Origin: an uncultured virus (IMG/VR IMGVR_UViG_3300026522_000958)
Lineage: Duplodnaviria; Heunggongvirae; Uroviricota; Caudoviricetes
IMG/VR virus record: IMGVR_UViG_3300026522_000958
Direction: 5' to 3' (one strand)
Length of the DNA: 64,000 nt
Shown here: positions 1-64,000 of the stretch, one piece after another
Layout: every line of letters starts with the position of its first letter
Numbering within the stretch: the first letter of the stretch is position 1
Position numbers and translations under genes: made by a program
Notes under the pieces: generated by a model
Told to the model about the DNA's origin: nothing
The model's input: the letters and a program-made list of their open reading frames with translations, nothing else
Databases searched by the model: none

Positions 1-1
1 C

Positions 2-319
2 TGTGAGCTTTCTTATATTAAGCATCCTGATGTAGCAATAATCTCTGTGTCTTTTCTCTACGGTTCTTACTTCTCTTTTTTTCTCTTCTGTAAGAAACTC
101 AAGCCGTCTCATACGGAAATATTTTTCATTCTTCGTATTGATCTCATGTCCCTCTTTGTCGTACCTTGCTATTTCTGCCCTCCTGCTATTTCCCGTATCT
201 ACATCTACTAGCCCCTCCGGTGTCTTATTTACTACGACACCGATAAACTCTTCGGGACAGTAATCGGTGAAGTGCGAAAGCACCTCATCTCCAACCTTTA
301 CGTCTTTAGTATCAAACAT
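2..319 (-). CDS. hypothetical protein, runs off the left edge of the window
   Basis: GGAGG RBS at ~328-332 upstream of ATG at 319; reading frame MFDTKDVKVGDEVL... stays open to the window edge (manual translation). Confidence 0.5.
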   Translation of the reverse strand, partial: MFDTKDVKVGDEVLSHFTDYCPEEFIGVVVNKTPEGLVDVDTGNSRRAEIARYDKEGHEINTKNEKYFRMRRLEFLTEEKKREVRTVEKRHRDYCYIRMLNIRKLT

Positions 320-405
320 ACACAAAACCTCCAAAATATCCTGCGGACGCGCATCCTTTTTGTCTACTCCAGTAATAGGTCCACTGATGTAGCATCTGTT
401 TTTTT

Positions 406-690
406 TTAATCTCCCCAGTCCAATGCCTGCCCGCAGAAAGGACAGCGATCTAATCCGTATGGTCTTATATAACGTCCATCGCGACATCTCTCATAATCGG
501 GATAAAAATCCTTGCCACAAGTAGGGCATTTAGATGATTCATAGTCAGAGTCAGGTATAATAGCTAACTTCGGTGTGTTTATATCTACAAGTGCCTGCCG
601 ATAGCCTTTTTCATAGTCTGTCATAAAAGGCTTGCTATTTTGCTCTTTTTGGTCAATTTTCAGTTCATTCATCTGATACTCCTTTTGCAT
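406..690 (-). CDS. small zinc-ribbon protein (phage/plasmid type)
   Basis: two CxxC pairs (CPTCG, CPFCGQALDW). Confidence 0.6.
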   Translation of the reverse strand: MQKEYQMNELKIDQKEQNSKPFMTDYEKGYRQALVDINTPKLAIIPDSDYESSKCPTCGKDFYPDYERCRDGRYIRPYGLDRCPFCGQALDWGD

Positions 691-769
691 TTGATTGCTG
701 CGATTTATTAGATTCTCTACATATATTTTGGTAGATTATCCTTTTCTGTGTGTCTGACGATAATTTCTT

Positions 770-1822
770 CTATTTATTGTCTGCAGCATGTGGCAGAATA
801 GTATATTCGGATGGGCTTGGACACTTTTTGTCTGCAAACTTTCGCACAAGATTCTTATCCCATAACTCAGATGGCCATCCATATCCTCCGGAGCACATAT
901 TAAAGATAATTCCACCTATCACAATGGCGGGTATCATGATAACACCTATCGTAACAAGAGCATCCACTCCGGATGCTACCATGAGCCAGGATAACCATAT
1001 GCCCGCAGCAAAGCTGCAATTAAATCCCACATACCAGGCAACCTCTGCTTTCTTCTTGTTATTATTGCCTTTTTCGAAGAATTGTCGTTTTATCATAAAT
1101 TCTGACGTATCTTCCTCAGATGCATTATCCCAGATATCATCCATATACTTTTCAATAACCTTACGGACATTATCATCTCTTTCAGGGAGGTACCCGAATA
1201 TGCCCTCTTTGAAGACCTTCTCTGCAGCCTCATTTAACAGTGTATCCTCATGTGGCTCAGAGGATTCTTCCTTAATACTGACATATGACCGTGGAGTATT
1301 CTTTTTCTTTTCCGTTCCCCAGCTTACAGTCATCTGATAAAAATCAGCTCCCATCTCACTATGACATTTGTTGTGAGTTATGCCATTCCTATCGGTGTAT
1401 GTCGCATTAACTGCATAGCCTTCATTCCGGTAATGTTCAGCTACTGTTTCTGTTATGAATTGTTCGTCAGCATTATTATGTTCTTCGATCAATGCTTTCT
1501 GATATGGCTGAGCCAGATCTGCAAGTGCTTTTAATAATCCACTGGCATATGGGATGAAACCTATATGGTCACTGCCATCCTTTGTTAATCCGGACAGCCC
1601 ACTCGGAGGACAGCAAAAGAGCTCCGTGTGTCCCTCCTTCGCATTTTGAATGATATTTCTGTTGACGTCATCATATATGCGTCCAAAAACATAGTCACAC
1701 GCTCTTTTTCTCAGGTTGCTGTGCTCCGATATCTGATCAAGAGCGAAAGCAAATTTTGTCTCATACAAGGCTGCATCATGCATGGCCTTGTTTGTTAGTC
1801 TTTCTGTTTCATATCTGTCCAT
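770..1822 (-). CDS. hypothetical membrane protein
   Basis: 350-aa ORF with AGAGG RBS and two C-terminal hydrophobic segments. Confidence 0.6.
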   Translation of the reverse strand: MDRYETERLTNKAMHDAALYETKFAFALDQISEHSNLRKRACDYVFGRIYDDVNRNIIQNAKEGHTELFCCPPSGLSGLTKDGSDHIGFIPYASGLLKALADLAQPYQKALIEEHNNADEQFITETVAEHYRNEGYAVNATYTDRNGITHNKCHSEMGADFYQMTVSWGTEKKKNTPRSYVSIKEESSEPHEDTLLNEAAEKVFKEGIFGYLPERDDNVRKVIEKYMDDIWDNASEEDTSEFMIKRQFFEKGNNNKKKAEVAWYVGFNCSFAAGIWLSWLMVASGVDALVTIGVIMIPAIVIGGIIFNMCSGGYGWPSELWDKNLVRKFADKKCPSPSEYTILPHAADNK

Positions 1823-1899
1823 GTCTAATTCCTCTTTTTTTATACTATTTCAAATGGTGCTTCAGTTTTTGCATCGAGAAAGCCTTTGATATATCTTCT

Positions 1900-2098
1900 T
1901 CGCTGAAGTCTTTGATATAAAGGCTTGTTAGGTACATATCACGAGGCTGTTCTTACTCTGACCTGACTTAAAGTTGCAGCGGTCTGGTGCGTTAACCGCA
2001 GGTGTCATGACCCAAATATCGTAGTATCCGTTTCTTGATACTTAGTCTGGTGAACCATTTGACAGAAGCCCACTGCCTTTAGGCGGTGGGTAGTTCAC
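1900..2098 (-). ncRNA. orphan omegaRNA/HEARO-like IS200/IS605 end element without an iscB ORF
   Basis: minus strand reads GTGAACTACCCACCGCCTAAAGGCAGTGGGCTT...GTTCACCAGACTAAG...CTACGATAT...CATGACACC...GCACCAGACCGCTGC, the layout recalled for IscB omegaRNA 5' regions; the 3' boundary is uncertain. Confidence 0.55.
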
Positions 2099-2453
2099 CA
2101 CCGTGATTTTCGTCATGTCTGTTTCCCCTCGTTCTCCGGGAATATGCTCTCGATGCCAGATGCTTCTTGACTGCAGCCGTAAGAAACACTTCTGTCTCTG
2201 CGAGCTTTTCAGGAGCAATGTTGTGATCAGTGGCGACCCCCGCGATGAGATATGCGATATTGATCATCACGGCTTCAAAAGATCCGCCATATTCAAAGCT
2301 CGTCCCATCGTCATCAGACTGAAGGTTTATCACTGCTCCGGTATCGCCCTCTGCAAGCACCCTGCCTGCCAGGCGTGCACACTCTTCCCTTGACGGGAAA
2401 TTTACCGTTATGTTCTCAACCGCTACGTCATTATCTATCTTCTTTACCGACAT
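2079..2453 (-). CDS. hypothetical protein; C-terminus (ELPTA*) supplied by the IS-like end
   Basis: ORF track; stop codon lies inside the hairpin at 2066-2090. Confidence 0.55.
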   Translation of the reverse strand: MSVKKIDNDVAVENITVNFPSREECARLAGRVLAEGDTGAVINLQSDDDGTSFEYGGSFEAVMINIAYLIAGVATDHNIAPEKLAETEVFLTAAVKKHLASRAYSRRTRGNRHDENHGGELPTA

Positions 2454-2455
2454 CT

Positions 2456-2818
2456 TTATTCCTTTCCGGCAACCGTTCTCTTCTCCCTTGCTTTCATAAG
2501 CCTCTCTCTTGCTGCCACTTTCTGCTCTTCGGTAAGCTCTCTCTTCGGAGGCCTTGTGATCTTTATGTATGATAAAGGCAGATGTGCAACGATCGAGTTA
2601 TCGCGGTTTGTACCGCAGATCTGTACTTCAGCAGGATACTCTTTGGCGTATTTCCTTACTCTATTACAGAGTTTCGTGCTTCCTGCAAGCTGCACCGTTA
2701 CCGTTTTCTGACCTTTTATCCATTCGATGGCGTTCTCTCCACTGTAGTCCTCAATGCCTTCAGGCTCGATATCTTCACAGGCTGCATCGAACGGCATGTT
2801 CTTATTGATATCACTCAT
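2456..2818 (-). CDS. hypothetical protein (phage/plasmid type)
   Basis: ORF 2456..2935; start moved to MSDINK at 2818 behind a GGAGG RBS. Confidence 0.6.
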   Translation of the reverse strand: MSDINKNMPFDAACEDIEPEGIEDYSGENAIEWIKGQKTVTVQLAGSTKLCNRVRKYAKEYPAEVQICGTNRDNSIVAHLPLSYIKITRPPKRELTEEQKVAARERLMKAREKRTVAGKE

Positions 2819-3127
2819 GCTTATATTTTCCTCCCGCTTACTGCACAGATTTGGAAGATGCTGCATATAGATTTTTTCATATATGGAAAACTTAAGAGAC
2901 ATGGCAACCGGCGGTTTCCATATATGAGTCTGCACAAAAAGAGATCCGCAAAGGTATCTCTGTGATGCCAGGGTCTCCAGCCGATGAGCTGGTCTTTGAT
3001 GAACCCGTGTTCGATGAACCGGAAATAGAAGTCTCGGAATGTGTAAAGAACAAGGTCTCGCATGCTGATGACGAATCTGAATTATGGGGCATGACAGCAG
3101 GCACCGGAAGCCCAGGAATCTCCTCTT

Positions 3128-3742
3128 ATGATTAACGGGGATGGCGATATCAGAATGCAGGAGTCCGTTCTCTTCGGAGCCCGCGGATTATTGCGAGGAA
3201 GTGAAACCCTTCTTCGTATCATCAATAGATTTGAGGATTATATTGATGATATTGCAGACATGCTTAATGCTCCTGCATCAGCGTCAGAGATTGTTAAAGA
3301 AATTCAAGGGTATTTTAGCCATATTGTTGGAGAGAATTTCAAAATGAAGGACCAGTTGATCTACTGGAAAGATGCAGTCCGTTCATATAAGGATGATAGC
3401 GATTCATTTTCAGTAATCCTTACCTGTGTAACAGGGAATAAATACGAGCATACCACTATTCGCGGGTGCAGTCAGTCTGACTGGGCTGAACTTTATTATC
3501 CTGCCAGATGGTCCGACGATGAGATCGACCGTTTTGCCGCCGAGTATTTTAATACCGGAGACGAGTGGCTTGTCACTTCCAAAGATGATCCGGACGATGG
3601 AGTCTCAGTATACACGACATCTTATGGCGACGAGGATATCAAAAAAGAGATTGCTGGCAATCTTTATGATGTCTGCCCCGATGAGATTGAGATTCGTGTA
3701 TTGGAGGGATACAAACGGATTCCTCAGTATCGCATCGCCTGA
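3128..3742 (+). CDS. hypothetical acidic protein
   Basis: 204-aa ORF followed by a hairpin terminator at ~3759-3798; start uncertain. Confidence 0.55.
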   Translation: MINGDGDIRMQESVLFGARGLLRGSETLLRIINRFEDYIDDIADMLNAPASASEIVKEIQGYFSHIVGENFKMKDQLIYWKDAVRSYKDDSDSFSVILTCVTGNKYEHTTIRGCSQSDWAELYYPARWSDDEIDRFAAEYFNTGDEWLVTSKDDPDDGVSVYTTSYGDEDIKKEIAGNLYDVCPDEIEIRVLEGYKRIPQYRIA

Positions 3743-3901
3743 ATCTGCACTGTATTGGCAAAAAAGAACAGCATGGATCAGATCCATGCTGTTTTTGTTC
3801 ATAGTAAGTATGGAATTTATAATGGAGAGGATGTCTATGTGCATTTATAATAATGTCGCTGTATTGCTATAATTTCAGTCTGTCCTTTCCTGTAGCGTTA
3901 A

Positions 3902-4618
3902 TCATTCTTTATAGAACAGCAGCCAGTGGGTCTTGCTGTTACGGGGTCTTCTGTTGCCTATAAGCGGCTCACAGGGGAAATATGGTCTCAGTTGTGAAAG
4001 AGAGATGTGGTATTCGTACCACTTAAAGACCAGTACCCCGTCTTTTGCCAGGACGCGCCAGCATTCGGAAAAAGATGCCTTCATGAATGCCTGCCAGTCG
4101 TGTGGCAATTTTCCGTATTTCTCGACCTGCCAGCCACTGCCGACATCGAGGTGCGGCGGATCGAATATCACTAGATGATAACTTTCGTCCGGAGCATCTA
4201 TACAGGTGACATCTCCTATGGTATCAGGCTCTATCAAAAGCGGCCTGCCGTCACATAGCGTGGTCTTCTCACTTCTGATGTCCCTGTAGTCCACGATGGG
4301 ATTATCCTTGTTGAAATAGAACATCCGGCTCCCGCAGCATGGGTCGAGTATGGGTTTCTTTTGTATCCCATGCATAGCTCGATACGCACTTCTAGCGTTA
4401 AAAAGGTTCTTATTTGCCATTAATCCAGTCTCAAATTCGTTTTCTTCGTCATCTGAGTTTGTACAGCGATAGGACCGCTCCTCATAAGCTATTTTTTCTC
4501 CCTTTATAATGTCCGTTGTAAGGCGTTTCCTCTCTTCCACCTCGTGTGTTTTGTCACACAGGGGGCAGTCCATACGAATTTTTCTAATTAACGTGCTATC
4601 CTCCATGGTTTGTCTCAT
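3902..4618 (-). CDS. SAM-dependent methyltransferase with an N-terminal MqsA/YgiT-like Zn-finger segment
   Basis: ILDPCCGSRMFYF (motif I) and DPPHL (motif IV-like); N-terminus DCPLCDKTHEV...IKGEKIAYEERSYRC. Confidence 0.7.
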   Translation of the reverse strand: MRQTMEDSTLIRKIRMDCPLCDKTHEVEERKRLTTDIIKGEKIAYEERSYRCTNSDDEENEFETGLMANKNLFNARSAYRAMHGIQKKPILDPCCGSRMFYFNKDNPIVDYRDIRSEKTTLCDGRPLLIEPDTIGDVTCIDAPDESYHLVIFDPPHLDVGSGWQVEKYGKLPHDWQAFMKASFSECWRVLAKDGVLVFKWYEYHISLSQLRPYFPCEPLIGNRRPRNSKTHWLLFYKE

Positions 4619-4654
4619 TTCCTTCCTTTATATATTTTGTACAAAGGCTCATCA

Positions 4655-6238
4655 TCAGATGGTCATATATTCATCCATGCTTCCTTTCAGCTTATTATAG
4701 AGAATCACGCCGTTATGCCCGAATACGTCTATGAAGTCCGCGTAGATCTTCCCCGTGTCTTCAGGTCCTCTTGCGTCGATTATCTTTATGATGTTCTCAT
4801 AGACTTCCTTCTTCCGCCCCGGGAGCTTCTTCTGAAGGAATATCATCCTGTCGAATTTTTTCCCGCCGTTTTCCTTTCCTGCCGCCGCAGTAGGCGTATG
4901 GAACGCTTTCTCAGTGTAGTTTATGCACGCATCCCTTACTTTCTGTTTTTCTTCTTCAGAAAGGGATGAAAACGCTGTCGTACCTTCAGGAAGATCCCTG
5001 TTTACCATAGGAAGCTTTGATACATTTATACCTTTCGAACGCCAGTATCCGATGGCGGGGTCATACCCTTTGTCGCGGGCCGCGATGACATATTCTCTTT
5101 CAGGATGTTCATTTATGAGCCACCCCAGTATGCTCACAAGCTGGAAGTCAAGGGCATTGGTGCCCGGTTCTTTCCCGCTTATGACCTGCTCGAACCTGAT
5201 GCTGCATTTCCTGTCCACAATCTTTGACACGTCAGCATATGTAAGCTTCGGTGTATGTTCTGTATAAAGGACTATTATCTCATCCGCAGGGTTGTCAGTT
5301 ATTATTTGTTTCCACGAAAAGCTGACATTTTCAGAATCTACAAGATATGTACGCTTTATCGTATCGGTCTCTACGGATTCCGTATCTTCTTCGTCTGATA
5401 TATCCGGTGTGTCTTTCTGAGTCTCTGTCTCTCCTGCATCAGCACCTTTATCCGTGGTATCATCCGGCTGTGCTTTTTTATCATCGTCGGGCAGATCTTC
5501 AGGCAGATCCTCTTTTATGTTTTCAGCTATGCTGATCCCTGTCATGAGAGGATCGGATGGCTCGATCTCAGGTTCATCTTCCGTTTCGGCCGTCATATTC
5601 TTATACGGGTCCTGCCCATTCCTGAAAGAATCAAGATCATTATTCAATGCCCTGATGAGGTCTGATGATTCTCCCCTGCTCCAGTAGGCACCGTCCTGGA
5701 CGTTATAGACAAAGTCTATGCCTTCTCCATACAGGTCTTTTTTCATTTTCTTTAATTCCGCGACGATGGTGCTCCTGCTCCTGTAATATGATATGAACAG
5801 GTCTCTTGCCGGGGATGTCCTGAATGTCCGTATCGTAGGATCCATATTTTTAAGGCGCGGGTCTATCTCATTATATATGGCTGATCCGATTGACAGGCCG
5901 GGTCTACTCTTTCCCGGTCTTATCTCAACCCCTCCCGCAACGATGTCTTCGATATCAATCGAAGACATCGCAGTTTCAAACTCCCTGCTGTTTATCTCGT
6001 AATCTGTTTCAGCATCATTTACGCCTGCCAGATCACTGCTTTCAGTATGACCAGTCTTTTCTGTATTTTCTTCCGTACTATTACTGTTATTATAAAACGT
6101 ACTGTTTTCGATCCGTACATACGGAACTTTCTTAATGTCTCCCAAGGTATGATCCCAGCCTTTTTCTACCCTTTCCTGCATATTATCAAGTTCTTTCCCA
6201 CAGCCATCGGGCAATGATGTGTTTTCTGATGTTGTCAT
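4655..6238 (-). CDS. PIN/NYN-like domain protein with acidic N-terminal half
   Basis: YLVDSENV ... NALDFQLVSILG ... DKGYD motifs typical of PIN-like nucleases. Confidence 0.65.
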   Translation of the reverse strand: MTTSENTSLPDGCGKELDNMQERVEKGWDHTLGDIKKVPYVRIENSTFYNNSNSTEENTEKTGHTESSDLAGVNDAETDYEINSREFETAMSSIDIEDIVAGGVEIRPGKSRPGLSIGSAIYNEIDPRLKNMDPTIRTFRTSPARDLFISYYRSRSTIVAELKKMKKDLYGEGIDFVYNVQDGAYWSRGESSDLIRALNNDLDSFRNGQDPYKNMTAETEDEPEIEPSDPLMTGISIAENIKEDLPEDLPDDDKKAQPDDTTDKGADAGETETQKDTPDISDEEDTESVETDTIKRTYLVDSENVSFSWKQIITDNPADEIIVLYTEHTPKLTYADVSKIVDRKCSIRFEQVISGKEPGTNALDFQLVSILGWLINEHPEREYVIAARDKGYDPAIGYWRSKGINVSKLPMVNRDLPEGTTAFSSLSEEEKQKVRDACINYTEKAFHTPTAAAGKENGGKKFDRMIFLQKKLPGRKKEVYENIIKIIDARGPEDTGKIYADFIDVFGHNGVILYNKLKGSMDEYMTI

Positions 6239-6298
6239 GAGTTCTTTCCTTTCTCCTCACATCGCGGAGGTATATATGAATAATTATATGGTATACGG

Positions 6299-7610
6299 TT
6301 GAAGCTCCCCTATGCTAAAGCATAGGGGATTCCTGCTTCATCGTCAGACATCTGATGCATTTTTTATAAAGTACATCCCGAAGTAGCTGACTCTACAGGC
6401 GTTAAGTTTGGGTGCTTCCCACCCTACTATATGTATGGTCACACAGTCTGTAACTGCTGTTGTCTTATTTTTAACCCCTTATGCAGTATGTTCATGGCTG
6501 CGTTTACATCCCTGTCATGATGCGAACCACACTTAGGGCATATCCATTGTCTTACAGACAGATCTTTGGTACCTTCGTACTGAAATCCACAGTCACTGCA
6601 TATCTGGCTTGATGCATAGAATCGTGGTACTTTCACGACTGTACAGCCGTAAGGGTATGCTTTATATTCAAGTATATTGATGAACCTGGACCACGATACA
6701 TCTGCTATGCTTTCAGCCAGACGATGATTTTTAGTCATTCCCTTTACATTCAGGTCCTCAATGCAGATAATTTGGTTTTCTTTTATCAGCTTTGTGGACT
6801 GTTTCTGCAAAAAATCATTCCTACGGTTTGCTATATGTTCATGTATGCGTGCCACCTTTAAACGCTGTTTCTCCCAGTTGTGTGAACCTTTACGTTTTCT
6901 GGATAATCGTTTCTGAGCCTTCTTTAACTTGATTTGTGACTGTTTCAAAAACTTGTTGTTTGATACCCTGTTTCCATTGCTGTCAACGTAGAAGTCCTTG
7001 ATACCTACATCAATACCGATTTCCCCACCATCGTTAAGCTGTGGTTCAATATCAGGTGCTTCAACTGTAAGGACAGCAAAGTATTTTCCACTAGGAGCCT
7101 GTTCTATGGTTGCATTTAAGATCCTTAATGGTACGGGCATTGTTACTTTTGCCTTGACATACCCAAGTTTTGGAAGCTTGATGTAATTTCCTGCGACAGT
7201 TATGTTGTTATTTACACACTCTGTACGATAGTTTTTGTTATGATTGTGTTTTGACTTAAACTTTGGAAACTTTGCCCGTTTTGCAAAGAAGTTTTTATAC
7301 GCTCTATCTAAGTCTCTGAGGCACTGTTGTAATGGATGTGCATCTACATCATTCAGCCAGTCATACTTATGCTCTGGGTCATGTTTTAATGTCTGTAAGT
7401 AGGTGTTTGTTTCTTTGTACCCAATTGGATTACCACACTCATACTGGTTTATGCGAAACGCAAATGCATGATTGTACACAAATCTGGTACAGCCAAAAGT
7501 CTGCTGTATCAGATTTTGTTGTATCTTGTTAGGATACAGACGAAACTTCATGCCAAAGTTCATGACTATCACCTTCTTTCCGCCCCTATGCTAAAGCATA
7601 GGGGTTATCT
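6299..7610 (-). mobile_element. IS200/IS605-family non-autonomous tnpB-only element (IS1341-like)
   Basis: identical hairpin CCCCTATGCTAAAGCATAGGGG at 6307-6328 and 7583-7604 flanking tnpB; right end finishes in TTCAA on the minus strand at 6299. Confidence 0.85.
6439..7572 (-). CDS. tnpB: RNA-guided endonuclease TnpB
   Basis: N-terminal KFRLYPN HTH, RuvC motifs GIDVG / IEDL / DRDVNAA and CxxC...CxxC zinc finger, all intact. Confidence 0.95.
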   Translation of the reverse strand: MIVMNFGMKFRLYPNKIQQNLIQQTFGCTRFVYNHAFAFRINQYECGNPIGYKETNTYLQTLKHDPEHKYDWLNDVDAHPLQQCLRDLDRAYKNFFAKRAKFPKFKSKHNHNKNYRTECVNNNITVAGNYIKLPKLGYVKAKVTMPVPLRILNATIEQAPSGKYFAVLTVEAPDIEPQLNDGGEIGIDVGIKDFYVDSNGNRVSNNKFLKQSQIKLKKAQKRLSRKRKGSHNWEKQRLKVARIHEHIANRRNDFLQKQSTKLIKENQIICIEDLNVKGMTKNHRLAESIADVSWSRFINILEYKAYPYGCTVVKVPRFYASSQICSDCGFQYEGTKDLSVRQWICPKCGSHHDRDVNAAMNILHKGLKIRQQQLQTV

Positions 7611-7665
7611 CCTTTTTTATATATCCAGTATGAGAGATTTTTCATATATGAAAACTGCGGCTCTG

Positions 7666-8265
7666 TCATGCTATATCCGGGAACAGGTTCATATTCTCTT
7701 TGAGATACAGTTCCCCGTTATCGTTCCCGAGATTTTTTATATCTACTGTTATGACCGGGGCTATGATAGCTGAATCATGGATGTTTACGGGTGATATCCC
7801 TTCTCCTGATATGAAAGCGAGTGCTTTCCCGTTGTCGGATGCCTCCTGCAGCCATATTTCCGAAAAGGCTGCACCATGATGTTTCGCCGTTACTGCTGAA
7901 TCCGCTACTGTCTGTAGCCAGAGAGCCCCGAAACCGCCCTCATCTATCCTGAAACTCCTCTTCGGAAGCGTGAGTTTCCTATCTTTTATGTTTTTTCCAT
8001 ATATGAAAAAGAACTCGCGGGTCTTGTCATCATAATCTGATACGTCTCCGTCGTTGATGCCCGTTTCCGGCCAGGGACCCGCCGTCAGGCTTGACAGCAT
8101 TATCTCTGCGGTCACCGCATCTCCGTTCTCATCAGGGCCGGGCTCCGGGCTGACCGACAGTATCCTGCCTTTAACAGGACAGCCTGCTATGTCTTTTATA
8201 TATGGGAATGATATACTGCATCCTACCATATTTCTGCGGAGAGCCGCTATTCTGTTGTCTTCCAT
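7666..8265 (-). CDS. stand-alone paralog of the DGR target's N-terminal (CLec-like) domain
   Basis: shares LTAGPW, YD..T, L.LP, (I/V)WL and (I/V)AP motifs in the same order as aa ~100-236 of 14565..19700. Confidence 0.6.
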   Translation of the reverse strand: MEDNRIAALRRNMVGCSISFPYIKDIAGCPVKGRILSVSPEPGPDENGDAVTAEIMLSSLTAGPWPETGINDGDVSDYDDKTREFFFIYGKNIKDRKLTLPKRSFRIDEGGFGALWLQTVADSAVTAKHHGAAFSEIWLQEASDNGKALAFISGEGISPVNIHDSAIIAPVITVDIKNLGNDNGELYLKENMNLFPDIA

Positions 8266-8271
8266 ATGCTA

Positions 8272-9297
8272 TCATTTCCGGGCAGGCTTACCGCTTACTG
8301 CCGCTTTCCCTTTATTCGTTATAAGTCTTCCTCTTCCTGTCTTTTCCATATATCCTTCTTTCAGCAGGTACGGTTCCTGCATCTCTTCTATCGTTCCGGG
8401 GTCCTCTCCTGTCATATCCGAGAGTGTCATCAGGCCTACAGGTTTATCAGCTTCCTTTAATATCGCAAGCAGCTTCATATCTGATACCGTGAGGCCGTTT
8501 ATATCAGTTCCTGCGATCTTTAACGCTTCCTTTACCGTATCATCAGTCACGGTACCTTTGTTCTTTACGACCGCGACGTCCCTGATCCGTTCGAGCAGCG
8601 AATTGGCGATCCTCGGTGTTCCTCTTGACGCTTTTGCGGCCATGAGTGCCTGGCTGTCCGTTATGTCAAGCTCAAGCTTTACAGCGGAAGCTTTTATTAT
8701 CTCAGCGAGCTCTTCTTCGGTGTAGAACTCCATCCTGCACTTGAGCGAAAACCTGTCACGGAGAGGCGCCGACAGCATCCCTGCCCTTGTAGTTGCCCCT
8801 ATGAGGGTAAACTCAGGCAGTTTTACATGAACTGTCCTCTGCTGCTCTCCTGTGCCTATGGTGATGTTCAGGTAGTCGTCCTCCATAGCGGAGTAAAGCA
8901 CTTCTTCACATGCGGGCGGTATCCGGTGTATCTCGTCTATAAAAAATATCTCTTTCGGTTTCAATCCCATGAGTGCAGCAGCCACGTCTCCTGGTTTTTC
9001 TATCGATGGACCAGATATCTCCTTTATCGGTACATCTTCTTCTGATGCTATGATATGTGCCATTGTAGTCTTCCCAAGGCCCGGAGGTCCGTAGAAGAGC
9101 ATATGTGGTGCAGATGCTTTCCTTATCGCGGCAGATCTTACTGCAAGAGATACCTGCTCCTTTACTTTCGCCTGCCCGATATATGCATCAAATGTTTCAG
9201 GACGTAGTATATTGCCTGCCCCTGCTTTCTTTTCTGATTCTCTTTCCCTTACGGCTTTCGTCGTTATCACTCGCCGTTTTATTTCTGTCTGTTGCAT
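8272..9297 (-). CDS. ruvB: Holliday junction branch migration helicase RuvB
   Basis: LRPETFDAYIGQ, GPPGLGKTT, FIDEIHR, GATTRAG, RGTPRIAN, EPYL, TGRGR motifs. Confidence 0.95.
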   Translation of the reverse strand: MQQTEIKRRVITTKAVRERESEKKAGAGNILRPETFDAYIGQAKVKEQVSLAVRSAAIRKASAPHMLFYGPPGLGKTTMAHIIASEEDVPIKEISGPSIEKPGDVAAALMGLKPKEIFFIDEIHRIPPACEEVLYSAMEDDYLNITIGTGEQQRTVHVKLPEFTLIGATTRAGMLSAPLRDRFSLKCRMEFYTEEELAEIIKASAVKLELDITDSQALMAAKASRGTPRIANSLLERIRDVAVVKNKGTVTDDTVKEALKIAGTDINGLTVSDMKLLAILKEADKPVGLMTLSDMTGEDPGTIEEMQEPYLLKEGYMEKTGRGRLITNKGKAAVSGKPARK

Positions 9298-9318
9298 ATC
9301 CTGCCTTCTATCTATGAC

Positions 9319-9516
9319 CTACATGATGCCGGCTGCGGTCTTTATCACGAGCATGATGACTGCGATGGCAGATACCACGGCCATTGCCGCACCCGCTTCC
9401 GCTGTTTCCATGTATCCTGAGCCTTTCCCTGCCCTGTATGCTCTCATACCGAACAATGCCAGTCCCGCGAGGATGACCATACAAAGAAGCGATGCCTGTA
9501 ATACGGTTATCTTCAT
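9319..9516 (-). CDS. small membrane protein
   Basis: two hydrophobic segments; overlaps the upstream ORF by 4 nt. Confidence 0.45.
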   Translation of the reverse strand: MKITVLQASLLCMVILAGLALFGMRAYRAGKGSGYMETAEAGAAMAVVSAIAVIMLVIKTAAGIM

Positions 9517-9731
9517 CGCTCTATGCTTCCGTGGATGCCGAGCATCCTCAGTGCTTTAACTTCTGCTTCTTCAGTCTTCTGCCAGATTTCGTCGTTGTCG
9601 TTATTGGTCGCCATGAGAAATGCTCTTGCAAATATGGCAGCGATCAGGATCAGCCCTGCCCATTCGGTAAGTTCTATGATCAAAAAAACACATCCTTTCT
9701 GATAATCTTTCAGAAAAGATGTGGAAGACAT
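9513..9731 (-). CDS. small membrane protein
   Basis: hydrophobic segment; start uncertain. Confidence 0.4.
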   Translation of the reverse strand: MSSTSFLKDYQKGCVFLIIELTEWAGLILIAAIFARAFLMATNNDNDEIWQKTEEAEVKALRMLGIHGSIER

Positions 9732-9765
9732 TGATATTTTGTTTTTTCATATATGAGATTTCAGA

Positions 9766-10383
9766 TCACCTGCCGCTTCCGGCATCCCCTTTTTCACCTT
9801 TATTCCTGTCCTTATCTTTATTTCTTCTCCGACGCCGTCTGTTTCCGTTCTGCTTTTTCTTTTTGCTGTCATCCGGACCGTCCTTCTCATCTGTATCTTC
9901 GATGGAAGCCATATCTTCTTCTATAGACGGAAATGCTCCCGGTTCGTCATCTTTCCTGTTCTGACCGCTGCCCTCCTTTACAGCCTCTTTATCTTTATCT
10001 TCCTCTTTTCCGGGCAGGGTTATTGTCTCCCCGAATCTTTCGCTCATGATCTTAACCGCCCATGCTGCACGGACTTCATCTTCACATCGTTCTACGTCTT
10101 CATCATTTATCAGATGGTATATGCTCTCTGCTGTCTTGATGACATATTCCACTCCGTTTTTTTTGAGTGTCCCTGCGGAACTGTGGATATATCCCTTTGA
10201 GAGCGGATTCTCATATGGGTACAGGAAGAAGAGCTTTTTATCTGTATCCGCTGATGAATGCAGGATCACCACAAGCCCCTGTTTGTTCTCGAAGCATTCG
10301 CGGAAGTTGCTGTCCGCATATCTGGATCCGTCTGCCTTTACGACCTTTGCCAGATGGCCGAAAAAATATTCGTCTACCTTCAT
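9766..10383 (-). CDS. hypothetical protein with a charged low-complexity tail
   Basis: GGAGG RBS; 205 aa; co-directional with neighbours. Confidence 0.65.
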   Translation of the reverse strand: MKVDEYFFGHLAKVVKADGSRYADSNFRECFENKQGLVVILHSSADTDKKLFFLYPYENPLSKGYIHSSAGTLKKNGVEYVIKTAESIYHLINDEDVERCEDEVRAAWAVKIMSERFGETITLPGKEEDKDKEAVKEGSGQNRKDDEPGAFPSIEEDMASIEDTDEKDGPDDSKKKKQNGNRRRRRRNKDKDRNKGEKGDAGSGR

Positions 10384-10393
10384 ATACCCTCCT

Positions 10394-11974
10394 TTACATC
10401 AGCATCCCCGCTGCCGGCTTACTCTTCTTATTCCCGAAATCAGGCATCGCGCTGCCAAAAGATGGAAGGGTCGGCTTCTGTGAAACGGCATCATTCCTCT
10501 TCTGAAGCGGTGTATTATCCTGTGACGTATCAAATGCAGGAAGTGAAGGATGTACATGGCTGTCTGTATCAGTCTCTGTCTGTGTGTCCTTTACAGGTTG
10601 CAGCGGGGGCTGATCAGCCGGATGTGGTACGGCCTGAGCCTGGTCCGCAGCCATTGTCATAACCGGCTTTGTTATGGCAGGGTCTGTCATCGATGCTGCA
10701 TCAGGCATATCATACTGATGTGCCCCGATATTTGAGAACATGTCCGATGGATGTGTGTCTGCATTCTGTTCTGCTTCTTTCTTTTTTCTCATGCTTTCTT
10801 CCCTCTGCTTTAAGATTTCTTCTTTTCTGCGGGCATACTCTGCTTCTGCTTCAGGAGGTACTGTATGAAGGGCCTCTTTTATCCCGGTGTTGTAATCCGT
10901 AAAGTGTTCCTGTTCTATCTGTGAGAATCCTGTCTCTTCTCCTTCAGGCGTATCGTTGATATTGCCTTCATAATATTCATCATCCGTATAGTCGTCGGCA
11001 TATTCGTTCAGGGCTTCTTCCAGATGGTCGTTTTCCCTTATACGCTGTTCTTTTTTCTTCCTCTTTTCCTTTCTCTTCTTTTCTTTTTCCCTGGCAGCTT
11101 CTTTCCTTGCCTGATCTTTTTTATATATGGAAAATCCGATAAAGAATGCGATCACGATAAACACGGGCCAGATCATCTTCAGAAGATTCATTATTTTCTG
11201 TTCTGTTGTGAGCTGTTTCGGCTTCTGGGCCTGTACACTGCCTGCGTTCTGTGTTGTATCTGCCTGTACCGTTGTTGCAACGTCATTCTGCCCTACGGGG
11301 GATGACGATGCAGAGTACCACATGACTACTGTATCAGCAAGCACCTGCTGTTTTGTTTCTTCACCGTCCACTATCGTATCCCAGTCATCCGGTACTTCAG
11401 TCTGTGCAAAGATCACTGTGGTGTCATCTGCACCTCTTGTTATCTCGCCTTCTACCGATGTGAGTCCGCTGTATTTTGACGGGTCAAAGTAAACCGCGTA
11501 CATGGACATAGTCATCTGTTTCCCTGAAGCGGTTGCCACTTCCACGTCCTGTCCCTGTTTTACTGCAACGATAGGCGATCCTTCCGGCTGTGTCTGTCCG
11601 TATGCAGCCTGGTACAGGTTGTTGTCGCCGTTTAACTTGAAATTTATCACCGGAGCCTCTCCGGTACTGTTATAAAGTATTTCAAATCTTGAAAGCGATG
11701 TCAGTGTCTGTGGGGACAGTTCTAGCGTTCCCTGTCCGTTTGCTGCGAGGTTTAATGACTGCAGTGTATATGTCGGCGGGTTCTGTGTCTCTGAAGATTC
11801 TGTCTCTGTTTCTGTCTGTGCATCAAATGATGTCGCGGGGGTGGATGCGGTGTCATCTGATGCTGATATGGTCGTAGTATCCGGTGCGGGGAGTTCTGAC
11901 GCGTATATCCCCAACGGCGATACAAGTACTGATATCATAGTCATGGCTGCTGCTGCATACAGTATCTTTTTCAT
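10394..11974 (-). CDS. single-pass membrane protein (signal peptide, extracellular domain, TM, cytoplasmic tail)
   Basis: MKKILYAAAAM signal peptide; TM MIWPVFIVIAFFIGFSIY followed by a basic stretch. Confidence 0.75.
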   Translation of the reverse strand: MKKILYAAAAMTMISVLVSPLGIYASELPAPDTTTISASDDTASTPATSFDAQTETETESSETQNPPTYTLQSLNLAANGQGTLELSPQTLTSLSRFEILYNSTGEAPVINFKLNGDNNLYQAAYGQTQPEGSPIVAVKQGQDVEVATASGKQMTMSMYAVYFDPSKYSGLTSVEGEITRGADDTTVIFAQTEVPDDWDTIVDGEETKQQVLADTVVMWYSASSSPVGQNDVATTVQADTTQNAGSVQAQKPKQLTTEQKIMNLLKMIWPVFIVIAFFIGFSIYKKDQARKEAAREKEKKRKEKRKKKEQRIRENDHLEEALNEYADDYTDDEYYEGNINDTPEGEETGFSQIEQEHFTDYNTGIKEALHTVPPEAEAEYARRKEEILKQREESMRKKKEAEQNADTHPSDMFSNIGAHQYDMPDAASMTDPAITKPVMTMAADQAQAVPHPADQPPLQPVKDTQTETDTDSHVHPSLPAFDTSQDNTPLQKRNDAVSQKPTLPSFGSAMPDFGNKKSKPAAGMLM

Positions 11975-12160
11975 ATATGGAAATTCCTCCTGTGTGACGT
12001 CCGGGCTGTATCCCGGTCTCTGTTAAGACTTGGGATACTGTTTGCACTGCTTCGGGCGCAGCACCCCGTTTTCCATATATGGGGATCATCTGCCATGACG
12101 GACGGCAAAAAAGAACAACCCCGTAAGGCTGTTCTCTGTCTCTGTCTTTATAGCATCCCG

Positions 12161-14290
12161 TCAATATCTTGCGTTCTTCTTTTTCATCTTCTTTGTGATG
12201 CTTTCCGGCATGCGGTAGCTTATCACGCCTTCCTTTATCATCTTCTGGGAATATTTCTCAGCCTTCTCGTCTCTTGCGAGTCTGCTCACCGGCTTCATGT
12301 CGTCACCTGTCACTCTGATGTGGTAATACCCGCTCTTGATGTTCGTCATGATATAGTTGTTGTTGTTCTCATCCGGCTGGTACTTGTACCAGAACGAGTC
12401 TGTCTGGAAAACGTCGTCCGTCTGAACATATCTGGTATACATCCACAGGTCATCCCTTTCAGGAAGGTTCGAGTCATATACATGGAAGTCCATTCTTCCG
12501 TCCTTATAGTCCTTGTAGCCTATGAGGAGTATCACATGACCTTTCTGTCCGTTCCTGTATTCCTTTGTTGAGGAATATTCAGTGCCGAGGGTTGATCCGA
12601 ACTCTACGACCTTTCCTTCATCTATCCTCTTCTTTGCGTATGTTATGACTGAATCATAGTCATACGGCGTTGCGCTGAATTTGTATCCGGCAGTTTCTCC
12701 GGATATGGCCTTTGAGTATGACCATGTGCTGTTTTTCTCTACCGAGTTATTCCACTTCGCCCAGTATATGGTCATCATGTTGGAAAATGACCTGTCGTCC
12801 GTATCAAGATCTTTATCGAAAATACCGGTCTTTCCCGTATGCCTGTCGATATACTCCTTATCCTGAAATGTCCCGATCTTTCCTTTTGTCCTGATGTTTG
12901 TAAATGTCCTGCCGGAGATATCCCACGGGGTATCTTCTTTTCTGTCAGACCACTTTCCGTCTCCTGTAAACGCAGGCGCGCTTCCCTTGTCATACAGGTA
13001 CATCGTATAGTATGAGATCCCGGCACATACACCTCCCGGGCTTATCTCTGTTCCGAAGTTTCCGAACGGGAGCGAGTCCTTTCCGATCTCAAATCCGCTT
13101 GATACGGTATCGCTGTTGATGTCCTTCTTATCATCTGCCGAAAGTTCTTTCGAGGCATTCGTATATCTGTCGAAATAGAAGAAAAGCTTCCACGGGCTGT
13201 CCTTGTCTCTTTTACCGTTGCACATCGGAAGGACGGTATCGAAAAACTTATACATGGCGTTTATCTGCCCTTCCTTCGCGGGCTTTATCTTATCAGACGT
13301 AGTATCCATGTCTGCTGTCTCTGCTTTTACAGCCTGCTTTACGAGTGTCTTCTTCTCTATGCCCTCGTCCTTGCTCGAATCCTGTTCGAGATACCTTACG
13401 TTAAGTTCTCCCGAGATCACATGGAGAAGAGGCGATCCGTATACGATGCCGTCAAGCTGTGTACCGGCTCCGCCATCGAATGTAGAACCGTAAGTGAAGC
13501 CTTTTGATACAGGAAGGGGAGAGAGTGTCTTATTGGTCACATATATACTGTAGATCTTAGTACGGTCAAAATCATATTTAAGTTCTGCTTTGTCAGCGCT
13601 GTGTATGGTGAATCTTACAGGCTTTGCATTCCCTTTGTTTGCTTCCCCGATATAGATCTTTACATCCGAATCCTTTACGTTGTCGTATTTCTTTAAGGCC
13701 TTTGAAAGATCGACCTTTACGGCTACTCCACAGTCTGAGATAAGGTACTCCTTATAGATCTTATGCCCTTTCAGCACATCCATGCCTGTCACGTCATCTG
13801 CTTTTGAGAAGCGGTCATCAGCAGTTTTTCCTTCGAATATCACGGCATTCTTCGTGTTGTTCCCGTAGTATACCGGACTGCCCTTGTATGAAGTCTTTTT
13901 TTCCAGGTCGAGGCCTTTTTCTACCTTTTCGCTGTCCGTATACATATCTCCTGCTGTTGATGCCTTCAGCGGATCTGAATGGTATACTTCTATCTCCTGT
14001 CTGTCAGTCAGACCGTCATGATCCGTGTCGGACCCGTCCATAGGGATGAGGCCCTTTTTGTACTTGTCGTACATACTCATGCCCTTTATATCAGACTTTT
14101 TCCCTGAGAGGGCTTCCTTTATGTCCTTTTCAGATCTGTACGACGGGTCGTCATATCCTTCGAGGACTTTGCCGGTCTTGTTCCTCCCGTCAGTTATCAT
14201 GGCAGCTATCCTGCCTGCTGCGAGCAGCCCTATGATGAGGAGGATTATGATCAGTATTATCTTTCTTCTTCTTTTTGCCTTCATGTGCAT
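12161..14290 (-). CDS. membrane-anchored protein with Ca-binding DxDxDG-like repeat and a putative papain-like cysteine peptidase domain
   Basis: N-terminal TM after KRRRK; SDTDHDGLTD; GVCAGIS ... GHVILLIGY ... VYDSN suggests a Cys-His-Asp triad; start placed at 14290 by the AGAGG RBS. Confidence 0.6.
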   Translation of the reverse strand: MHMKAKRRRKIILIIILLIIGLLAAGRIAAMITDGRNKTGKVLEGYDDPSYRSEKDIKEALSGKKSDIKGMSMYDKYKKGLIPMDGSDTDHDGLTDRQEIEVYHSDPLKASTAGDMYTDSEKVEKGLDLEKKTSYKGSPVYYGNNTKNAVIFEGKTADDRFSKADDVTGMDVLKGHKIYKEYLISDCGVAVKVDLSKALKKYDNVKDSDVKIYIGEANKGNAKPVRFTIHSADKAELKYDFDRTKIYSIYVTNKTLSPLPVSKGFTYGSTFDGGAGTQLDGIVYGSPLLHVISGELNVRYLEQDSSKDEGIEKKTLVKQAVKAETADMDTTSDKIKPAKEGQINAMYKFFDTVLPMCNGKRDKDSPWKLFFYFDRYTNASKELSADDKKDINSDTVSSGFEIGKDSLPFGNFGTEISPGGVCAGISYYTMYLYDKGSAPAFTGDGKWSDRKEDTPWDISGRTFTNIRTKGKIGTFQDKEYIDRHTGKTGIFDKDLDTDDRSFSNMMTIYWAKWNNSVEKNSTWSYSKAISGETAGYKFSATPYDYDSVITYAKKRIDEGKVVEFGSTLGTEYSSTKEYRNGQKGHVILLIGYKDYKDGRMDFHVYDSNLPERDDLWMYTRYVQTDDVFQTDSFWYKYQPDENNNNYIMTNIKSGYYHIRVTGDDMKPVSRLARDEKAEKYSQKMIKEGVISYRMPESITKKMKKKNARY

Positions 14291-14485
14291 ATACCTCTTT
14301 CGTGATGAATTATAACAGAATGTATGGGATCTGTCATTCCTTTTCCTCTGTACTCTATAGATATGGCAGATTACAGAGGTATGTTTTTTCATATATGAGA
14401 AATTGTTGTGGCGCTTCATTTTCCATATATGAAAATCGGGGGTAACTGATGTCTGATGTATTGGCAGGGGCAGGAAAATAACTAC

Positions 14486-14515
14486 AAAAAAGGAAGCCCC
14501 GATCTGAGGCTTCCT
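14486..14515 (-). terminator. intrinsic terminator of the DGR target gene
   Basis: GGAAGCC...GGCTTCC stem followed by a T-run on the minus strand. Confidence 0.7.
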
Positions 14516-14564
14516 CATGCCGGCTGTGCCGGTCTGTTTACTTATCTGTCAGATGTCTGCTGGA

Positions 14565-17500
14565 TCACTCATCGTCATCCGTATCGTCATCGTCGTCATC
14601 ATCGTCGATGTCATCATCGTCGATGTCGGCATCATAGTCGTTGGCTGATGCTGACTGCGGTTTCTTTGCCTTTACCATGTAAAGACCGCCGAGTGCTGCA
14701 AGTCCTGCGGCTGCCGCAACGAGGATGTAGATCCATGATGTGTTCTTTGGTTTCTTGTTTGAACCGTCATTTACTGTTCCTTCCGAGCCGCTTCCAAGGG
14801 AGTTGTCTCCATTGCCCGGTGTTGCAGTCGGATCCGTACCCTGGTCTCCTGATGAAGAAGATGTGCTGGTACTTGATGAAGATGCATCCGGCAGGTCGTT
14901 ATCGGAGCTGCTCTGTGTATCAGCGTCAGGTGTCGTTATCGTACCCTTGTTGTCCGTATCCGTCGGGGTTCCGCCCTGGTTGCCAAGGCTTACGCTTCCG
15001 TGGCTCTGGCTGTCATCTTTCTTGTCTGAGTCATTACTCTTTGAAGTATCTGTGACAGGTACGGTCTTTGTTACTGTCTGTACCTTTGTTACAGGCACTT
15101 CCTTGGTCACGGTTTTAACCTTAGTGACCGGTACCTGCTCTGTTACGGTCTGTACCTTTGTTACAGGTACTTTCTTTGTTATGGTCTTTGTTTTGCCGCT
15201 GTTCTTCCTGGCAGCTGAGAGCTGTTTCTTCAGGCTGCTGTTCGAAGACTTCAGTGACTTGTTTGTCTTGGCAAGAGAGCTGTTCTTCTCTGTCAGGCTC
15301 TCATTTGTTTCTGCGAGAGAACTGTTCTGCTCTGTCAGCTTGTCGTTTGTATCGCTTAGTGACTTGTTCTTGCTCGTAAGTGTTGCATTCTCAGTTGTGA
15401 GGCTTGCGATCTTTGCAGTATCCTCGGCTGATGTTCCGTTGCTCTTTGCGGCTGTATTGTACAGATCCTTGTAGGTGTCTGCCTGCGCCTTGTAAGTATC
15501 GGCCTGGGTCTGTGCAGCTGCGAGCTGTGCCCTGAGCGTTGTCACATCTGCTGTATCAGATGAGCTTCCGCCGTTATTACCGCTGCCATTGATCTTGCTC
15601 TGCAGTTCCGTGTTCTGTTTTGTGAGCTCTGCGATCTTATCGTTAAGGCTCTTTCTCTCGGTATCGGTGAGCGGGCTTCCGGATCCGTCAATCTTGTCAG
15701 ATACGGTCTTTGCGAATGCGTCAGGATCGCTTGCTACTGTTGTAGGATCAACTCCTGCCTTTTCGGCAATGGTCGTGATCGCTTTCTTGTCAGCCACGTA
15801 CTCGTTAGCCATTGTCGAAAGCGCCTCCTTGACCTCTGCTGCGCTCTTGCCCTTTACATCGATACCTGCAATGGATGCTACAGTATCGGCCACGTCCTTA
15901 TACTGTGATACCTGTGCGCCGAGAGAAGCCACATTGCCCTGGAGTTCTGTCAGCTTGTCGCCCTGCTCTTTGTTAGTCTTTGTAAGAAACTCGACCCGGG
16001 TATCAAGGGTATCTACCTGTTTCTGAAGGGCTGCCTGCTTTTCTTCAGCAGTAGCATTAGCATCGTTTAAGGTCTTATCGGCTTCTTCCTTTGCTTTCTT
16101 TGCTGCCTCGAGCTGTGACTGGATCTCAGCCTGCTGTTTCTGGGCTTCTTCGAGGTTCTCCTGGGCTTCTGCTGCACTCTTGTCGGTCTGATCCTTAAGA
16201 GCTTTGTAGTTCGCTTCAGCTGCGGCTGTCTTCTGCTTCTGCTCTGCGAGCTGGGCCTCTAAGGTATCGATCACATTTGAACCGTCAAGAGTCTTTAATT
16301 CATCCTCTGTAAGAGCCGGCTTGTCGTTTACCTTTACGGTAATGCTATCGCCTGAGTTCGGAGTCTTATCTCCTGTAGTGATACCGTCTACAACCTTGCC
16401 GTCCTTCGAGCCTTCATGCCACTTGCCGTCATCACCATATACATAGGTGCCTGCCGGCACATCATTTGTAACGGTCACATCACCTGTCGTGATGGTATCT
16501 GACTTTACATCACTTGCTACAGGACCTTTGCCGGCCTGGAGCTTTTCTATGACTGACTGGTACTGGCTTAACAGTGATGCATAGTCATCTGACTGTTTCT
16601 TTAGGGTCGTGATCTGTGCTTTCAGTGCTGCTACGTCGGTATCATCAGATACGCCGATCTGTGCCTTGAGGTCTTTGATCTGCTTTTCAAGGTCTGCTTT
16701 CTGGCTTTCAAGAGTCTCAACTGCACCAGACACATCGACATTTCCGTTATCATCGGTCTTCGGAGTGATGCCTGCTTCTGACAGCTTTTTGTTGATCGCG
16801 TCAAGCTGTGTCTGGAGCTTTGTTGCCTCAGCTTCCTTTGCCGTAAGGTCTGCCTGCAGCTTATCGTTTTTAGCCTGTGCATCAGATATGGCCTGTGTGA
16901 TCTTACTGAAATCACCGCCGTATACATCATTGAACAGATTGAACTCACTGTACTGCTTTACGGGGATCGTTACCTCGCATGTATATGTAAGCATTGATGC
17001 CGAATCATCCTGGTTCTGCTTTGCAAGATAGTAAGTTTTTCCGTCAGCCGTTATCGACTGAAGGACTACTACTGTCACGGTTACAGCCCCATTCTTTACG
17101 TCGGTATCGTTTACCTGTACACCGTCTTCATCCTTATAGAAGGCAAGCATCTTTTCGGTTTCGGCATCCTTTATGGTGTTGATGTTGCCTTCTGTCGTGT
17201 AGTTGGCAAAAGTCTTACCCTTTACCTCATCATCGTACTTCTGGCTTCTCATCACATAAAAATCTGATGACTTGTATGTGCCTTTTGCGTCAGCTCCATA
17301 GAGCTTGCGGACTGTCATGTTGTCCTTGTTTAAGGTAGATGCGTCTTTTGTCGCATTTGCTCCGCCAAGAAGAGTTGTACTGTATGATGCTTCGATGCCG
17401 GTCTGGTCATAGACATCGCCATCACCAAGGCCTTCCATTCCTTTGGTCGTTGTAGCGATATGCGTCGTTTCTGAAGATGCCTCGCCTTTTGAAAAAGAAT

Positions 17501-19700
17501 TGTTCGCTCCATTGTTGAAAGCATATACAGGACCAGAACCATTATTGAAAACCTGATCAGACTGAAGCCCCCAAACGTTAAGCTTGCCTGCGATACCGAA
17601 TGGAGAATAATATATACTGCCGTCCTGCTTGCAGTTAAAGATCGTGTCCTTGCCTAATGCGTAGGTGGTACGGTCTGCGACGGTCCCATTCGCTTCTGCC
17701 TGCTTTCCTGTCCATAAGGCATTTACCTGCTTTACATCTTCACCAAATATTACCCTTGACAGGTTTGGTGTATCGACGAAAGTATTGTCAGGTACTGTCG
17801 TGGCATCGATCTTGAGCTCAGTCAGCTGTTCGTTCTTTGAAAAAGCGTTGCTGTCAGCTTCCATCGTGGTGCCGGCAGGAATGTTGAGCTTCTGAATAGC
17901 ATCATTGTAGAATGCCTTTGTACCAATCTTTGTGCCGTTGCCTCTTAAGGTAACAGTCGTAAGTGTCGGGATGTTTGCAAATGCCGATTCGCCGATCGTA
18001 AGTTTACTTGCATCATCAAACTTTACTTCAGTAATGGTTGATCCATCAAAAGCGTGTTCTTCGATATTCTGTACAGTTGATGGAATCTCGACTTTTGCAG
18101 AAGCAGTATTTCCTGCAAAAGCGTAACCTCTGATAGCCTTTACAGAAGCCGGAATATAGATATTCTTCCATACAGTAGAGCCAGTAGCACCGTCTTTATC
18201 ATTAAGGAAGTTATGCTTTGATGAATCAGTACCGATACCTGCTACAGTAACACCATTGATCGTCGAAGGCACGTTTAGCGTCTTTGAAGAATCATTGGTT
18301 ACGAGTTTACCGATATTGGCACTTGATGCGTACAGATATCCGATCTGACCTGCGTCGTTATACAGGAAGTGCCACTCGATACCATTGCCATCATTTACAA
18401 CATAGTACCCTTCACTATCCTGTTTGATGTCCGTATTCGCAAGGATGCTTACATCCTTTGTCGTGCTGTAAGACCCGATGCTGAAGGTGATCTTATCTGT
18501 TATCGGTCTTGCTGTTCCAGGTACCTTGAACTTATCGCCATCGATATAGCCAAGCGAATCAGTTATCTTCATACCATCAATCGAGCTTGATGCGATATCT
18601 GAAAGGTCATATGTCTTTCCTGATGCAATATCGTCTGTTGTGACTGTAGTTGCCGAATCAGGGAGTCCTTTGACCGTAAGTTTTAATACCTTTGGTTTAA
18701 AGGATGGGTTATCGGCCGATGATACCGTAAGCGTATCAATATGGTCTTCTTTGGTGACAGCTGGTTTATAGTCCGTGCCTTCATTTACTATATAACCAAA
18801 ATCCGATTTGACCGTATACCTGTCAGTCGTACCCGTGACCTCGTTCGTGACATTTGCAGGCGCCACTATATCCTTTACCGCCGTGGTTTCCCAGCAATTC
18901 ACTGATTCTTTAGATAGGGTTGCCGTGATCGTAGTCTTATCAGCTCCGCTTATGTTAATCTGGGTCCCACTTGTGAGAGTTAATGGATTTTTTAGATTAA
19001 AAGCGGGAGCCACCGCATACGAGCCGCCGCGGCTGTCGCAGTAGCTGATGATGTTGACACCGCCCGCATAGACAAAGTAGGCGCAGTTCGTGCCGCCTGG
19101 CGACCCGAGCCACACATAGGAGCTGCCGGCGCGGTATACGCTCTGTGCCTGCCCTGCAAGTGTCTTATACAGGTTCAGCACCGGTGTACCGCCCTGTATA
19201 TTGCTATCAGATGTGCCTGTCGGTAGATATAATGTCCCGCTCAGCTCATTCCCGAGATATGTCACAAGTCTCTGGGTGTATTCATCATAGCTATTGATGT
19301 TTGTTGCATTATCTGATGTAGATCCATTATAATCAGATGCATAGTTTGATGAACTTGATGCCGCACCATTTTTTGTGCCAGCCCACGGACCCGCTGTAAG
19401 TCCGGTCGAGACGAACATCGATGTTCCATCGTCGTTATTCTTTACGCAGAGAGCCTGCATGTCTTTGCCGGCATTTGTTTTCATGCCATAAAAAGTGTAA
19501 GTCTGACCGGCTTCGAATGAATAACTGCCGCTTTTGCCCAGTACCGAGCTTGTCGTTGCGGCTTTTGCTGTTTCCTGTTTTGTCGGTACGAGCACATCAG
19601 CTATCCCGGCAGCGCCTAATACCATGCTTGCCGAAAGAGCGGCTGCAAGTACCGCATTGAGTGCCTTTTTACCTTTCGACACTCTTCTTTTAATCTTCAT
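14565..19700 (-). CDS. DGR target: 1711-aa cell-surface protein (signal peptide, variable CLec-like domain, BspA-type LRRs, coiled-coil stalk, C-terminal TM, Asp-rich tail)
   Basis: contains the VR; IPASVKAIRGYAF / IPSTVQNIEEHAF / LTIGESAF LRR_5-like repeats; heptad-rich stalk; TM WIYILVAAAAGLAALGGLYMV then KAKK. Confidence 0.9.
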   Translation of the reverse strand: MKIKRRVSKGKKALNAVLAAALSASMVLGAAGIADVLVPTKQETAKAATTSSVLGKSGSYSFEAGQTYTFYGMKTNAGKDMQALCVKNNDDGTSMFVSTGLTAGPWAGTKNGAASSSSNYASDYNGSTSDNATNINSYDEYTQRLVTYLGNELSGTLYLPTGTSDSNIQGGTPVLNLYKTLAGQAQSVYRAGSSYVWLGSPGGTNCAYFVYAGGVNIISYCDSRGGSYAVAPAFNLKNPLTLTSGTQINISGADKTTITATLSKESVNCWETTAVKDIVAPANVTNEVTGTTDRYTVKSDFGYIVNEGTDYKPAVTKEDHIDTLTVSSADNPSFKPKVLKLTVKGLPDSATTVTTDDIASGKTYDLSDIASSSIDGMKITDSLGYIDGDKFKVPGTARPITDKITFSIGSYSTTKDVSILANTDIKQDSEGYYVVNDGNGIEWHFLYNDAGQIGYLYASSANIGKLVTNDSSKTLNVPSTINGVTVAGIGTDSSKHNFLNDKDGATGSTVWKNIYIPASVKAIRGYAFAGNTASAKVEIPSTVQNIEEHAFDGSTITEVKFDDASKLTIGESAFANIPTLTTVTLRGNGTKIGTKAFYNDAIQKLNIPAGTTMEADSNAFSKNEQLTELKIDATTVPDNTFVDTPNLSRVIFGEDVKQVNALWTGKQAEANGTVADRTTYALGKDTIFNCKQDGSIYYSPFGIAGKLNVWGLQSDQVFNNGSGPVYAFNNGANNSFSKGEASSETTHIATTTKGMEGLGDGDVYDQTGIEASYSTTLLGGANATKDASTLNKDNMTVRKLYGADAKGTYKSSDFYVMRSQKYDDEVKGKTFANYTTEGNINTIKDAETEKMLAFYKDEDGVQVNDTDVKNGAVTVTVVVLQSITADGKTYYLAKQNQDDSASMLTYTCEVTIPVKQYSEFNLFNDVYGGDFSKITQAISDAQAKNDKLQADLTAKEAEATKLQTQLDAINKKLSEAGITPKTDDNGNVDVSGAVETLESQKADLEKQIKDLKAQIGVSDDTDVAALKAQITTLKKQSDDYASLLSQYQSVIEKLQAGKGPVASDVKSDTITTGDVTVTNDVPAGTYVYGDDGKWHEGSKDGKVVDGITTGDKTPNSGDSITVKVNDKPALTEDELKTLDGSNVIDTLEAQLAEQKQKTAAAEANYKALKDQTDKSAAEAQENLEEAQKQQAEIQSQLEAAKKAKEEADKTLNDANATAEEKQAALQKQVDTLDTRVEFLTKTNKEQGDKLTELQGNVASLGAQVSQYKDVADTVASIAGIDVKGKSAAEVKEALSTMANEYVADKKAITTIAEKAGVDPTTVASDPDAFAKTVSDKIDGSGSPLTDTERKSLNDKIAELTKQNTELQSKINGSGNNGGSSSDTADVTTLRAQLAAAQTQADTYKAQADTYKDLYNTAAKSNGTSAEDTAKIASLTTENATLTSKNKSLSDTNDKLTEQNSSLAETNESLTEKNSSLAKTNKSLKSSNSSLKKQLSAARKNSGKTKTITKKVPVTKVQTVTEQVPVTKVKTVTKEVPVTKVQTVTKTVPVTDTSKSNDSDKKDDSQSHGSVSLGNQGGTPTDTDNKGTITTPDADTQSSSDNDLPDASSSSTSTSSSSGDQGTDPTATPGNGDNSLGSGSEGTVNDGSNKKPKNTSWIYILVAAAAGLAALGGLYMVKAKKPQSASANDYDADIDDDDIDDDDDDDDTDDDE
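15050..15370 (-). repeat. intragenic tandem repeats in the target stalk
   Basis: VPVTKV(Q/K)TVT 12-aa units and LxExNxS 7-aa units. Confidence 0.75.
18998..19132 (-). repeat. DGR variable repeat (VR)
   Basis: aligns to 21392..21521 with 22 substitutions, all at TR adenines, plus 6 extra nt and a 1-nt indel at the 3' end. Confidence 0.95.
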
Positions 19701-19817
19701 AAGCTTTTTCCTTTCTGCCTCATAAGAGACGGCTGAATTAAATCACTCTGTTTTATGTAAAAAGGCGTAAGCCTGTGCCTACTCCAGGCTGCCTTCTTTT
19801 TTGTACTCATGTACGAT

Positions 19818-21209
19818 CTACCAGAAGTCTCCGGCTGACTCGGGATACGTATCCCAGTCGATGTTTCTTAACCCCAACGGGTTCATCTTTCCTTTGTAGA
19901 ACACCTCGTACTCTCCGTCGAACGCCTGATATCTCTGGAGCATCTTGTGCGTGAGCGAGAATCCTTCTGTCCCTTTCGAAAAGTATGCGATAGTGCCGTT
20001 CCTCATCTGGATAAATTTTTCCATAGGGATATGCCCCTTTCCATAAGCTTCATACTGCTTATCAAGGCGGTGGAACTGTTCGCGCTTCTTCGTGTTCTTC
20101 TCAACGCATTTTATATGACCGAACCGGTCCATCTCATAGCGCCATCCGCAGAAGTTTATGCCTCTTGATATCGGATATATATTGGTCTTTTTATCATTGA
20201 GCCTTATTCCCATGTCATTCTTTGCAATAAAGTCTTCTATGTACCACAGGATCCTTCTTGCGTCCGCTCTGTCTGCCGCAAAGCAGAGACCGTCATCCAT
20301 ATATCTCCTGTCCTTTATGCACTCTTCCACAAGGTCATTGAGCCTTATGTCAAGCTCGTTTAAGAGCATCACACCCGTCCACTGGCTCGGCAGGTTGCCT
20401 TTCGGCACTCCATACCATTCGCCACTCCCAGCGTGGTCTCTTGCTGCGTAGCACTCTTCATCTTTTTCTGTCAGATGATAGCTGCATAGGATCATCCAGA
20501 GCAGATACAGTGCAAAGCTGCATATCCCGTACCCCGCAAACAGGTGGTAGACAAAAGTATGTGAGATGTTATCAAAGTACTTCTTTATGTCATACTGCAC
20601 AATGTAGCAATCATATCCGTATGCCTCGTACATCTGATAAAGATCTTCCATCAGGATGTCACGGGTCATGTCGGGCCCTTTTCCTTCCTGGCATGCCAGG
20701 TTGTACTTAAAGATCTGCGGCGTGAGCACAGGTATGAAGTACTTTTCTATGAGCCACTGCTCGACTATCCTGTCAACGTAGTACGGTGCATTTATGAGTC
20801 TTTCGGGATGATGTACTTTAAAAGGGAAGTACCCTTTCACTCTCCATGATCCCGTAACGATCGCTGTTGCTACCTGATCGAGGATATATGCTGCATCCAG
20901 CGAGAACTCGTAGGCTTCTTTCGTAAGCCTCTTGTCCTTTATGCGTCTCTTGTATACCTCGTAGAGCTCGTTGAATGTTGTCTGTGCGTATCTCTCCACT
21001 TCTCCGGGGTCCTCGACAGGCTTCCATCTGCCTGTCATCAGGTCTATGTGCCCTGCTATCTCAAGGTCTCTGTTTTTACCCGCCTTATGCGGTACACCTC
21101 CCGGGAGGATGATATATCCCGCCGGTACGATCTTTTCGATCCTTGCGATCTGATCTCCGGTTTTCTCGGGAAGCTCTATGCCCTGCGCTTCTTTTATGAT
21201 ATCTGTCAT
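19818..21209 (-). CDS. DGR reverse transcriptase
   Basis: RLINAPYYVDRIVE, YDIKKYFDNISH, GVPKGNLPSQ (DGR-type G.P.GN..SQ), RYMDD, NFCGW; no maturase or endonuclease domain seen. Confidence 0.93.
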   Translation of the reverse strand: MTDIIKEAQGIELPEKTGDQIARIEKIVPAGYIILPGGVPHKAGKNRDLEIAGHIDLMTGRWKPVEDPGEVERYAQTTFNELYEVYKRRIKDKRLTKEAYEFSLDAAYILDQVATAIVTGSWRVKGYFPFKVHHPERLINAPYYVDRIVEQWLIEKYFIPVLTPQIFKYNLACQEGKGPDMTRDILMEDLYQMYEAYGYDCYIVQYDIKKYFDNISHTFVYHLFAGYGICSFALYLLWMILCSYHLTEKDEECYAARDHAGSGEWYGVPKGNLPSQWTGVMLLNELDIRLNDLVEECIKDRRYMDDGLCFAADRADARRILWYIEDFIAKNDMGIRLNDKKTNIYPISRGINFCGWRYEMDRFGHIKCVEKNTKKREQFHRLDKQYEAYGKGHIPMEKFIQMRNGTIAYFSKGTEGFSLTHKMLQRYQAFDGEYEVFYKGKMNPLGLRNIDWDTYPESAGDFW

Positions 21210-21391
21210 CGTGCTTCTATCTTCTTAAAAATTTATTCATCATCCATATAGCCGTGATATCCACTCTACATGGAGAACCGACGGGCGGAAACCTTTTAAT
21301 CTGCCGGCGTACTCAGTCAGACCAATGATATCTGCCTTTCTGCTGCACCCACCCGCAGGAGGATGCTTCCGGGCTTACCCGTAAGGCTTCG

Positions 21392-21521
21392 TAAAAGCGG
21401 GGAGCCACCGCATACGAGTTGTTGCGGTTGTTGTTGTTGTTGTTGACACCGCCCGTATTGACATAGTAGGCGTTGTTCGTGTCGTTTGGCGACCCGAGCC
21501 ACACATAGGAGTTGTCGGCGC
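21392..21521 (-). repeat. DGR template repeat (TR)
   Basis: AAC-rich (13 AAY codons, ~35 A) copy of the VR between the avd-like gene and the RT. Confidence 0.95.
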
Positions 21522-21765
21522 TTGAACCACCCAGCCGTAAATGTTTTTATGAGCATCCGGCTCCTGTTATCGGGGGTCTTTTCACGAATGCTGCAACAAC
21601 AACTCCGCAACATCCGTATATGGAAAGTCGTTCCCGCTCATTTCGAAGTCATTCGGGGTGTCCTCTCTCGTGATATTTCCTGATATGTCTGCCTCTGTAT
21701 ATCGATATCCTGCCTGTCATCGTGCGTACCTCCTTTTTTCTTACCTGCTGTTGTCCTGTTCTTTA

Positions 21766-22449
21766 TCATTTACGGCTGTCATCAGCCTTTTCTTCTTCTA
21801 TCTCTTTTAAGACATCTGCAAGCAGCGTGTAATCTTTTGTCATCTTTGAGTACAGGTCTCCCTGTGCTTTGTCAAATCGCTGTCTGGCTTCTGTCATCCG
21901 TTCATACCGTACTCTTGACAGGGATTCTGCCATATCAAGTGCCTCCGATGCCTTTTCTCCCGGATGTCTCTTACCATATCCTTTTATGGCTTCTTCATTT
22001 TTCAGAGCCTCCTTGTAGTCGCTTACTGCTTTCCTGTATGCCTGTTCATCGTATGATGTTTTCTTTTTCAGGTCTGATACGTACCAGTTGTATAGCGGCT
22101 GTTTCAGGTTCTCTAGCATCTTTTCGAGCATTCCCTGCTTCTTCGTGCCTGTATATGCAAGTCTGCATGCAGGATCAAGAAGTGTCTGTATCTCATCTCT
22201 CAGACCGACTGCTCTGTACTGCGCCTGCAGTCTCGGAATACTCCCTGCTTTAAGACGGTTAGCCCTGTCCACGAGATACATCATCTCTTCCGTTTTCTGC
22301 CTTATATCCTTTATTATCCCGTCACGGTACTGTCTGTCAGCGTTTTTCATAGCCTCGCATAAGGCATACAGGAACTTACCGCAGTCCGATGCGATACGGA
22401 ATTCGTGGTTTTTATATTTGTCAGGCATAGGCTCATTCCACCAGTCCAA
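21766..22449 (-). CDS. avd: Avd-like DGR accessory protein with a ~100-aa C-terminal helical extension
   Basis: position directly upstream of TR-RT; helical N-terminal ~125 aa (YR..I...I....RAN.....RL..Q...W) resembles the bAvd four-helix bundle. Confidence 0.7.
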   Translation of the reverse strand: MDWWNEPMPDKYKNHEFRIASDCGKFLYALCEAMKNADRQYRDGIIKDIRQKTEEMMYLVDRANRLKAGSIPRLQAQYRAVGLRDEIQTLLDPACRLAYTGTKKQGMLEKMLENLKQPLYNWYVSDLKKKTSYDEQAYRKAVSDYKEALKNEEAIKGYGKRHPGEKASEALDMAESLSRVRYERMTEARQRFDKAQGDLYSKMTKDYTLLADVLKEIEEEKADDSRK

Positions 22450-22729
22450 GTGTCAGAGTATTCGGTTCCGGCTTTACGCTGCTGCGACCCCTGCTAAGGT
22501 ATTCTGCCAGTCCGCTATCTCCTTTGATATCATATCCGGTGCCGCTTTTATCCATAAGTCCTGACACTTTGTCAAGTGCTTCTATCGGGAACCCGCATTT
22601 TTCTGTTATCTGTCCGTGCCATTTCGTGATCATGAGTCTGTATCCAGTGATCTTCGAAAGCTTCCGGGCATCATCTCCGTATGCATGAAGGAAGATTCCT
22701 TCCTCATACAGCTGTATGCGTTTATCCAT
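22433..22729 (-). CDS. MutS domain-I-like (MSL) DGR accessory protein
   Basis: IQLYEEGIFLHAYGDDARKLSKITGYRL...CGFP resembles the MutS N-terminal mismatch-binding domain; overlaps the avd start. Confidence 0.7.
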   Translation of the reverse strand: MDKRIQLYEEGIFLHAYGDDARKLSKITGYRLMITKWHGQITEKCGFPIEALDKVSGLMDKSGTGYDIKGDSGLAEYLSRGRSSVKPEPNTLTLGLVE

Positions 22730-23083
22730 AAACCTCCTATTAATCCCTACATCTATGATTTGGGAGAATGTCCCCTTTCTGGAACGGCTTCAGGGCTCTC
22801 CGATGCAGTTCCTAAAAGATTTGGGCGACAGTGTTTTTTCGATATGAGGTTTTCGTATATGGGAAATTCTGAACGTCAGGGGGCGTCCGTGCTCCCGGCT
22901 CACGAAGTTTTTCATATATGGAGAATAGAACCCTGCAGCCTCCGGGGACCTGCCCGGGGCTGTCTGTTTTTCACGGCCCGTGGTTTTCCCATATATGAGA
23001 TTCTTCAGTACCCCGGTCTGCCAAATCTCATATAACTTGAGCATTCATCACATCGGCCTTTTTATAAGGCAAAGGAGGTATTT

Positions 23084-23431
23084 ATGAAGCTAACTGATTC
23101 AGGAGCATTAAAGGCAGCATCATTTGTCACAAAGGCAGCATCATTTATCATATACAGCATCTCAGCTGTCATATTCATCAAGGATATCCTGTTTGTCCTC
23201 CCGGACAGTACAGGAGCCGGGTTCATGAAATATGAAAGACTTATGGCAGAGAACTACCTTAAGTTCTTTCTGCTTCTTGCGGCAGGGACCGTGCTGTATC
23301 TGATCTCCGACAGCCTGAAAAGACGCTTTAAAAGGATCAGGCGTGATGCTACAGAGCGCGCTGAAAAGCTCGCCCGCAGGCCTCAGCTCTTTGATCTGAG
23401 CGATGATCTCAGAGACAGAAAAGGTGCCTGA
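23084..23431 (+). CDS. small membrane protein
   Basis: AAGGAGG RBS; two TM segments; preceded by the CCAAATCT/ATTCATCAC motif. Confidence 0.65.
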   Translation: MKLTDSGALKAASFVTKAASFIIYSISAVIFIKDILFVLPDSTGAGFMKYERLMAENYLKFFLLLAAGTVLYLISDSLKRRFKRIRRDATERAEKLARRPQLFDLSDDLRDRKGA

Positions 23432-23643
23432 ACGCCTCGACATGGTTTCATTCATTCCTCTCCGTTATGGGGAGGATTTTTCATGTCCGGAGATGCGGGT
23501 ACACATCTTGCGCACTTTTCATATATGCAAACCCGGGATTTTCCATATATGAGTTACGCTATTCTGCTTTCTCTGCTCTTCTTCCATGTCTTTTCTGACA
23601 TTGTTTATCACATTCAGATCCTTTATGGATCAAAGGAGGCAAA

Positions 23644-23955
23644 ATGGAAATAACAATCAATCCACTCAAGGTAATCATCACGGCGGTTTCGATCGCATTT
23701 GTTGTGGTATTTGCCGTATCGGTAATCCCTAAGGCAAGCGCCGCTGAGTATGACAAAAAGGCAGAGGTGCTCGTTATTAAGGCAGAGGACGGCAATATCT
23801 ACCGTGTCCATGAGGACAAGACGAGTCATATCGATGGTGCCGTCATGTTTGAAGACAGGACAAACAGTGCTGTCGACGGGGCAACCGTATTCGCAACAGG
23901 TGATGCCATCATCTCACTTTCAGACGGGAGCGAGGTATATGGCACCGTGAGATGA
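23644..23955 (+). CDS. small secreted protein
   Basis: AAGGAGG RBS; signal peptide ending ASA-A. Confidence 0.65.
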   Translation: MEITINPLKVIITAVSIAFVVVFAVSVIPKASAAEYDKKAEVLVIKAEDGNIYRVHEDKTSHIDGAVMFEDRTNSAVDGATVFATGDAIISLSDGSEVYGTVR

Positions 23956-24104
23956 ATCGAAGATTTGGGAATTTATTATTTTCGTTTATGAGTCTGCTGA
24001 TGCAGGCTCTTTTTTTACCCTGAAACAGTATCGCAGCATGAAAACACCCGCATGACATTTCTGTCACACGGGCGTTTTTCTTTGTTTGCTTACAGTACAG
24101 AGTA

Positions 24105-24425
24105 TCAGGCTGTCATCCAGTCGGACCCTACCCCTGTCTCAGGAATAAGGTCAACTGCAATCTGTTTCATAACAAGCCTGTCTGCATCGACCGTATCCTG
24201 GAAGCGGAAGTTTATTATAACATCCCTTCTTGCCTCAGGTCTGAAGACCCACTTCCTTACGGTCTTTAAGTCGTGGTTTATAACTGCATTATGCAGCTTT
24301 CTGTTGTGCTTTGCACACCTTACGATGTAATCTTCTCCATCGTTTACGATGACCATAAAAGTACCGTCTGCGGTCCTTACGACCTGGTTGTCTTTTCTCG
24401 TACTGTAATCTGCTGCTTTTATCAT
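24105..24425 (-). CDS. hypothetical protein
   Basis: AAGGAG RBS; preceded by the CCAAATCT/ATTCATCAC motif. Confidence 0.65.
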   Translation of the reverse strand: MIKAADYSTRKDNQVVRTADGTFMVIVNDGEDYIVRCAKHNRKLHNAVINHDLKTVRKWVFRPEARRDVIINFRFQDTVDADRLVMKQIAVDLIPETGVGSDWMTA

Positions 24426-25329
24426 GATTGTCTCCTTCTCCGCATAAAGCGGTATCTGATGTGATGAATGTTCAAGTTATATGAGATTTGGAAGAACGTG
24501 CTCCGTTGCGGAATGCCGGTGTTATTTTTCCCGTGCATAAAAAAATCCCCGTCAGGGCTTATACAGACCCCGCGGGGAATATCAGTCATACGACAGCCGG
24601 GCTTTGCATTTTTTGTAACCATTCCGGTATGTTACCATTCACCACTGATTCATCACATCATTTGCCGGCATGCCTGTCGGCGGAAAAGGAGTCTCCCTGC
24701 TGCCATCCGTATGTCGTTTAAAAAGATACAGGAGACGGGCCGTTTATAGGTTCTACACGTATCATGAATAAAATAATCAAATATCTGCATCTTTAAGTTA
24801 CTCTGCTCCGCTGTCCTTCTTCGTCTCTGTGGAGCTTTATGCCGTCTCCTGCTGTTATCTCAGATATGGCTGATTTATCCCACAGGATGTTTCATATATG
24901 GGAAATCGTTGTGACACCGGCCGGCCCGGCATATTATCTTATTCTGCTGTAGGCCTGCCCTTTTCTCTTTTACAGTAGCAGGGATTTTATCCTGATCTCA
25001 TGCAGGCCTGAACGGACTCCATCTGTGTTTTATCGGACTGGATGGCTGTATTTCTGTCTTTTCCGGCTTCTTTCAGAATAGATCCGGCATATGCCTGAAA
25101 GATAGCACACGCCGTCCCTGGTATTGTCTGTCGGCTGTAGATTTTCATATATGGAAAATTGTAGTTTCTTATATACGAGAAACCAGAGCTGCCGATCGCA
25201 TCAGCTCCTGTCATTTTCCATATATGAGAATGCCGGGCGGGAAATTGGGCGCAAAAAACCCGTCCTTTTCAGAACGGGTGTCTTTATGCCATATTAAGCT
25301 GTGTCGCATCCGGCACATGACACATGCCA

Positions 25330-25566
25330 TCAGCGTGGGCTGAGTTCTTCCTCGGCGGTATAGACGATGAGGCAGGTATCAGCACCCGTCTCCGTAACTG
25401 CATCTATATGCCCTCCGCTTTTAAGGATACGCTCTACAGTATCCCTAAGGCTCAGTCTGTACGTTTCTTCCACGTACTGATTCTTTTCTTCTTCCTTCAT
25501 CATGCTGTGTGCGATGTAGTTCACCGAATCGGCAAACCGTCTGTCACCTATTGTTTCTATCAGCAT
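25330..25566 (-). CDS. hypothetical protein
   Basis: AAGGAG RBS, overlaps upstream ORF; terminator-like hairpin at ~25254-25280. Confidence 0.55.
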   Translation of the reverse strand: MLIETIGDRRFADSVNYIAHSMMKEEEKNQYVEETYRLSLRDTVERILKSGGHIDAVTETGADTCLIVYTAEEELSPR

Positions 25567-26219
25567 ATGTTCTTGTTCTCCTTTCTTCTGTCATCCTGAG
25601 GGATGTACCTTCCGAGATCCCTTATCCTGCAGTCCTTAAGGCTGAAGCTGTAAAGGCTGTCTGAGAGTACTTCTTTATCTGCTCTTCTGTCCAGTTCATA
25701 CAGGGATTTCTTTAAGGTGTCGGCTGAAACGCCTGACTTTTCTGTCTCTGTTTCCGGGATGAGATATACCTTATCCGTGTCATACGGGATGATGTATATA
25801 TCTCCGTGTTTGTCGGCAAACCTCACAAGTACTCCGTTCTGGAGCATCGCTGCTGCTCCGGTTATCCCGCCTTCGCAGCGGTATGCTGTCATTTCGGTGC
25901 CTTTCCCCGTCATGTCTGCAAATAACCTTATCGGGATATAGTCCGTGTTTACATATACCACCGAACCTCTGTCTGCATTATCAAGAGATCTAAAGAACAG
26001 GTTGTGTTCTGTGGTGTTCCATCTCTTCAGTTTATCCTCTGTTACGAGGAACTTTTCGGATGTATCCGGATCATGGTAGTACCAGATGACGGCCATGTCT
26101 CCTATTGCGGTACATGCCGCCGTTCTTAAAAGGTCTTGGTTTCTTTCCCCGTTTACGAGTTCAGGGTATACACGGGAGAGTATTATCTCCCTGTCATGCG
26201 GCGCGATTCTGTCTGTCAT
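25560..26219 (-). CDS. DUF5688-like protein
   Basis: DMAVIWY ... GAAAML ... IYIIPYDTDKVYLIP ... LSDSLYSF; parallels 51105..51755; start moved to MTDRIAP. Confidence 0.65.
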   Translation of the reverse strand: MTDRIAPHDREIILSRVYPELVNGERNQDLLRTAACTAIGDMAVIWYYHDPDTSEKFLVTEDKLKRWNTTEHNLFFRSLDNADRGSVVYVNTDYIPIRLFADMTGKGTEMTAYRCEGGITGAAAMLQNGVLVRFADKHGDIYIIPYDTDKVYLIPETETEKSGVSADTLKKSLYELDRRADKEVLSDSLYSFSLKDCRIRDLGRYIPQDDRRKENKNIC

Positions 26220-26453
26220 TTCTTCTTCCTTCGCCCGTTCCCGGGCCGGCATTCCTTTCTATGCCCCTGTCCCCCTATGGAGATGTATGCTTCCTTCTAT
26301 CCTTGTTTTCATATCTTCCTTCTATCCTTGTTTTCATATATGGAAAACCGGATATGCCGTGATTTCTCATATATGAGTCTGCAGCTGTCTGTGCAATGTG
26401 ATGTACGTTGCGTCAGCTTTCTTTATGAAGGTTTGATGTGTCTGCACGTTATA

Positions 26454-26930
26454 TCACGAAGCATACGCTTCGGGCTCGATGACGTACATCATATACTCCT
26501 CTTCGGGGGCATATTCTCCGTTTTTTAAGGAAATGCCCCTTACAGGAGTGCTGTCATCAGGCTCCGCCTTGTCATACATTTCTTCTGCGGAATCAAGATC
26601 CTCGTGGGAGAGGCTCATGACCGATCTTTCAGAATCCCTGCAAAGCCATACGGTATGCTGCACCTTATGGTCTCTTGCTGATCTCGTCCAGGTATGGATA
26701 AGGCTCTTGCCGAACTCTGACTTTTCTGTCTTCTGTATGAAGAAGTCGCATGTTCCATTCAGAAGATAGCTGTACATCATGTTTACCTTTCTCTGCTCCC
26801 TGCGGAGGAGCATGTCGAAGCGGTTTTTTCCTTCATCGCTCTTGAACGCATCCACCGCCGCATCATTGAGCGGCATAAATTCTATGGTTATCATACCTGC
26901 TCCTTTCTGCGTCTCAAAACGGAAATTCAT
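26454..26930 (-). CDS. hypothetical protein
   Basis: ORF track; probable start at MITIEF behind AAGGAG. Confidence 0.55.
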   Translation of the reverse strand: MNFRFETQKGAGMITIEFMPLNDAAVDAFKSDEGKNRFDMLLRREQRKVNMMYSYLLNGTCDFFIQKTEKSEFGKSLIHTWTRSARDHKVQHTVWLCRDSERSVMSLSHEDLDSAEEMYDKAEPDDSTPVRGISLKNGEYAPEEEYMMYVIEPEAYAS

Positions 26931-27567
26931 CCGTGTAGCAGCGCGTCATGATCTTTCCTGTCGTACCGTAGAAAATGTTCACGACAGCATCCTTTATGAC
27001 GTCCGGATCTTCCATGCACGTTATGTAGGCTCTGCCGTCCACATTGAGGAAATATCCGAGCTCATTTTTCCCTGTCTTAAATTTTCTGCTGCAGTTGTCT
27101 GAAGCGATGCGGCATATCTTCTTCAGTCTGTCAAGAGAATCATCTGACATTTCCGGGGCTCCGGCTGTCTCTTCCTTAATTTCTCTCTTCTGTTCTTCCA
27201 CGACATCCGTTACTACTGCCGTCCATATATCAGCTGTCGGAGTCTTTCCATTGTCAGCTGACTCAAAACGTCTTACCATCTCATCGAAGATGTCAGGATC
27301 GAGGCTGATGAGCTTTTCAGTGCCGTAGATATCTTCCGTGTTATGGAGAGCGTCCAGCCTGAGGTTCTTATGTCTCTCGATCTCATAGACGTCATCCGTG
27401 CTCCCATAGAGCTCTGCTCCTGATGCACGGCAGAGTGTCTCTATGGCTTCTCTGAGTTCCGTACTGCTGATCTTACTTAAATCTGCTACCATTTGTTTTT
27501 CCTTCGCCCTTACGGGACAGGGTGTCCTTTCACCCCGTACCGGCATACACCGGTTCCGGTCACGCAT
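26914..27567 (-). CDS. hypothetical protein
   Basis: ORF track; preceded by the CCAAATCT/ATTCATCAC motif; start uncertain. Confidence 0.55.
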   Translation of the reverse strand: MRDRNRCMPVRGERTPCPVRAKEKQMVADLSKISSTELREAIETLCRASGAELYGSTDDVYEIERHKNLRLDALHNTEDIYGTEKLISLDPDIFDEMVRRFESADNGKTPTADIWTAVVTDVVEEQKREIKEETAGAPEMSDDSLDRLKKICRIASDNCSRKFKTGKNELGYFLNVDGRAYITCMEDPDVIKDAVVNIFYGTTGKIMTRCYTDEFPF

Positions 27568-28659
27568 GGTGCCTTTATGGCATTGTTTTTTCTCCCTGCG
27601 TGATGAATCATCTGTTACGCCATAGATTTGGAATAATCACCATCAGCCGGAATACCGTCAGTCTTTCAGCTGTTCATGGGATTGTATCAGGTATCTCCTG
27701 AGCCTGCCCTGTCCTGCCTGAGGTGTCTATGCGTATATTTATGATGAGCTATATGTCTTCCGTGTGCCGGCGTGTTTCCGATACAGCAGAGTCTTTACCG
27801 GCAGGCCGGGGTCATATCTGTGGTAAGCGCGTTAAGAGATATATCCTGCTGCGGTTTAGGTTATTATGGCGGATATGCACGTCCTGGGAAAACGCTTCGA
27901 AGACCGGCTTAGAATGTCAAAAGTATATATGAGGTCTATTCTGAGAGCATCTATGTCCTGGCAAAGCAGATGTCGTGGAACTTTATGGGTATGGTACAGA
28001 TATTCATATATGGGGAATACTGTTTTTCCATATACGGGATTTGTTACAGATTAACCATATGGAGATATTTATACCCGTGCTGTAGATGTTGTATGAAACC
28101 ATGCTGCTTTTACCGTTCCAACTGCCATTTGACCGATATCTGCGGTTATCTGATGGGCTGGGAGATCATACCGGAGTTTCTGCGCTGTACTGACCGGCGA
28201 TGTACACTGATGGGCTAGAAAGAGTTATCGGGATAAAGCACTGACATCTGATGCCATATCGATACACCGATAAAGGTTTATCCGACCGATAGCCTGCACC
28301 TGATTTTCATATATGGAATTCACGCTTTTTCCATATACGGGTTTATAGATGATGCTGCCATCGATTTTCATGTATGGGTTATGCTATGCCTGTCGGCACC
28401 TGGTATCCGATCTGCTCCTGCGTTCTCCATATACGGGCCATATACCATGCGCCGTGTCACCACGATATGATGTCCCGGAGTTTTATAGCCTGTCTGTCGT
28501 GTCATGGACTGTCATGGGCGCATTCCATGTCATACCGGCATCTTATGTCTGATGTCTTAATGTGTTATATCATTCTATGTCGCATCTGCATGGCTGTCGT
28601 GCCGGTGTCGCGTTATGTCGTACTGATATCCGTCATACCGGTGTCATTCGATGTGTCAT

Positions 28660-28778
28660 TGTCATTATAGTGCCATCATGTGTCATTAGATCGTCACTGA
28701 TTGTCATTAAAGTGACAACGTGTGTCAACATATCACCACCGATTGTCATTGAAGCGACAACGTGTCATTATGTTGCCA
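28660..28778. repeat. cluster of TGTC-N8-G(A/C)CA palindromic boxes
   Basis: boxes start at 28660, 28702, 28744 and 28763, plus a degenerate one at 28681. Confidence 0.7.
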
Positions 28779-29324
28779 TTCCGCGGCTGCCCGCCCCGGC
28801 CGGGTTTTTATATATGGGAACTATGGTTTTCCATATACGGGGTTATGGGTTCCAGACAAGGATGTACTTTTCCATATACGGGAAGCAGTGGCTTAAAGGA
28901 ACGCGGCGTTTTCCATATACAAGGCAGGCAGGAGGATTCTCCATATATGAGACCGGAACAGGGGCGTTTTGCACACCTCTCTTTGCGTATTTCTCTCCTC
29001 ACGGCCGGCAAGCTTCAGCGTATGTTTTGCCGAATAGTTCATAACACAGTACGGGTTATTCTTTTTCCCGAATATTCCGTATATGTCTTTTCGGGATTCT
29101 GATCATTTTTACGGAATGATACGTATATTGTTTTCGGGATCATCTCCTCTTTTTCCGGTCGCAGGGCTCCCGGAACAGACTACTTTTATACCCAGACAGA
29201 TATATCGTATAACATAAAGCACTACAGATCTGAATATCAGGTCCGGGTTAGAACATTGCTATACAGCCTTTATAAGAACGTCGAAAGCAGATATGTGAAG
29301 GAGTATTCTAGCGGGTATATGCTA

Positions 29325-29469
29325 TGTCGTTATGTCGACACTATGTGATTGTCGTTATATTGACATTTACCCTTTTGTCGCTATTATGACAATCGTTCGA
29401 TTGTCATAATGTTGACACACTGTTTTTTGTCGTTATGTTGCCATTGTTCAAATTGTCGATATAGTGACA
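29325..29469. repeat. array of six TGTC-N8-GACA palindromic boxes at 25-26 bp period
   Basis: boxes start at 29325, 29350, 29376, 29402, 29428 (GCCA variant) and 29454. Confidence 0.85.
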
Positions 29470-29548
29470 TTATGCCGGAGCAGACAGTAGTCTGGCCGGA
29501 AGCAGAATTGGAATGAAAAAGGCCCCGCATTGCGGAGCCTGTAACTGG

Positions 29549-30652
29549 TCATATCAGGAAATCTCTTTCCTTTTTATCTTTCGTTTTCTTCTGTCTCTCC
29601 CGGTACTGGTCTTCAAGGCCGTTATCTCTGATAACTTCTTCAGCAGCTCTTAACCGTTCTGCCATCCTTGCAGGATCTGTCAGCTTTGGGATCTCATTCT
29701 TATAATATTCCGTGACAAGGATCTCGAATCTCTTATACAGACGTTCTTTTCTTGCCCGCCTGACTGTCTCATCATACTGCCCGTTGAACATCGGATTTAA
29801 GAGCAGATCTTCCATAGCTCCGACTGCTTCCCTTATATCGCTGTCTTTCGGCAGATCTTCAAGCTCTTTTTTTCTTGCATCTATTTCCTGTTCCAGATGG
29901 TTTACAGTCTTTCTCTGTCTTTCGATCTCTTCATCCAGTTTCTTTGCCTTGAATTCCTTGAGCGGCAGGGATCGCCGTCTTGATGAATCTGGTTCTTCTA
30001 TCTCAATCCCTTTGCTTCGGCATATCTGTCTGAAGATCTCATTATCCTCGTATGTGAATGTTATCTTTGCATTGTTGTATTTGTTGACAGGCGATTCTGC
30101 ATCAGGGGGAAGTACCCCCATCTCATTTAGGGCCTTACCCTGGCTTACACATAACTCTCCATGACTGTTGTGTCCCATCCATACACGTCTTACATGTACA
30201 TGCGGGGCAGTACCTGGTTCGTCGAGATGAAGGGACATGTCAAGTATCTTACAGTGATCACCGTATTTTTCATTGAATCTTTTCTGATATTCGAGAGCAC
30301 ACTCCCAGAGTACTTCAGGCTCGGGATGGTCATCAACGTTGCCTATCTCAAGTATCTTGTCCTCAGGACGCGTGTTTTTCGCATCGTGATACTGTTTCAT
30401 CGTCTTCACGAGCTTTTTCTTGTTCATATCCCTGTACCGGTTGTTCTGGTTCGACCTGTATTCGCCGAATGTATCTTCGTAGTATTCCAGTTCTGCTTCC
30501 CTGAACGATCTTGAAGTATCTCCGTCATAGACCCAGTACTGGTTTCTCTCTACCAGATCCTTGTCTATATGTGGAGCCTTTGTTACGTCGAAGTTCCTGT
30601 CGTTGTGACGACCTGATGAGTCAACCCTTGCATTATGGTTAGAAGCCCTCAT
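29549..30652 (-). CDS. MobV/Pre-type relaxase (plasmid recombination enzyme family)
   Basis: HNDR ... HID....RN.YW motif, HLDEPGTAPHVH HUH motif and C-terminal coiled coil. Confidence 0.8.
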   Translation of the reverse strand: MRASNHNARVDSSGRHNDRNFDVTKAPHIDKDLVERNQYWVYDGDTSRSFREAELEYYEDTFGEYRSNQNNRYRDMNKKKLVKTMKQYHDAKNTRPEDKILEIGNVDDHPEPEVLWECALEYQKRFNEKYGDHCKILDMSLHLDEPGTAPHVHVRRVWMGHNSHGELCVSQGKALNEMGVLPPDAESPVNKYNNAKITFTYEDNEIFRQICRSKGIEIEEPDSSRRRSLPLKEFKAKKLDEEIERQRKTVNHLEQEIDARKKELEDLPKDSDIREAVGAMEDLLLNPMFNGQYDETVRRARKERLYKRFEILVTEYYKNEIPKLTDPARMAERLRAAEEVIRDNGLEDQYRERQKKTKDKKERDFLI

Positions 30653-32500
30653 TTAACCCTCCTTCTTTTCATCCCGTCTGTAGATGTACCTGTACTCCAT
30701 CTCATGGGTATCTTCGTTGTATCCTGTGATCTCTGATATCTCCTGTACCTTGAAGTCCTGGAGATAGACTATCGTCTGGAAACTTTTGAGCATTCTCTTT
30801 GCATCGTTGTAGTCATTTGCATATCCTCTCATTGCAAGGTCGGCCATCTTGTCTATGGTCTCCGTTGAAGAGGGGGAGTGGATGGTTATCGCAGTCCGGC
30901 ATCCTGAGTTGGAGAGTGTGATCGCAGAACATATTTCAGCTCCCTTCGCCTCACCGATGACAAATACATTCGCACCTGCAACAAGTGCCAGCTGGCCTAA
31001 CTGCTCAAGGGTTACTGCCTGTTTGCCGTCGATCGAGTAATTCACCACATGCTGGAACATAACACCTTTCCTGTATTCAGGTGTTTCAGGAGAATATGCA
31101 AACAACTCGTCGTTTTCCTGTATGACAAGGATCTCAGCGGACTCTTCGTAGGCTTCTTCAAGAAACCAGTTCAGGGCGACGGTCTTACCGGAACCCGGAG
31201 GACCGGCGAATACCACGCCCCTGCTGTTCTTTCCGCAGTCAAGAAGATAATCCCTTACTTTCTCATCAAACATTCCTGCTTTTATAAGATCAGGACCCAG
31301 AAGCTTGTGCCTTGCGATCTTCCTTATGTGCAGGTACGGGTAATCAACAGAATTTACATATTCGGCTGTTATAGAAAACCTCAGTATGTAGTTCTCATCG
31401 TGCGTATCCGTAAAGGTCTGTTCTGGAACATTAAGTTTGATGCCGTTTCTTACGGCGATAGCGTCGATAAAGCGGATGTAGTCGTTTTCATCAACGAAAT
31501 GCACGTTTGACAGATACGCGTCTCCTTTTATCCTTACCCTTATGGATTCGGGTGCGGTTATCTTGATGTCCGTGATGTTCGGGTCGTCTATGAGATCCTG
31601 CACTATATAGAGCTGATACAGTGCTCTGTACAGTTTGTCTATCATCGCCGGGTAATCCTCTGACGGCAGTATCCTCTCATCGACATATTTTTTCTGCACA
31701 TGAGCCTTGAGTATCGACATAAATTCATTTTCCGCATCACGGCTTTTGAGTGAAAGCATATACTGATAGCGCTCTATTCCCGTGACCCAAATCATGATAC
31801 GGGAAAAGATGCCGTAGAACTCATCGTATGAACATACCGTTTTTGTCTGCTGGTCCTTTGTCCTGAGATCGTATATGAGATCCATGTGATCTTCGGGATG
31901 TGGGAGCTCCTTAGGCTCATACTTGTCTATACGGTTTAAGAACGGCAGTTCCTTTGTTGCACTTTCAAGAGCCTTTTTTTGTTCTTTTTCTATCTCGTCA
32001 TGCTTTTTTATCTGTTCTGGCGTATAGTGGAAATTCTTTATACTGTCCGGGATGATAAGACTGCCCTCGGTCGGCTTATTGTCCTCTACTATGGTCACAA
32101 GCTTATCCCCGGTATAGTCAAAGAATTTCTTAAAGTCAAACTGTCCGCTGTACTCTCTCAGGAGCATCACGAGAACAAGGTGTCTTCCCTTCATGCCCGC
32201 CTGTATCGAGAGTATGTCGCAGTCAAAACCTTCCTGCTCCGATACGAACTGATCTGCCATACGGCACAGCTGCCTTGCACCGATCGTTGTTCTGTGCCTG
32301 CCGATGTATATCTGAAGGGGCGTTGCCCATGCCCCTTTTCTGTCTTTTATTATCGTTTCTGCTATCTCAGTATACGGTGTATTTTCTTTAGCCCAGGGCA
32401 TCTGTTCGACCGCCCCCTTGTCGCGGAACTTGTCTTCTGCCTTCTTAAGGGAGTCGACATCCTTTATCACGTAATGTTTCAGGTTTATCTCTTTCTGCAT
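30653..32500 (-). CDS. VirB11/CpaF/TadA-family secretion ATPase
   Basis: LIDDPNITDI, LHIRK, GPPGSGKT (Walker A), IQENDEL (Asp box), VIGEAKGAE, TIHS (His box). Confidence 0.85.
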   Translation of the reverse strand: MQKEINLKHYVIKDVDSLKKAEDKFRDKGAVEQMPWAKENTPYTEIAETIIKDRKGAWATPLQIYIGRHRTTIGARQLCRMADQFVSEQEGFDCDILSIQAGMKGRHLVLVMLLREYSGQFDFKKFFDYTGDKLVTIVEDNKPTEGSLIIPDSIKNFHYTPEQIKKHDEIEKEQKKALESATKELPFLNRIDKYEPKELPHPEDHMDLIYDLRTKDQQTKTVCSYDEFYGIFSRIMIWVTGIERYQYMLSLKSRDAENEFMSILKAHVQKKYVDERILPSEDYPAMIDKLYRALYQLYIVQDLIDDPNITDIKITAPESIRVRIKGDAYLSNVHFVDENDYIRFIDAIAVRNGIKLNVPEQTFTDTHDENYILRFSITAEYVNSVDYPYLHIRKIARHKLLGPDLIKAGMFDEKVRDYLLDCGKNSRGVVFAGPPGSGKTVALNWFLEEAYEESAEILVIQENDELFAYSPETPEYRKGVMFQHVVNYSIDGKQAVTLEQLGQLALVAGANVFVIGEAKGAEICSAITLSNSGCRTAITIHSPSSTETIDKMADLAMRGYANDYNDAKRMLKSFQTIVYLQDFKVQEISEITGYNEDTHEMEYRYIYRRDEKKEG

Positions 32501-32506
32501 CAGTGC

Positions 32507-34081
32507 TTATCCTTTCTGTACGATATAGTCAACGCTCGAACTGCTCACATACTTGTCTGGAAGGCCCGTGTATCCGATCGTGTACGTTTTCCCACCTTCG
32601 ATATTGCACTGTGCCTGATAAACGCCATAGTCTGTCCTCTCGAACCGTACAGCACTTGAGTCAGGACCGCCATCCTCTGAAGGTACTGTGTAGAATATCG
32701 CGCTGAAATCTTTTATCTCTTCTTCATTGTTCTGGTCGATGCCTTCGATAGTGAACGTGACTGTCGCCATACCACTGCCGTCGAACTGTATCGTAACGCT
32801 GTCTCCGTACTGACCTGTATCGATCGATTGTGTCTGCTTTTTGTCAGTATTGTTCTGATCTGTCTTCTTGTTAGGGTTGTTGAGCACTGTGTTCTTGTTG
32901 TAGGCGTTGCCGTTTATATACCTGAATACTCCTTTGCCGTTTATCATATAATAGCCGGAATTAAACCATGACGGGATATTTACATCTACAACAGTTCCGT
33001 TGCTTCCTTCTTCGTAGGCATAGTCTGTAGAAATATAATCATCCATTGAGCCTAAGATGCGTGTATCGCACTTAAAACTGTATTCTTTTCTCTTTGTCCC
33101 GCCATATACGACTGTCTGGTATTTCTGACCGTAGCGCAGGCCTTTTATCGTCCCGTAACGCGTAACCATTTCAGAGCTTACATCATCTTTATCTGTGCTC
33201 TGCTTTGCCGACTGGCTTTCGGTGTTTTCATTATCAGACTCTTCTTCACTGTTCGTGCCGCTGCTGTCCACTGTATATGAAGAGCCAGCGTCGCCAGAGT
33301 TGTTATCATATGTCTGTCCGTCGTTGTAATATTCAGTATCTCCATCATCGGATGGGGCTGCCACATAATCCGTCCTTGACGGCACATTTCCCGTGTCCGT
33401 TCCGGTCTCAGTCGTACCATCTGATACATCGTCGCTTGAAACACTTACTTTCTCAGATGTATCCGAAGGTTTTTTATAGAGCCTCTTGTTCCCGACCATT
33501 TCGACGATGACGGAATCATTCTCACTGTCGTTTATGATCTTGTCCGTGTCCCCTCCCGGATATGTAGTCGTGGTCTTTTTGCCTGTCTCGATATAATATC
33601 TCCCAGTCACGTTCGGGGTAAGGCCGTTTATGCCAATCGAATATCCGAGATCCATAAATCTCTCGAATTCGAACTGACCGCTGAAATTGGCTTTTGAGTA
33701 ATATATGAGCTTGTCACCCTTGCCTGTTATGAGTGTAGGGATCTTGTTGATGTCATCCTTGTACCACAGGACTCTTGTGTATCTTTCCTTCACAATGCTC
33801 TGGTTCTCATCTCTGCTTGGCTCTTTTGCGCTTGTATCATCGGAATCATCCGAATCGTCATCTTTTGCACTGAACGACCCGGTACCGAAATAGACCTGAT
33901 CGTATGTACCATCCTTGTGCGCCACATAATATCTTCCGTCTATCAGTTCTTCTTTTTTAACTCCCTGCTGGAATACTTCCTTTTTACTGTCTTTACTGCT
34001 GCTCCCACATGCTGATACGGATACCGCCATCGCGGATGCAAGCATTATGGCCAGTGCTTTTTTAGTGCTGCCTTTCATCAC
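32507..34081 (-). CDS. lipoprotein
   Basis: lipobox VSAC-GS after a basic/hydrophobic signal peptide. Confidence 0.75.
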   Translation of the reverse strand: MMKGSTKKALAIMLASAMAVSVSACGSSSKDSKKEVFQQGVKKEELIDGRYYVAHKDGTYDQVYFGTGSFSAKDDDSDDSDDTSAKEPSRDENQSIVKERYTRVLWYKDDINKIPTLITGKGDKLIYYSKANFSGQFEFERFMDLGYSIGINGLTPNVTGRYYIETGKKTTTTYPGGDTDKIINDSENDSVIVEMVGNKRLYKKPSDTSEKVSVSSDDVSDGTTETGTDTGNVPSRTDYVAAPSDDGDTEYYNDGQTYDNNSGDAGSSYTVDSSGTNSEEESDNENTESQSAKQSTDKDDVSSEMVTRYGTIKGLRYGQKYQTVVYGGTKRKEYSFKCDTRILGSMDDYISTDYAYEEGSNGTVVDVNIPSWFNSGYYMINGKGVFRYINGNAYNKNTVLNNPNKKTDQNNTDKKQTQSIDTGQYGDSVTIQFDGSGMATVTFTIEGIDQNNEEEIKDFSAIFYTVPSEDGGPDSSAVRFERTDYGVYQAQCNIEGGKTYTIGYTGLPDKYVSSSSVDYIVQKG

Positions 34082-34297
34082 ATTTGTCTCCTTCCTGTCG
34101 TTTTGGTCTGCAACACTAAAGACATGGCCTACGATTTTTTCAGATTTATTGGATTTTCGGAATTTTCATATATGGAGTTTTCTTTTATACCAGTCAATTC
34201 TAGTTTCTTTATCGTAGACTGTATACAATCTTCTGCCGATTCTACTGTTAATACTTTATTCTACGACAATTCCCAGGGCAGACGTTTCATCGGGCAC

Positions 34298-34748
34298 CAT
34301 ATTGTTGTTTATATTGTATATAATATTGATTATAATATTGTATCTTACTTTATGATATTATTACTGATATTGATATTGATATTGTTGCATGATATTGATA
34401 TCTCTTTTTAATATTATATAATATATTTATTCTGATATTGTCTATAATATCATTTCAAATATATTTATAATATTCTACTCAATATCATATTGTATATTAT
34501 ATTGCATATCGTATTTCATATCGTATATTATATACTATGTAATATTATATTTCCTCTGATATGCTTAATAATATCATTTTATATATTATTAGCACTATGA
34601 TATAGGATATTATATTGTTCTGATTTCAACTTCGCATATTATGTTTTATATTGTTTATAATATTGTTTTCAATATTCTTTGGTATATCATATCCGATATG
34701 ATATTTAATATTGACATGGATATAATATTGTATTATATTATATATCGT
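34298..34748. promoter_or_regulatory. AT-rich centromere-like region upstream of parA with ~12-bp-period ATAT(T/C) repeats
   Basis: e.g. 34636-34730 CATATTATGTTT TATATTGTTTAT AATATTGTTTTC AATATTCTTTGG TATATCATATCC GATATGATATTT AATATTGACATG; similar sequence after the operon at 35910-35960. Confidence 0.6.
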
Positions 34749-34782
34749 AAACATTTTTTCGCAACGAACAGAAAGGGAACGC

Positions 34783-35547
34783 ATGATAACTATATCAGTT
34801 GCAAACCAGAAGGGCGGAGTAGGAAAGACCACTACAAGCATAGAACTTGCAGCGGCTCTTACACAGGCAGGCAAAAAGATACTTCTCATCGATTTTGACC
34901 AACAGAGTAATCTTACAAAGTATGTAGGGCTTACAGGAGAGAAACCGACTATTGATGAAGTATTGAGCGGTACAGGTACGATTGAAGATGCAATAAGAAG
35001 TGCAGGCGATTATGACGTTATAACATCTACAGAATCTCTATCATCAGCCGACAGACGTTATATCGGAGCTCAGGACATATTCCTGCTCTCAGATATCAGG
35101 GACATAATAGGAGAACAATACGATTATGACTATATGATAATCGACAATTCTCCCGCAAGGAACGTACTCTTAAACATGGCCTATATAGCGTCAGACTATA
35201 TAATAATACCGACTGAATGCGATCAGGGCAGTATAGACGGCATCATGGCCATTGATGAGGATATACGGAAATTCCGTGACGGTAAGCGGAGTTTCTCCAA
35301 AGCTCGCATAATGGGGTTCATACTTACAAAATATGAAAAGACGATAATGCATTCCGAGAGTTTCAGGGAGCTTGAAGAGATAAGGGACAGACTGGAGCCG
35401 GAAGCATTCATAATGCCGGTCAGAAAGTCGATAGTAGTTTCTGAAACAAAGCTCATGCACGAACCCCTACAGAAATCATATAAAGATTCAAACCCGGCAA
35501 GAGACTACAGGGCAGTAGCAAAGGAGATAATAAGGAGGACTGTTTGA
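34783..35547 (+). CDS. parA: ParA/Soj partition ATPase (no N-terminal HTH, type Ib-like)
   Basis: ANQKGGVGKTT, LLIDFDQQSNLT, YDYMIIDNSP. Confidence 0.93.
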   Translation: MITISVANQKGGVGKTTTSIELAAALTQAGKKILLIDFDQQSNLTKYVGLTGEKPTIDEVLSGTGTIEDAIRSAGDYDVITSTESLSSADRRYIGAQDIFLLSDIRDIIGEQYDYDYMIIDNSPARNVLLNMAYIASDYIIIPTECDQGSIDGIMAIDEDIRKFRDGKRSFSKARIMGFILTKYEKTIMHSESFRELEEIRDRLEPEAFIMPVRKSIVVSETKLMHEPLQKSYKDSNPARDYRAVAKEIIRRTV

Positions 35548-35548
35548 T

Positions 35549-35905
35549 ATGGCAGATAAAAGGGATCAGATAAGGGCGATCAACAGAAATGCGATAAAAA
35601 GGAATTTTGAACAGAAAAGCACCACAGAAAATGCAGTAGATCTGGCAGTAAAAAACGCTGAATCAGACATCAGTACATCTGAAGCATCAGTAATCATGCA
35701 AAAACCAGCTGTAAATGATACTCCCGTAAAGACGGCAGCAGAAAGTCAGGAAGTCGTCATAAAACCCAAGGTAAAGGAAAAGAGGAAGCAGACAAAGCTT
35801 CTGTATCTCACAGACACGGCAGCAGCGAACATGAAAAGAGTTTCGAAAGAATACGGAATCAGCGCCAATGAGCTTGTTAACCAGCTGTTGGAACAGCTGA
35901 GATGA
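35549..35905 (+). CDS. putative ParA partner / centromere-binding protein (RHH-like C-terminus)
   Basis: directly after parA; C-terminal TKLLYLTD...MKRVSKEYGISANELVNQLL fits a strand-helix-helix pattern. Confidence 0.65.
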   Translation: MADKRDQIRAINRNAIKRNFEQKSTTENAVDLAVKNAESDISTSEASVIMQKPAVNDTPVKTAAESQEVVIKPKVKEKRKQTKLLYLTDTAAANMKRVSKEYGISANELVNQLLEQLR

Positions 35906-35958
35906 TTTATGTAATATTGTATTATGATATCGCATATCATATCTGATATAATATTATA

Positions 35959-35988
35959 AAAAGACCCCGGACACATTCCGGGGTTTTG
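35959..35988. terminator. bidirectional terminator between the par operon and tdk
   Basis: AAAAGACCCCGGA...TCCGGGGTTTT. Confidence 0.7.
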
Positions 35989-36003
35989 AAATATAAACAA
36001 TAT

Positions 36004-36588
36004 TCAGAAATCATCAGGGCCAAGTTGGCCCAGGATAAAATGCTTTCGGCATAACGGGATATAGCTCTCATTTCCTCCGAGCATTATCTGTTTCCCTTCA
36101 CGAATGACTTTTCCTTCCTTTACTCTGGCGTTGAAACGTGCTTTTACGCCGCACCAGCAAATGGTAGGGATCTCCTCGATATTGTCAGCGATTTCCATAA
36201 GTCTCTGTGATCCGGGGAAGAAGTGTCCTCTGAAATCAGTTCTCAGCCCGTAGCATATCACCGTGGTATCTCCACTATCTACCATATCTGCAAGCTGATC
36301 TATCTGATCTTTCGACAGGAACTGAGCCTCATCGACTAGGATGATATCTATCATATCCAGGTTGACAGCATGTCTTTCCATTCTGTAGATAAATCCTTCA
36401 ACCGTATCATAAACAGTTGTTTCCAGTCCGATACGGGACTTTATGATCATTTCACCATCCCTGTTTTCTTTTCCCGGCTTAAGTATTACGGGATTCATGC
36501 CTCTCTCCCGGTAGTTATATGCTACCATCTGAAGATTAGCGCTTTTGGAAGAGCCCATTACTCCATAACGGAATACCAGTTTAGCCAT
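36004..36588 (-). CDS. tdk: thymidine kinase
   Basis: YGVMGSSKS, ILVDEAQFL, CYGLRTDF, ICWCG, YIPLCRKH. Confidence 0.95.
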   Translation of the reverse strand: MAKLVFRYGVMGSSKSANLQMVAYNYRERGMNPVILKPGKENRDGEMIIKSRIGLETTVYDTVEGFIYRMERHAVNLDMIDIILVDEAQFLSKDQIDQLADMVDSGDTTVICYGLRTDFRGHFFPGSQRLMEIADNIEEIPTICWCGVKARFNARVKEGKVIREGKQIMLGGNESYIPLCRKHFILGQLGPDDF

Positions 36589-36609
36589 ATTAACCTCCTT
36601 TAGGATAAA

Positions 36610-38331
36610 TCAGGATTCTCTAAGCATCTTTGCGAAAGGAGTCTCGATATAAGACTTTTCTTCAGATACTTTAAAATCCAGAATCTCTACCTTTGTCTGT
36701 TTCACTCCTCTGAAGTAGGAGTGGGAGAGAATGCCTATTATATCAAGTGCAACAGGCTCATTCTCAGGCAGATATTTCGCAAGGCCGAACCCAAATGCGG
36801 CAGTTGCCTTGTCTTTAATCCTGAAACTTTCACCATTTTGAAGCAGGTTGATATATTTTGGCGATGGCAGTAGCTGAAAATTATTTATCCTGTAGACTAT
36901 CTCGTTATGTCCCTCTCCGAACGGTCCAAGTGTGTCAACGAGATCTGCCTCGGCAGGTACGTCATCAGCATCTATCTCAAGATCATACTGGATCGTATCA
37001 CTGTCAAGTGCCTTGTAGTTAGCAGGAAATGAGTCTTTCAGTGCATTCCTGAAATCATCAACCCTATCCTTTTCAAGAGAAAGCCCTGCCGCACCGGGAT
37101 GACCGCCATAACCAAGAAGTGTATTCGAGATTTTATCCAGTTCCAGTTTCATATTATAATTTCCGTATGACCTGCCGGAGCCTTTTACGATACCGCCTTC
37201 AGAGTCAGTAAGAACGATCGCCGGCACATGATATTCTTCACAGAGGTTTCCTGCAATGATCCCGATGATGCCGTCTCCGACGCCCGGGACGTATACAACC
37301 AGCGGCCTGTCCTCTTCAAGTCCGTCTTCTTTAATGGACTTATGGGCAAGTCTTAATCCTTCTCTTTTTTCAAGCTTTCTTTCCTCATTTACTGCAACAA
37401 GGCGTTCGGCTGAATCAAGAGCTTTTTCATAAGGCCCATCGTACATCAGCTGCTTTACGGCACTGTATGCTCCTGCAGCTCCGTGGAGACGGCTCTGCGC
37501 ATTTATAACGGGGCCCTGAGAAAAGCCTATGTCTTTTGCTGTCAGATGTCCGTCAGCGAGATGCAGAGCAGAAGTGATGGCATAAAGTCCTGTAGTACAG
37601 TTCTTTACGCTCTCCATGTCCTCAAGAGTCTTCTTTGCAAGGACAAAGTTCTCTTCACGAAGCGGCATGACATCGCAGATAGTCCCGATTCCTGCAAGAG
37701 GGCGGAGTTTTCTTAAAACTTCCTTGTCATCATGGCACAGCTTCCTTATAAGCCTGTAGGCAAGTCCTGCACCACAGTATCCGTTAAAATCTGACAGTTG
37801 GAATCCGTACATGGATTCCTCAGCTTCCGGGTCTACGATGACATCAGCATCAGGTACTGTATCACCTGCAAGATGATGATCAAGAACAACAGTGGCAAAG
37901 CCGCGTTCTTTTGCACGGTTCACGGCATCAAGACATGATATACCGTTATCGACAAAGATACAGAGAACATTGTCTCCGGAAATCCTGTCGATGTGGAATG
38001 CCTTTGTGCCATATCCTTCAGTTAGGCGATCAGGGATTATTATCTGTATATCCTTTGCGCCACAGACTTTTAGCCCTTTTGCAAGAATAACCGATGATGT
38101 TTCCCCATCAGCGTCGTAATCACCCAGAATGGTGATCTTCATGCCTCTGTTGATACAGTCTTCAACAAGCGATACTGCTTCGTCAAGGTTGTTGATGTAA
38201 TAATCATCTTCTTCTGTCTTCTTCTTCCAGGCTTTAAGGTCGTTTTTGGTTGTACCATCGCCAAAATTGGCTAATGATACTTCTTCAGCAGATACAAAAT
38301 GCCCACGTCTGATCCAGTTTTTATATTTCAT
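36610..38331 (-). CDS. recJ: single-stranded DNA exonuclease RecJ (DHH family)
   Basis: GDYDADG, VDNG, LDHH, GTICDVMPL, GSGRS, GGHPGAAG, PFGEG; start moved to MKYK behind AAGGAG. Confidence 0.9.
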   Translation of the reverse strand: MKYKNWIRRGHFVSAEEVSLANFGDGTTKNDLKAWKKKTEEDDYYINNLDEAVSLVEDCINRGMKITILGDYDADGETSSVILAKGLKVCGAKDIQIIIPDRLTEGYGTKAFHIDRISGDNVLCIFVDNGISCLDAVNRAKERGFATVVLDHHLAGDTVPDADVIVDPEAEESMYGFQLSDFNGYCGAGLAYRLIRKLCHDDKEVLRKLRPLAGIGTICDVMPLREENFVLAKKTLEDMESVKNCTTGLYAITSALHLADGHLTAKDIGFSQGPVINAQSRLHGAAGAYSAVKQLMYDGPYEKALDSAERLVAVNEERKLEKREGLRLAHKSIKEDGLEEDRPLVVYVPGVGDGIIGIIAGNLCEEYHVPAIVLTDSEGGIVKGSGRSYGNYNMKLELDKISNTLLGYGGHPGAAGLSLEKDRVDDFRNALKDSFPANYKALDSDTIQYDLEIDADDVPAEADLVDTLGPFGEGHNEIVYRINNFQLLPSPKYINLLQNGESFRIKDKATAAFGFGLAKYLPENEPVALDIIGILSHSYFRGVKQTKVEILDFKVSEEKSYIETPFAKMLRES

Positions 38332-38548
38332 ATATGCTCCTTTCTCCGGCATGCCGGAAATATGATGTGATGAATAATATATAAGTTCGATAAAGATGTG
38401 GCAGAATAAGATGGCATACATTCTCATATATGGGAAAAGAGACAAACATCTACGGACAGTATCCGTTTTCTATATATGAAAAAACGTAGCCAGAAAATCT
38501 TCCAAATCTGTCGTAATGAGAAGACAATGACCAGAAAGGAAAACATAT

Positions 38549-41233
38549 ATGCAGAAAGCACTGCTGATAGCAGAAAAACCGTCTCTGAGACGCGCGATAG
38601 AAGAGGTGTACAGAAAGCATGAGTCGGAGATACCGTATAAGATAGACTTCAAAGAGCAGAGTGGACATCTCCTTACTTTAAAGATGCCGTCAGAACTGGA
38701 TGATTCTCTGAAAAACTGGAGCTGGGATCATCTGCCGTTTAACCCTGAAGATTACGGCGGATTTAAGTATAAAGTCATTTCAGAGAAAAAAACAGGACAT
38801 TTCAAGACCCCTGGAGAGAGATACAATGAGATAAAAGGAGCCCTGAAAAACGGCGGGTATGATTTTGTTATAAACGCAGGAGATCCTGATCAGGAAGGAG
38901 AACTTCTTATCCAGCTCGTACTGAAAGCACTGAAGAATACCCTCCCTGTAAAGAGATACTGGTCAAATGACCTTACCGAGCCGAAGATACTCGAGGCCCT
39001 TAAAAATCTGAGAGACGATGATAATGATCCGATGCTCAAAAATCTCCTTTCGGCAGCATACGCCAGACAGAGGAGCGATTACAGGGTCGGAATGAACCTT
39101 TCTGAAGCCGGATCGCTCAAGATGGGTACGAGAGTGGCACTTGGCCGCGTAAAGACCCCGATAATGGCGATCGTGTGCAGAAGAGAAAATGAGATAAAGA
39201 ACTTCAGGCCTACAACGGTCTACGGCGTTGTATCAGAGTACTCTGAGGGGTTCACAGGGCAGTATTTTAATCCTTCTGAAAAGAATGATGGCGATATATC
39301 CGAGAAAGATAAGGATCAGAAAGGTCTGGTCTATTTCGATACAAAGCAGGAAGCAGAAGATTTCATAAAAAGGTTGCCAAAAGAAGCTTCGGTCGTATCT
39401 TTTGAGTCAAAGAAGCAGGAAACTCTGCCGCCGAAGCTTTTCAAACTTGCCACAGCGCAGATCGCAGCGGGCAAATTGGGCTATAATTCTGCACAGACGC
39501 TTTCTATCATTCAGTCATTGTATGAGAAAAAGTACCTGTCCTATCCGCGTACCGACTGCGAATATCTTTCGAGCGGGGAAGACTTTGAAGGCATGCTTAA
39601 AGCGGCTGCCTCAGTCCCGTCTCTGGTACCGTTCATAAAGACAGTATCAAAGGCAAAGATAGGACAGGTAAGAGTGACGAAGAAATGGATAAACGATGCG
39701 AAACTGAAGGAATCAGGACACAGTGCTCTTGTGCCGACGGATAACAGACCTGATTTTTCTTCTCTGACTGAAGACGAACAGAAGATATATGAACTCGTAT
39801 GCCGTCAGTTTGTCGCCATATTCCTTGAACCGCTTATTCAGAATAAGACGACACTCATTGCAGCCATCGGTGGTAACCCGTTTAGGTCATCAGGCAAGAC
39901 TCTCGTTTCTGAAGGATATACAGCCATATTTGGAACAAAGTTTACCGATACTGAAATCCCCGAACACGCGAAGGGCGATGATCTTGATATAACCGGATTT
40001 TTAGTTTCTGAAAAGACGACACAGTGCCCGAAGAGGTTTACTGATGCAGACCTGATAGCGGTATGCGAAGCGCCTGCAAAGTTTCTTGATGACAAGAGCC
40101 TTAAATCTCTAGGGAAGGAATTAAAGATTGGTACTCCTGCAACCAGATCCTCGATAATAGACGGTCTCGTGAAGAGAGATAAGTATCTGAAACGCCAGAA
40201 ATCCGGTAAGGTGGAACATATCGTCCCAACAGAAGAGGGAATGTCCATATATGAAAATCTGAAGGATTTTGAAATCTGCAAGGTTGACATGACAGGACAC
40301 TGGGAACTCGAGCTTGAAGACATCCGTGAAGGAAAGATGACCCTTGCTCAGATGGAATCCGGTATGAAAGACGACGTAGCGAGGATGATCGATGAGATAA
40401 AAAGTGCAAAAATGTCAGCCGTGGCAGGAAAGAAAGCAAAAAAGATTATCGGGACATGTCCTTTATGCGGCGGCAGCATCATATCTGCTGAAAAAAGTTT
40501 TTACTGCTCTAATTTCAGGGACGGCTGTAAATTCGGTGCGTTTAGGAAGGTATGCGGCGCCACTATAGAAGACAACGAATTCCTTTCAATGATCGGTGGC
40601 GGGGTTATTACAAAGACGCTTAAAAAAGACAGCTATACATGGGAACAGCCGTTATGCTATAAGAATGGAAAGATAGAATTCATTGTTGAAGAAAAGACAG
40701 CGTCTGACTTTATATGCCCCGTATGCGGTAAGCAGATGTCCCAGGACAGCACGTTTGTCGTATGCAGCTGCGGTTTTAAGTTCAGGAAGGTCATCGGCGG
40801 ACATACCATGACCGTAGAAGAAATGGCAGAGCTCAAGGATAAAGGAAAGACTCCTGTAATCAAAGGGCTTATGGGTAAGAGCGGTAAGACATATGATGCA
40901 TTCTTTACCGTAAAAGATGATAAAAAAGGACTTGCCTATAATTTCCCTGAAAGAAAGGCAGAAGAGACCTCGCTTGCCTGTCCGTGCTGTGGGAAGAATT
41001 TAAAACGCGACGGTCTCGTCCTTCAATGCGACTGCGGTCTTAAGATCTGGACAAAGACGTGCGGAGTCTCTCTTACAGATGCAGATATCATGGATCTTAT
41101 AAACAACGGTAGGACAGGGCTTATAAAAGGCCTGACAAGCAGAAAGAGCGGTAAGAAATTTGACGCCTATATCGTTCTTGACAAAACAGAAAAGACGACA
41201 AAATTTGAATTCCCGCCGAGAAAGAAGAAGTAA
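38549..41233 (+). CDS. topB: type IA DNA topoisomerase (topoisomerase III-like) with C-terminal Zn-ribbon repeats
   Basis: IAEKPS, AGDPDQEGE, GRVKTP, SYPRTD, IGTPATR; SGKxFDA C-terminal repeats. Confidence 0.9.
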   Translation: MQKALLIAEKPSLRRAIEEVYRKHESEIPYKIDFKEQSGHLLTLKMPSELDDSLKNWSWDHLPFNPEDYGGFKYKVISEKKTGHFKTPGERYNEIKGALKNGGYDFVINAGDPDQEGELLIQLVLKALKNTLPVKRYWSNDLTEPKILEALKNLRDDDNDPMLKNLLSAAYARQRSDYRVGMNLSEAGSLKMGTRVALGRVKTPIMAIVCRRENEIKNFRPTTVYGVVSEYSEGFTGQYFNPSEKNDGDISEKDKDQKGLVYFDTKQEAEDFIKRLPKEASVVSFESKKQETLPPKLFKLATAQIAAGKLGYNSAQTLSIIQSLYEKKYLSYPRTDCEYLSSGEDFEGMLKAAASVPSLVPFIKTVSKAKIGQVRVTKKWINDAKLKESGHSALVPTDNRPDFSSLTEDEQKIYELVCRQFVAIFLEPLIQNKTTLIAAIGGNPFRSSGKTLVSEGYTAIFGTKFTDTEIPEHAKGDDLDITGFLVSEKTTQCPKRFTDADLIAVCEAPAKFLDDKSLKSLGKELKIGTPATRSSIIDGLVKRDKYLKRQKSGKVEHIVPTEEGMSIYENLKDFEICKVDMTGHWELELEDIREGKMTLAQMESGMKDDVARMIDEIKSAKMSAVAGKKAKKIIGTCPLCGGSIISAEKSFYCSNFRDGCKFGAFRKVCGATIEDNEFLSMIGGGVITKTLKKDSYTWEQPLCYKNGKIEFIVEEKTASDFICPVCGKQMSQDSTFVVCSCGFKFRKVIGGHTMTVEEMAELKDKGKTPVIKGLMGKSGKTYDAFFTVKDDKKGLAYNFPERKAEETSLACPCCGKNLKRDGLVLQCDCGLKIWTKTCGVSLTDADIMDLINNGRTGLIKGLTSRKSGKKFDAYIVLDKTEKTTKFEFPPRKKK

Positions 41234-41245
41234 AGGAGTCAGAGG

Positions 41246-41674
41246 ATGTTTAAGATCGTAAAGAACAATATTCCCGATGTCTTCGAGTGTTTTTATGAAG
41301 ATGAATACAGGAACAGAGCACACTTAAAACGCGAAGACCACGGGTTTTATATGAGGATATGCCCGAACAACAAGGCAGTCGAATTCCCGCTCATAAGAGT
41401 GGAATTCCCCATATCCCCTGATGACAAGGGCATAAGCTTCAAGCTGAAGTTTTATGACGGGACAGACCATACGGCTGATCCTGATATACAGGCGGCGATA
41501 CAGGGGGCGGCTGAACTCGTGAACCGTTGGATATGCATGGTTACTGATGTTTCCACTCTCGACTTTAACCCAAAGTACATGCATATAAATGATACTGAAG
41601 CCTATGCCAGGCTGAAGCTCGATTCAATCACGAAATATGAGGAACTGAATCAGGTGAAAAGCGCGGTGAAATAA
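41246..41674 (+). CDS. hypothetical protein
   Basis: AAGGAG RBS directly after topB. Confidence 0.6.
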   Translation: MFKIVKNNIPDVFECFYEDEYRNRAHLKREDHGFYMRICPNNKAVEFPLIRVEFPISPDDKGISFKLKFYDGTDHTADPDIQAAIQGAAELVNRWICMVTDVSTLDFNPKYMHINDTEAYARLKLDSITKYEELNQVKSAVK

Positions 41675-41732
41675 ACAGATCCTGCGCATATCATATACCA
41701 CTTCTAAAATGTAGACAGATTTTTAAAGGAGG

Positions 41733-43844
41733 ATGCTAATGCAGATAACACCTTTGTCTGAAAATCCGTGGTATCAGAAGGTCTTAAAAGAGATCACTGA
41801 AACGGACAGACGCAAACGGGAGATGGAAAAGAATTTCCACTCCGACATGATCGACGACTATCAGCAGCTTGTCGAAGAAGAAGCAAAGCAGGCCGTAGAA
41901 CTATTAAAATACGGTGTGGGATGCCAAGTCTCAAAAGGAGCTGTTCTCATTACGGTAGATGATGAGACGACTTTTGAGATCCAGAAAGAAGCATTAAGGA
42001 ATGAGCTCGGGGTAGATCAGTACAACCTTCTCGTGAACAATATCACAGAAGACAATGACTCTGATAAAGATGAGACAGAAAAAGAAACAGATGAGAGCGA
42101 TGACTCAGCAAAAATGTCTCCGTCTCCTTCATTTGAATCAGGACAGAGCCAGACGGTCAAACTCCCTGATGGAAGCAGAGTTCCTGCATATCTGGCTCCG
42201 ATGCTTATCTTCCAGCAGGCCATGAATCAGGCAATGTCCATCTATACCGGGCAGGATCCGAGATACCAGCAGACAGGGACGGGACTTCAGATATCGAGAG
42301 GGAAGAAGGAACATTCCAAATCGACTTCCGAACTGTTAAAGAATATTGCTGATCTGCAGCAGCAGGTGCTTCTTATCGAAGATGAGAAGAATGCGGCGCA
42401 GGAAGGCAATAAGCGTGAAGTTGAGGATTTAAAGATCGAAAAGGCCGAAACTGAAGCAAAACAGCGTGAAACGATGGCAAAGATCGGAGCTCTCCAGTCA
42501 CGTATCACCGAACTCAACAAGAAGTGTGAAGCCCAGATACAGGCTGCGAAGGACGAGGTAAAAAAAGCTTCTGAGGAAGCCAGGGCGAAAGAAGAAGAGC
42601 TTGAACGCATAAGCATTTCGATGAGTGAGAAAGATGCTCTTGCAGAGCAGACGAAGAATTCTCTTGCCGATACCGAGAAAGAGCTCGCGGAGGCGAAAGA
42701 ATCCCTGAGCGCAAGGCAGAAAGAGCTCGAAGAAGTAAAGAACAATGCTGAACAGGAAAAGAAGAAGCTCCTTGAGGACGCTGAAAACCTGAGAGCAGAG
42801 ATCACGGAGAGTGTCGAAAAAGCCAGACAGGAAGCGGCATTAGATGTGACGCGCACCAAAGATTCGGAGATTGCGTCTCTTAAGAGCAGACATTCAGATG
42901 AGATCAGCGAGATCAACAGCAGGCATGCGAAAGAGATTGAAAGCCTTAACAGCAAACATGCCAGCGAGGTAAACGACCTTAACATCAGACACGCAAAGGA
43001 GACAGAAAGTCTTAAGCAGTCAGCAAAAGAGGCGGCTGCAAAAGCTAGAGCTGAAGGAGAAAAAGAATCCGGTACCGTAAAAAACCTTGAACAGCAGGTC
43101 AGAAACGCGGAAGATTCTCTTGAAAAAGAGAAAGCTAACTCGCAGAAGGCGTGGGACAGATACAACAAAGCGAAAGAGGATATCGCAAGACTCCGCAAGG
43201 AGCTCGACGATGCCAAAAAGAAAGCCTCTGAGGCAGCAGAGCAGCTTGATAACTTAAAAGATGCAAACGACACTCTTTCAGAAGCTGCTTATAAAGATCA
43301 GCTGACAGGTGTAAAGACCACTATCGCGATGAATGAGGAACTTCCTGATAAAGATCCTGCATCACTTGTCGTGATAAGGACCGGCATTAGCGGAATGAAG
43401 GCTATAAACGACAACGGCGGCATTTCACTAGGCAATCAGACGATCGAAGCTGTGGCATCAGCCCTGTCAGATAAGTTCGGGGCTGAAAACGTATACCGCA
43501 CGATGGGAGACCAGTTCGTGGTATGCACCAAAAATCCTGATAAAGCAAACAGCCTTATCGCGGATGTGAGGAATGCCCTGAAGAGTAAATACAACGTAAA
43601 TATCATTTACGGTGTCGCTTCAAGAGGCACCAACAATGCTGAAAGCGTTACCGATATATTCTCGGCTGCAGTACAGATCATGCAGAACATGAAAACAGGA
43701 AGCAGCACTCATTCTCCTGCTCCGGCTAAAAATCCGCAGGAGAGCATGGAAGATATATCTGTAGACGAGGATCCGTCAGATGACGGCGATTATGCCGACG
43801 ACGATCTGCTCATGAAAACGCTTGCAGAAGGACAGAGCCTTTAA
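41733..43844 (+). CDS. long coiled-coil protein with a degenerate GGDEF-like C-terminal domain
   Basis: AYKDQLTG, MKAINDNGG..LGNQTI, VYRTMGDQFVV (GGDEF replaced by MGDQF); 11-aa RH..EI..LN repeats. Confidence 0.7.
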   Translation: MLMQITPLSENPWYQKVLKEITETDRRKREMEKNFHSDMIDDYQQLVEEEAKQAVELLKYGVGCQVSKGAVLITVDDETTFEIQKEALRNELGVDQYNLLVNNITEDNDSDKDETEKETDESDDSAKMSPSPSFESGQSQTVKLPDGSRVPAYLAPMLIFQQAMNQAMSIYTGQDPRYQQTGTGLQISRGKKEHSKSTSELLKNIADLQQQVLLIEDEKNAAQEGNKREVEDLKIEKAETEAKQRETMAKIGALQSRITELNKKCEAQIQAAKDEVKKASEEARAKEEELERISISMSEKDALAEQTKNSLADTEKELAEAKESLSARQKELEEVKNNAEQEKKKLLEDAENLRAEITESVEKARQEAALDVTRTKDSEIASLKSRHSDEISEINSRHAKEIESLNSKHASEVNDLNIRHAKETESLKQSAKEAAAKARAEGEKESGTVKNLEQQVRNAEDSLEKEKANSQKAWDRYNKAKEDIARLRKELDDAKKKASEAAEQLDNLKDANDTLSEAAYKDQLTGVKTTIAMNEELPDKDPASLVVIRTGISGMKAINDNGGISLGNQTIEAVASALSDKFGAENVYRTMGDQFVVCTKNPDKANSLIADVRNALKSKYNVNIIYGVASRGTNNAESVTDIFSAAVQIMQNMKTGSSTHSPAPAKNPQESMEDISVDEDPSDDGDYADDDLLMKTLAEGQSL

Positions 43845-43872
43845 AAATGGGCACTATGGAAGGTTATAAATA

Positions 43873-45123
43873 ATGTCAGAACTCTGGGAAGAAAATAACA
43901 AAGTGATGACGATAAGGGAAGAAAACGGAGTTCCGGCAGAGATCCTTAAAGTGGACGAGCCGGGGCTCCTTCCTTTTTATCTAAAGCATCACTGTACGAT
44001 AGAAAGATATAATGAATGGCTTAAAAGACGTTCTATCCCCAATGAAAGAGAAGGGTACGCTGATCTGAAGAAATATACGAAAGCGTTTACCTGTCTTCAC
44101 CATGCCTCGGTCTCTGATCCGTTCTGGGTGAGACGGCGGTATGAGAAGTGGTCGCAGGTCAGTTTTTACAATAAGATATTTTCACCCGAACTCGGTAACC
44201 TGATCTTCATGCCTTATAATACATCAGGAATGAGCATCAAAAGCGACTCGTCTCCCGACCTTACGACCAACGGAGTCCTGCGCAAGTGCTGGAGACAGCA
44301 TGAGGACAAAAGGCCTTATCTCGTAAAGGCAGGTAGTAAGAAGTACAGGCATGAGCCGCTTTCTGAAGTGTTATCATCTGTCATCCTTGAAAAGTTGGAC
44401 GTTATACCGTATGTAAGGTACGACCTGCATATTGAAGGTATAGAGATGTGTTCTGTATGTGACAGCTTTATAGAGCTAGGGCAGGAGCTCGTGCCTGCAT
44501 CAGACTTTTACAGCGATGAAAAACGGCAGAAGAGTGAGACAGTCTATCAGCATCTGCTTAAGATGTGCAAAAAGTATGAGATACCGGGAGCTGAAGAGTA
44601 TGTCGACAAAATGATCTTTCTTGACAGTTTTCTTGGGAACACAGACAGGAACTTAAGTAATATCGGGTTTATCTATGACGTAAGGAAAGGACGTTTCTTG
44701 GGTCCTGCCCCAATCTACGACAACGGGACTGCTTTTTTCGATGGGAATATCATCCGTCAGGAGAGCGGTATAAAGCCCTTCAGTACTGAAGAAAAGAGGA
44801 TCTTTGATAAAGTTCTGAAGGAATGCGATTTTACAAGGATACAGAAAGACAGGTCTTATGAACAGCTGATAAACAATTATCCCGGCATAAGCAATGAAGT
44901 GGCACAGCGAACCATAGAACAGCTCGGACTGAAGGCAGAAGCCTATGTAAAAGGGCGGATGTTTGTAGAAAAGGAAGAAAAGACCGTTATAGATATGCAT
45001 CCTGATGATATGCCTGACATTGCTTCGGTTTTGGATGATGACGAACCTGTATTTGAAGAACCTGACATTGTCGTTCCGGACAGCGTGAAGCATAAAGGCA
45101 GAGATGACGATCTGCTGTTGTGA
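43873..45123 (+). CDS. HipA-like kinase domain protein
   Basis: TNGVLRKCW, LVKAG, EPLSEV, NTDRNLSNIG, PAPIYDNG. Confidence 0.75.
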   Translation: MSELWEENNKVMTIREENGVPAEILKVDEPGLLPFYLKHHCTIERYNEWLKRRSIPNEREGYADLKKYTKAFTCLHHASVSDPFWVRRRYEKWSQVSFYNKIFSPELGNLIFMPYNTSGMSIKSDSSPDLTTNGVLRKCWRQHEDKRPYLVKAGSKKYRHEPLSEVLSSVILEKLDVIPYVRYDLHIEGIEMCSVCDSFIELGQELVPASDFYSDEKRQKSETVYQHLLKMCKKYEIPGAEEYVDKMIFLDSFLGNTDRNLSNIGFIYDVRKGRFLGPAPIYDNGTAFFDGNIIRQESGIKPFSTEEKRIFDKVLKECDFTRIQKDRSYEQLINNYPGISNEVAQRTIEQLGLKAEAYVKGRMFVEKEEKTVIDMHPDDMPDIASVLDDDEPVFEEPDIVVPDSVKHKGRDDDLLL

Positions 45124-45227
45124 CTGACATGGCTGTATCTTTTTGAAGGGTTACGGTTCTCCCAAATCTTTAGCAGTATATTTGATCACATATTTTATAT
45201 CCTGCTGAGGATGAAAGGAGCAATAAA

Positions 45228-46004
45228 ATGACAAGAAAAGAACTAAAAGAATCTTTAGAGGCCGGCGCCAGTCTGAAGGAAATCCTTCCTGTATCAGATG
45301 GACAGGAATGCCATATCGTCAAACTCAGATGGCCTGCCGATGTAAAGAATAATCTCGATGAGGTTATCTATATTCCGGATCTTTCTCTTAATGAGATAGA
45401 TTATGATTCAGAATGTTTACCATTAGAGGAGATTGCGCACATAGTCGCGTATACCTATACGGTGAGGGATTTTCTGCAGGAAGCCTCATTTAACGTAGAG
45501 CTGGCGCGAGATATTTTTTGCCAGTGTGACTGGCAGCATCCTGAGATACAGGACTTAAAAGACTGTACCGATAATGATGAAGCCATAAGATATTATGGCG
45601 AATCGTGGGATGAAATCGAGTCTCGTGAAAACGAGATACAGGCGGCAAGGAAAGAGTTATACCGTCTGTACCAGTTAGACTGGATGATACAGCACGGTTA
45701 CAGCCTTAAGGATATCATCCGGCAGTGCGAGAAGTACTGCGGCGAAGTCCTCAATGAGGGAGCCGGCGATGCAGAAGATGCTTCATGTGACTTTTGCACT
45801 GAGCTTGATGAATCCGGATTAGACGGAGGGGAGATTTTCGTAGGTTTTGATGAATTCCTTGATACGGAATATCGGAATTTTTCATATATGAATATTCTTG
45901 CCCGTGAATCCCCTCTGGGGTTCAGTAAGCTTCAGAAAGCATATCTCACTGATACTAAGGGAATTCGAAATAAAAAGTTGGAAATACTTCCGGCAATAGC
46001 ATAA
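45228..46004 (+). CDS. hypothetical acidic protein
   Basis: AAAGGAG RBS; variant promoter motif at 45162-45190; terminator-like hairpin at ~46036-46062. Confidence 0.65.
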   Translation: MTRKELKESLEAGASLKEILPVSDGQECHIVKLRWPADVKNNLDEVIYIPDLSLNEIDYDSECLPLEEIAHIVAYTYTVRDFLQEASFNVELARDIFCQCDWQHPEIQDLKDCTDNDEAIRYYGESWDEIESRENEIQAARKELYRLYQLDWMIQHGYSLKDIIRQCEKYCGEVLNEGAGDAEDASCDFCTELDESGLDGGEIFVGFDEFLDTEYRNFSYMNILARESPLGFSKLQKAYLTDTKGIRNKKLEILPAIA

Positions 46005-46239
46005 TCCCCATCTGTCTAACTTATTGTCATTACAAGGCATCGCTTCGGCGGTGTCTTTTTTCTTCTGTATATTCCGTTTCAAGGAGAGACTCCGCTTATG
46101 CGGTTTTTCATATATAGAAAACAAATCCGTATAGAGTTTTTCATATATGAAAATCAGGCAAGTCGTCTTTAAAGTCTTAAATTCCAAATCTTTTAATAGC
46201 CTGAACAAACAGCAAAGATGACCGGAAAGGAAAAAGGAA

Positions 46240-46599
46240 ATGTCAGAAAATAGAGAAGTCAGAGATATGTATATGCTTGTGACTCTTGATTCGGTATCCG
46301 ACATAAAAAAATTCGTGGATATCAACCGTTCTGTAGGTATACGCCCTGTAATAAAAGGCATGAACGGGGGCAGAGTATTCGGCAACAGCGTGATACAGAT
46401 GCTTATGGCTGATCTGCAGAGCCCGGTTCTGATGGAACTGTCAGGGGAAGACAGCCAGATAGAGGCACTGGAAGAGATGTATCAAAAGGGAGGTATATCC
46501 TATGAACCTGTAACAAAGACGCAAAGGGGCGTCGGAGAGGAAATTTTAAGATGGAAAAAGATGATGGCCGTTTACGGGCTGAGTCCGAAGGCGGTGTAA
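46240..46599 (+). CDS. HPr-like protein
   Basis: VTLDSVSDIKKFV...RVFGNSVIQML...LELSGED resembles clostridial HPr-like proteins; no catalytic His seen. Confidence 0.5.
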   Translation: MSENREVRDMYMLVTLDSVSDIKKFVDINRSVGIRPVIKGMNGGRVFGNSVIQMLMADLQSPVLMELSGEDSQIEALEEMYQKGGISYEPVTKTQRGVGEEILRWKKMMAVYGLSPKAV

Positions 46600-47255
46600 A
46601 TGAAAATGCATCTTCATCCGTCTGGTCTTTATCAGATTTTGATAAAAAAGCTTTTTCTGAAAAAGAACTGCGTGAAGCGATCTTTAACTTTATAGACTTA
46701 AAGGATAAGTATACGGCCCAACACTGTTTAAATGTCGCAGGATATGCCGGAAAGATTGCAAGGATGGCAGGCTTTTCTGAAAGAGGAGCACTGATCGTAA
46801 AGCACGCGGGCCTTCTGCATGATATAGGTAAGGTGCTTATCGACAAGAGCATACTCCTGAAGAAAGGCAGACTAACGGAAGCTGAATTCTATCAGATGCA
46901 GTCTCATCCTGAAAAAGGCATGAGATGCCTTTCAATGTTCGACCTCCGCGAAGAGATCGTGGATGCGGCATGGCATCACCATGAGAGATACGATGGGAAG
47001 GGATACCCGGATGGTCTCAGTGGTACAGGAATAATGCTTCCGACTCGCATAATCACTGTATGTGACATAGTTGATGCTATGAGGAGCAGCCGCCCATATA
47101 GCAAAGGAAAGAGTCTTGATGAGATCATCGACGAGCTTGAACGGGTGCGCGGGGAACAGACAGACCCTGGAATAACCGATCTGATGATCACTTATCTTCA
47201 GGGAGAAAAGGAAAAAGAGGATAAGGATGAAAATAAACTGATAATGATCGTATGA
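46551..47255 (+). CDS. HD-GYP domain phosphohydrolase
   Basis: KDKYTAQH, LLHDIGK, HHERYDGKGYPDGL, RPY. Confidence 0.9.
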   Translation: MEKDDGRLRAESEGGVNENASSSVWSLSDFDKKAFSEKELREAIFNFIDLKDKYTAQHCLNVAGYAGKIARMAGFSERGALIVKHAGLLHDIGKVLIDKSILLKKGRLTEAEFYQMQSHPEKGMRCLSMFDLREEIVDAAWHHHERYDGKGYPDGLSGTGIMLPTRIITVCDIVDAMRSSRPYSKGKSLDEIIDELERVRGEQTDPGITDLMITYLQGEKEKEDKDENKLIMIV

Positions 47256-47704
47256 CCAGAGAGAATGCATTAAAAAGGAGACCGGAAGGTCTTCTTTTTT
47301 GTCTCCATATATGAAAAATCCTGCGGATATATCTTCCCATAGCCGAAAGAAGAGTATAGGAGAAAATTCGGGAATCAGGGAAAAGCGATAGAAGAGGAGA
47401 AGGGAAAGATCGCTGAGGACAGGCAAAGGGAGGCGATCTTAAAGAAAGCTGTAAAAAACAAAGTTCTGATAATACAGACGGGCCGCATTAAAAGGGCCAG
47501 TATCAGAAACGGAGAACTGTTCTGGACGAGCAATAAATGATATTGCTCATCATATTAGTTTATAATATTATATTTGATATTATAGTAAAAAACGTGTGGC
47601 GGGCATAACTCCTTCCACACGTTTTTTTTAATGACAGATTTTCGGACAGAATTCCTTGAGATCTCTTGTCCAGTCGTATATATGAAAGTTATAAATTGTG
47701 GCGT

Positions 47705-47736
47705 AAAACCCACAGACTTACCCGTGGGTATGTCAA
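47705..47736 (+). mobile_element. possible relic IS200/IS605 right-end hairpin
   Basis: AAAACCCACAGACTTACCCGTGGGTATGTCAA resembles tnpB right ends; no ORF attached. Confidence 0.35.
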
Positions 47737-48019
47737 TGATCTAATATGCAAGCAGATTATTTCAATTTTAAAATAAGCATGTCAATAGAAAGCCGGAGAA
47801 TTATAAAGTTCCCCGGTTTTATCATTATATATTAGCTGAGAAATCAACAGGGAATATCAGAGTCTATCTATCCACATCCAGAAAGATCATCCATCTGGAC
47901 AAATGCGTCTCGATGATGTAAAATTGTGCAAATGTGTAAATGATTAAATGAGGTCATGCCATGACGAATATGTTCGAAAAATACACTACTGCTCAGGCAT
48001 AAAGGGGTGCAGATGATCT

Positions 48020-49255
48020 ATGTTTTATGACAAACAACCTGTGGAACATCAGGAAAATTATAAGAACATGCTTTGCATCGTGGGCAGGTTGTCTCGGCTC
48101 TTTTCAACAGCGAAAGAGCCTTATCTTTATTACCGAGCGCATGAGAACATCTTTTCGAAGTATTTTGATGTGGATAATAATGCACGTAGCGATGATTCTG
48201 CTGATGTGTATAACAGCCATATGGGTATAGGCATCGGTTTGAAGACGTGGGTCGGTCAGGATAATCAGAAAGTTGCTGAATTTGGACGACTTCGTCCTGC
48301 GTATGAGCATTTAGACGGTATGGATTTGATTCTGAAGATTGCTGAATACAGAAACACTCGAATCCGCACAACGATGAATGCACACGGATTGCACACGATG
48401 CTGTATCACATTGTGAAGCGTGTACCGGGTGCAATGTGTATTTATGAAGCTGCGTTCGACTATATCGACATTGCGAATATCGTTTTGGATGAAAAGCGAG
48501 GCAATGCGAACAGTACGTATTTCACGGACGGGAAGCATATCTATCATTTCAGCCGTTCAAAGAATACGCTATATATGATTTTCGATGATATGGAGCTTTT
48601 GGATAAGCTCGATGTGGATATAGTTGATGATCCGTATGAATTATTGTCTGATGCACTGGGTAGCGGAGAGCGGGACGGACACCGTGCGGTCATGTCGGCA
48701 ATGACGGCATCAATACCGTCGAAAGACCAACTTTGTCTGCGTCTATACTCTACAAAGGCGGATGGGACGAAATTTGTTGCAGATAAAAGCGGTCTGAATC
48801 AATGGAATGGTGTCCGAAAGTCGTATAAAACAGATGAGACGACGGGAAAACGTGTTTGCGTTCGAGTTACACCCCGCGACCCGGACGAGTTGTATATCCC
48901 GTATCCCGCTGAAGATAGACAGCGAAAGGAATTTTTTCCACCAAGGAACGTCTCGTTCGAATTATTGCTGCCTGACGGTCAGTGGATAAGTGCTAAGACA
49001 TGCCAGGCAGACGGTAAGGCGATTATGAGTAATCCGAATAATTTGTTGGGAAAATGGTTGTTGCGGGATGTATTCGAGCTTGAAGAGGGAACGGAAGTTA
49101 CGTATGAGATGTTGAAGGTATTCGGCGTAGACAGTGTAATGTTTACAAAATTGGATGACAGAAAGTATGCTGTGGATTTTTGCGAGTTGGGTACGTATGA
49201 AAAATTCTATGAGTTGGATGATAAAGACGCTGAGCTTGACAGTGAGGCTGAATAA
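48020..49255 (+). CDS. type II restriction endonuclease (NgoFVII-like)
   Basis: PYLYYRAHEN, GIGLKT, QKVAEF, KSGLNQWN, RDPDELYIP, GKAIMSNPN..LGKWLLR; convergent with a C5 MTase. Confidence 0.75.
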   Translation: MFYDKQPVEHQENYKNMLCIVGRLSRLFSTAKEPYLYYRAHENIFSKYFDVDNNARSDDSADVYNSHMGIGIGLKTWVGQDNQKVAEFGRLRPAYEHLDGMDLILKIAEYRNTRIRTTMNAHGLHTMLYHIVKRVPGAMCIYEAAFDYIDIANIVLDEKRGNANSTYFTDGKHIYHFSRSKNTLYMIFDDMELLDKLDVDIVDDPYELLSDALGSGERDGHRAVMSAMTASIPSKDQLCLRLYSTKADGTKFVADKSGLNQWNGVRKSYKTDETTGKRVCVRVTPRDPDELYIPYPAEDRQRKEFFPPRNVSFELLLPDGQWISAKTCQADGKAIMSNPNNLLGKWLLRDVFELEEGTEVTYEMLKVFGVDSVMFTKLDDRKYAVDFCELGTYEKFYELDDKDAELDSEAE

Positions 49256-49286
49256 AAAAAGAGGTGCATTTGTACCTCTTCTCTTT
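49254..49286. terminator. bidirectional terminator between R and M genes
   Basis: AAAAAAAGAGGTGCA...TGTACCTCTT. Confidence 0.65.
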
Positions 49287-49289
49287 GTG

Positions 49290-50252
49290 TTATAAGACAG
49301 CCGATGCGATATTCTCAGCAATGCGGTGAATAACGTCAACGCAGACAGAGTTTCCGGCCTGTTTGTACAGACGAGATTCCGCAAGATCTGGAAGAATGAA
49401 GTCCGTTGGAAAGCCTTGCACGTTGAAGCATTCGTGTGGAGTGAGCTTGCGGATGCCCGTATCACTGAGAATCAGCGGGACGTTATGTCCTCCGCCACCC
49501 ATGTTTGCCGTGAGGGTTGGTACAACACCTGATTTGTTCTTGCGAACGTACTGACGTCGCCACTGGTAGATAGCACGGTTATCGTCCATGCCTTCGACGA
49601 GTTTATCGTAAATATCGCCCTTATACTTACCTTTCGTGTAATAGTAGCGGTCATCGACTTTCGAATGAAAATCAATAACGTCTTCCAGACTGCGTGTCAG
49701 TGGAATCGGGTCTGGGAAAGAAAACTTTGCAAAGTCGGCATCGTCGCGGAATGCGACAATGTAAATACGTTCACGGTTTTGGGGCATATTGCCGTATTCC
49801 ATTGCATTCAGCACCCGATAGCGGTATTTGTAGCCCTCATTGCGCAGTGCTTCAAGAATGACACGGAACGTGTTCCCGTTGTCATGACTTACAAGATTCT
49901 TTACGTTTTCGAGAAAGACGATACGGGGTTTCTTTTCGTGAATGATGCGAATCATTTCGAAGAAAAGCGTGCCACGCCCTTTTGCGTCATTGAAGCCCTG
50001 TCGATAGCCTGCGATAGAGAATGCCTGACACGGAAAACCGCCAACAATGACGTCAACGTCGGGAATCTCATCAGGTTGCACATCGTGAATATCGCGATTA
50101 TCGACCTTCAGGTCGAAGTTTTCTTCAAACGTTTTGACGGGATAAGGGTCAATCTCGTTTGCGTATACAGTTTCAAATGTGCCTGTCTTCTCGAAGCCGA
50201 TATCAATACCGCCGACCCCTGCGAAGAAGGATGCGATTTTAAGTTTTGTCAT
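49290..50252 (-). CDS. DNA (cytosine-5)-methyltransferase
   Basis: FAGVGG, GFPCQ, ENVKNL, QNRERIY, YKQAGNSV. Confidence 0.95.
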   Translation of the reverse strand: MTKLKIASFFAGVGGIDIGFEKTGTFETVYANEIDPYPVKTFEENFDLKVDNRDIHDVQPDEIPDVDVIVGGFPCQAFSIAGYRQGFNDAKGRGTLFFEMIRIIHEKKPRIVFLENVKNLVSHDNGNTFRVILEALRNEGYKYRYRVLNAMEYGNMPQNRERIYIVAFRDDADFAKFSFPDPIPLTRSLEDVIDFHSKVDDRYYYTKGKYKGDIYDKLVEGMDDNRAIYQWRRQYVRKNKSGVVPTLTANMGGGGHNVPLILSDTGIRKLTPHECFNVQGFPTDFILPDLAESRLYKQAGNSVCVDVIHRIAENIASAVL

Positions 50253-50352
50253 TTATGAATCACCCCTTTCAGAAAGTTCTTTTGAATAAGAGTATATCAT
50301 AAATAGCAGCACGCCGCAATATCATTTTCGCAATGCGCCGCAAATACTTGTA

Positions 50353-50763
50353 TCAGATACGTATATCTTCGCCGTACACGCACACATCCACTTCGTTCAT
50401 GAAAAGATCATTTTCTTCACCTGTGTAATTTTCTTTATCCATGACGGCCGCAAAAGTGCATTTCCTTGAACCAGGGATACAAAGATGCCTTAGATGCCAG
50501 AGGTCAGTATAAACATCTTTTACAGTAAAGTGTGTCTTATCCTTCTTGTTGCAGACAAGTACAGCCACATAACGATAATCCTTCTTTGCCGTAGTATCAC
50601 GCCATACAGCATAAAACGGGATGTAGAAGATCTTTTCAGGGCTTATCTCGAGATAGATCCAACTGCCAGTACTAACAGCCATATCATTTTCGCCATTAAG
50701 CAGCTCAAAGTCCTTAACCCAGTCATTATCAGGACCATACATCTTATTTTTCGAATCAGACAC
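50353..50763 (-). CDS. hypothetical protein
   Basis: ORF track only. Confidence 0.45.
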   Translation of the reverse strand: MSDSKNKMYGPDNDWVKDFELLNGENDMAVSTGSWIYLEISPEKIFYIPFYAVWRDTTAKKDYRYVAVLVCNKKDKTHFTVKDVYTDLWHLRHLCIPGSRKCTFAAVMDKENYTGEENDLFMNEVDVCVYGEDIRI

Positions 50764-51104
50764 ATACTCAAGCAGATGAGAACGTACACGCTCAGCCTTT
50801 TCCTTTATCTCGTCAGGGACAGGAAATGTTCCGGTAAAGAGGCTTGACGTTAGCAGATTTCTTTTTACACGCTTTAATTCCCTGTTCCTGCCATACCGTA
50901 TATTAAACCAGTTCTTATCTACAGCTCCTTTTGTAGCAAGGTAATCTAAAACATCAATACAGGTTGCTTAAGACTTGGCATATTTCATATATGCAAAAAT
51001 CAGAACGTAGGACATTTCCATCTAAATCTTGCTTTTTCTCCCAATTCTAAGTTGTCAAATATATTCATCACATTTCTGGCACATACCCGGAGAAAGGAGT
51101 AGCA

Positions 51105-51755
51105 ATGAGTAAAGATCAGATTAAGGCAAGAACAGAAATCTCAGTAGATCCGAATGCCATCAGGTCCCGGATCATTCCCGTATTTGTAAATAAGGGCAGA
51201 AACGTAGGGCCTGAGATGGCAAAAACAACATTCCTTGATATGGCTGTTATCTTTAAGTTCTATATCGGCCATGATGACAAAAACAACGGAGTCATGACAA
51301 TGGCAGTCACCAATGAAATGCTTGATATATACGGAATTGACGCTGAAGGAATGTTCAAGGAGTCAATGTCTAACGCATCCAGAATGATACCCCCTGAGAT
51401 CATAAACATGAAAGAAGCACTTGGCGGCGATACACCGGACGCCGACAACGATCCGCTATACGTTGTATCTAACAGGATACTTCATTTCGGAGCCCCTGGC
51501 ATTTTTCAGCCGATGGAAGCAGCGAATTTCTGTAAAAAGCACCATTCAGAAGGTATCTACATCCTTCCGAGCTCAATCCATGAAACGATGATTATAACCA
51601 AAGAAGATGCTGACCGCATTTACATTGACGTTGATGGGCTGAAAGAGATCGTCAGATCTACAAATGATGACACTGTACTAGCTGTAACACCTGAGGCGTA
51701 TCTTTCTGACAGCGTATATTATTTTAATGCTATTAGCGGATTTTCGATTCTCTGA
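51105..51755 (+). CDS. DUF5688-like protein
   Basis: FLDMAVIF, LYVVSN...FGA, YILPSSIHE, LSDSVYYF. Confidence 0.75.
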   Translation: MSKDQIKARTEISVDPNAIRSRIIPVFVNKGRNVGPEMAKTTFLDMAVIFKFYIGHDDKNNGVMTMAVTNEMLDIYGIDAEGMFKESMSNASRMIPPEIINMKEALGGDTPDADNDPLYVVSNRILHFGAPGIFQPMEAANFCKKHHSEGIYILPSSIHETMIITKEDADRIYIDVDGLKEIVRSTNDDTVLAVTPEAYLSDSVYYFNAISGFSIL

Positions 51756-51871
51756 TCTTCCGATTCTTGCTCGCCAAAAAGGCTTCTGCTTTACGCAGAG
51801 GTCTTTTTTTGCATACAAAAAAGACCCTCATCAAGTGACGAGGATCCTGAATGGGATAGTAGGAAAGTAGA

Positions 51872-52474
51872 TTAGCAAGCAGCATATCCATAGACTACGT
51901 ATTTATGGATCTCTATGATACGCTTTCCTTTCATGGACTTCGGATGTGGCCTACTCTTGTATATCTTGTCCGTTATACTGAAGTCGGTGACTGTATCCGT
52001 CCCTGAAATCAGCTTTCTTGTTTTTCTGACACGAGGGTAGTCTACCGCATGGTCAAGGAGATACTTTTTCATAAAATTGTCAGCCTCTTCCTTGGCCTTG
52101 AATGAGCCTACGACTTTCTCTTCATATTTACCGAAAAGACATTCAAAGGTCGTCTCATATTTAGGGGTTTCCTTGTGAGTGGCTTTCCTGGATACCTCAC
52201 GTAATTGGTATTTTGTGATCCCGCAGTCAATAATTGATGCTGTCCACTTCTTTCCTCCGTCATCTTTTTTCACACGGTCGTATGCCTTTTTCATAGTGGT
52301 TTTTGTAAATGGTCGGTTATTCTCCATTCCGACAAGATTATACCCGTCGGTCGTGGCGATAGTGCCATTGTACGGATCAAATCCGTATTCATGCCTGGCG
52401 TCATTGACGAGTGTATCGTAGACCTCCTTCGGGGTTCTACCTTCTACCTCAAAACAATAAGATACTGCTCCCAT
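51872..52474 (-). CDS. hypothetical protein
   Basis: AAAGGAG RBS; preceded by the CCAAATCT/ATTCATCAC motif. Confidence 0.7.
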   Translation of the reverse strand: MGAVSYCFEVEGRTPKEVYDTLVNDARHEYGFDPYNGTIATTDGYNLVGMENNRPFTKTTMKKAYDRVKKDDGGKKWTASIIDCGITKYQLREVSRKATHKETPKYETTFECLFGKYEEKVVGSFKAKEEADNFMKKYLLDHAVDYPRVRKTRKLISGTDTVTDFSITDKIYKSRPHPKSMKGKRIIEIHKYVVYGYAAC

Positions 52475-52632
52475 AATCTGTTCTCCTTTCTTTATGTGTG
52501 ATGAATTATGAGTCTGTTATAGATTTGGGATATCGAGGCAATGTATGCATCTGAGCGTTAATATCATTATATATTATAAAAATATCATCATCATGTTTAC
52601 TTGATTTATTTAGCCATTGATGAATAACCATT

Positions 52633-53205
52633 TTATAACGGTTTCGGAGATGTTTGACGGAAGACCGGACACCTGAGTATGTAATAAACTGATATCCATA
52701 ACGGAGAAAACGTCTGTGTTTGGCGGAAGATCAGGCCGTGGATAACTGTGTTTGGAGGATAAACAGTCACAGGGAAACGGAAACAGGATACTTCAGCGTA
52801 CGTTTTAACGGAAAGAGGGGCAGTATAAAACGCTTCTGTATGACCATAACTGTCCGCTCTTCCGTTCATGACCACAGCTTATATGCGGAAGAATGGGCAG
52901 TAGAATCCTGTCATCAGATGCATAACTGCCCGTTTTTCCGCTCATTTTCCATATATGAAAAATACAGTCAGATCCAACATTATGTATATGAGCAAAATAA
53001 AATCCCGAAAATGTTGATTTTGGAGGTATAACGGAAGCTGAAGCATAGTTTAACGGAAAAATAGACAGTCTGTGAATATTTACTGTCCATTTTTCCGCTT
53101 TTGCTATTGATTTTCATAAAGAGATAGTATAAAATCTTTGGAAAGATATATTTTTGTGACCGGACATCCGCTAAAGACCGTATCTAATGCCTTTCTTTCC
53201 GTTTA
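52633..53205. promoter_or_regulatory. putative oriV with iteron-like (T/A)AACGGAA repeats upstream of rep
   Basis: repeated TAACGG(A)/GACGGAA/TTCCG(T/C)T in both orientations (~52637, 52655, 52699, 52776, 52806, 52860, 53029, 53050, 53197); near-DnaA box at 52737-52745. Confidence 0.55.
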
Positions 53206-53215
53206 ACCGGTCAGA

Positions 53216-54583
53216 GTGAAAGGGTTGTTCATGACTGAATTTATGACTGAAGAGGAAAAAGTAGCTGTTGCAGTAGAAGAAGAAAAGAACGCGATGGTGC
53301 GGAAGGATAACACCATCATCACGGCAAAGTACAAATCCCCGCTGCTCGAAAACCAGCTCACAAGCATATGCATATCAAGGGCAAAAGAGCAGAACGGGGA
53401 GTACATAGCTACCGTCACGTCCTCTGAATTAAAGCACCTGTTCTCCATGAATGACAGCAATTCGAAGATATACAAGAGGCTGTACTCGGTCGCAAAGAAC
53501 ATGGCAGGTCGTACCATATCAGCAGAGGACGGGCATGGAAACTTTACTGTGATAAGCGTGATACAGGAAGCAAGGTACAAGGACGGCGTGTTCTCAGTAC
53601 TGTTCTCGAAGAACATGAAACCGCTCCTGTTTGACCTTCAGGGCAAATATACATCATACGCTCTTGCTAATATCTTAAACTTCAAGAGTGACTACTCATT
53701 CAGGATTTATGAGATAATCCGTAAAGAGGCTTTCCGCATAACTAAGAAAGCCCCGGTAGTTACTATAGGCTACGGTCTTTCAGAGTTCAAATGCATGATC
53801 GGGATGGTAAACATGGAGTCAGACCGCATAAAGAAAGCCCTGCAGGAAAGCCCTGTTGACTGGGACAAGATAGTAGAGATGGCTCCCGAGAAGTCATACG
53901 AGAACTGGACGGATTTCAGGAGATATGTCATAGACAAGGCAAGAGATGAGATCAGATCGCAGTGTGATGTATGCTTTGACTATTCGCCCATAAAAGAAGG
54001 ACAGGGATCAAGGGTGGTCGGCATAAAGCTCTTTATCATGAAGAACGATGTCGTAAACGCAGACGTTGACATAAAAGAGCAGGGTATCAAGAAGCTCAAT
54101 GAGGAATATGCCGGGTCATACAAGCCGTCACCGGAGCTTGTTGCGATGATAGGGCACAATGACTTAAAGAAGAGTGACCTTATGATGTTCCTTGATGATG
54201 CAGACGGTGACAATGAACTTGTCCTTGATGCCATAAAGAAGGCAGACGGACAGGAGAGGATAAATAACTACATCGGCTGGATAAGGTCATGCATAAGAAG
54301 CGGCGGATATAAAGAACAGGCCGTAGCAGTCGAATTGGGATCAGCCGAAGCTGCAAGGAGCAGTGACGCACTGAATAAAGAGCTGGAGAAAGATGCGGAT
54401 AAGTTCTATGAAAGCTACTGGAACAGAGTCAAGGAAGGCAGACAGGAGAAATTCGTGGAATTTGAGCAGTTTCTTTCAGGCAACAGCTTTACCGTGGATA
54501 TGCTCGAAGCCATGTATTCACCGGCACAGTGCGGAGATATGTTTATAAGATGGGTAAAAGGCGAAAAGATACAGCTAATGTAA
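53216..54583 (+). CDS. plasmid replication initiator (Rep_3/RepB family)
   Basis: NTIITAKYKSPLLENQL, FSKNMKPLLFDL..KYT.Y, FKSDYSFRIYE, FRRYVIDKARDEI. Confidence 0.85.
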   Translation: MKGLFMTEFMTEEEKVAVAVEEEKNAMVRKDNTIITAKYKSPLLENQLTSICISRAKEQNGEYIATVTSSELKHLFSMNDSNSKIYKRLYSVAKNMAGRTISAEDGHGNFTVISVIQEARYKDGVFSVLFSKNMKPLLFDLQGKYTSYALANILNFKSDYSFRIYEIIRKEAFRITKKAPVVTIGYGLSEFKCMIGMVNMESDRIKKALQESPVDWDKIVEMAPEKSYENWTDFRRYVIDKARDEIRSQCDVCFDYSPIKEGQGSRVVGIKLFIMKNDVVNADVDIKEQGIKKLNEEYAGSYKPSPELVAMIGHNDLKKSDLMMFLDDADGDNELVLDAIKKADGQERINNYIGWIRSCIRSGGYKEQAVAVELGSAEAARSSDALNKELEKDADKFYESYWNRVKEGRQEKFVEFEQFLSGNSFTVDMLEAMYSPAQCGDMFIRWVKGEKIQLM

Positions 54584-54791
54584 TGACCGGAATCGTCTGA
54601 AAGGAGATATAATGGACAGTCAGGAGAAGATAACAATAATAGTAAATAAGGCTACTTGGGATACACTTTGCGAAGATACGGATGCATACAAGGCAGAAGC
54701 GGATAATGTAGATCTCTGTGAGATAAAGAGCATTGCTGAAAAGCTCGTAGCAGAGGGGAGAACGTTCAGTATGTGAAAGAAGGAGATCGAT

Positions 54792-54985
54792 ATGGCTGAT
54801 TATGTAACTGAATGGCCAAAAATGGAAAGACCGACACTTTTATAAGGTTCTCCAATTTTATCGCTGAACATAAGTTGAGTGGCAGGGCTATGAATGTCGC
54901 CGTTTTTGAATCTATACACAGTCAGTCAGACTGCGGTGACTTATTTATAAGGTGGATTATGTGAGAAGACATTGACGTGCTCTAA
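54792..54985 (+). pseudogene. degenerate paralogous fragment of the Rep C-terminal tail
   Basis: manual translation FESIHSQSDCGDLFIRWIM*EDIDVL versus Rep LEAMYSPAQCGDMFIRWVKGEKIQLM; frameshift near 54840 and internal stop. Confidence 0.5.
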
Positions 54986-55140
54986 GATTTTTGAAGTAAC
55001 AAATTGTGACTTCACAGATAATTGCGACTAGGTTGTAATTAAGTCACAATTATTGCAGCAATTAGGTTGCAAAAAAAAGTCAGACATATCAGATAAGTTG
55101 TCAGATAAGTTATAAGATTGACAGTAGCGAGGAATAAAAA

Positions 55141-55329
55141 ATGTACGATAGCCATATTTATTGCAGGGAATATAAAGACCTAAAGGATTATATAGCCGAT
55201 TGTATCAATGGGGAAATCACAGACTATGATGTGGACGCATTGGCAGACCATATTCAAGAGCTATACGATAATGGCGAAATGTCGTCATCACAGTATGACG
55301 ATTTAATGCGTTATGTACAGGATATGTAG
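55141..55329 (+). CDS. small acidic hypothetical protein
   Basis: GAGGA RBS; 62 aa. Confidence 0.5.
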   Translation: MYDSHIYCREYKDLKDYIADCINGEITDYDVDALADHIQELYDNGEMSSSQYDDLMRYVQDM

Positions 55330-55518
55330 AGAAAAGAAGAGATATGAAGGCAGAGAAGATAAAACATCCAAAGTGACAAATCCATTCACACTTAATTCCG
55401 ACATGGAACCTGGCGAATACATTTTGAGACATTTTCAATTGCAGCATCTGCCTTGACAAAAGTTATAGTCAGTTATAGAATGATTTCAAAGTTATAGACA
55501 GTTATAGAAGGGAATTTT

Positions 55519-55743
55519 ATGGCAGGAAAAGACTTTTGCCCAGAGTGTAGGGAAGAGACAAAGTATTCTTTTGAGAAAAGAAACATCGTAAAAAACATAA
55601 AGGGTAAAGATTATACCTTCAAAATTACTGTAGCTATTTGTGCGGAGTGCGGAGCGGAAATGAGCCCTCCGGGGATTTTTGATAAGAATGTTCAGGAAAT
55701 AGAGGAGCAGTACAACGCAAAGCTTGCTGCAGCAGAGCAATAG
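55519..55743 (+). CDS. YgiT/MqsA-type zinc finger protein (antitoxin N-terminal domain only)
   Basis: FCPECR...IKGKDYTF....CAECG; no HTH. Confidence 0.65.
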   Translation: MAGKDFCPECREETKYSFEKRNIVKNIKGKDYTFKITVAICAECGAEMSPPGIFDKNVQEIEEQYNAKLAAAEQ

Positions 55744-56380
55744 GCTATATGCCCGCACTTGTCCAGTAAAAAAAGCTGCGTCACTTGACAGCACAAAAGA
55801 AATCTACTATACTAAATATGAAAGAGCCCACCACGCATAAGGCGGAAACGCACTGCGGACCACGGTTGGGACTTTTTTTATGGGGAAAATGCAAAAAAAG
55901 GAGTCCGATGCATCAGGCTCCTTTTAGGTGTTATCCGAAGACCTCCACCGCGATTCCCAATTTAGTTACAAATATTATTATAGCATAGGCAGTGATAAAA
56001 TATAAGCTTTTTGTATGTGAGAGAGGGCAAAAGTGACGCGATCTATCTAGCGGATAAATACTGATTTATCCGTAATATTAAACCATGTTTTCCCTAGATT
56101 GAGTACAAGATAACCTGTCTTATTGCTAAGTATTGCATTCATTGAGTACTTCATTATCAAAAAAAACATAGGCACCAACGTATCTTTATGATGACAGTTA
56201 AAGGGAATAATAATCATAAAGAAATACGTATACAACTTATTGATAGTGAACCTGTCATCCGTCTATTATCGACCGTTGATGCCTATGTTTTATTCATGAC
56301 AGATATGGCAGAGCCGTATGTTATGTTTTTTCATATATGGAAAAGCTTCGTTAGTAAATGCTCTCCGCCCGTTGCCGGTC

Positions 56381-57022
56381 TTACCAGATTTTCTTGTCCT
56401 TGTTATCATCATAAATATATAAATGGCTAGTGTCAGCGTTTTTAAGGCTTTCCCTGTCAAGATCTTTCTGTACACTCTCAAGCTTTGCCGCGTGCAGGAT
56501 CAGATCCACAATAAAACCTGCGATTATCAGTACGAATCCGAACGTTATGTCGTATGCTAGAAAATAAAACACGCACATCAGAAGCACGGTAAAGATGATC
56601 ACTATTACTTCAGCTCCCCTGTTCATCTTGTACCTGTATACATAATATATCCATCCGCCTGCTCTTCCTATGGACGCAGACGCGATCTGCGGGGTGAATA
56701 CAGGTAGTTTTAGCACGCCTCTCATTGCTGTAGCGTATTTATATCCGAAGCTGTTCTCGTCGGCATGTACCTGGTCTTCCATTCCCCGTATCGTGTACGG
56801 AGTAAATTTTCCTGTCCTGGCAATGGATCCCACCTGACCGAATACGGTGATATCGGCAGCTGCTGTTATCGATCCAAAGATAAGCACGGCAAGGATCATC
56901 GCCGTCGTCACATTCCACTGCTTCCAGTGAAGCAGTCTTATAAGATATATAATCTTTTTTACTACGAGTATGGGCATCTTGAAGAAAAACCATACTACCG
57001 CGTTCACGCATATCCTCAGCAT
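56381..57022 (-). CDS. membrane protein
   Basis: several hydrophobic segments; GAGGAGG RBS. Confidence 0.65.
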   Translation of the reverse strand: MLRICVNAVVWFFFKMPILVVKKIIYLIRLLHWKQWNVTTAMILAVLIFGSITAAADITVFGQVGSIARTGKFTPYTIRGMEDQVHADENSFGYKYATAMRGVLKLPVFTPQIASASIGRAGGWIYYVYRYKMNRGAEVIVIIFTVLLMCVFYFLAYDITFGFVLIIAGFIVDLILHAAKLESVQKDLDRESLKNADTSHLYIYDDNKDKKIW

Positions 57023-57195
57023 GACATGTCCTCCTCGCGGAATATCCGCGTCAATTTATACTTATGAGATTATATCACATTTATTGCTTACAGTATAGAT
57101 ATGGTAGTTTCGTGAACCAGGGTTTTTCATATATGGAAAACAGACAGACTTTTTTTGACAGATACGTATTTCCTATATATGAAATCCAGATGCGT

Positions 57196-57732
57196 TTACT
57201 CACCAAATGTGACGGTGTATCTTACCGCATACCGCCAGAGTGCTCCGTCGCTTTCTTTTACGAGATATCGTGTGATCCTGACTTTATGCTTTGACAGGCC
57301 AGAGTCGGCAAGTACTTCTGATATACTGCCGGCTTTTATCTTCTTGGTGTTATACAGGCTGTCTTTATATCTGATATACAGCCTGTCATCTCCTGCCTTT
57401 ACATATTGTGCAAGTAGGGTCTCCTTCTCTTCTTTTGTGAGAGCTTTTACCCTTTTATCATCATTTACGATCACATAGAAAGCATCAACATCAGTCATGT
57501 CGGAAAATATTTTTTTCGATGACAGGACGTCTGTCGGGGTAAAACTCCTGGCTTCTGTTATGGCTGTAATGACCAGTATGAGCATCATCAGGAAGCTTAT
57601 TCCTCCCGTTGCCTGTGCAGCCGGCGGAAATCTCTTTTTCTTTCTTTTCATCAAATGACACACTGCGCAGAGCACTGCTGTTATGATAAACAGTACCATT
57701 GCTGCCGCGGGCAGTATATATACAGGCATCAT
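57196..57732 (-). CDS. membrane protein, coupled to the PBP gene
   Basis: two N-terminal TM segments; 4-nt overlap with the PBP stop. Confidence 0.65.
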   Translation of the reverse strand: MMPVYILPAAAMVLFIITAVLCAVCHLMKRKKKRFPPAAQATGGISFLMMLILVITAITEARSFTPTDVLSSKKIFSDMTDVDAFYVIVNDDKRVKALTKEEKETLLAQYVKAGDDRLYIRYKDSLYNTKKIKAGSISEVLADSGLSKHKVRITRYLVKESDGALWRYAVRYTVTFGE

Positions 57733-60557
57733 TCATCACCTCCACCATCATCATCGGCCTGTGCCTTCAGACTCTCTACTCTCTCCTCTGCTTTATCATA
57801 TCTTGTTTTGTATGAACTGTATTCTTCAGTCTCTGTAAGATCTGTAAGAGCCGTATCCATCACACTGAGGGACTTATCAAGGGATTCCGAGTAGCTTTCA
57901 GCCTCATTTATCATGGACTCGGCTTCGTCAAACCTGTCTACGGCAGATGACAGCGCGATGTCTTCCTGTTTCTTTTTAAGTTTCCGCTGCCTTTCTTTAT
58001 CGGCTCTCTCTTCCTTTTCTTTTTCGTATAGTGCTCTTGCTTCTGTAAGATCTCCGTATTTGGACGATTCTGTAAGGAGACTGTCATATTTCGCGTTAAG
58101 TCTTCCGAGGAATGCTTTCCTCATATCATCATCTTCGCAGGCGGCAACGGCATCGGATGCGGCATTATACAGTTCTTCTCCTCTGAACACATCATTTTCT
58201 GATGTGATAAAGAAATCTTCATATTTTCTTAAGATCTTTTCCGCCGTCTCTTTCTCTCTCTTCAGTGCATCTGTCCGTGCTGTATCAGAAGCATCTTCTT
58301 CAGTCGCTTTTGCGAACCAGTCTTTAGCACTTCCTGATGCAGCAGGAGCTCCACCTGCACCGGCAGGCCTTTTCTCTACAGTATCAGGGATATTGAACTC
58401 TGCTTTCGGAAAATCCTTGTGTATATCAGTCATGCAGTCGTGCCAGATCCTGCCGGCATACGTCGCACCGTAGTTATGTACCAGCGGTTTTCCGTCATCA
58501 TTGCCGACCCAGACGGCAAGCGTATAATACGGCGTATAACCACAGAACCATCCGTCCTTTAAGTTATTGGTCGTTCCTGTCTTCCCGGCACACTCCTGTC
58601 CTTTTACTGCAAGCCCTTTTCCTGTGCCTCCCGTCTTAAATACATCTTCCATACAAGATGTGAGCATATAGGCAGATGAACTCTTGTAGACCATGACATT
58701 TCTGCTCTTTACAGTATCTTTTATATCGATCCCATAAAGAGTACTCTTTATCTCCTTGACGCAGGTAGGTTCTCTCCACACTCCGTCATTTTCTATCGCT
58801 GCATATGCTCCTGCCAGCTCGTAATTCTTTACCCCGTTCGTAAATCCGCCGATCGCTGACGCTGAGTTATTCTTATCGAGATATGACAGCGAAGAGAACC
58901 GCATTTTCTCCATATATGAAAATCCCGTATCAAGTCCTATGTCCTGAAGCGTGTTATAAGCGACAGTGTTTACAGAATCCGCTATGGCGTGCCGTACGGT
59001 GATGAGTCCCTTATACCCGCCACCAGCATTTTTAGGACCATTTTTTATCGCGGCATCATTTACTATTCTCGATGGAAAATACGTCCCGGTATCAAATGCG
59101 GGGCCGTAATCAAGGATGGGTTTAATGGATGAGCCCGGCTGGCGTTCTGATAAGAATGCCCTGTTATATTCGTCATCCGTGCCTCTGCCACCGATAACAG
59201 CCGTAACATATCCTGTAGAATTGTCTATGCAGGTGGCAGAACTCTGTGTATTATATCTTCCGTCTTCATTCTTTACTGTTGAGACCGATGCCATATCCTT
59301 ATCCATTGCTTTCTGCAGTTTCTCCTGCAGGTTTTTATCAAGGGCCGTATAGATGGAGTATCCACCGTTCCTTATCTTATCAGAATATGACAGATATGTC
59401 TGTCTGTATTTTTTCTCATACGCACTCTGATCTTTTTTCGTGCTGAATGTATATCTGAAGCTGAATCCATCTTCCCTCATGAGGCGCAGCGTTGCGCAGT
59501 ATACAGCGAATGAGATCCTGTAGTCGTATTTTTCCTGTTTTGATTCGTGGTCTCTTATCGAATAATCAGAAGAAGTATATGACTGATACTGTTCTGCCGT
59601 AATGAGGCCATCGTTTTTAAGGCTTTTTAATACGACATCCCTTGCCTTTATCGATCGATCATAGTCAGCCTCAGGGTTGTTTACGCTTGGGCTTTTGGAT
59701 ATCGCTGCAAGCATCGCCGCTTCCTTATATGTGATTTCAGACGGTCTTTTTCCGAAGTAATATTCGGAGGCTGCATAGATGCCTTTGCAGTTATTCCCGT
59801 AAAAGCAGGTGTTGAGATAATACTCCATTATATCAGCCTTCGTGAACTTTTTTTCAAGGTCAACGGCAAGGAATATTTCAGTTAATTTTCTCCTGAAGGT
59901 CTGCTCGCTGTTTAACATCGTATTTTTTACGAGCTGTTGTGTGATGGTAGAACCGCCCTGGGTTATACGCCCATTATTGCTGAACAGAGCTTTCGCAGCA
60001 CGCCCTATCCCGCGGAGCGAAAATCCCGGATGCTCCATAAATGTCTTATCTTCTGATGATATATATGTATTCTGGATATCCTCAGATACTTCGCTTATTT
60101 TTACATACTTATACCCCGTGTTATGGAGCGTGCCGATCACTTTTCCATCATTTCCATATATGGTCGTGACTCCTGATTCCTTAAAAGTGCCGTCCTCAAG
60201 TTTTGACAGAGCCCTGTATTCTTCTTTTCTGCATTCTTCGTAGAAATTATGGAGATATGCGGCTCCTATGCCCGCAGTGATCATCACTGCAAGGAGCAGG
60301 CCTGCATAGATGAGATATATCGCTCTTATGGTCTTTCCTGCGATCGTAAAAGTTCTGTATGCTATCTTCCACGGGAGGAAATCGTTGCCGGATTGTCTGT
60401 TTTTTAAGACAATCATGTTTTTGCTGCTGCGTTTTTTTCTATTTGCCGTTTGTTTTACGTTTGTTTTTACAGCCTTTGGCGGCTTATTATGCGTATTTTT
60501 CATACAAAAGACATGGCAGACTTCAGATGCGCGATTTTTCATATATGGAGTTTGCAT
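57729..60557 (-). CDS. class A penicillin-binding protein (transglycosylase + transpeptidase, PBP1A-like)
   Basis: SEDKTF, GGSTITQQLVKN, RKLTE, YLN; RQPGSSIKP (SxxK), SVN, GKTGTT; true start probably downstream (~60416). Confidence 0.92.
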   Translation of the reverse strand: MQTPYMKNRASEVCHVFCMKNTHNKPPKAVKTNVKQTANRKKRSSKNMIVLKNRQSGNDFLPWKIAYRTFTIAGKTIRAIYLIYAGLLLAVMITAGIGAAYLHNFYEECRKEEYRALSKLEDGTFKESGVTTIYGNDGKVIGTLHNTGYKYVKISEVSEDIQNTYISSEDKTFMEHPGFSLRGIGRAAKALFSNNGRITQGGSTITQQLVKNTMLNSEQTFRRKLTEIFLAVDLEKKFTKADIMEYYLNTCFYGNNCKGIYAASEYYFGKRPSEITYKEAAMLAAISKSPSVNNPEADYDRSIKARDVVLKSLKNDGLITAEQYQSYTSSDYSIRDHESKQEKYDYRISFAVYCATLRLMREDGFSFRYTFSTKKDQSAYEKKYRQTYLSYSDKIRNGGYSIYTALDKNLQEKLQKAMDKDMASVSTVKNEDGRYNTQSSATCIDNSTGYVTAVIGGRGTDDEYNRAFLSERQPGSSIKPILDYGPAFDTGTYFPSRIVNDAAIKNGPKNAGGGYKGLITVRHAIADSVNTVAYNTLQDIGLDTGFSYMEKMRFSSLSYLDKNNSASAIGGFTNGVKNYELAGAYAAIENDGVWREPTCVKEIKSTLYGIDIKDTVKSRNVMVYKSSSAYMLTSCMEDVFKTGGTGKGLAVKGQECAGKTGTTNNLKDGWFCGYTPYYTLAVWVGNDDGKPLVHNYGATYAGRIWHDCMTDIHKDFPKAEFNIPDTVEKRPAGAGGAPAASGSAKDWFAKATEEDASDTARTDALKREKETAEKILRKYEDFFITSENDVFRGEELYNAASDAVAACEDDDMRKAFLGRLNAKYDSLLTESSKYGDLTEARALYEKEKEERADKERQRKLKKKQEDIALSSAVDRFDEAESMINEAESYSESLDKSLSVMDTALTDLTETEEYSSYKTRYDKAEERVESLKAQADDDGGGDE

Positions 60558-60692
60558 AACTTATCCTGATGTGTTAATGTGATTCCCAGCATGGGAAGAA
60601 AGTCGTTTTTCCATATATGAAAGAACATATATTCAAGATATGCCACGTCTTTTATAAAGGGAAGTATAAAAGACTCTGAAAGGAGAACCGCA

Positions 60693-61175
60693 ATGAAAAG
60701 GAAAGAATCTTTCCGGCTTACGGAGAAGGACAGGATAAATATAGATAAGATCATGCGATCATGTGACCACGGGTTTGTTGAATCGGTTGATGAAGCAGTG
60801 CAGGCTTTTACTCCCGCAGCATCTTTGGGCGACGAATACGAAGGCCGTAACAGAAGGCAGGCGGTATTCAGGGTAAGGATAAATTCAATAAGGGTATGCG
60901 CTGCTATCTTATTTGATAAGGCAGGGATAGACAAGGATTCTTTTTCGGAAGGCGGCTATTCAAAACTTTTATCGGAGTTGAATCTGTACTACTGTTGTGA
61001 GAAGCTTGCGGATATAGGTCTGCTCAGACGGAAAGACAGGATATCGGGAGAAAGACAGAAATATGCAATGGATAAGCTGGGGAAGGCCGCGCTGGAGCTT
61101 ATGGTAACAGGTTGGTATGACATCTCTGACATAGATCTTAAGAGAAAACCGGATGGTCAACTACCCACGGCCTAA
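60693..61175 (+). CDS. hypothetical protein; last codons (QLPTA*) come from the IS605 right end
   Basis: AAAGGAG RBS; stop inside the IS hairpin. Confidence 0.6.
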   Translation: MKRKESFRLTEKDRINIDKIMRSCDHGFVESVDEAVQAFTPAASLGDEYEGRNRRQAVFRVRINSIRVCAAILFDKAGIDKDSFSEGGYSKLLSELNLYYCCEKLADIGLLRRKDRISGERQKYAMDKLGKAALELMVTGWYDISDIDLKRKPDGQLPTA

Positions 61176-61317
61176 AGGCCGGTGGGCTTGCAACTGCCCG
61201 GTAGTGCAATAGAATTTAGTCTCCTACCTTTAACCCCAGACAATAGATGCCCGTGGCGTTGCATTAACAGGGTGGTTGACAGCACCCTACATACACAAGT
61301 TATGCTTATGTATGGCG

Positions 61318-62502
61318 TCAATCTTTATCTGACGACTGAGCCTGCGTCAGGTACTCTATTCCCATGCGGTGCAGGTTCATAGCTGCTATGCGGTCATCGT
61401 TTGATGTGTAGCCACAGTTACAGCATTTAAAGATGTGTTTGAAATGGTCTCTGTTAGCTTTTTCGACATGTCCACACTTAGGGCATGTCTGGCTGGTGTA
61501 CCTTGGATCTACCTTTATAACAGCGTCACCTTTACGGGCAGCCTTGTACATAAGTTTAGTCTCAAGATCATAGTAAGCCCAGGATACTGATATATAGCGG
61601 TCTTTGGTCTTTATGCGTTCGGTAGCCCCACGGATACCAGTAAGATCTTCCAGCACAAAGAGAGTACTATCAGCCTGCGACTCCACGAGTGCCTTAGACA
61701 GACAATGATCCACATCGTCCATCCAACGGTTTTCTCTGGAACCGATAGCTTTGAGTCTTCTTCTTGAAGATGGAGTACGACGTTTCTGAAGCTGAGCGCG
61801 TACTTCTTTATAATGGGCACGACGACGTTTAACGTCACGGCCACTGTAAAGAAAAGTCTTACCCTCTGAATTATACGCACTGGCGAGGAATCTTATGCCA
61901 CGGTCAATGCCGACTACATTTTTTACAGCGGACGGTACAGGAGAGTCTGGCACAACTTTTGTTACTGGCACATGAAGAAAAAACTTTCCATGCTTATAAA
62001 CAAGTTTTGCTGTACCGAACTTTGAACCAGGAGCAAAAGCCCAATCCATAGCGTTGCTATAAAATGATACCTTAATACGACCATTGAGTGTGTTTACAGA
62101 AAAGAGCATCTCTCCTGTGACTTTATCTTTAACAAGAGAGTAGTCCCTGTTCCACACCAATGACACCTGCGGTGTAGTAAACTTTGGTATGATTCTGGCA
62201 TTGCGCTTAGACTTTCTAAATCTGTCGGGGTGCTCTGCCTGCATGGTCTGTATAGTTTTATAAGAAGCTATAACCGTTCTTGTCACACTTACAGCCATCT
62301 GAGATGGTAAAGTAAATACACTGCGACAGGTATCGTAAGTCTCTTTCTGTACCTTGAACTGCTTCAAAGGCATCTGGTGGTCACTTACATACTTTGCTAC
62401 ATAAGAGCAGGCAAGAGAATAAGCCTTCATTGTTTTGATAAGAAGGCTCATATCACTCTCAGCCGGAAGGATATGCAGTTTTGCCGTAAGTGTTTGTTCC
62501 AT
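61318..62502 (-). CDS. tnpB: RNA-guided endonuclease TnpB
   Basis: VGIDRG, VLEDL, TSQTCPKCG...CCNCG, NDDRIAAMNL. Confidence 0.93.
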   Translation of the reverse strand: MEQTLTAKLHILPAESDMSLLIKTMKAYSLACSYVAKYVSDHQMPLKQFKVQKETYDTCRSVFTLPSQMAVSVTRTVIASYKTIQTMQAEHPDRFRKSKRNARIIPKFTTPQVSLVWNRDYSLVKDKVTGEMLFSVNTLNGRIKVSFYSNAMDWAFAPGSKFGTAKLVYKHGKFFLHVPVTKVVPDSPVPSAVKNVVGIDRGIRFLASAYNSEGKTFLYSGRDVKRRRAHYKEVRAQLQKRRTPSSRRRLKAIGSRENRWMDDVDHCLSKALVESQADSTLFVLEDLTGIRGATERIKTKDRYISVSWAYYDLETKLMYKAARKGDAVIKVDPRYTSQTCPKCGHVEKANRDHFKHIFKCCNCGYTSNDDRIAAMNLHRMGIEYLTQAQSSDKD

Positions 62503-62572
62503 AAATTGATTCCTTTCACTAAATATATCATACTATAACTGTTAGTGAGAGTCAAGCAATAAAGGATATCTT

Positions 62573-62974
62573 ATGGACCAGTATATACGACACAACAGAC
62601 ACAAGTACGATTTGGAAGTACACCTTATCTTTGCAACCAAGTATCGGAAACAAATACTCAAAGGAGCTTTGGCTGATGACATTAAACAAAAAATATATGA
62701 CATCTGCAACCGTGATGGTTATAGTATCGTAGCCATGGAAACAGACAAAGACCATATCCATATACTGTTAGGGTATGGAGTAACTGACCGTGTATGCGAT
62801 ATCGTTAAGGTACTCAAACAGGAGACTACATACTATATCTGGCAAAGATATTCTAAGTTTCTTAGACAATGCTATTGGAAAAAGAAAATCTTTTGGTCTG
62901 ATGGATACTTTGCCTGTAGTGTGGGAAAAGTCTCACGGGCGACAATAAAACATTATATCGACACACAGGGGTAG
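62573..62974 (+). CDS. tnpA: IS200-type Y1 transposase TnpA
   Basis: HLIFATKYR, DHIHIL (HUH), FWSDGYF, YIDTQ. Confidence 0.95.
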   Translation: MDQYIRHNRHKYDLEVHLIFATKYRKQILKGALADDIKQKIYDICNRDGYSIVAMETDKDHIHILLGYGVTDRVCDIVKVLKQETTYYIWQRYSKFLRQCYWKKKIFWSDGYFACSVGKVSRATIKHYIDTQG

Positions 62975-63123
62975 TCCGGTCGCTCCTCCCACCGCCTAAA
63001 GGCAGTGGGCTTCCGCTCCCTCAAAATTTGGTGAATGACCAGAAAAAACCCCGGCCACACGTCAGCCACGTCATGCGTGCTTTCGTAGTCGGGATCCCTT
63101 CTTTATATGAGCGTCTTTTGTTT

Positions 63124-63276
63124 TTACATTAAAGGTATGTCGTAGACGTCCGGCACGCCATCTGCTTCTACCGGTGAACAGATAAAATCATACAGCTCGC
63201 CAGGTGTCTTTTTCTCGGCAGTCTCAGGGTCCATGCCCATATTGCCTGCCAGCATGATCAGTTCAAATCTGCTCAT
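63124..63276 (-). CDS. small hypothetical protein
   Basis: AAAGGAG RBS before MSRFEL; preceded by the CCAAATCT/ATTCATCAC motif. Confidence 0.55.
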   Translation of the reverse strand: MSRFELIMLAGNMGMDPETAEKKTPGELYDFICSPVEADGVPDVYDIPLM

Positions 63277-63698
63277 ATAGTGCTCCTTTCTCATATTTTC
63301 TGTGATGAATGATTGGTTATTACAGATTTGGGATAACGGCGGGGATGTGGTACGGTTAGCGAGGCATTTCTGTTTGTACAAAAAAAGAGCCCGAAGGCTC
63401 TTTCTTTTTAGAATATTAAGTTTTATTATGCAGCATCTGTATCCACTCCGGTCAGGTCTTCAACAGCCTGGATCTTTCCACGGCTTATGATCTTTCCCGG
63501 AAGGGAATCCGTGTCTGCTGTAATTACGCGGTATCATAATGTACGTTTTTCGTACATTATCCATGTAACTGTAAAGGTGGTTTACACGAACAATAATGTA
63601 CGTTTTTAAGAAAACAACGGCTTTTTTGAAAAGTAGTTTACACGACTTATTTTGTACGTTTTTGTACTTTTCTCAAAAAAATTTTTTTCTGTTACCGT

Positions 63699-64000
63699 TC
63701 ACATGTCAATGCTGGTAGCGATTTCCGGGGTTGCAACATGGAGCACGCGGTCGCGTATCTCCTCCGTACGTCCCTGGTTCCAGTACTGGGATCCGATATA
63801 ACCGCATGTACGTCTTGCGACACTCATCATGTCCTGGTTACGGTTTCCACAGTTTGGACACTCCCACACAAGTTTGTGGGTCTTCTCGTCGCGGACAGTG
63901 CGGATTTCTCCATCATACCCGCACTTCATGCAGTAGTCGCTCTTTGTATTGAGTTCAGCATACATGATGTTCTCATAGATAAATTTCATTATCGAAAGAA
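63699..64000 (-). CDS. nrdD: anaerobic ribonucleoside-triphosphate reductase, C-terminal part (truncated by window edge)
   Basis: YAELNTKSDYCMKCGY...WECPNCG...RRTCGYIG glycyl-radical motif. Confidence 0.9.
   Translation of the reverse strand, partial: LSIMKFIYENIMYAELNTKSDYCMKCGYDGEIRTVRDEKTHKLVWECPNCGNRNQDMMSVARRTCGYIGSQYWNQGRTEEIRDRVLHVATPEIATSIDM

Follow-up and report, generated by a model that had tools for sequence, protein, structure and literature searches.

The 64,000-nucleotide stretch analysed here, referred to throughout as the window, raises the question of whether it carries a complete and still active DGR, and of what use the surface protein varied by this DGR could be to a mobile element. 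The preliminary description had placed the genes on the minus strand in the order MSL, avd, TR, RT and target and had called the DGR complete; the order and coordinates are correct (Table 1), and completeness is supported by the intact cassette, by TR/VR substitutions restricted to adenines and by apparent activity. No second VR was found within the window. It is highly probable that the cassette represents an active DGR from a lineage of conjugative elements of Lachnospiraceae type, situated on a megaplasmid-like replicon from a bacterium of the cattle gut and making a variable stalked adhesin. Homologues of the MSL ORF precede avd in many related loci, that of locus L017 matching MutS_I at E 4.8e-7. 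A similar hairpin loop and AAAGG were seen by eye 3' of TR in all 12 loci folded, and this spacer hairpin and motif may constitute a functional element.

Table 1. Features of the cassette, its target protein and the surrounding replicon in the window
Feature	Position	Strand	Basis and remarks
MSL (MutS_I-like) accessory ORF, 98 aa	22433..22729	-	MutS_I E 8.5e-4, just short of cut-off
Avd-like accessory protein, 220 aa from ATG	21766..22428	-	ORF spans 21766-22449, ATG at 22428
Template repeat (TR), 130 nt	21392..21521	-	36 adenines, (AAC)6 run; one additional C in the IMH*-like 3' end
TR 3' spacer	21270..21391	-	TTACGG-loop hairpin ~21373-21387, then AAAAGG motif ~21292-21297
DGR reverse transcriptase (RT), 463 aa	19818..21209	-	RVT_1 E 2e-11; YMDD, KGxxxSQ
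Target gene, 1711-aa surface protein	14565..19700	-	Domain matches; signal peptide and TM prediction
Putative signal peptide, aa ~1-48, ending AKA	19557..19700	-	Basic N-terminus and hydrophobic stretch; cleavage site inferred
DUF6273-like C-type-lectin head, aa ~49-250	18951..19556	-	Fold matches all CTLD-type
Variable repeat (VR), aa 190-234 of target	18998..19132	-	TR alignment; beta-hairpin of lectin in predicted model
Two Ig-like beta-sandwich domains, aa ~253-420	18441..18944	-	Predicted structure and fold search
BspA-type LRR core, aa 512-611	17868..18167	-	LRR_5 E 1e-31; BspA/TpLRR/PcpA structures matched
Coiled-coil stalk, aa ~935-1500	15201..16898	-	Coiled-coil and SMC-type low-specificity matches
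C-terminal TM helix, aa 1656-1676	14673..14735	-	Followed by basic residues and Asp-rich tail
785-aa membrane/surface protein directly 3' of target	12161..14518	-	tblastn E 4e-50 to G001:C77
Lipoprotein-like ORF, TadA/VirB11-type ATPase (30653), MobV/MobA-like relaxase	29549..34081	-	HMM and plasmid matches
ParA	34783-35547		Profile match
Rep3 replication initiator	53216..54583	+	Best plasmid matches: 243-kb plasmids of Roseburia sp. 831b (36%) and Butyrivibrio fibrisolvens

When TR and VR were aligned plainly, all 19 substitutions fell at TR adenines (14 to G, 5 to T; chance ~3e-13), and one 6-nt gap and one 1-nt gap were present. The 22 sites counted previously (15 G, 7 T, 0 C) were rightly described as confined to adenines, but that number is reached only by treating two additional codons of VR as AAC-derived, and the indels, these two codons and a 1-nt indel, had been overlooked. 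The (AAC)6 run of TR corresponds to eight NNC codons in VR. Near the TR 3' end one C is absent from VR, the 3' end of which is GC-rich with a 1-nt TR/VR difference (the IMH/IMH* region). Changes from A to C numbered 2/135 in the window's subclade, compared with 11.6 of 51.6% for Bordetella bRT in vitro (PMC7826257).

Alignment of the RT showed R137, K270, SQ and YMDD to be invariant and the Arg74 equivalent to be kept. YMDD and the Arg74 equivalent are common to the RT of Bordetella BPP-1, which differs in carrying the signature [I/V/L]GxxxSQ; the corresponding motif in the window is KGNLPSQ, with K first. This lysine is present in 88/88 homologues, distant DGR RTs among the same locus set carrying I, and from these alignments it appears to be a lineage variant, mutagenesis being evident regardless. 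It occupies the position of bRT Ile181, which is reported to promote adenine mutagenesis. The lysine was ruled out as the cause of the A to C deficit, because it is found in both subclades and the deficit in only one.

The window's Avd-like protein gave no Pfam/NCBIfam HMM match, and Avd was missed by a PDB sequence search. Its model (pLDDT 88) consists of a four-helix Avd core (aa 1-120) and a ~90-aa C-terminal helical hairpin, and the fold search returned 2gsc (Z 15.5), 2rld (13.8), bAvd 8ub7_B (13.7; 115 aligned, rmsd 3.6) and the Avd 4dwl (12.9), Avd-family chains standing at ranks 1-3 and 10. The protein is basic (pI 9.0), and a sister-clade homologue, from L027, matches bAvd at E 7.9e-5. 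The fold is that of BPP-1 Avd, from which the window's protein differs by the C-terminal extension, a feature of 7/7 short-head and 0/4 long-head sequences aligned. A strong hairpin downstream of VR was found in 6/6 long-head loci and in none of the 4 short-head loci (a tally by locus that omits L043), and the sister clade has covarying hairpins there, inside the coding sequence. Bordetella BPP-1 has a GC hairpin 3' of VR; there is no clear one in the window, where the sequence downstream of VR gave z +1.3 and reached z -2.0 only with the IMH included. The IMH-pairing stem that yields this latter value (z -2.1 in L006) was rejected as a candidate element, as it is absent in L001 and L007.

To establish if VR is still changing, contigs from public sequencing runs and groups of related loci were compared. 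Long flanking contigs from runs X1 and X2 (631-3802 nt compared) show 0 differences from the window and end at 19023, 19099 and 19127, each adjoining a TR-adenine site (19024, 19098 and 19126). The longest exact word common to TR and VR does not exceed 25 nt, so the repeat itself cannot account for these breaks. X1 also contains a contig, at depth 96, that lacks 6 nt at 19034-19043 and represents a TR-length VR variant. X1 is possibly the source sample and the X2 flanks are identical, so the two runs may not be independent, and contigs show presence only; run X4, with no coverage across the head region, and runs with small shares were left out of this evidence. In four groups of related loci with identical TR all VRs differ, and the variable VR columns lie at TR adenines in 25/26, 22/23, 26/26 and 17/19 cases.

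A fossil cassette, in which TR had shrunk by two codons and variation was no longer driven, would be consistent with the TR/VR length mismatch, the lack of a strong downstream hairpin and the atypical RT motif. This reading is very improbable and largely refuted: contigs break off beside adenine sites and a TR-length variant occurs in the same run, the ORFs are intact, and in the L007 group, which has the same RT motif and no hairpin, 4/4 VRs are distinct, against 2 variable columns for each 300-nt flank. An invariant VR together with an inactive RT, named in the preliminary description as the mark of a fossil, is not what was found, as variation was seen and the catalytic motif and Arg74 equivalent persist. 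By these sequence comparisons the DGR looks active.

The target had been described as carrying VR at aa ~190-234, followed by ~1480 further residues with LRRs, a coiled coil and a TM anchor, and this was confirmed by the LRR_5 match, coiled-coil prediction and hydrophobicity. The head gave no Pfam/NCBIfam match, including none to Pfam DUF6273, while atlas DUF6273 clusters score 0.96 for it, a recognition below the tool's threshold. Structure prediction was compared with CLec/DUF6273 folds, as had been proposed, and the matches covering the head were all CTLDs: the IgAse NTD 9qa6 (Z 7.8; 156 aligned, rmsd 3.6), LLT1 (5.9), Lcl (5.7), SP-A (5.4) and CD72 (5.3), these Z values being middling (<=7.8) and the head having been modelled within a longer construct, not alone. 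Mtd and TvpA were absent among the head fold matches listed, an absence compatible with likeness to either. In the predicted model the VR strands E163-166 and E169-172 form a beta-hairpin. The Ig pair was the sole part of the head-Ig region recognised by Foldseek, and the PDB sequence search of the target was dominated by LRR and coiled-coil matches. The C-terminus comprises coiled coil, a low-complexity linker, the TM helix and an acidic tail; hydrophobic stretches occur only there (aa ~1656-1676) and N-terminally, and the target contains no LPxTG motif. With export by the signal peptide and anchoring by the C-terminal helix, the head would stand outside the cell wall as the outermost part of a rod of Ig, LRR and coiled-coil segments. 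The earlier proposal, in which a stalk anchored by its C-terminus displays the variable head distally, is supported by the fold matches, predicted strands and TM helix, and the modelled head is probably displayed at the surface.

Gut assemblies from cattle, pigs, goats and humans contain related loci. This gut Lachnospiraceae-type lineage comprises 27 TR/VR loci, in all of which VR is N-terminal, beginning at aa 152-345 of the gene behind RT (27/27 loci with a detected pair); the 18 complete targets measure 1762-2289 aa. Among 10 homologues, identity to the window was 22-71% over the head (aa 49-189) as against 76-96% over aa 421-930, and from the sequences head, Ig pair and stalk appear to be exchanged in mosaic fashion, with heads swapped between near-identical bodies. 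Such exchange recalls antigenic mosaics, and the stalk is weakly M protein-like, as a generic coiled coil. Evasion or shielding, in which the tip would vary to elude secretory IgA or attaching phages (by antigenic variation, as a decoy or through surface exclusion) and not to win new ligands, is nevertheless distinctly improbable, as the DGR varies a single hairpin of a lectin binding fold whose scaffold is conserved, the pattern of a ligand site, and leaves ~1480 further residues outside its targeting. An adhesin role is likely.

The setting had been described as a plasmid-like replicon with a relaxase and a VirB11/CpaF ATPase. A plasmid or conjugative-element setting is supported by Rep3, ParA, the ATPase and plasmid and ICE homologues, and the profile search upheld the ATPase. 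The relaxase is matched weakly by HMM (MobV E 0.0087), yet among plasmid proteins it comes closest to MobA of Butyrivibrio proteoclasticus pCY360 (E 4e-30). No VirB4 or VirD4 was detected among the 44 window ORFs scanned. One related element, G001, is a full ICE and shares nine other genes with the window; among its proteins are homologues of the window's ATPase, lipoprotein, 785-aa neighbour, TopIII, ParA, HD and DUF5688 proteins. The homologue of the 785-aa neighbour, a protein with weak, sub-cut-off TSP3-type Ca-binding and C39-like matches, sits within the transfer region of G001. The G001 cassette lies 3' of relaxase, TadA ATPase, VirB4, NlpC/P60, VirD4 and TopIII, all co-oriented with it, and an integrase is found at the opposite end. 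An SNF2/methylase gene precedes the cassette in 21/22 loci with at least 6 kb upstream. Judged by gene content, members of the lineage reside in conjugative elements, and these are of two kinds, ICE and Rep3 megaplasmid.

Searches outside these assemblies yielded little. IMG/VR viral contigs gave no RT relative (19 candidates checked) and no exact match to the TR/VR core pattern; a single-sequence RT scan of GTDB genomes gave no relative among 47 candidates, an alignment-based query being needed; and 1/401 genomes searched family-wide, a sample of often incomplete genomes, carries the lineage, this being the seed itself. PLSDB contained no close RT (best ~27%), only 2 LRR-level matches to the first 933 aa of the target and none to the 785-aa neighbour. 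No paper describing the lineage was found in the literature searched, which covered subscription journals and survey supplements in part, and members may be catalogued in the remaining part.

The target protein may be the donor's mating adhesin, the DGR tuning which recipient is held, as a Gram-positive counterpart of the IncI shufflon/PilV. The link to two conjugative replicon types, the co-directional position of the G001 cassette behind transfer genes, the absence of relatives among the IMG/VR candidates and their scarcity in the sampled family genomes, and head swaps that fit varying partner surfaces all favour this reading, and there is a Gram-positive precedent in pLS20, whose N-terminal-head adhesin is reported to be needed in conjugation (PMC8092201). 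However, in the window ~7 kb and unrelated genes separate the cassette from the relaxase-ATPase cluster; the cassette follows the SNF2 gene at the edge of the transfer region, which would be a usual place for cargo; and in the one analogue put to the test, the DGR-diversified pilin bfrT of Bacteroides ICEs is reported to be dispensable for transfer, deletion of the target leaving transfer unchanged (10.1101/2024.11.15.621889). A mating adhesin is rather unlikely, and about equally so is the fuller proposal, in which the element's own adhesin tip is hypermutated to track recipient surfaces in a shufflon-like manner and the window's subclade retrohomes mid-gene without a DNA hairpin, its Avd being extended and its RT, with the K motif, producing hardly any A to C changes. 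Recipient selection as such is plausible from the gene content. A colonisation factor carried as cargo, its variable head attaching to mucus of the host, to glycans on plant particles or to nearby microbes while the element does no more than spread it, is a serious possibility, if somewhat short of an even one: BspA-type LRRs and lectin heads are typical of adhesins (Roux 2021), the Bacteroides ICE offers a precedent, and the gut assemblies span several hosts. It leaves the restriction to conjugative elements without explanation, and slow-changing host or feed ligands fit hypervariation less well, an argument also made in PMC10743442.

For the variable stalked adhesin that we favour, RT and Avd would reverse-transcribe TR RNA with adenine errors, mostly to G or T and rarely to C, with occasional slippage within the AAC run, the retrohoming chemistry presumably being that of BPP-1. 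The cDNA would replace VR and so rewrite the beta-hairpin of the N-terminal C-type-lectin head, giving ~1e20 possible sequences, or ~1e16 without A to C changes. The signal peptide would export the protein and the C-terminal membrane helix hold it, and the variable adhesin would attach to a glycan or protein exposed on other cells, on particles of feed or on mucus of the host, an attachment from which the mobile element carrying it would profit. The lineage provides a natural comparison, one subclade having covarying hairpins in coding sequence and the window's lacking them yet diversifying, and the lysine at the Ile181 position and skewed mutation spectrum are of mechanistic interest. Recipient recognition by Gram-positive conjugative elements is little understood, and a hypervariable tip adhesin on gut ICEs and megaplasmids would permit a direct test of DGRs shaping the host range of gene transfer.

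Among known systems, the BPP-1 cassette (Mtd, bAvd, bRT) shares the avd-TR-RT order and the adenine-specific substitutions. The window's cassette stands out by its KGxxxSQ RT, its Avd with a 90-aa extension, near-absent A to C changes, lack of a VR-downstream hairpin and mosaic heads. C-terminal VRs have been explained by a need for intergenic cis signals (Roux 2021); N-terminal VRs are uncommon but published, in tentaclins (Baykov 2023, PMC10743442) and by Wu 2018 (PMC5758913). The Wu Lineage 1 'Ig1, internal VR' DGRs share the AVD-TR-RT-TG order and internal VR. Tentaclins resemble the window protein in that a DUF6273-like C-lectin head containing the VR beta-hairpin stands N-terminally and Ig-like domains come after it (two here, 1-4 in their definition). 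They are phage proteins of 313-649 aa with an anchor Ig domain, of a consensus type, at the C-terminus, and bacterial tentaclin-like forms reach up to 1445 aa, whereas the window protein, 1711 aa in length, combines a putative signal peptide with LRRs, an extended coiled coil and a TM anchor, and its gene is accompanied by MSL on a probable conjugative element; it has no C-terminal anchor Ig domain, and its RT had no viral relative among the candidates checked. The best head match, the IgAse of Thomasclavelia ramosa, is likewise a surface protein of a Firmicute that is anchored by its C-terminus and bears a CTLD N-terminally; this enzyme, a peptidase, can dispense with its NTD, to which no function has been ascribed, no DGR is mentioned in the available part of PMC12237041, and the shared fold gives no ligand. 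The IncI shufflon PilV and the pLS20 TIE adhesin are element-encoded tip adhesins for mating-pair formation, the specificity of PilV being diversified by inversion and not retrohoming; both differ in fold, and the likeness to each is in putative role only. The ICE-borne DGRs of Bacteroides (Macadangdang) likewise vary a CLec adhesin displayed off the cell from a conjugative element, but do so at the tip of a Gram-negative type V pilus with a C-terminal VR, whereas the window encodes a single-chain Gram-positive stalk with an N-terminal one.

The DGR machinery is intact. The minus-strand gene order and coordinates of the preliminary description matched the ORF and repeat positions found here, and its placement of the VR at aa 190–234 of the 1711-aa target was reproduced. 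The gapped alignment of TR and VR yielded 19 substitutions, 19/19 at TR adenines (14 to G, 5 to T; chance ∼3e-13), plus one 6-nt and one 1-nt gap. Where the TR has (AAC)6 the VR has eight NNC codons; if the two extra codons are taken as AAC-derived, the changes become 15 to G, 7 to T and 0 to C. The earlier count of 22 sites is reached only in this way, while their restriction to adenines stood in either case. In-frame indels adjoining AAC runs are known and have been ascribed to slippage (Wu 2018, PMC5758913). VR-length gains of +3 and +6 nt were seen in two related loci, L003 and L014, and a second VR was not found in the 64,000-nt window.

Features of the DGR cassette and of the surrounding window
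Feature	Position	Strand	Remark
MutS_I-like ORF (MSL), 98 aa	22433-22729	minus	first in cassette
avd-like ORF, 220-227 aa	21766-22449	minus	second in cassette
TR, 130 nt	21392-21521	minus	third in cassette
RT, 463 aa	19818-21209	minus	fourth in cassette
Target gene, 1711 aa	14565-19700	minus	last in cassette
VR	18998-19132	minus	target codons 190-234
41-nt inverted repeat (93%)	23014-23054 / 24458-24498		around three small ORFs, DGR upstream side
TGTC-N7/8-GACA-type repeat arrays	28658-29475		21-, 26-, 42-nt spacing; just 3' of relaxase-like ORF; candidate oriT or protein-binding array
Very AT-rich tract, 12-nt periodicity	34299-34742		immediately before parA; candidate centromere-like site
Two TnpB/IS605 OrfB genes	6439-7572, 61318-62974		one with IS200 tnpA
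26-nt perfect inverted pair	2065-2090 with 62988-63013
Megaplasmid-type cargo	8272-9297, 36004-41233, 48020-50252, 57729-60557		RuvB, thymidine kinase, RecJ, TopIII, C5 methylase + NgoFVII-like restriction gene, class A penicillin-binding protein

The RT retains YMDD and an Arg invariant in the alignment, presumably the match to Arg74 of the Bordetella BPP-1 RT (bRT). Its signature is KGNLPSQ, with K in the first position, whereas bRT and described DGRs have [I/V/L]GxxxSQ; adenine mutagenesis is promoted by bRT Ile181 (PMC7826257). All 88 RT homologues (88/88) carry the lysine, as do 38 of the 41 clade loci, the remaining three being cut short; the locus count is biased because the locus-scan patterns contained the KGxxxSQ motif. 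The RT of L045, a Butyrivibrio locus, has YADD rather than YMDD, yet its VR carries 16 adenine changes. The avd-like protein was modelled as a four-helix bundle followed by a ∼90-aa helical hairpin, and its best fold matches were 2gsc (Z 15.5), 2rld (13.8) and the DGR protein bAvd (13.7), although helical bundles generally score high. Match rank, gene position and a pI of 9.0 agree with a predicted Avd. MSL is a described DGR accessory gene which co-occurs with avd (Wu 2018, PMC5758913).

The DGR appears to be active. VR variation, proposed beforehand as a check, was seen in contigs breaking beside TR-adenine sites and in VRs differing under identical TRs. Contigs from 4 of 24 listed public sequencing runs were compared. 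Flanking contigs of runs X1 and X2, which may not be independent (X1 may be the source sample of the window), showed 0 differences to the window and ended at 19023, 19099 and 19127, each adjoining a TR-adenine site (19024, 19098 and 19126); a contig from X6 (pig gut) likewise breaks, at 19022. Exact words common to TR and VR never exceed 25 nt, so the breaks are not accounted for by confusion between the repeats. The X2 contig continues for 21 nt past its break with non-matching letters, and an X1 contig of depth 96 lacks 6 nt at 19034–19043. In four locus groups with identical TR every VR within a group was different, with 25/26, 22/23, 26/26 and 17/19 variable columns at TR adenines (gapped pairs L003, L010 and L014 excluded); the L007 group had only two variable columns per 300-nt flank. 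The VR of L010 (11605–11744) has a G-run and a 1-nt insertion which truncates the target at 246 aa, a frameshift due either to the DGR or to faulty assembly.

An RT-alignment search returned 42 metagenome and 11 genome loci, 41 of them in the clade, in which the members with a taxon name are MAGs of Butyrivibrio, Lachnoclostridium and Eubacterium. A TR/VR pair was detected in 27 of the 41 (the remainder are mostly short contigs), and in 27/27 the VR starts at aa 152–345 of the gene behind the RT. Eighteen of these targets are complete (1762–2289 aa) and seven run past the contig end, the exceptions being L010, frameshifted in the VR, and L025, which stops after 675 aa close to the end of its contig. 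Three distant DGRs of the same locus set have C-terminal VRs. L032 (9356–12014) is a decayed cassette, in which avd, TR and the 5' part of the RT are gone, an RT remnant lies behind another ORF and the target start is retained.

In the RT tree, which kept 23 rows after L013 was dropped, a 13-row clade including the window (short-head) is separated from a 7-row sister clade (long-head) plus L045. The Avd extension was present in 7/7 aligned short-head and 0/4 aligned long-head sequences. A>C accounted for 2/135 changes in short-head and 30/191 in long-head loci, which are related rather than independent, compared with 11.6 of 51.6% for bRT in vitro (PMC7826257). In long-head loci the 81-nt stretch 3' of the VR ranked top among the sampled windows of the gene (6/6), and relative to synonymously recoded sequence its fold had a z of −3.9 to −5.5; two hairpins there were 96% paired over seven sequences, with both-side changes in 6/12 pairs, using the structure from one of the seven. 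No stable fold was found there in short-head loci (0/4 tested). These coding hairpins, and the lack of a stable fold in the short-head loci tested, bear on the explanation of Roux 2021 (PMC8144416), in which the near-universal C-terminal VR is ascribed to a need for intergenic cis signals.

The target comprises a signal peptide and the head, then two Ig-like domains and BspA-type LRRs, followed by coiled coils, a linker rich in Ser/Thr, a single TM helix and an acidic tail; LPxTG was absent. The LRRs, coiled-coil stalk and TM anchor of the preliminary description were found behind the VR. In a model of aa 46–420 (pLDDT 84) every listed fold match over the head was C-type-lectin-like, IgAse NTD being best (Z 7.8), followed by LLT1, Lcl, SP-A and CD72, with middling Z values for a head modelled within this segment and not alone. 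The atlas match was to DUF6273 clusters (0.96), weak by the atlas's own recognition score. The suggested comparison with CLec/DUF6273 folds was to this extent positive.

Nine full-length homologues were mosaics relative to the window, with identities of 22–71% over aa 49–189, 76–96% over aa 421–930 and 88–94% or 27% in the stalk; P0091 was 93–98% identical over the signal peptide, the body, the stalk and the tail and 40% in the head. Whole-domain exchange is thus a second layer of variation. P0094–P0096 have the LRR body in common with the window but differ in the stalk (27% identity) and carry an additional membrane-proximal domain. X1 and X2 contain further contigs of high abundance that are ∼82–86% like the LRR body (16866–18614) and not the RT region, from related surface genes that may lack the window's DGR.

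Window ORFs include Rep3, ParA and TopIII, and also an ATPase of TadA/VirB11 type and a relaxase-like protein, the last two as the preliminary description had it. The best plasmid matches were Lachnospiraceae megaplasmids: Rep was matched by those of Roseburia sp. 831b and B. fibrisolvens, and both relaxase and ATPase by B. proteoclasticus pCY360. In G001, a Butyrivibrio MAG, the cassette follows a one-strand run of ParAB, relaxase, TadA ATPase, VirB4, NlpC/P60, VirD4, TopIII and DUF5688, and an integrase adjoins chromosomal genes (50/51 ORFs of the contig scanned). RT and target aside, nine window ORFs have homologues or Pfam equivalents on that contig: the 785-aa neighbour, ATPase, lipoprotein, ParA, TopIII, HD protein, DUF5688, IS200 transposase and a second DUF5688 (Pfam). 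An SNF2/methylase gene lies ahead of the cassette in 21/22 relatives with at least 6 kb upstream and is absent from the window. No relative was found among viral contigs, and 1/401 family genomes matched, the seed itself. The window contains 38 copies of the palindrome CATATATG, often as TTTTCATATATGGAAAA (1.5 expected), mostly close to gene boundaries and never within cassette or target; each related ICE locus has 0–2. The palindrome probably serves as a promoter or regulator site across the replicon. Each arm of the 41-nt inverted repeat precedes a gene start, which makes promoter duplication a likelier origin than an invertible segment.

Taken generally, the target is quite probably an adhesin of conjugative elements with a DGR-varied tip. 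A host or feed surface is a plausible ligand, short of being the expected one. A recipient cell is a possible, if doubtful, ligand: the transfer-gene context in G001 and the window and the pLS20 adhesin precedent (PMC8092201) favour it, while Bacteroides ICEs transfer without their DGR target, which is dispensable there (10.1101/2024.11.15.621889). That the variation serves evasion is quite unlikely. Only tentatively, and with more doubt than confidence, may this be a Lachnospiraceae ICE/megaplasmid DGR lineage varying its own mating-adhesin tip against recipient surfaces, the window subclade being hairpin-less with extended Avd, K-motif RT and near-zero A>C.

The Hodor megaplasmid (PMC12934698) and iLund4u preprints concern phage DGRs, and Wu 2018 (PMC5758913) lists internal-VR AVD-TR-RT-TG cassettes and six plasmid DGRs. 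A literature search of limited coverage found no publication on this conjugative-element DGR lineage; the N-terminal lectin VR layout is already published, since in tentaclins the VR lies in an N-terminal DUF6273 lectin domain with Ig domains behind it, as in the window target (PMC10743442).
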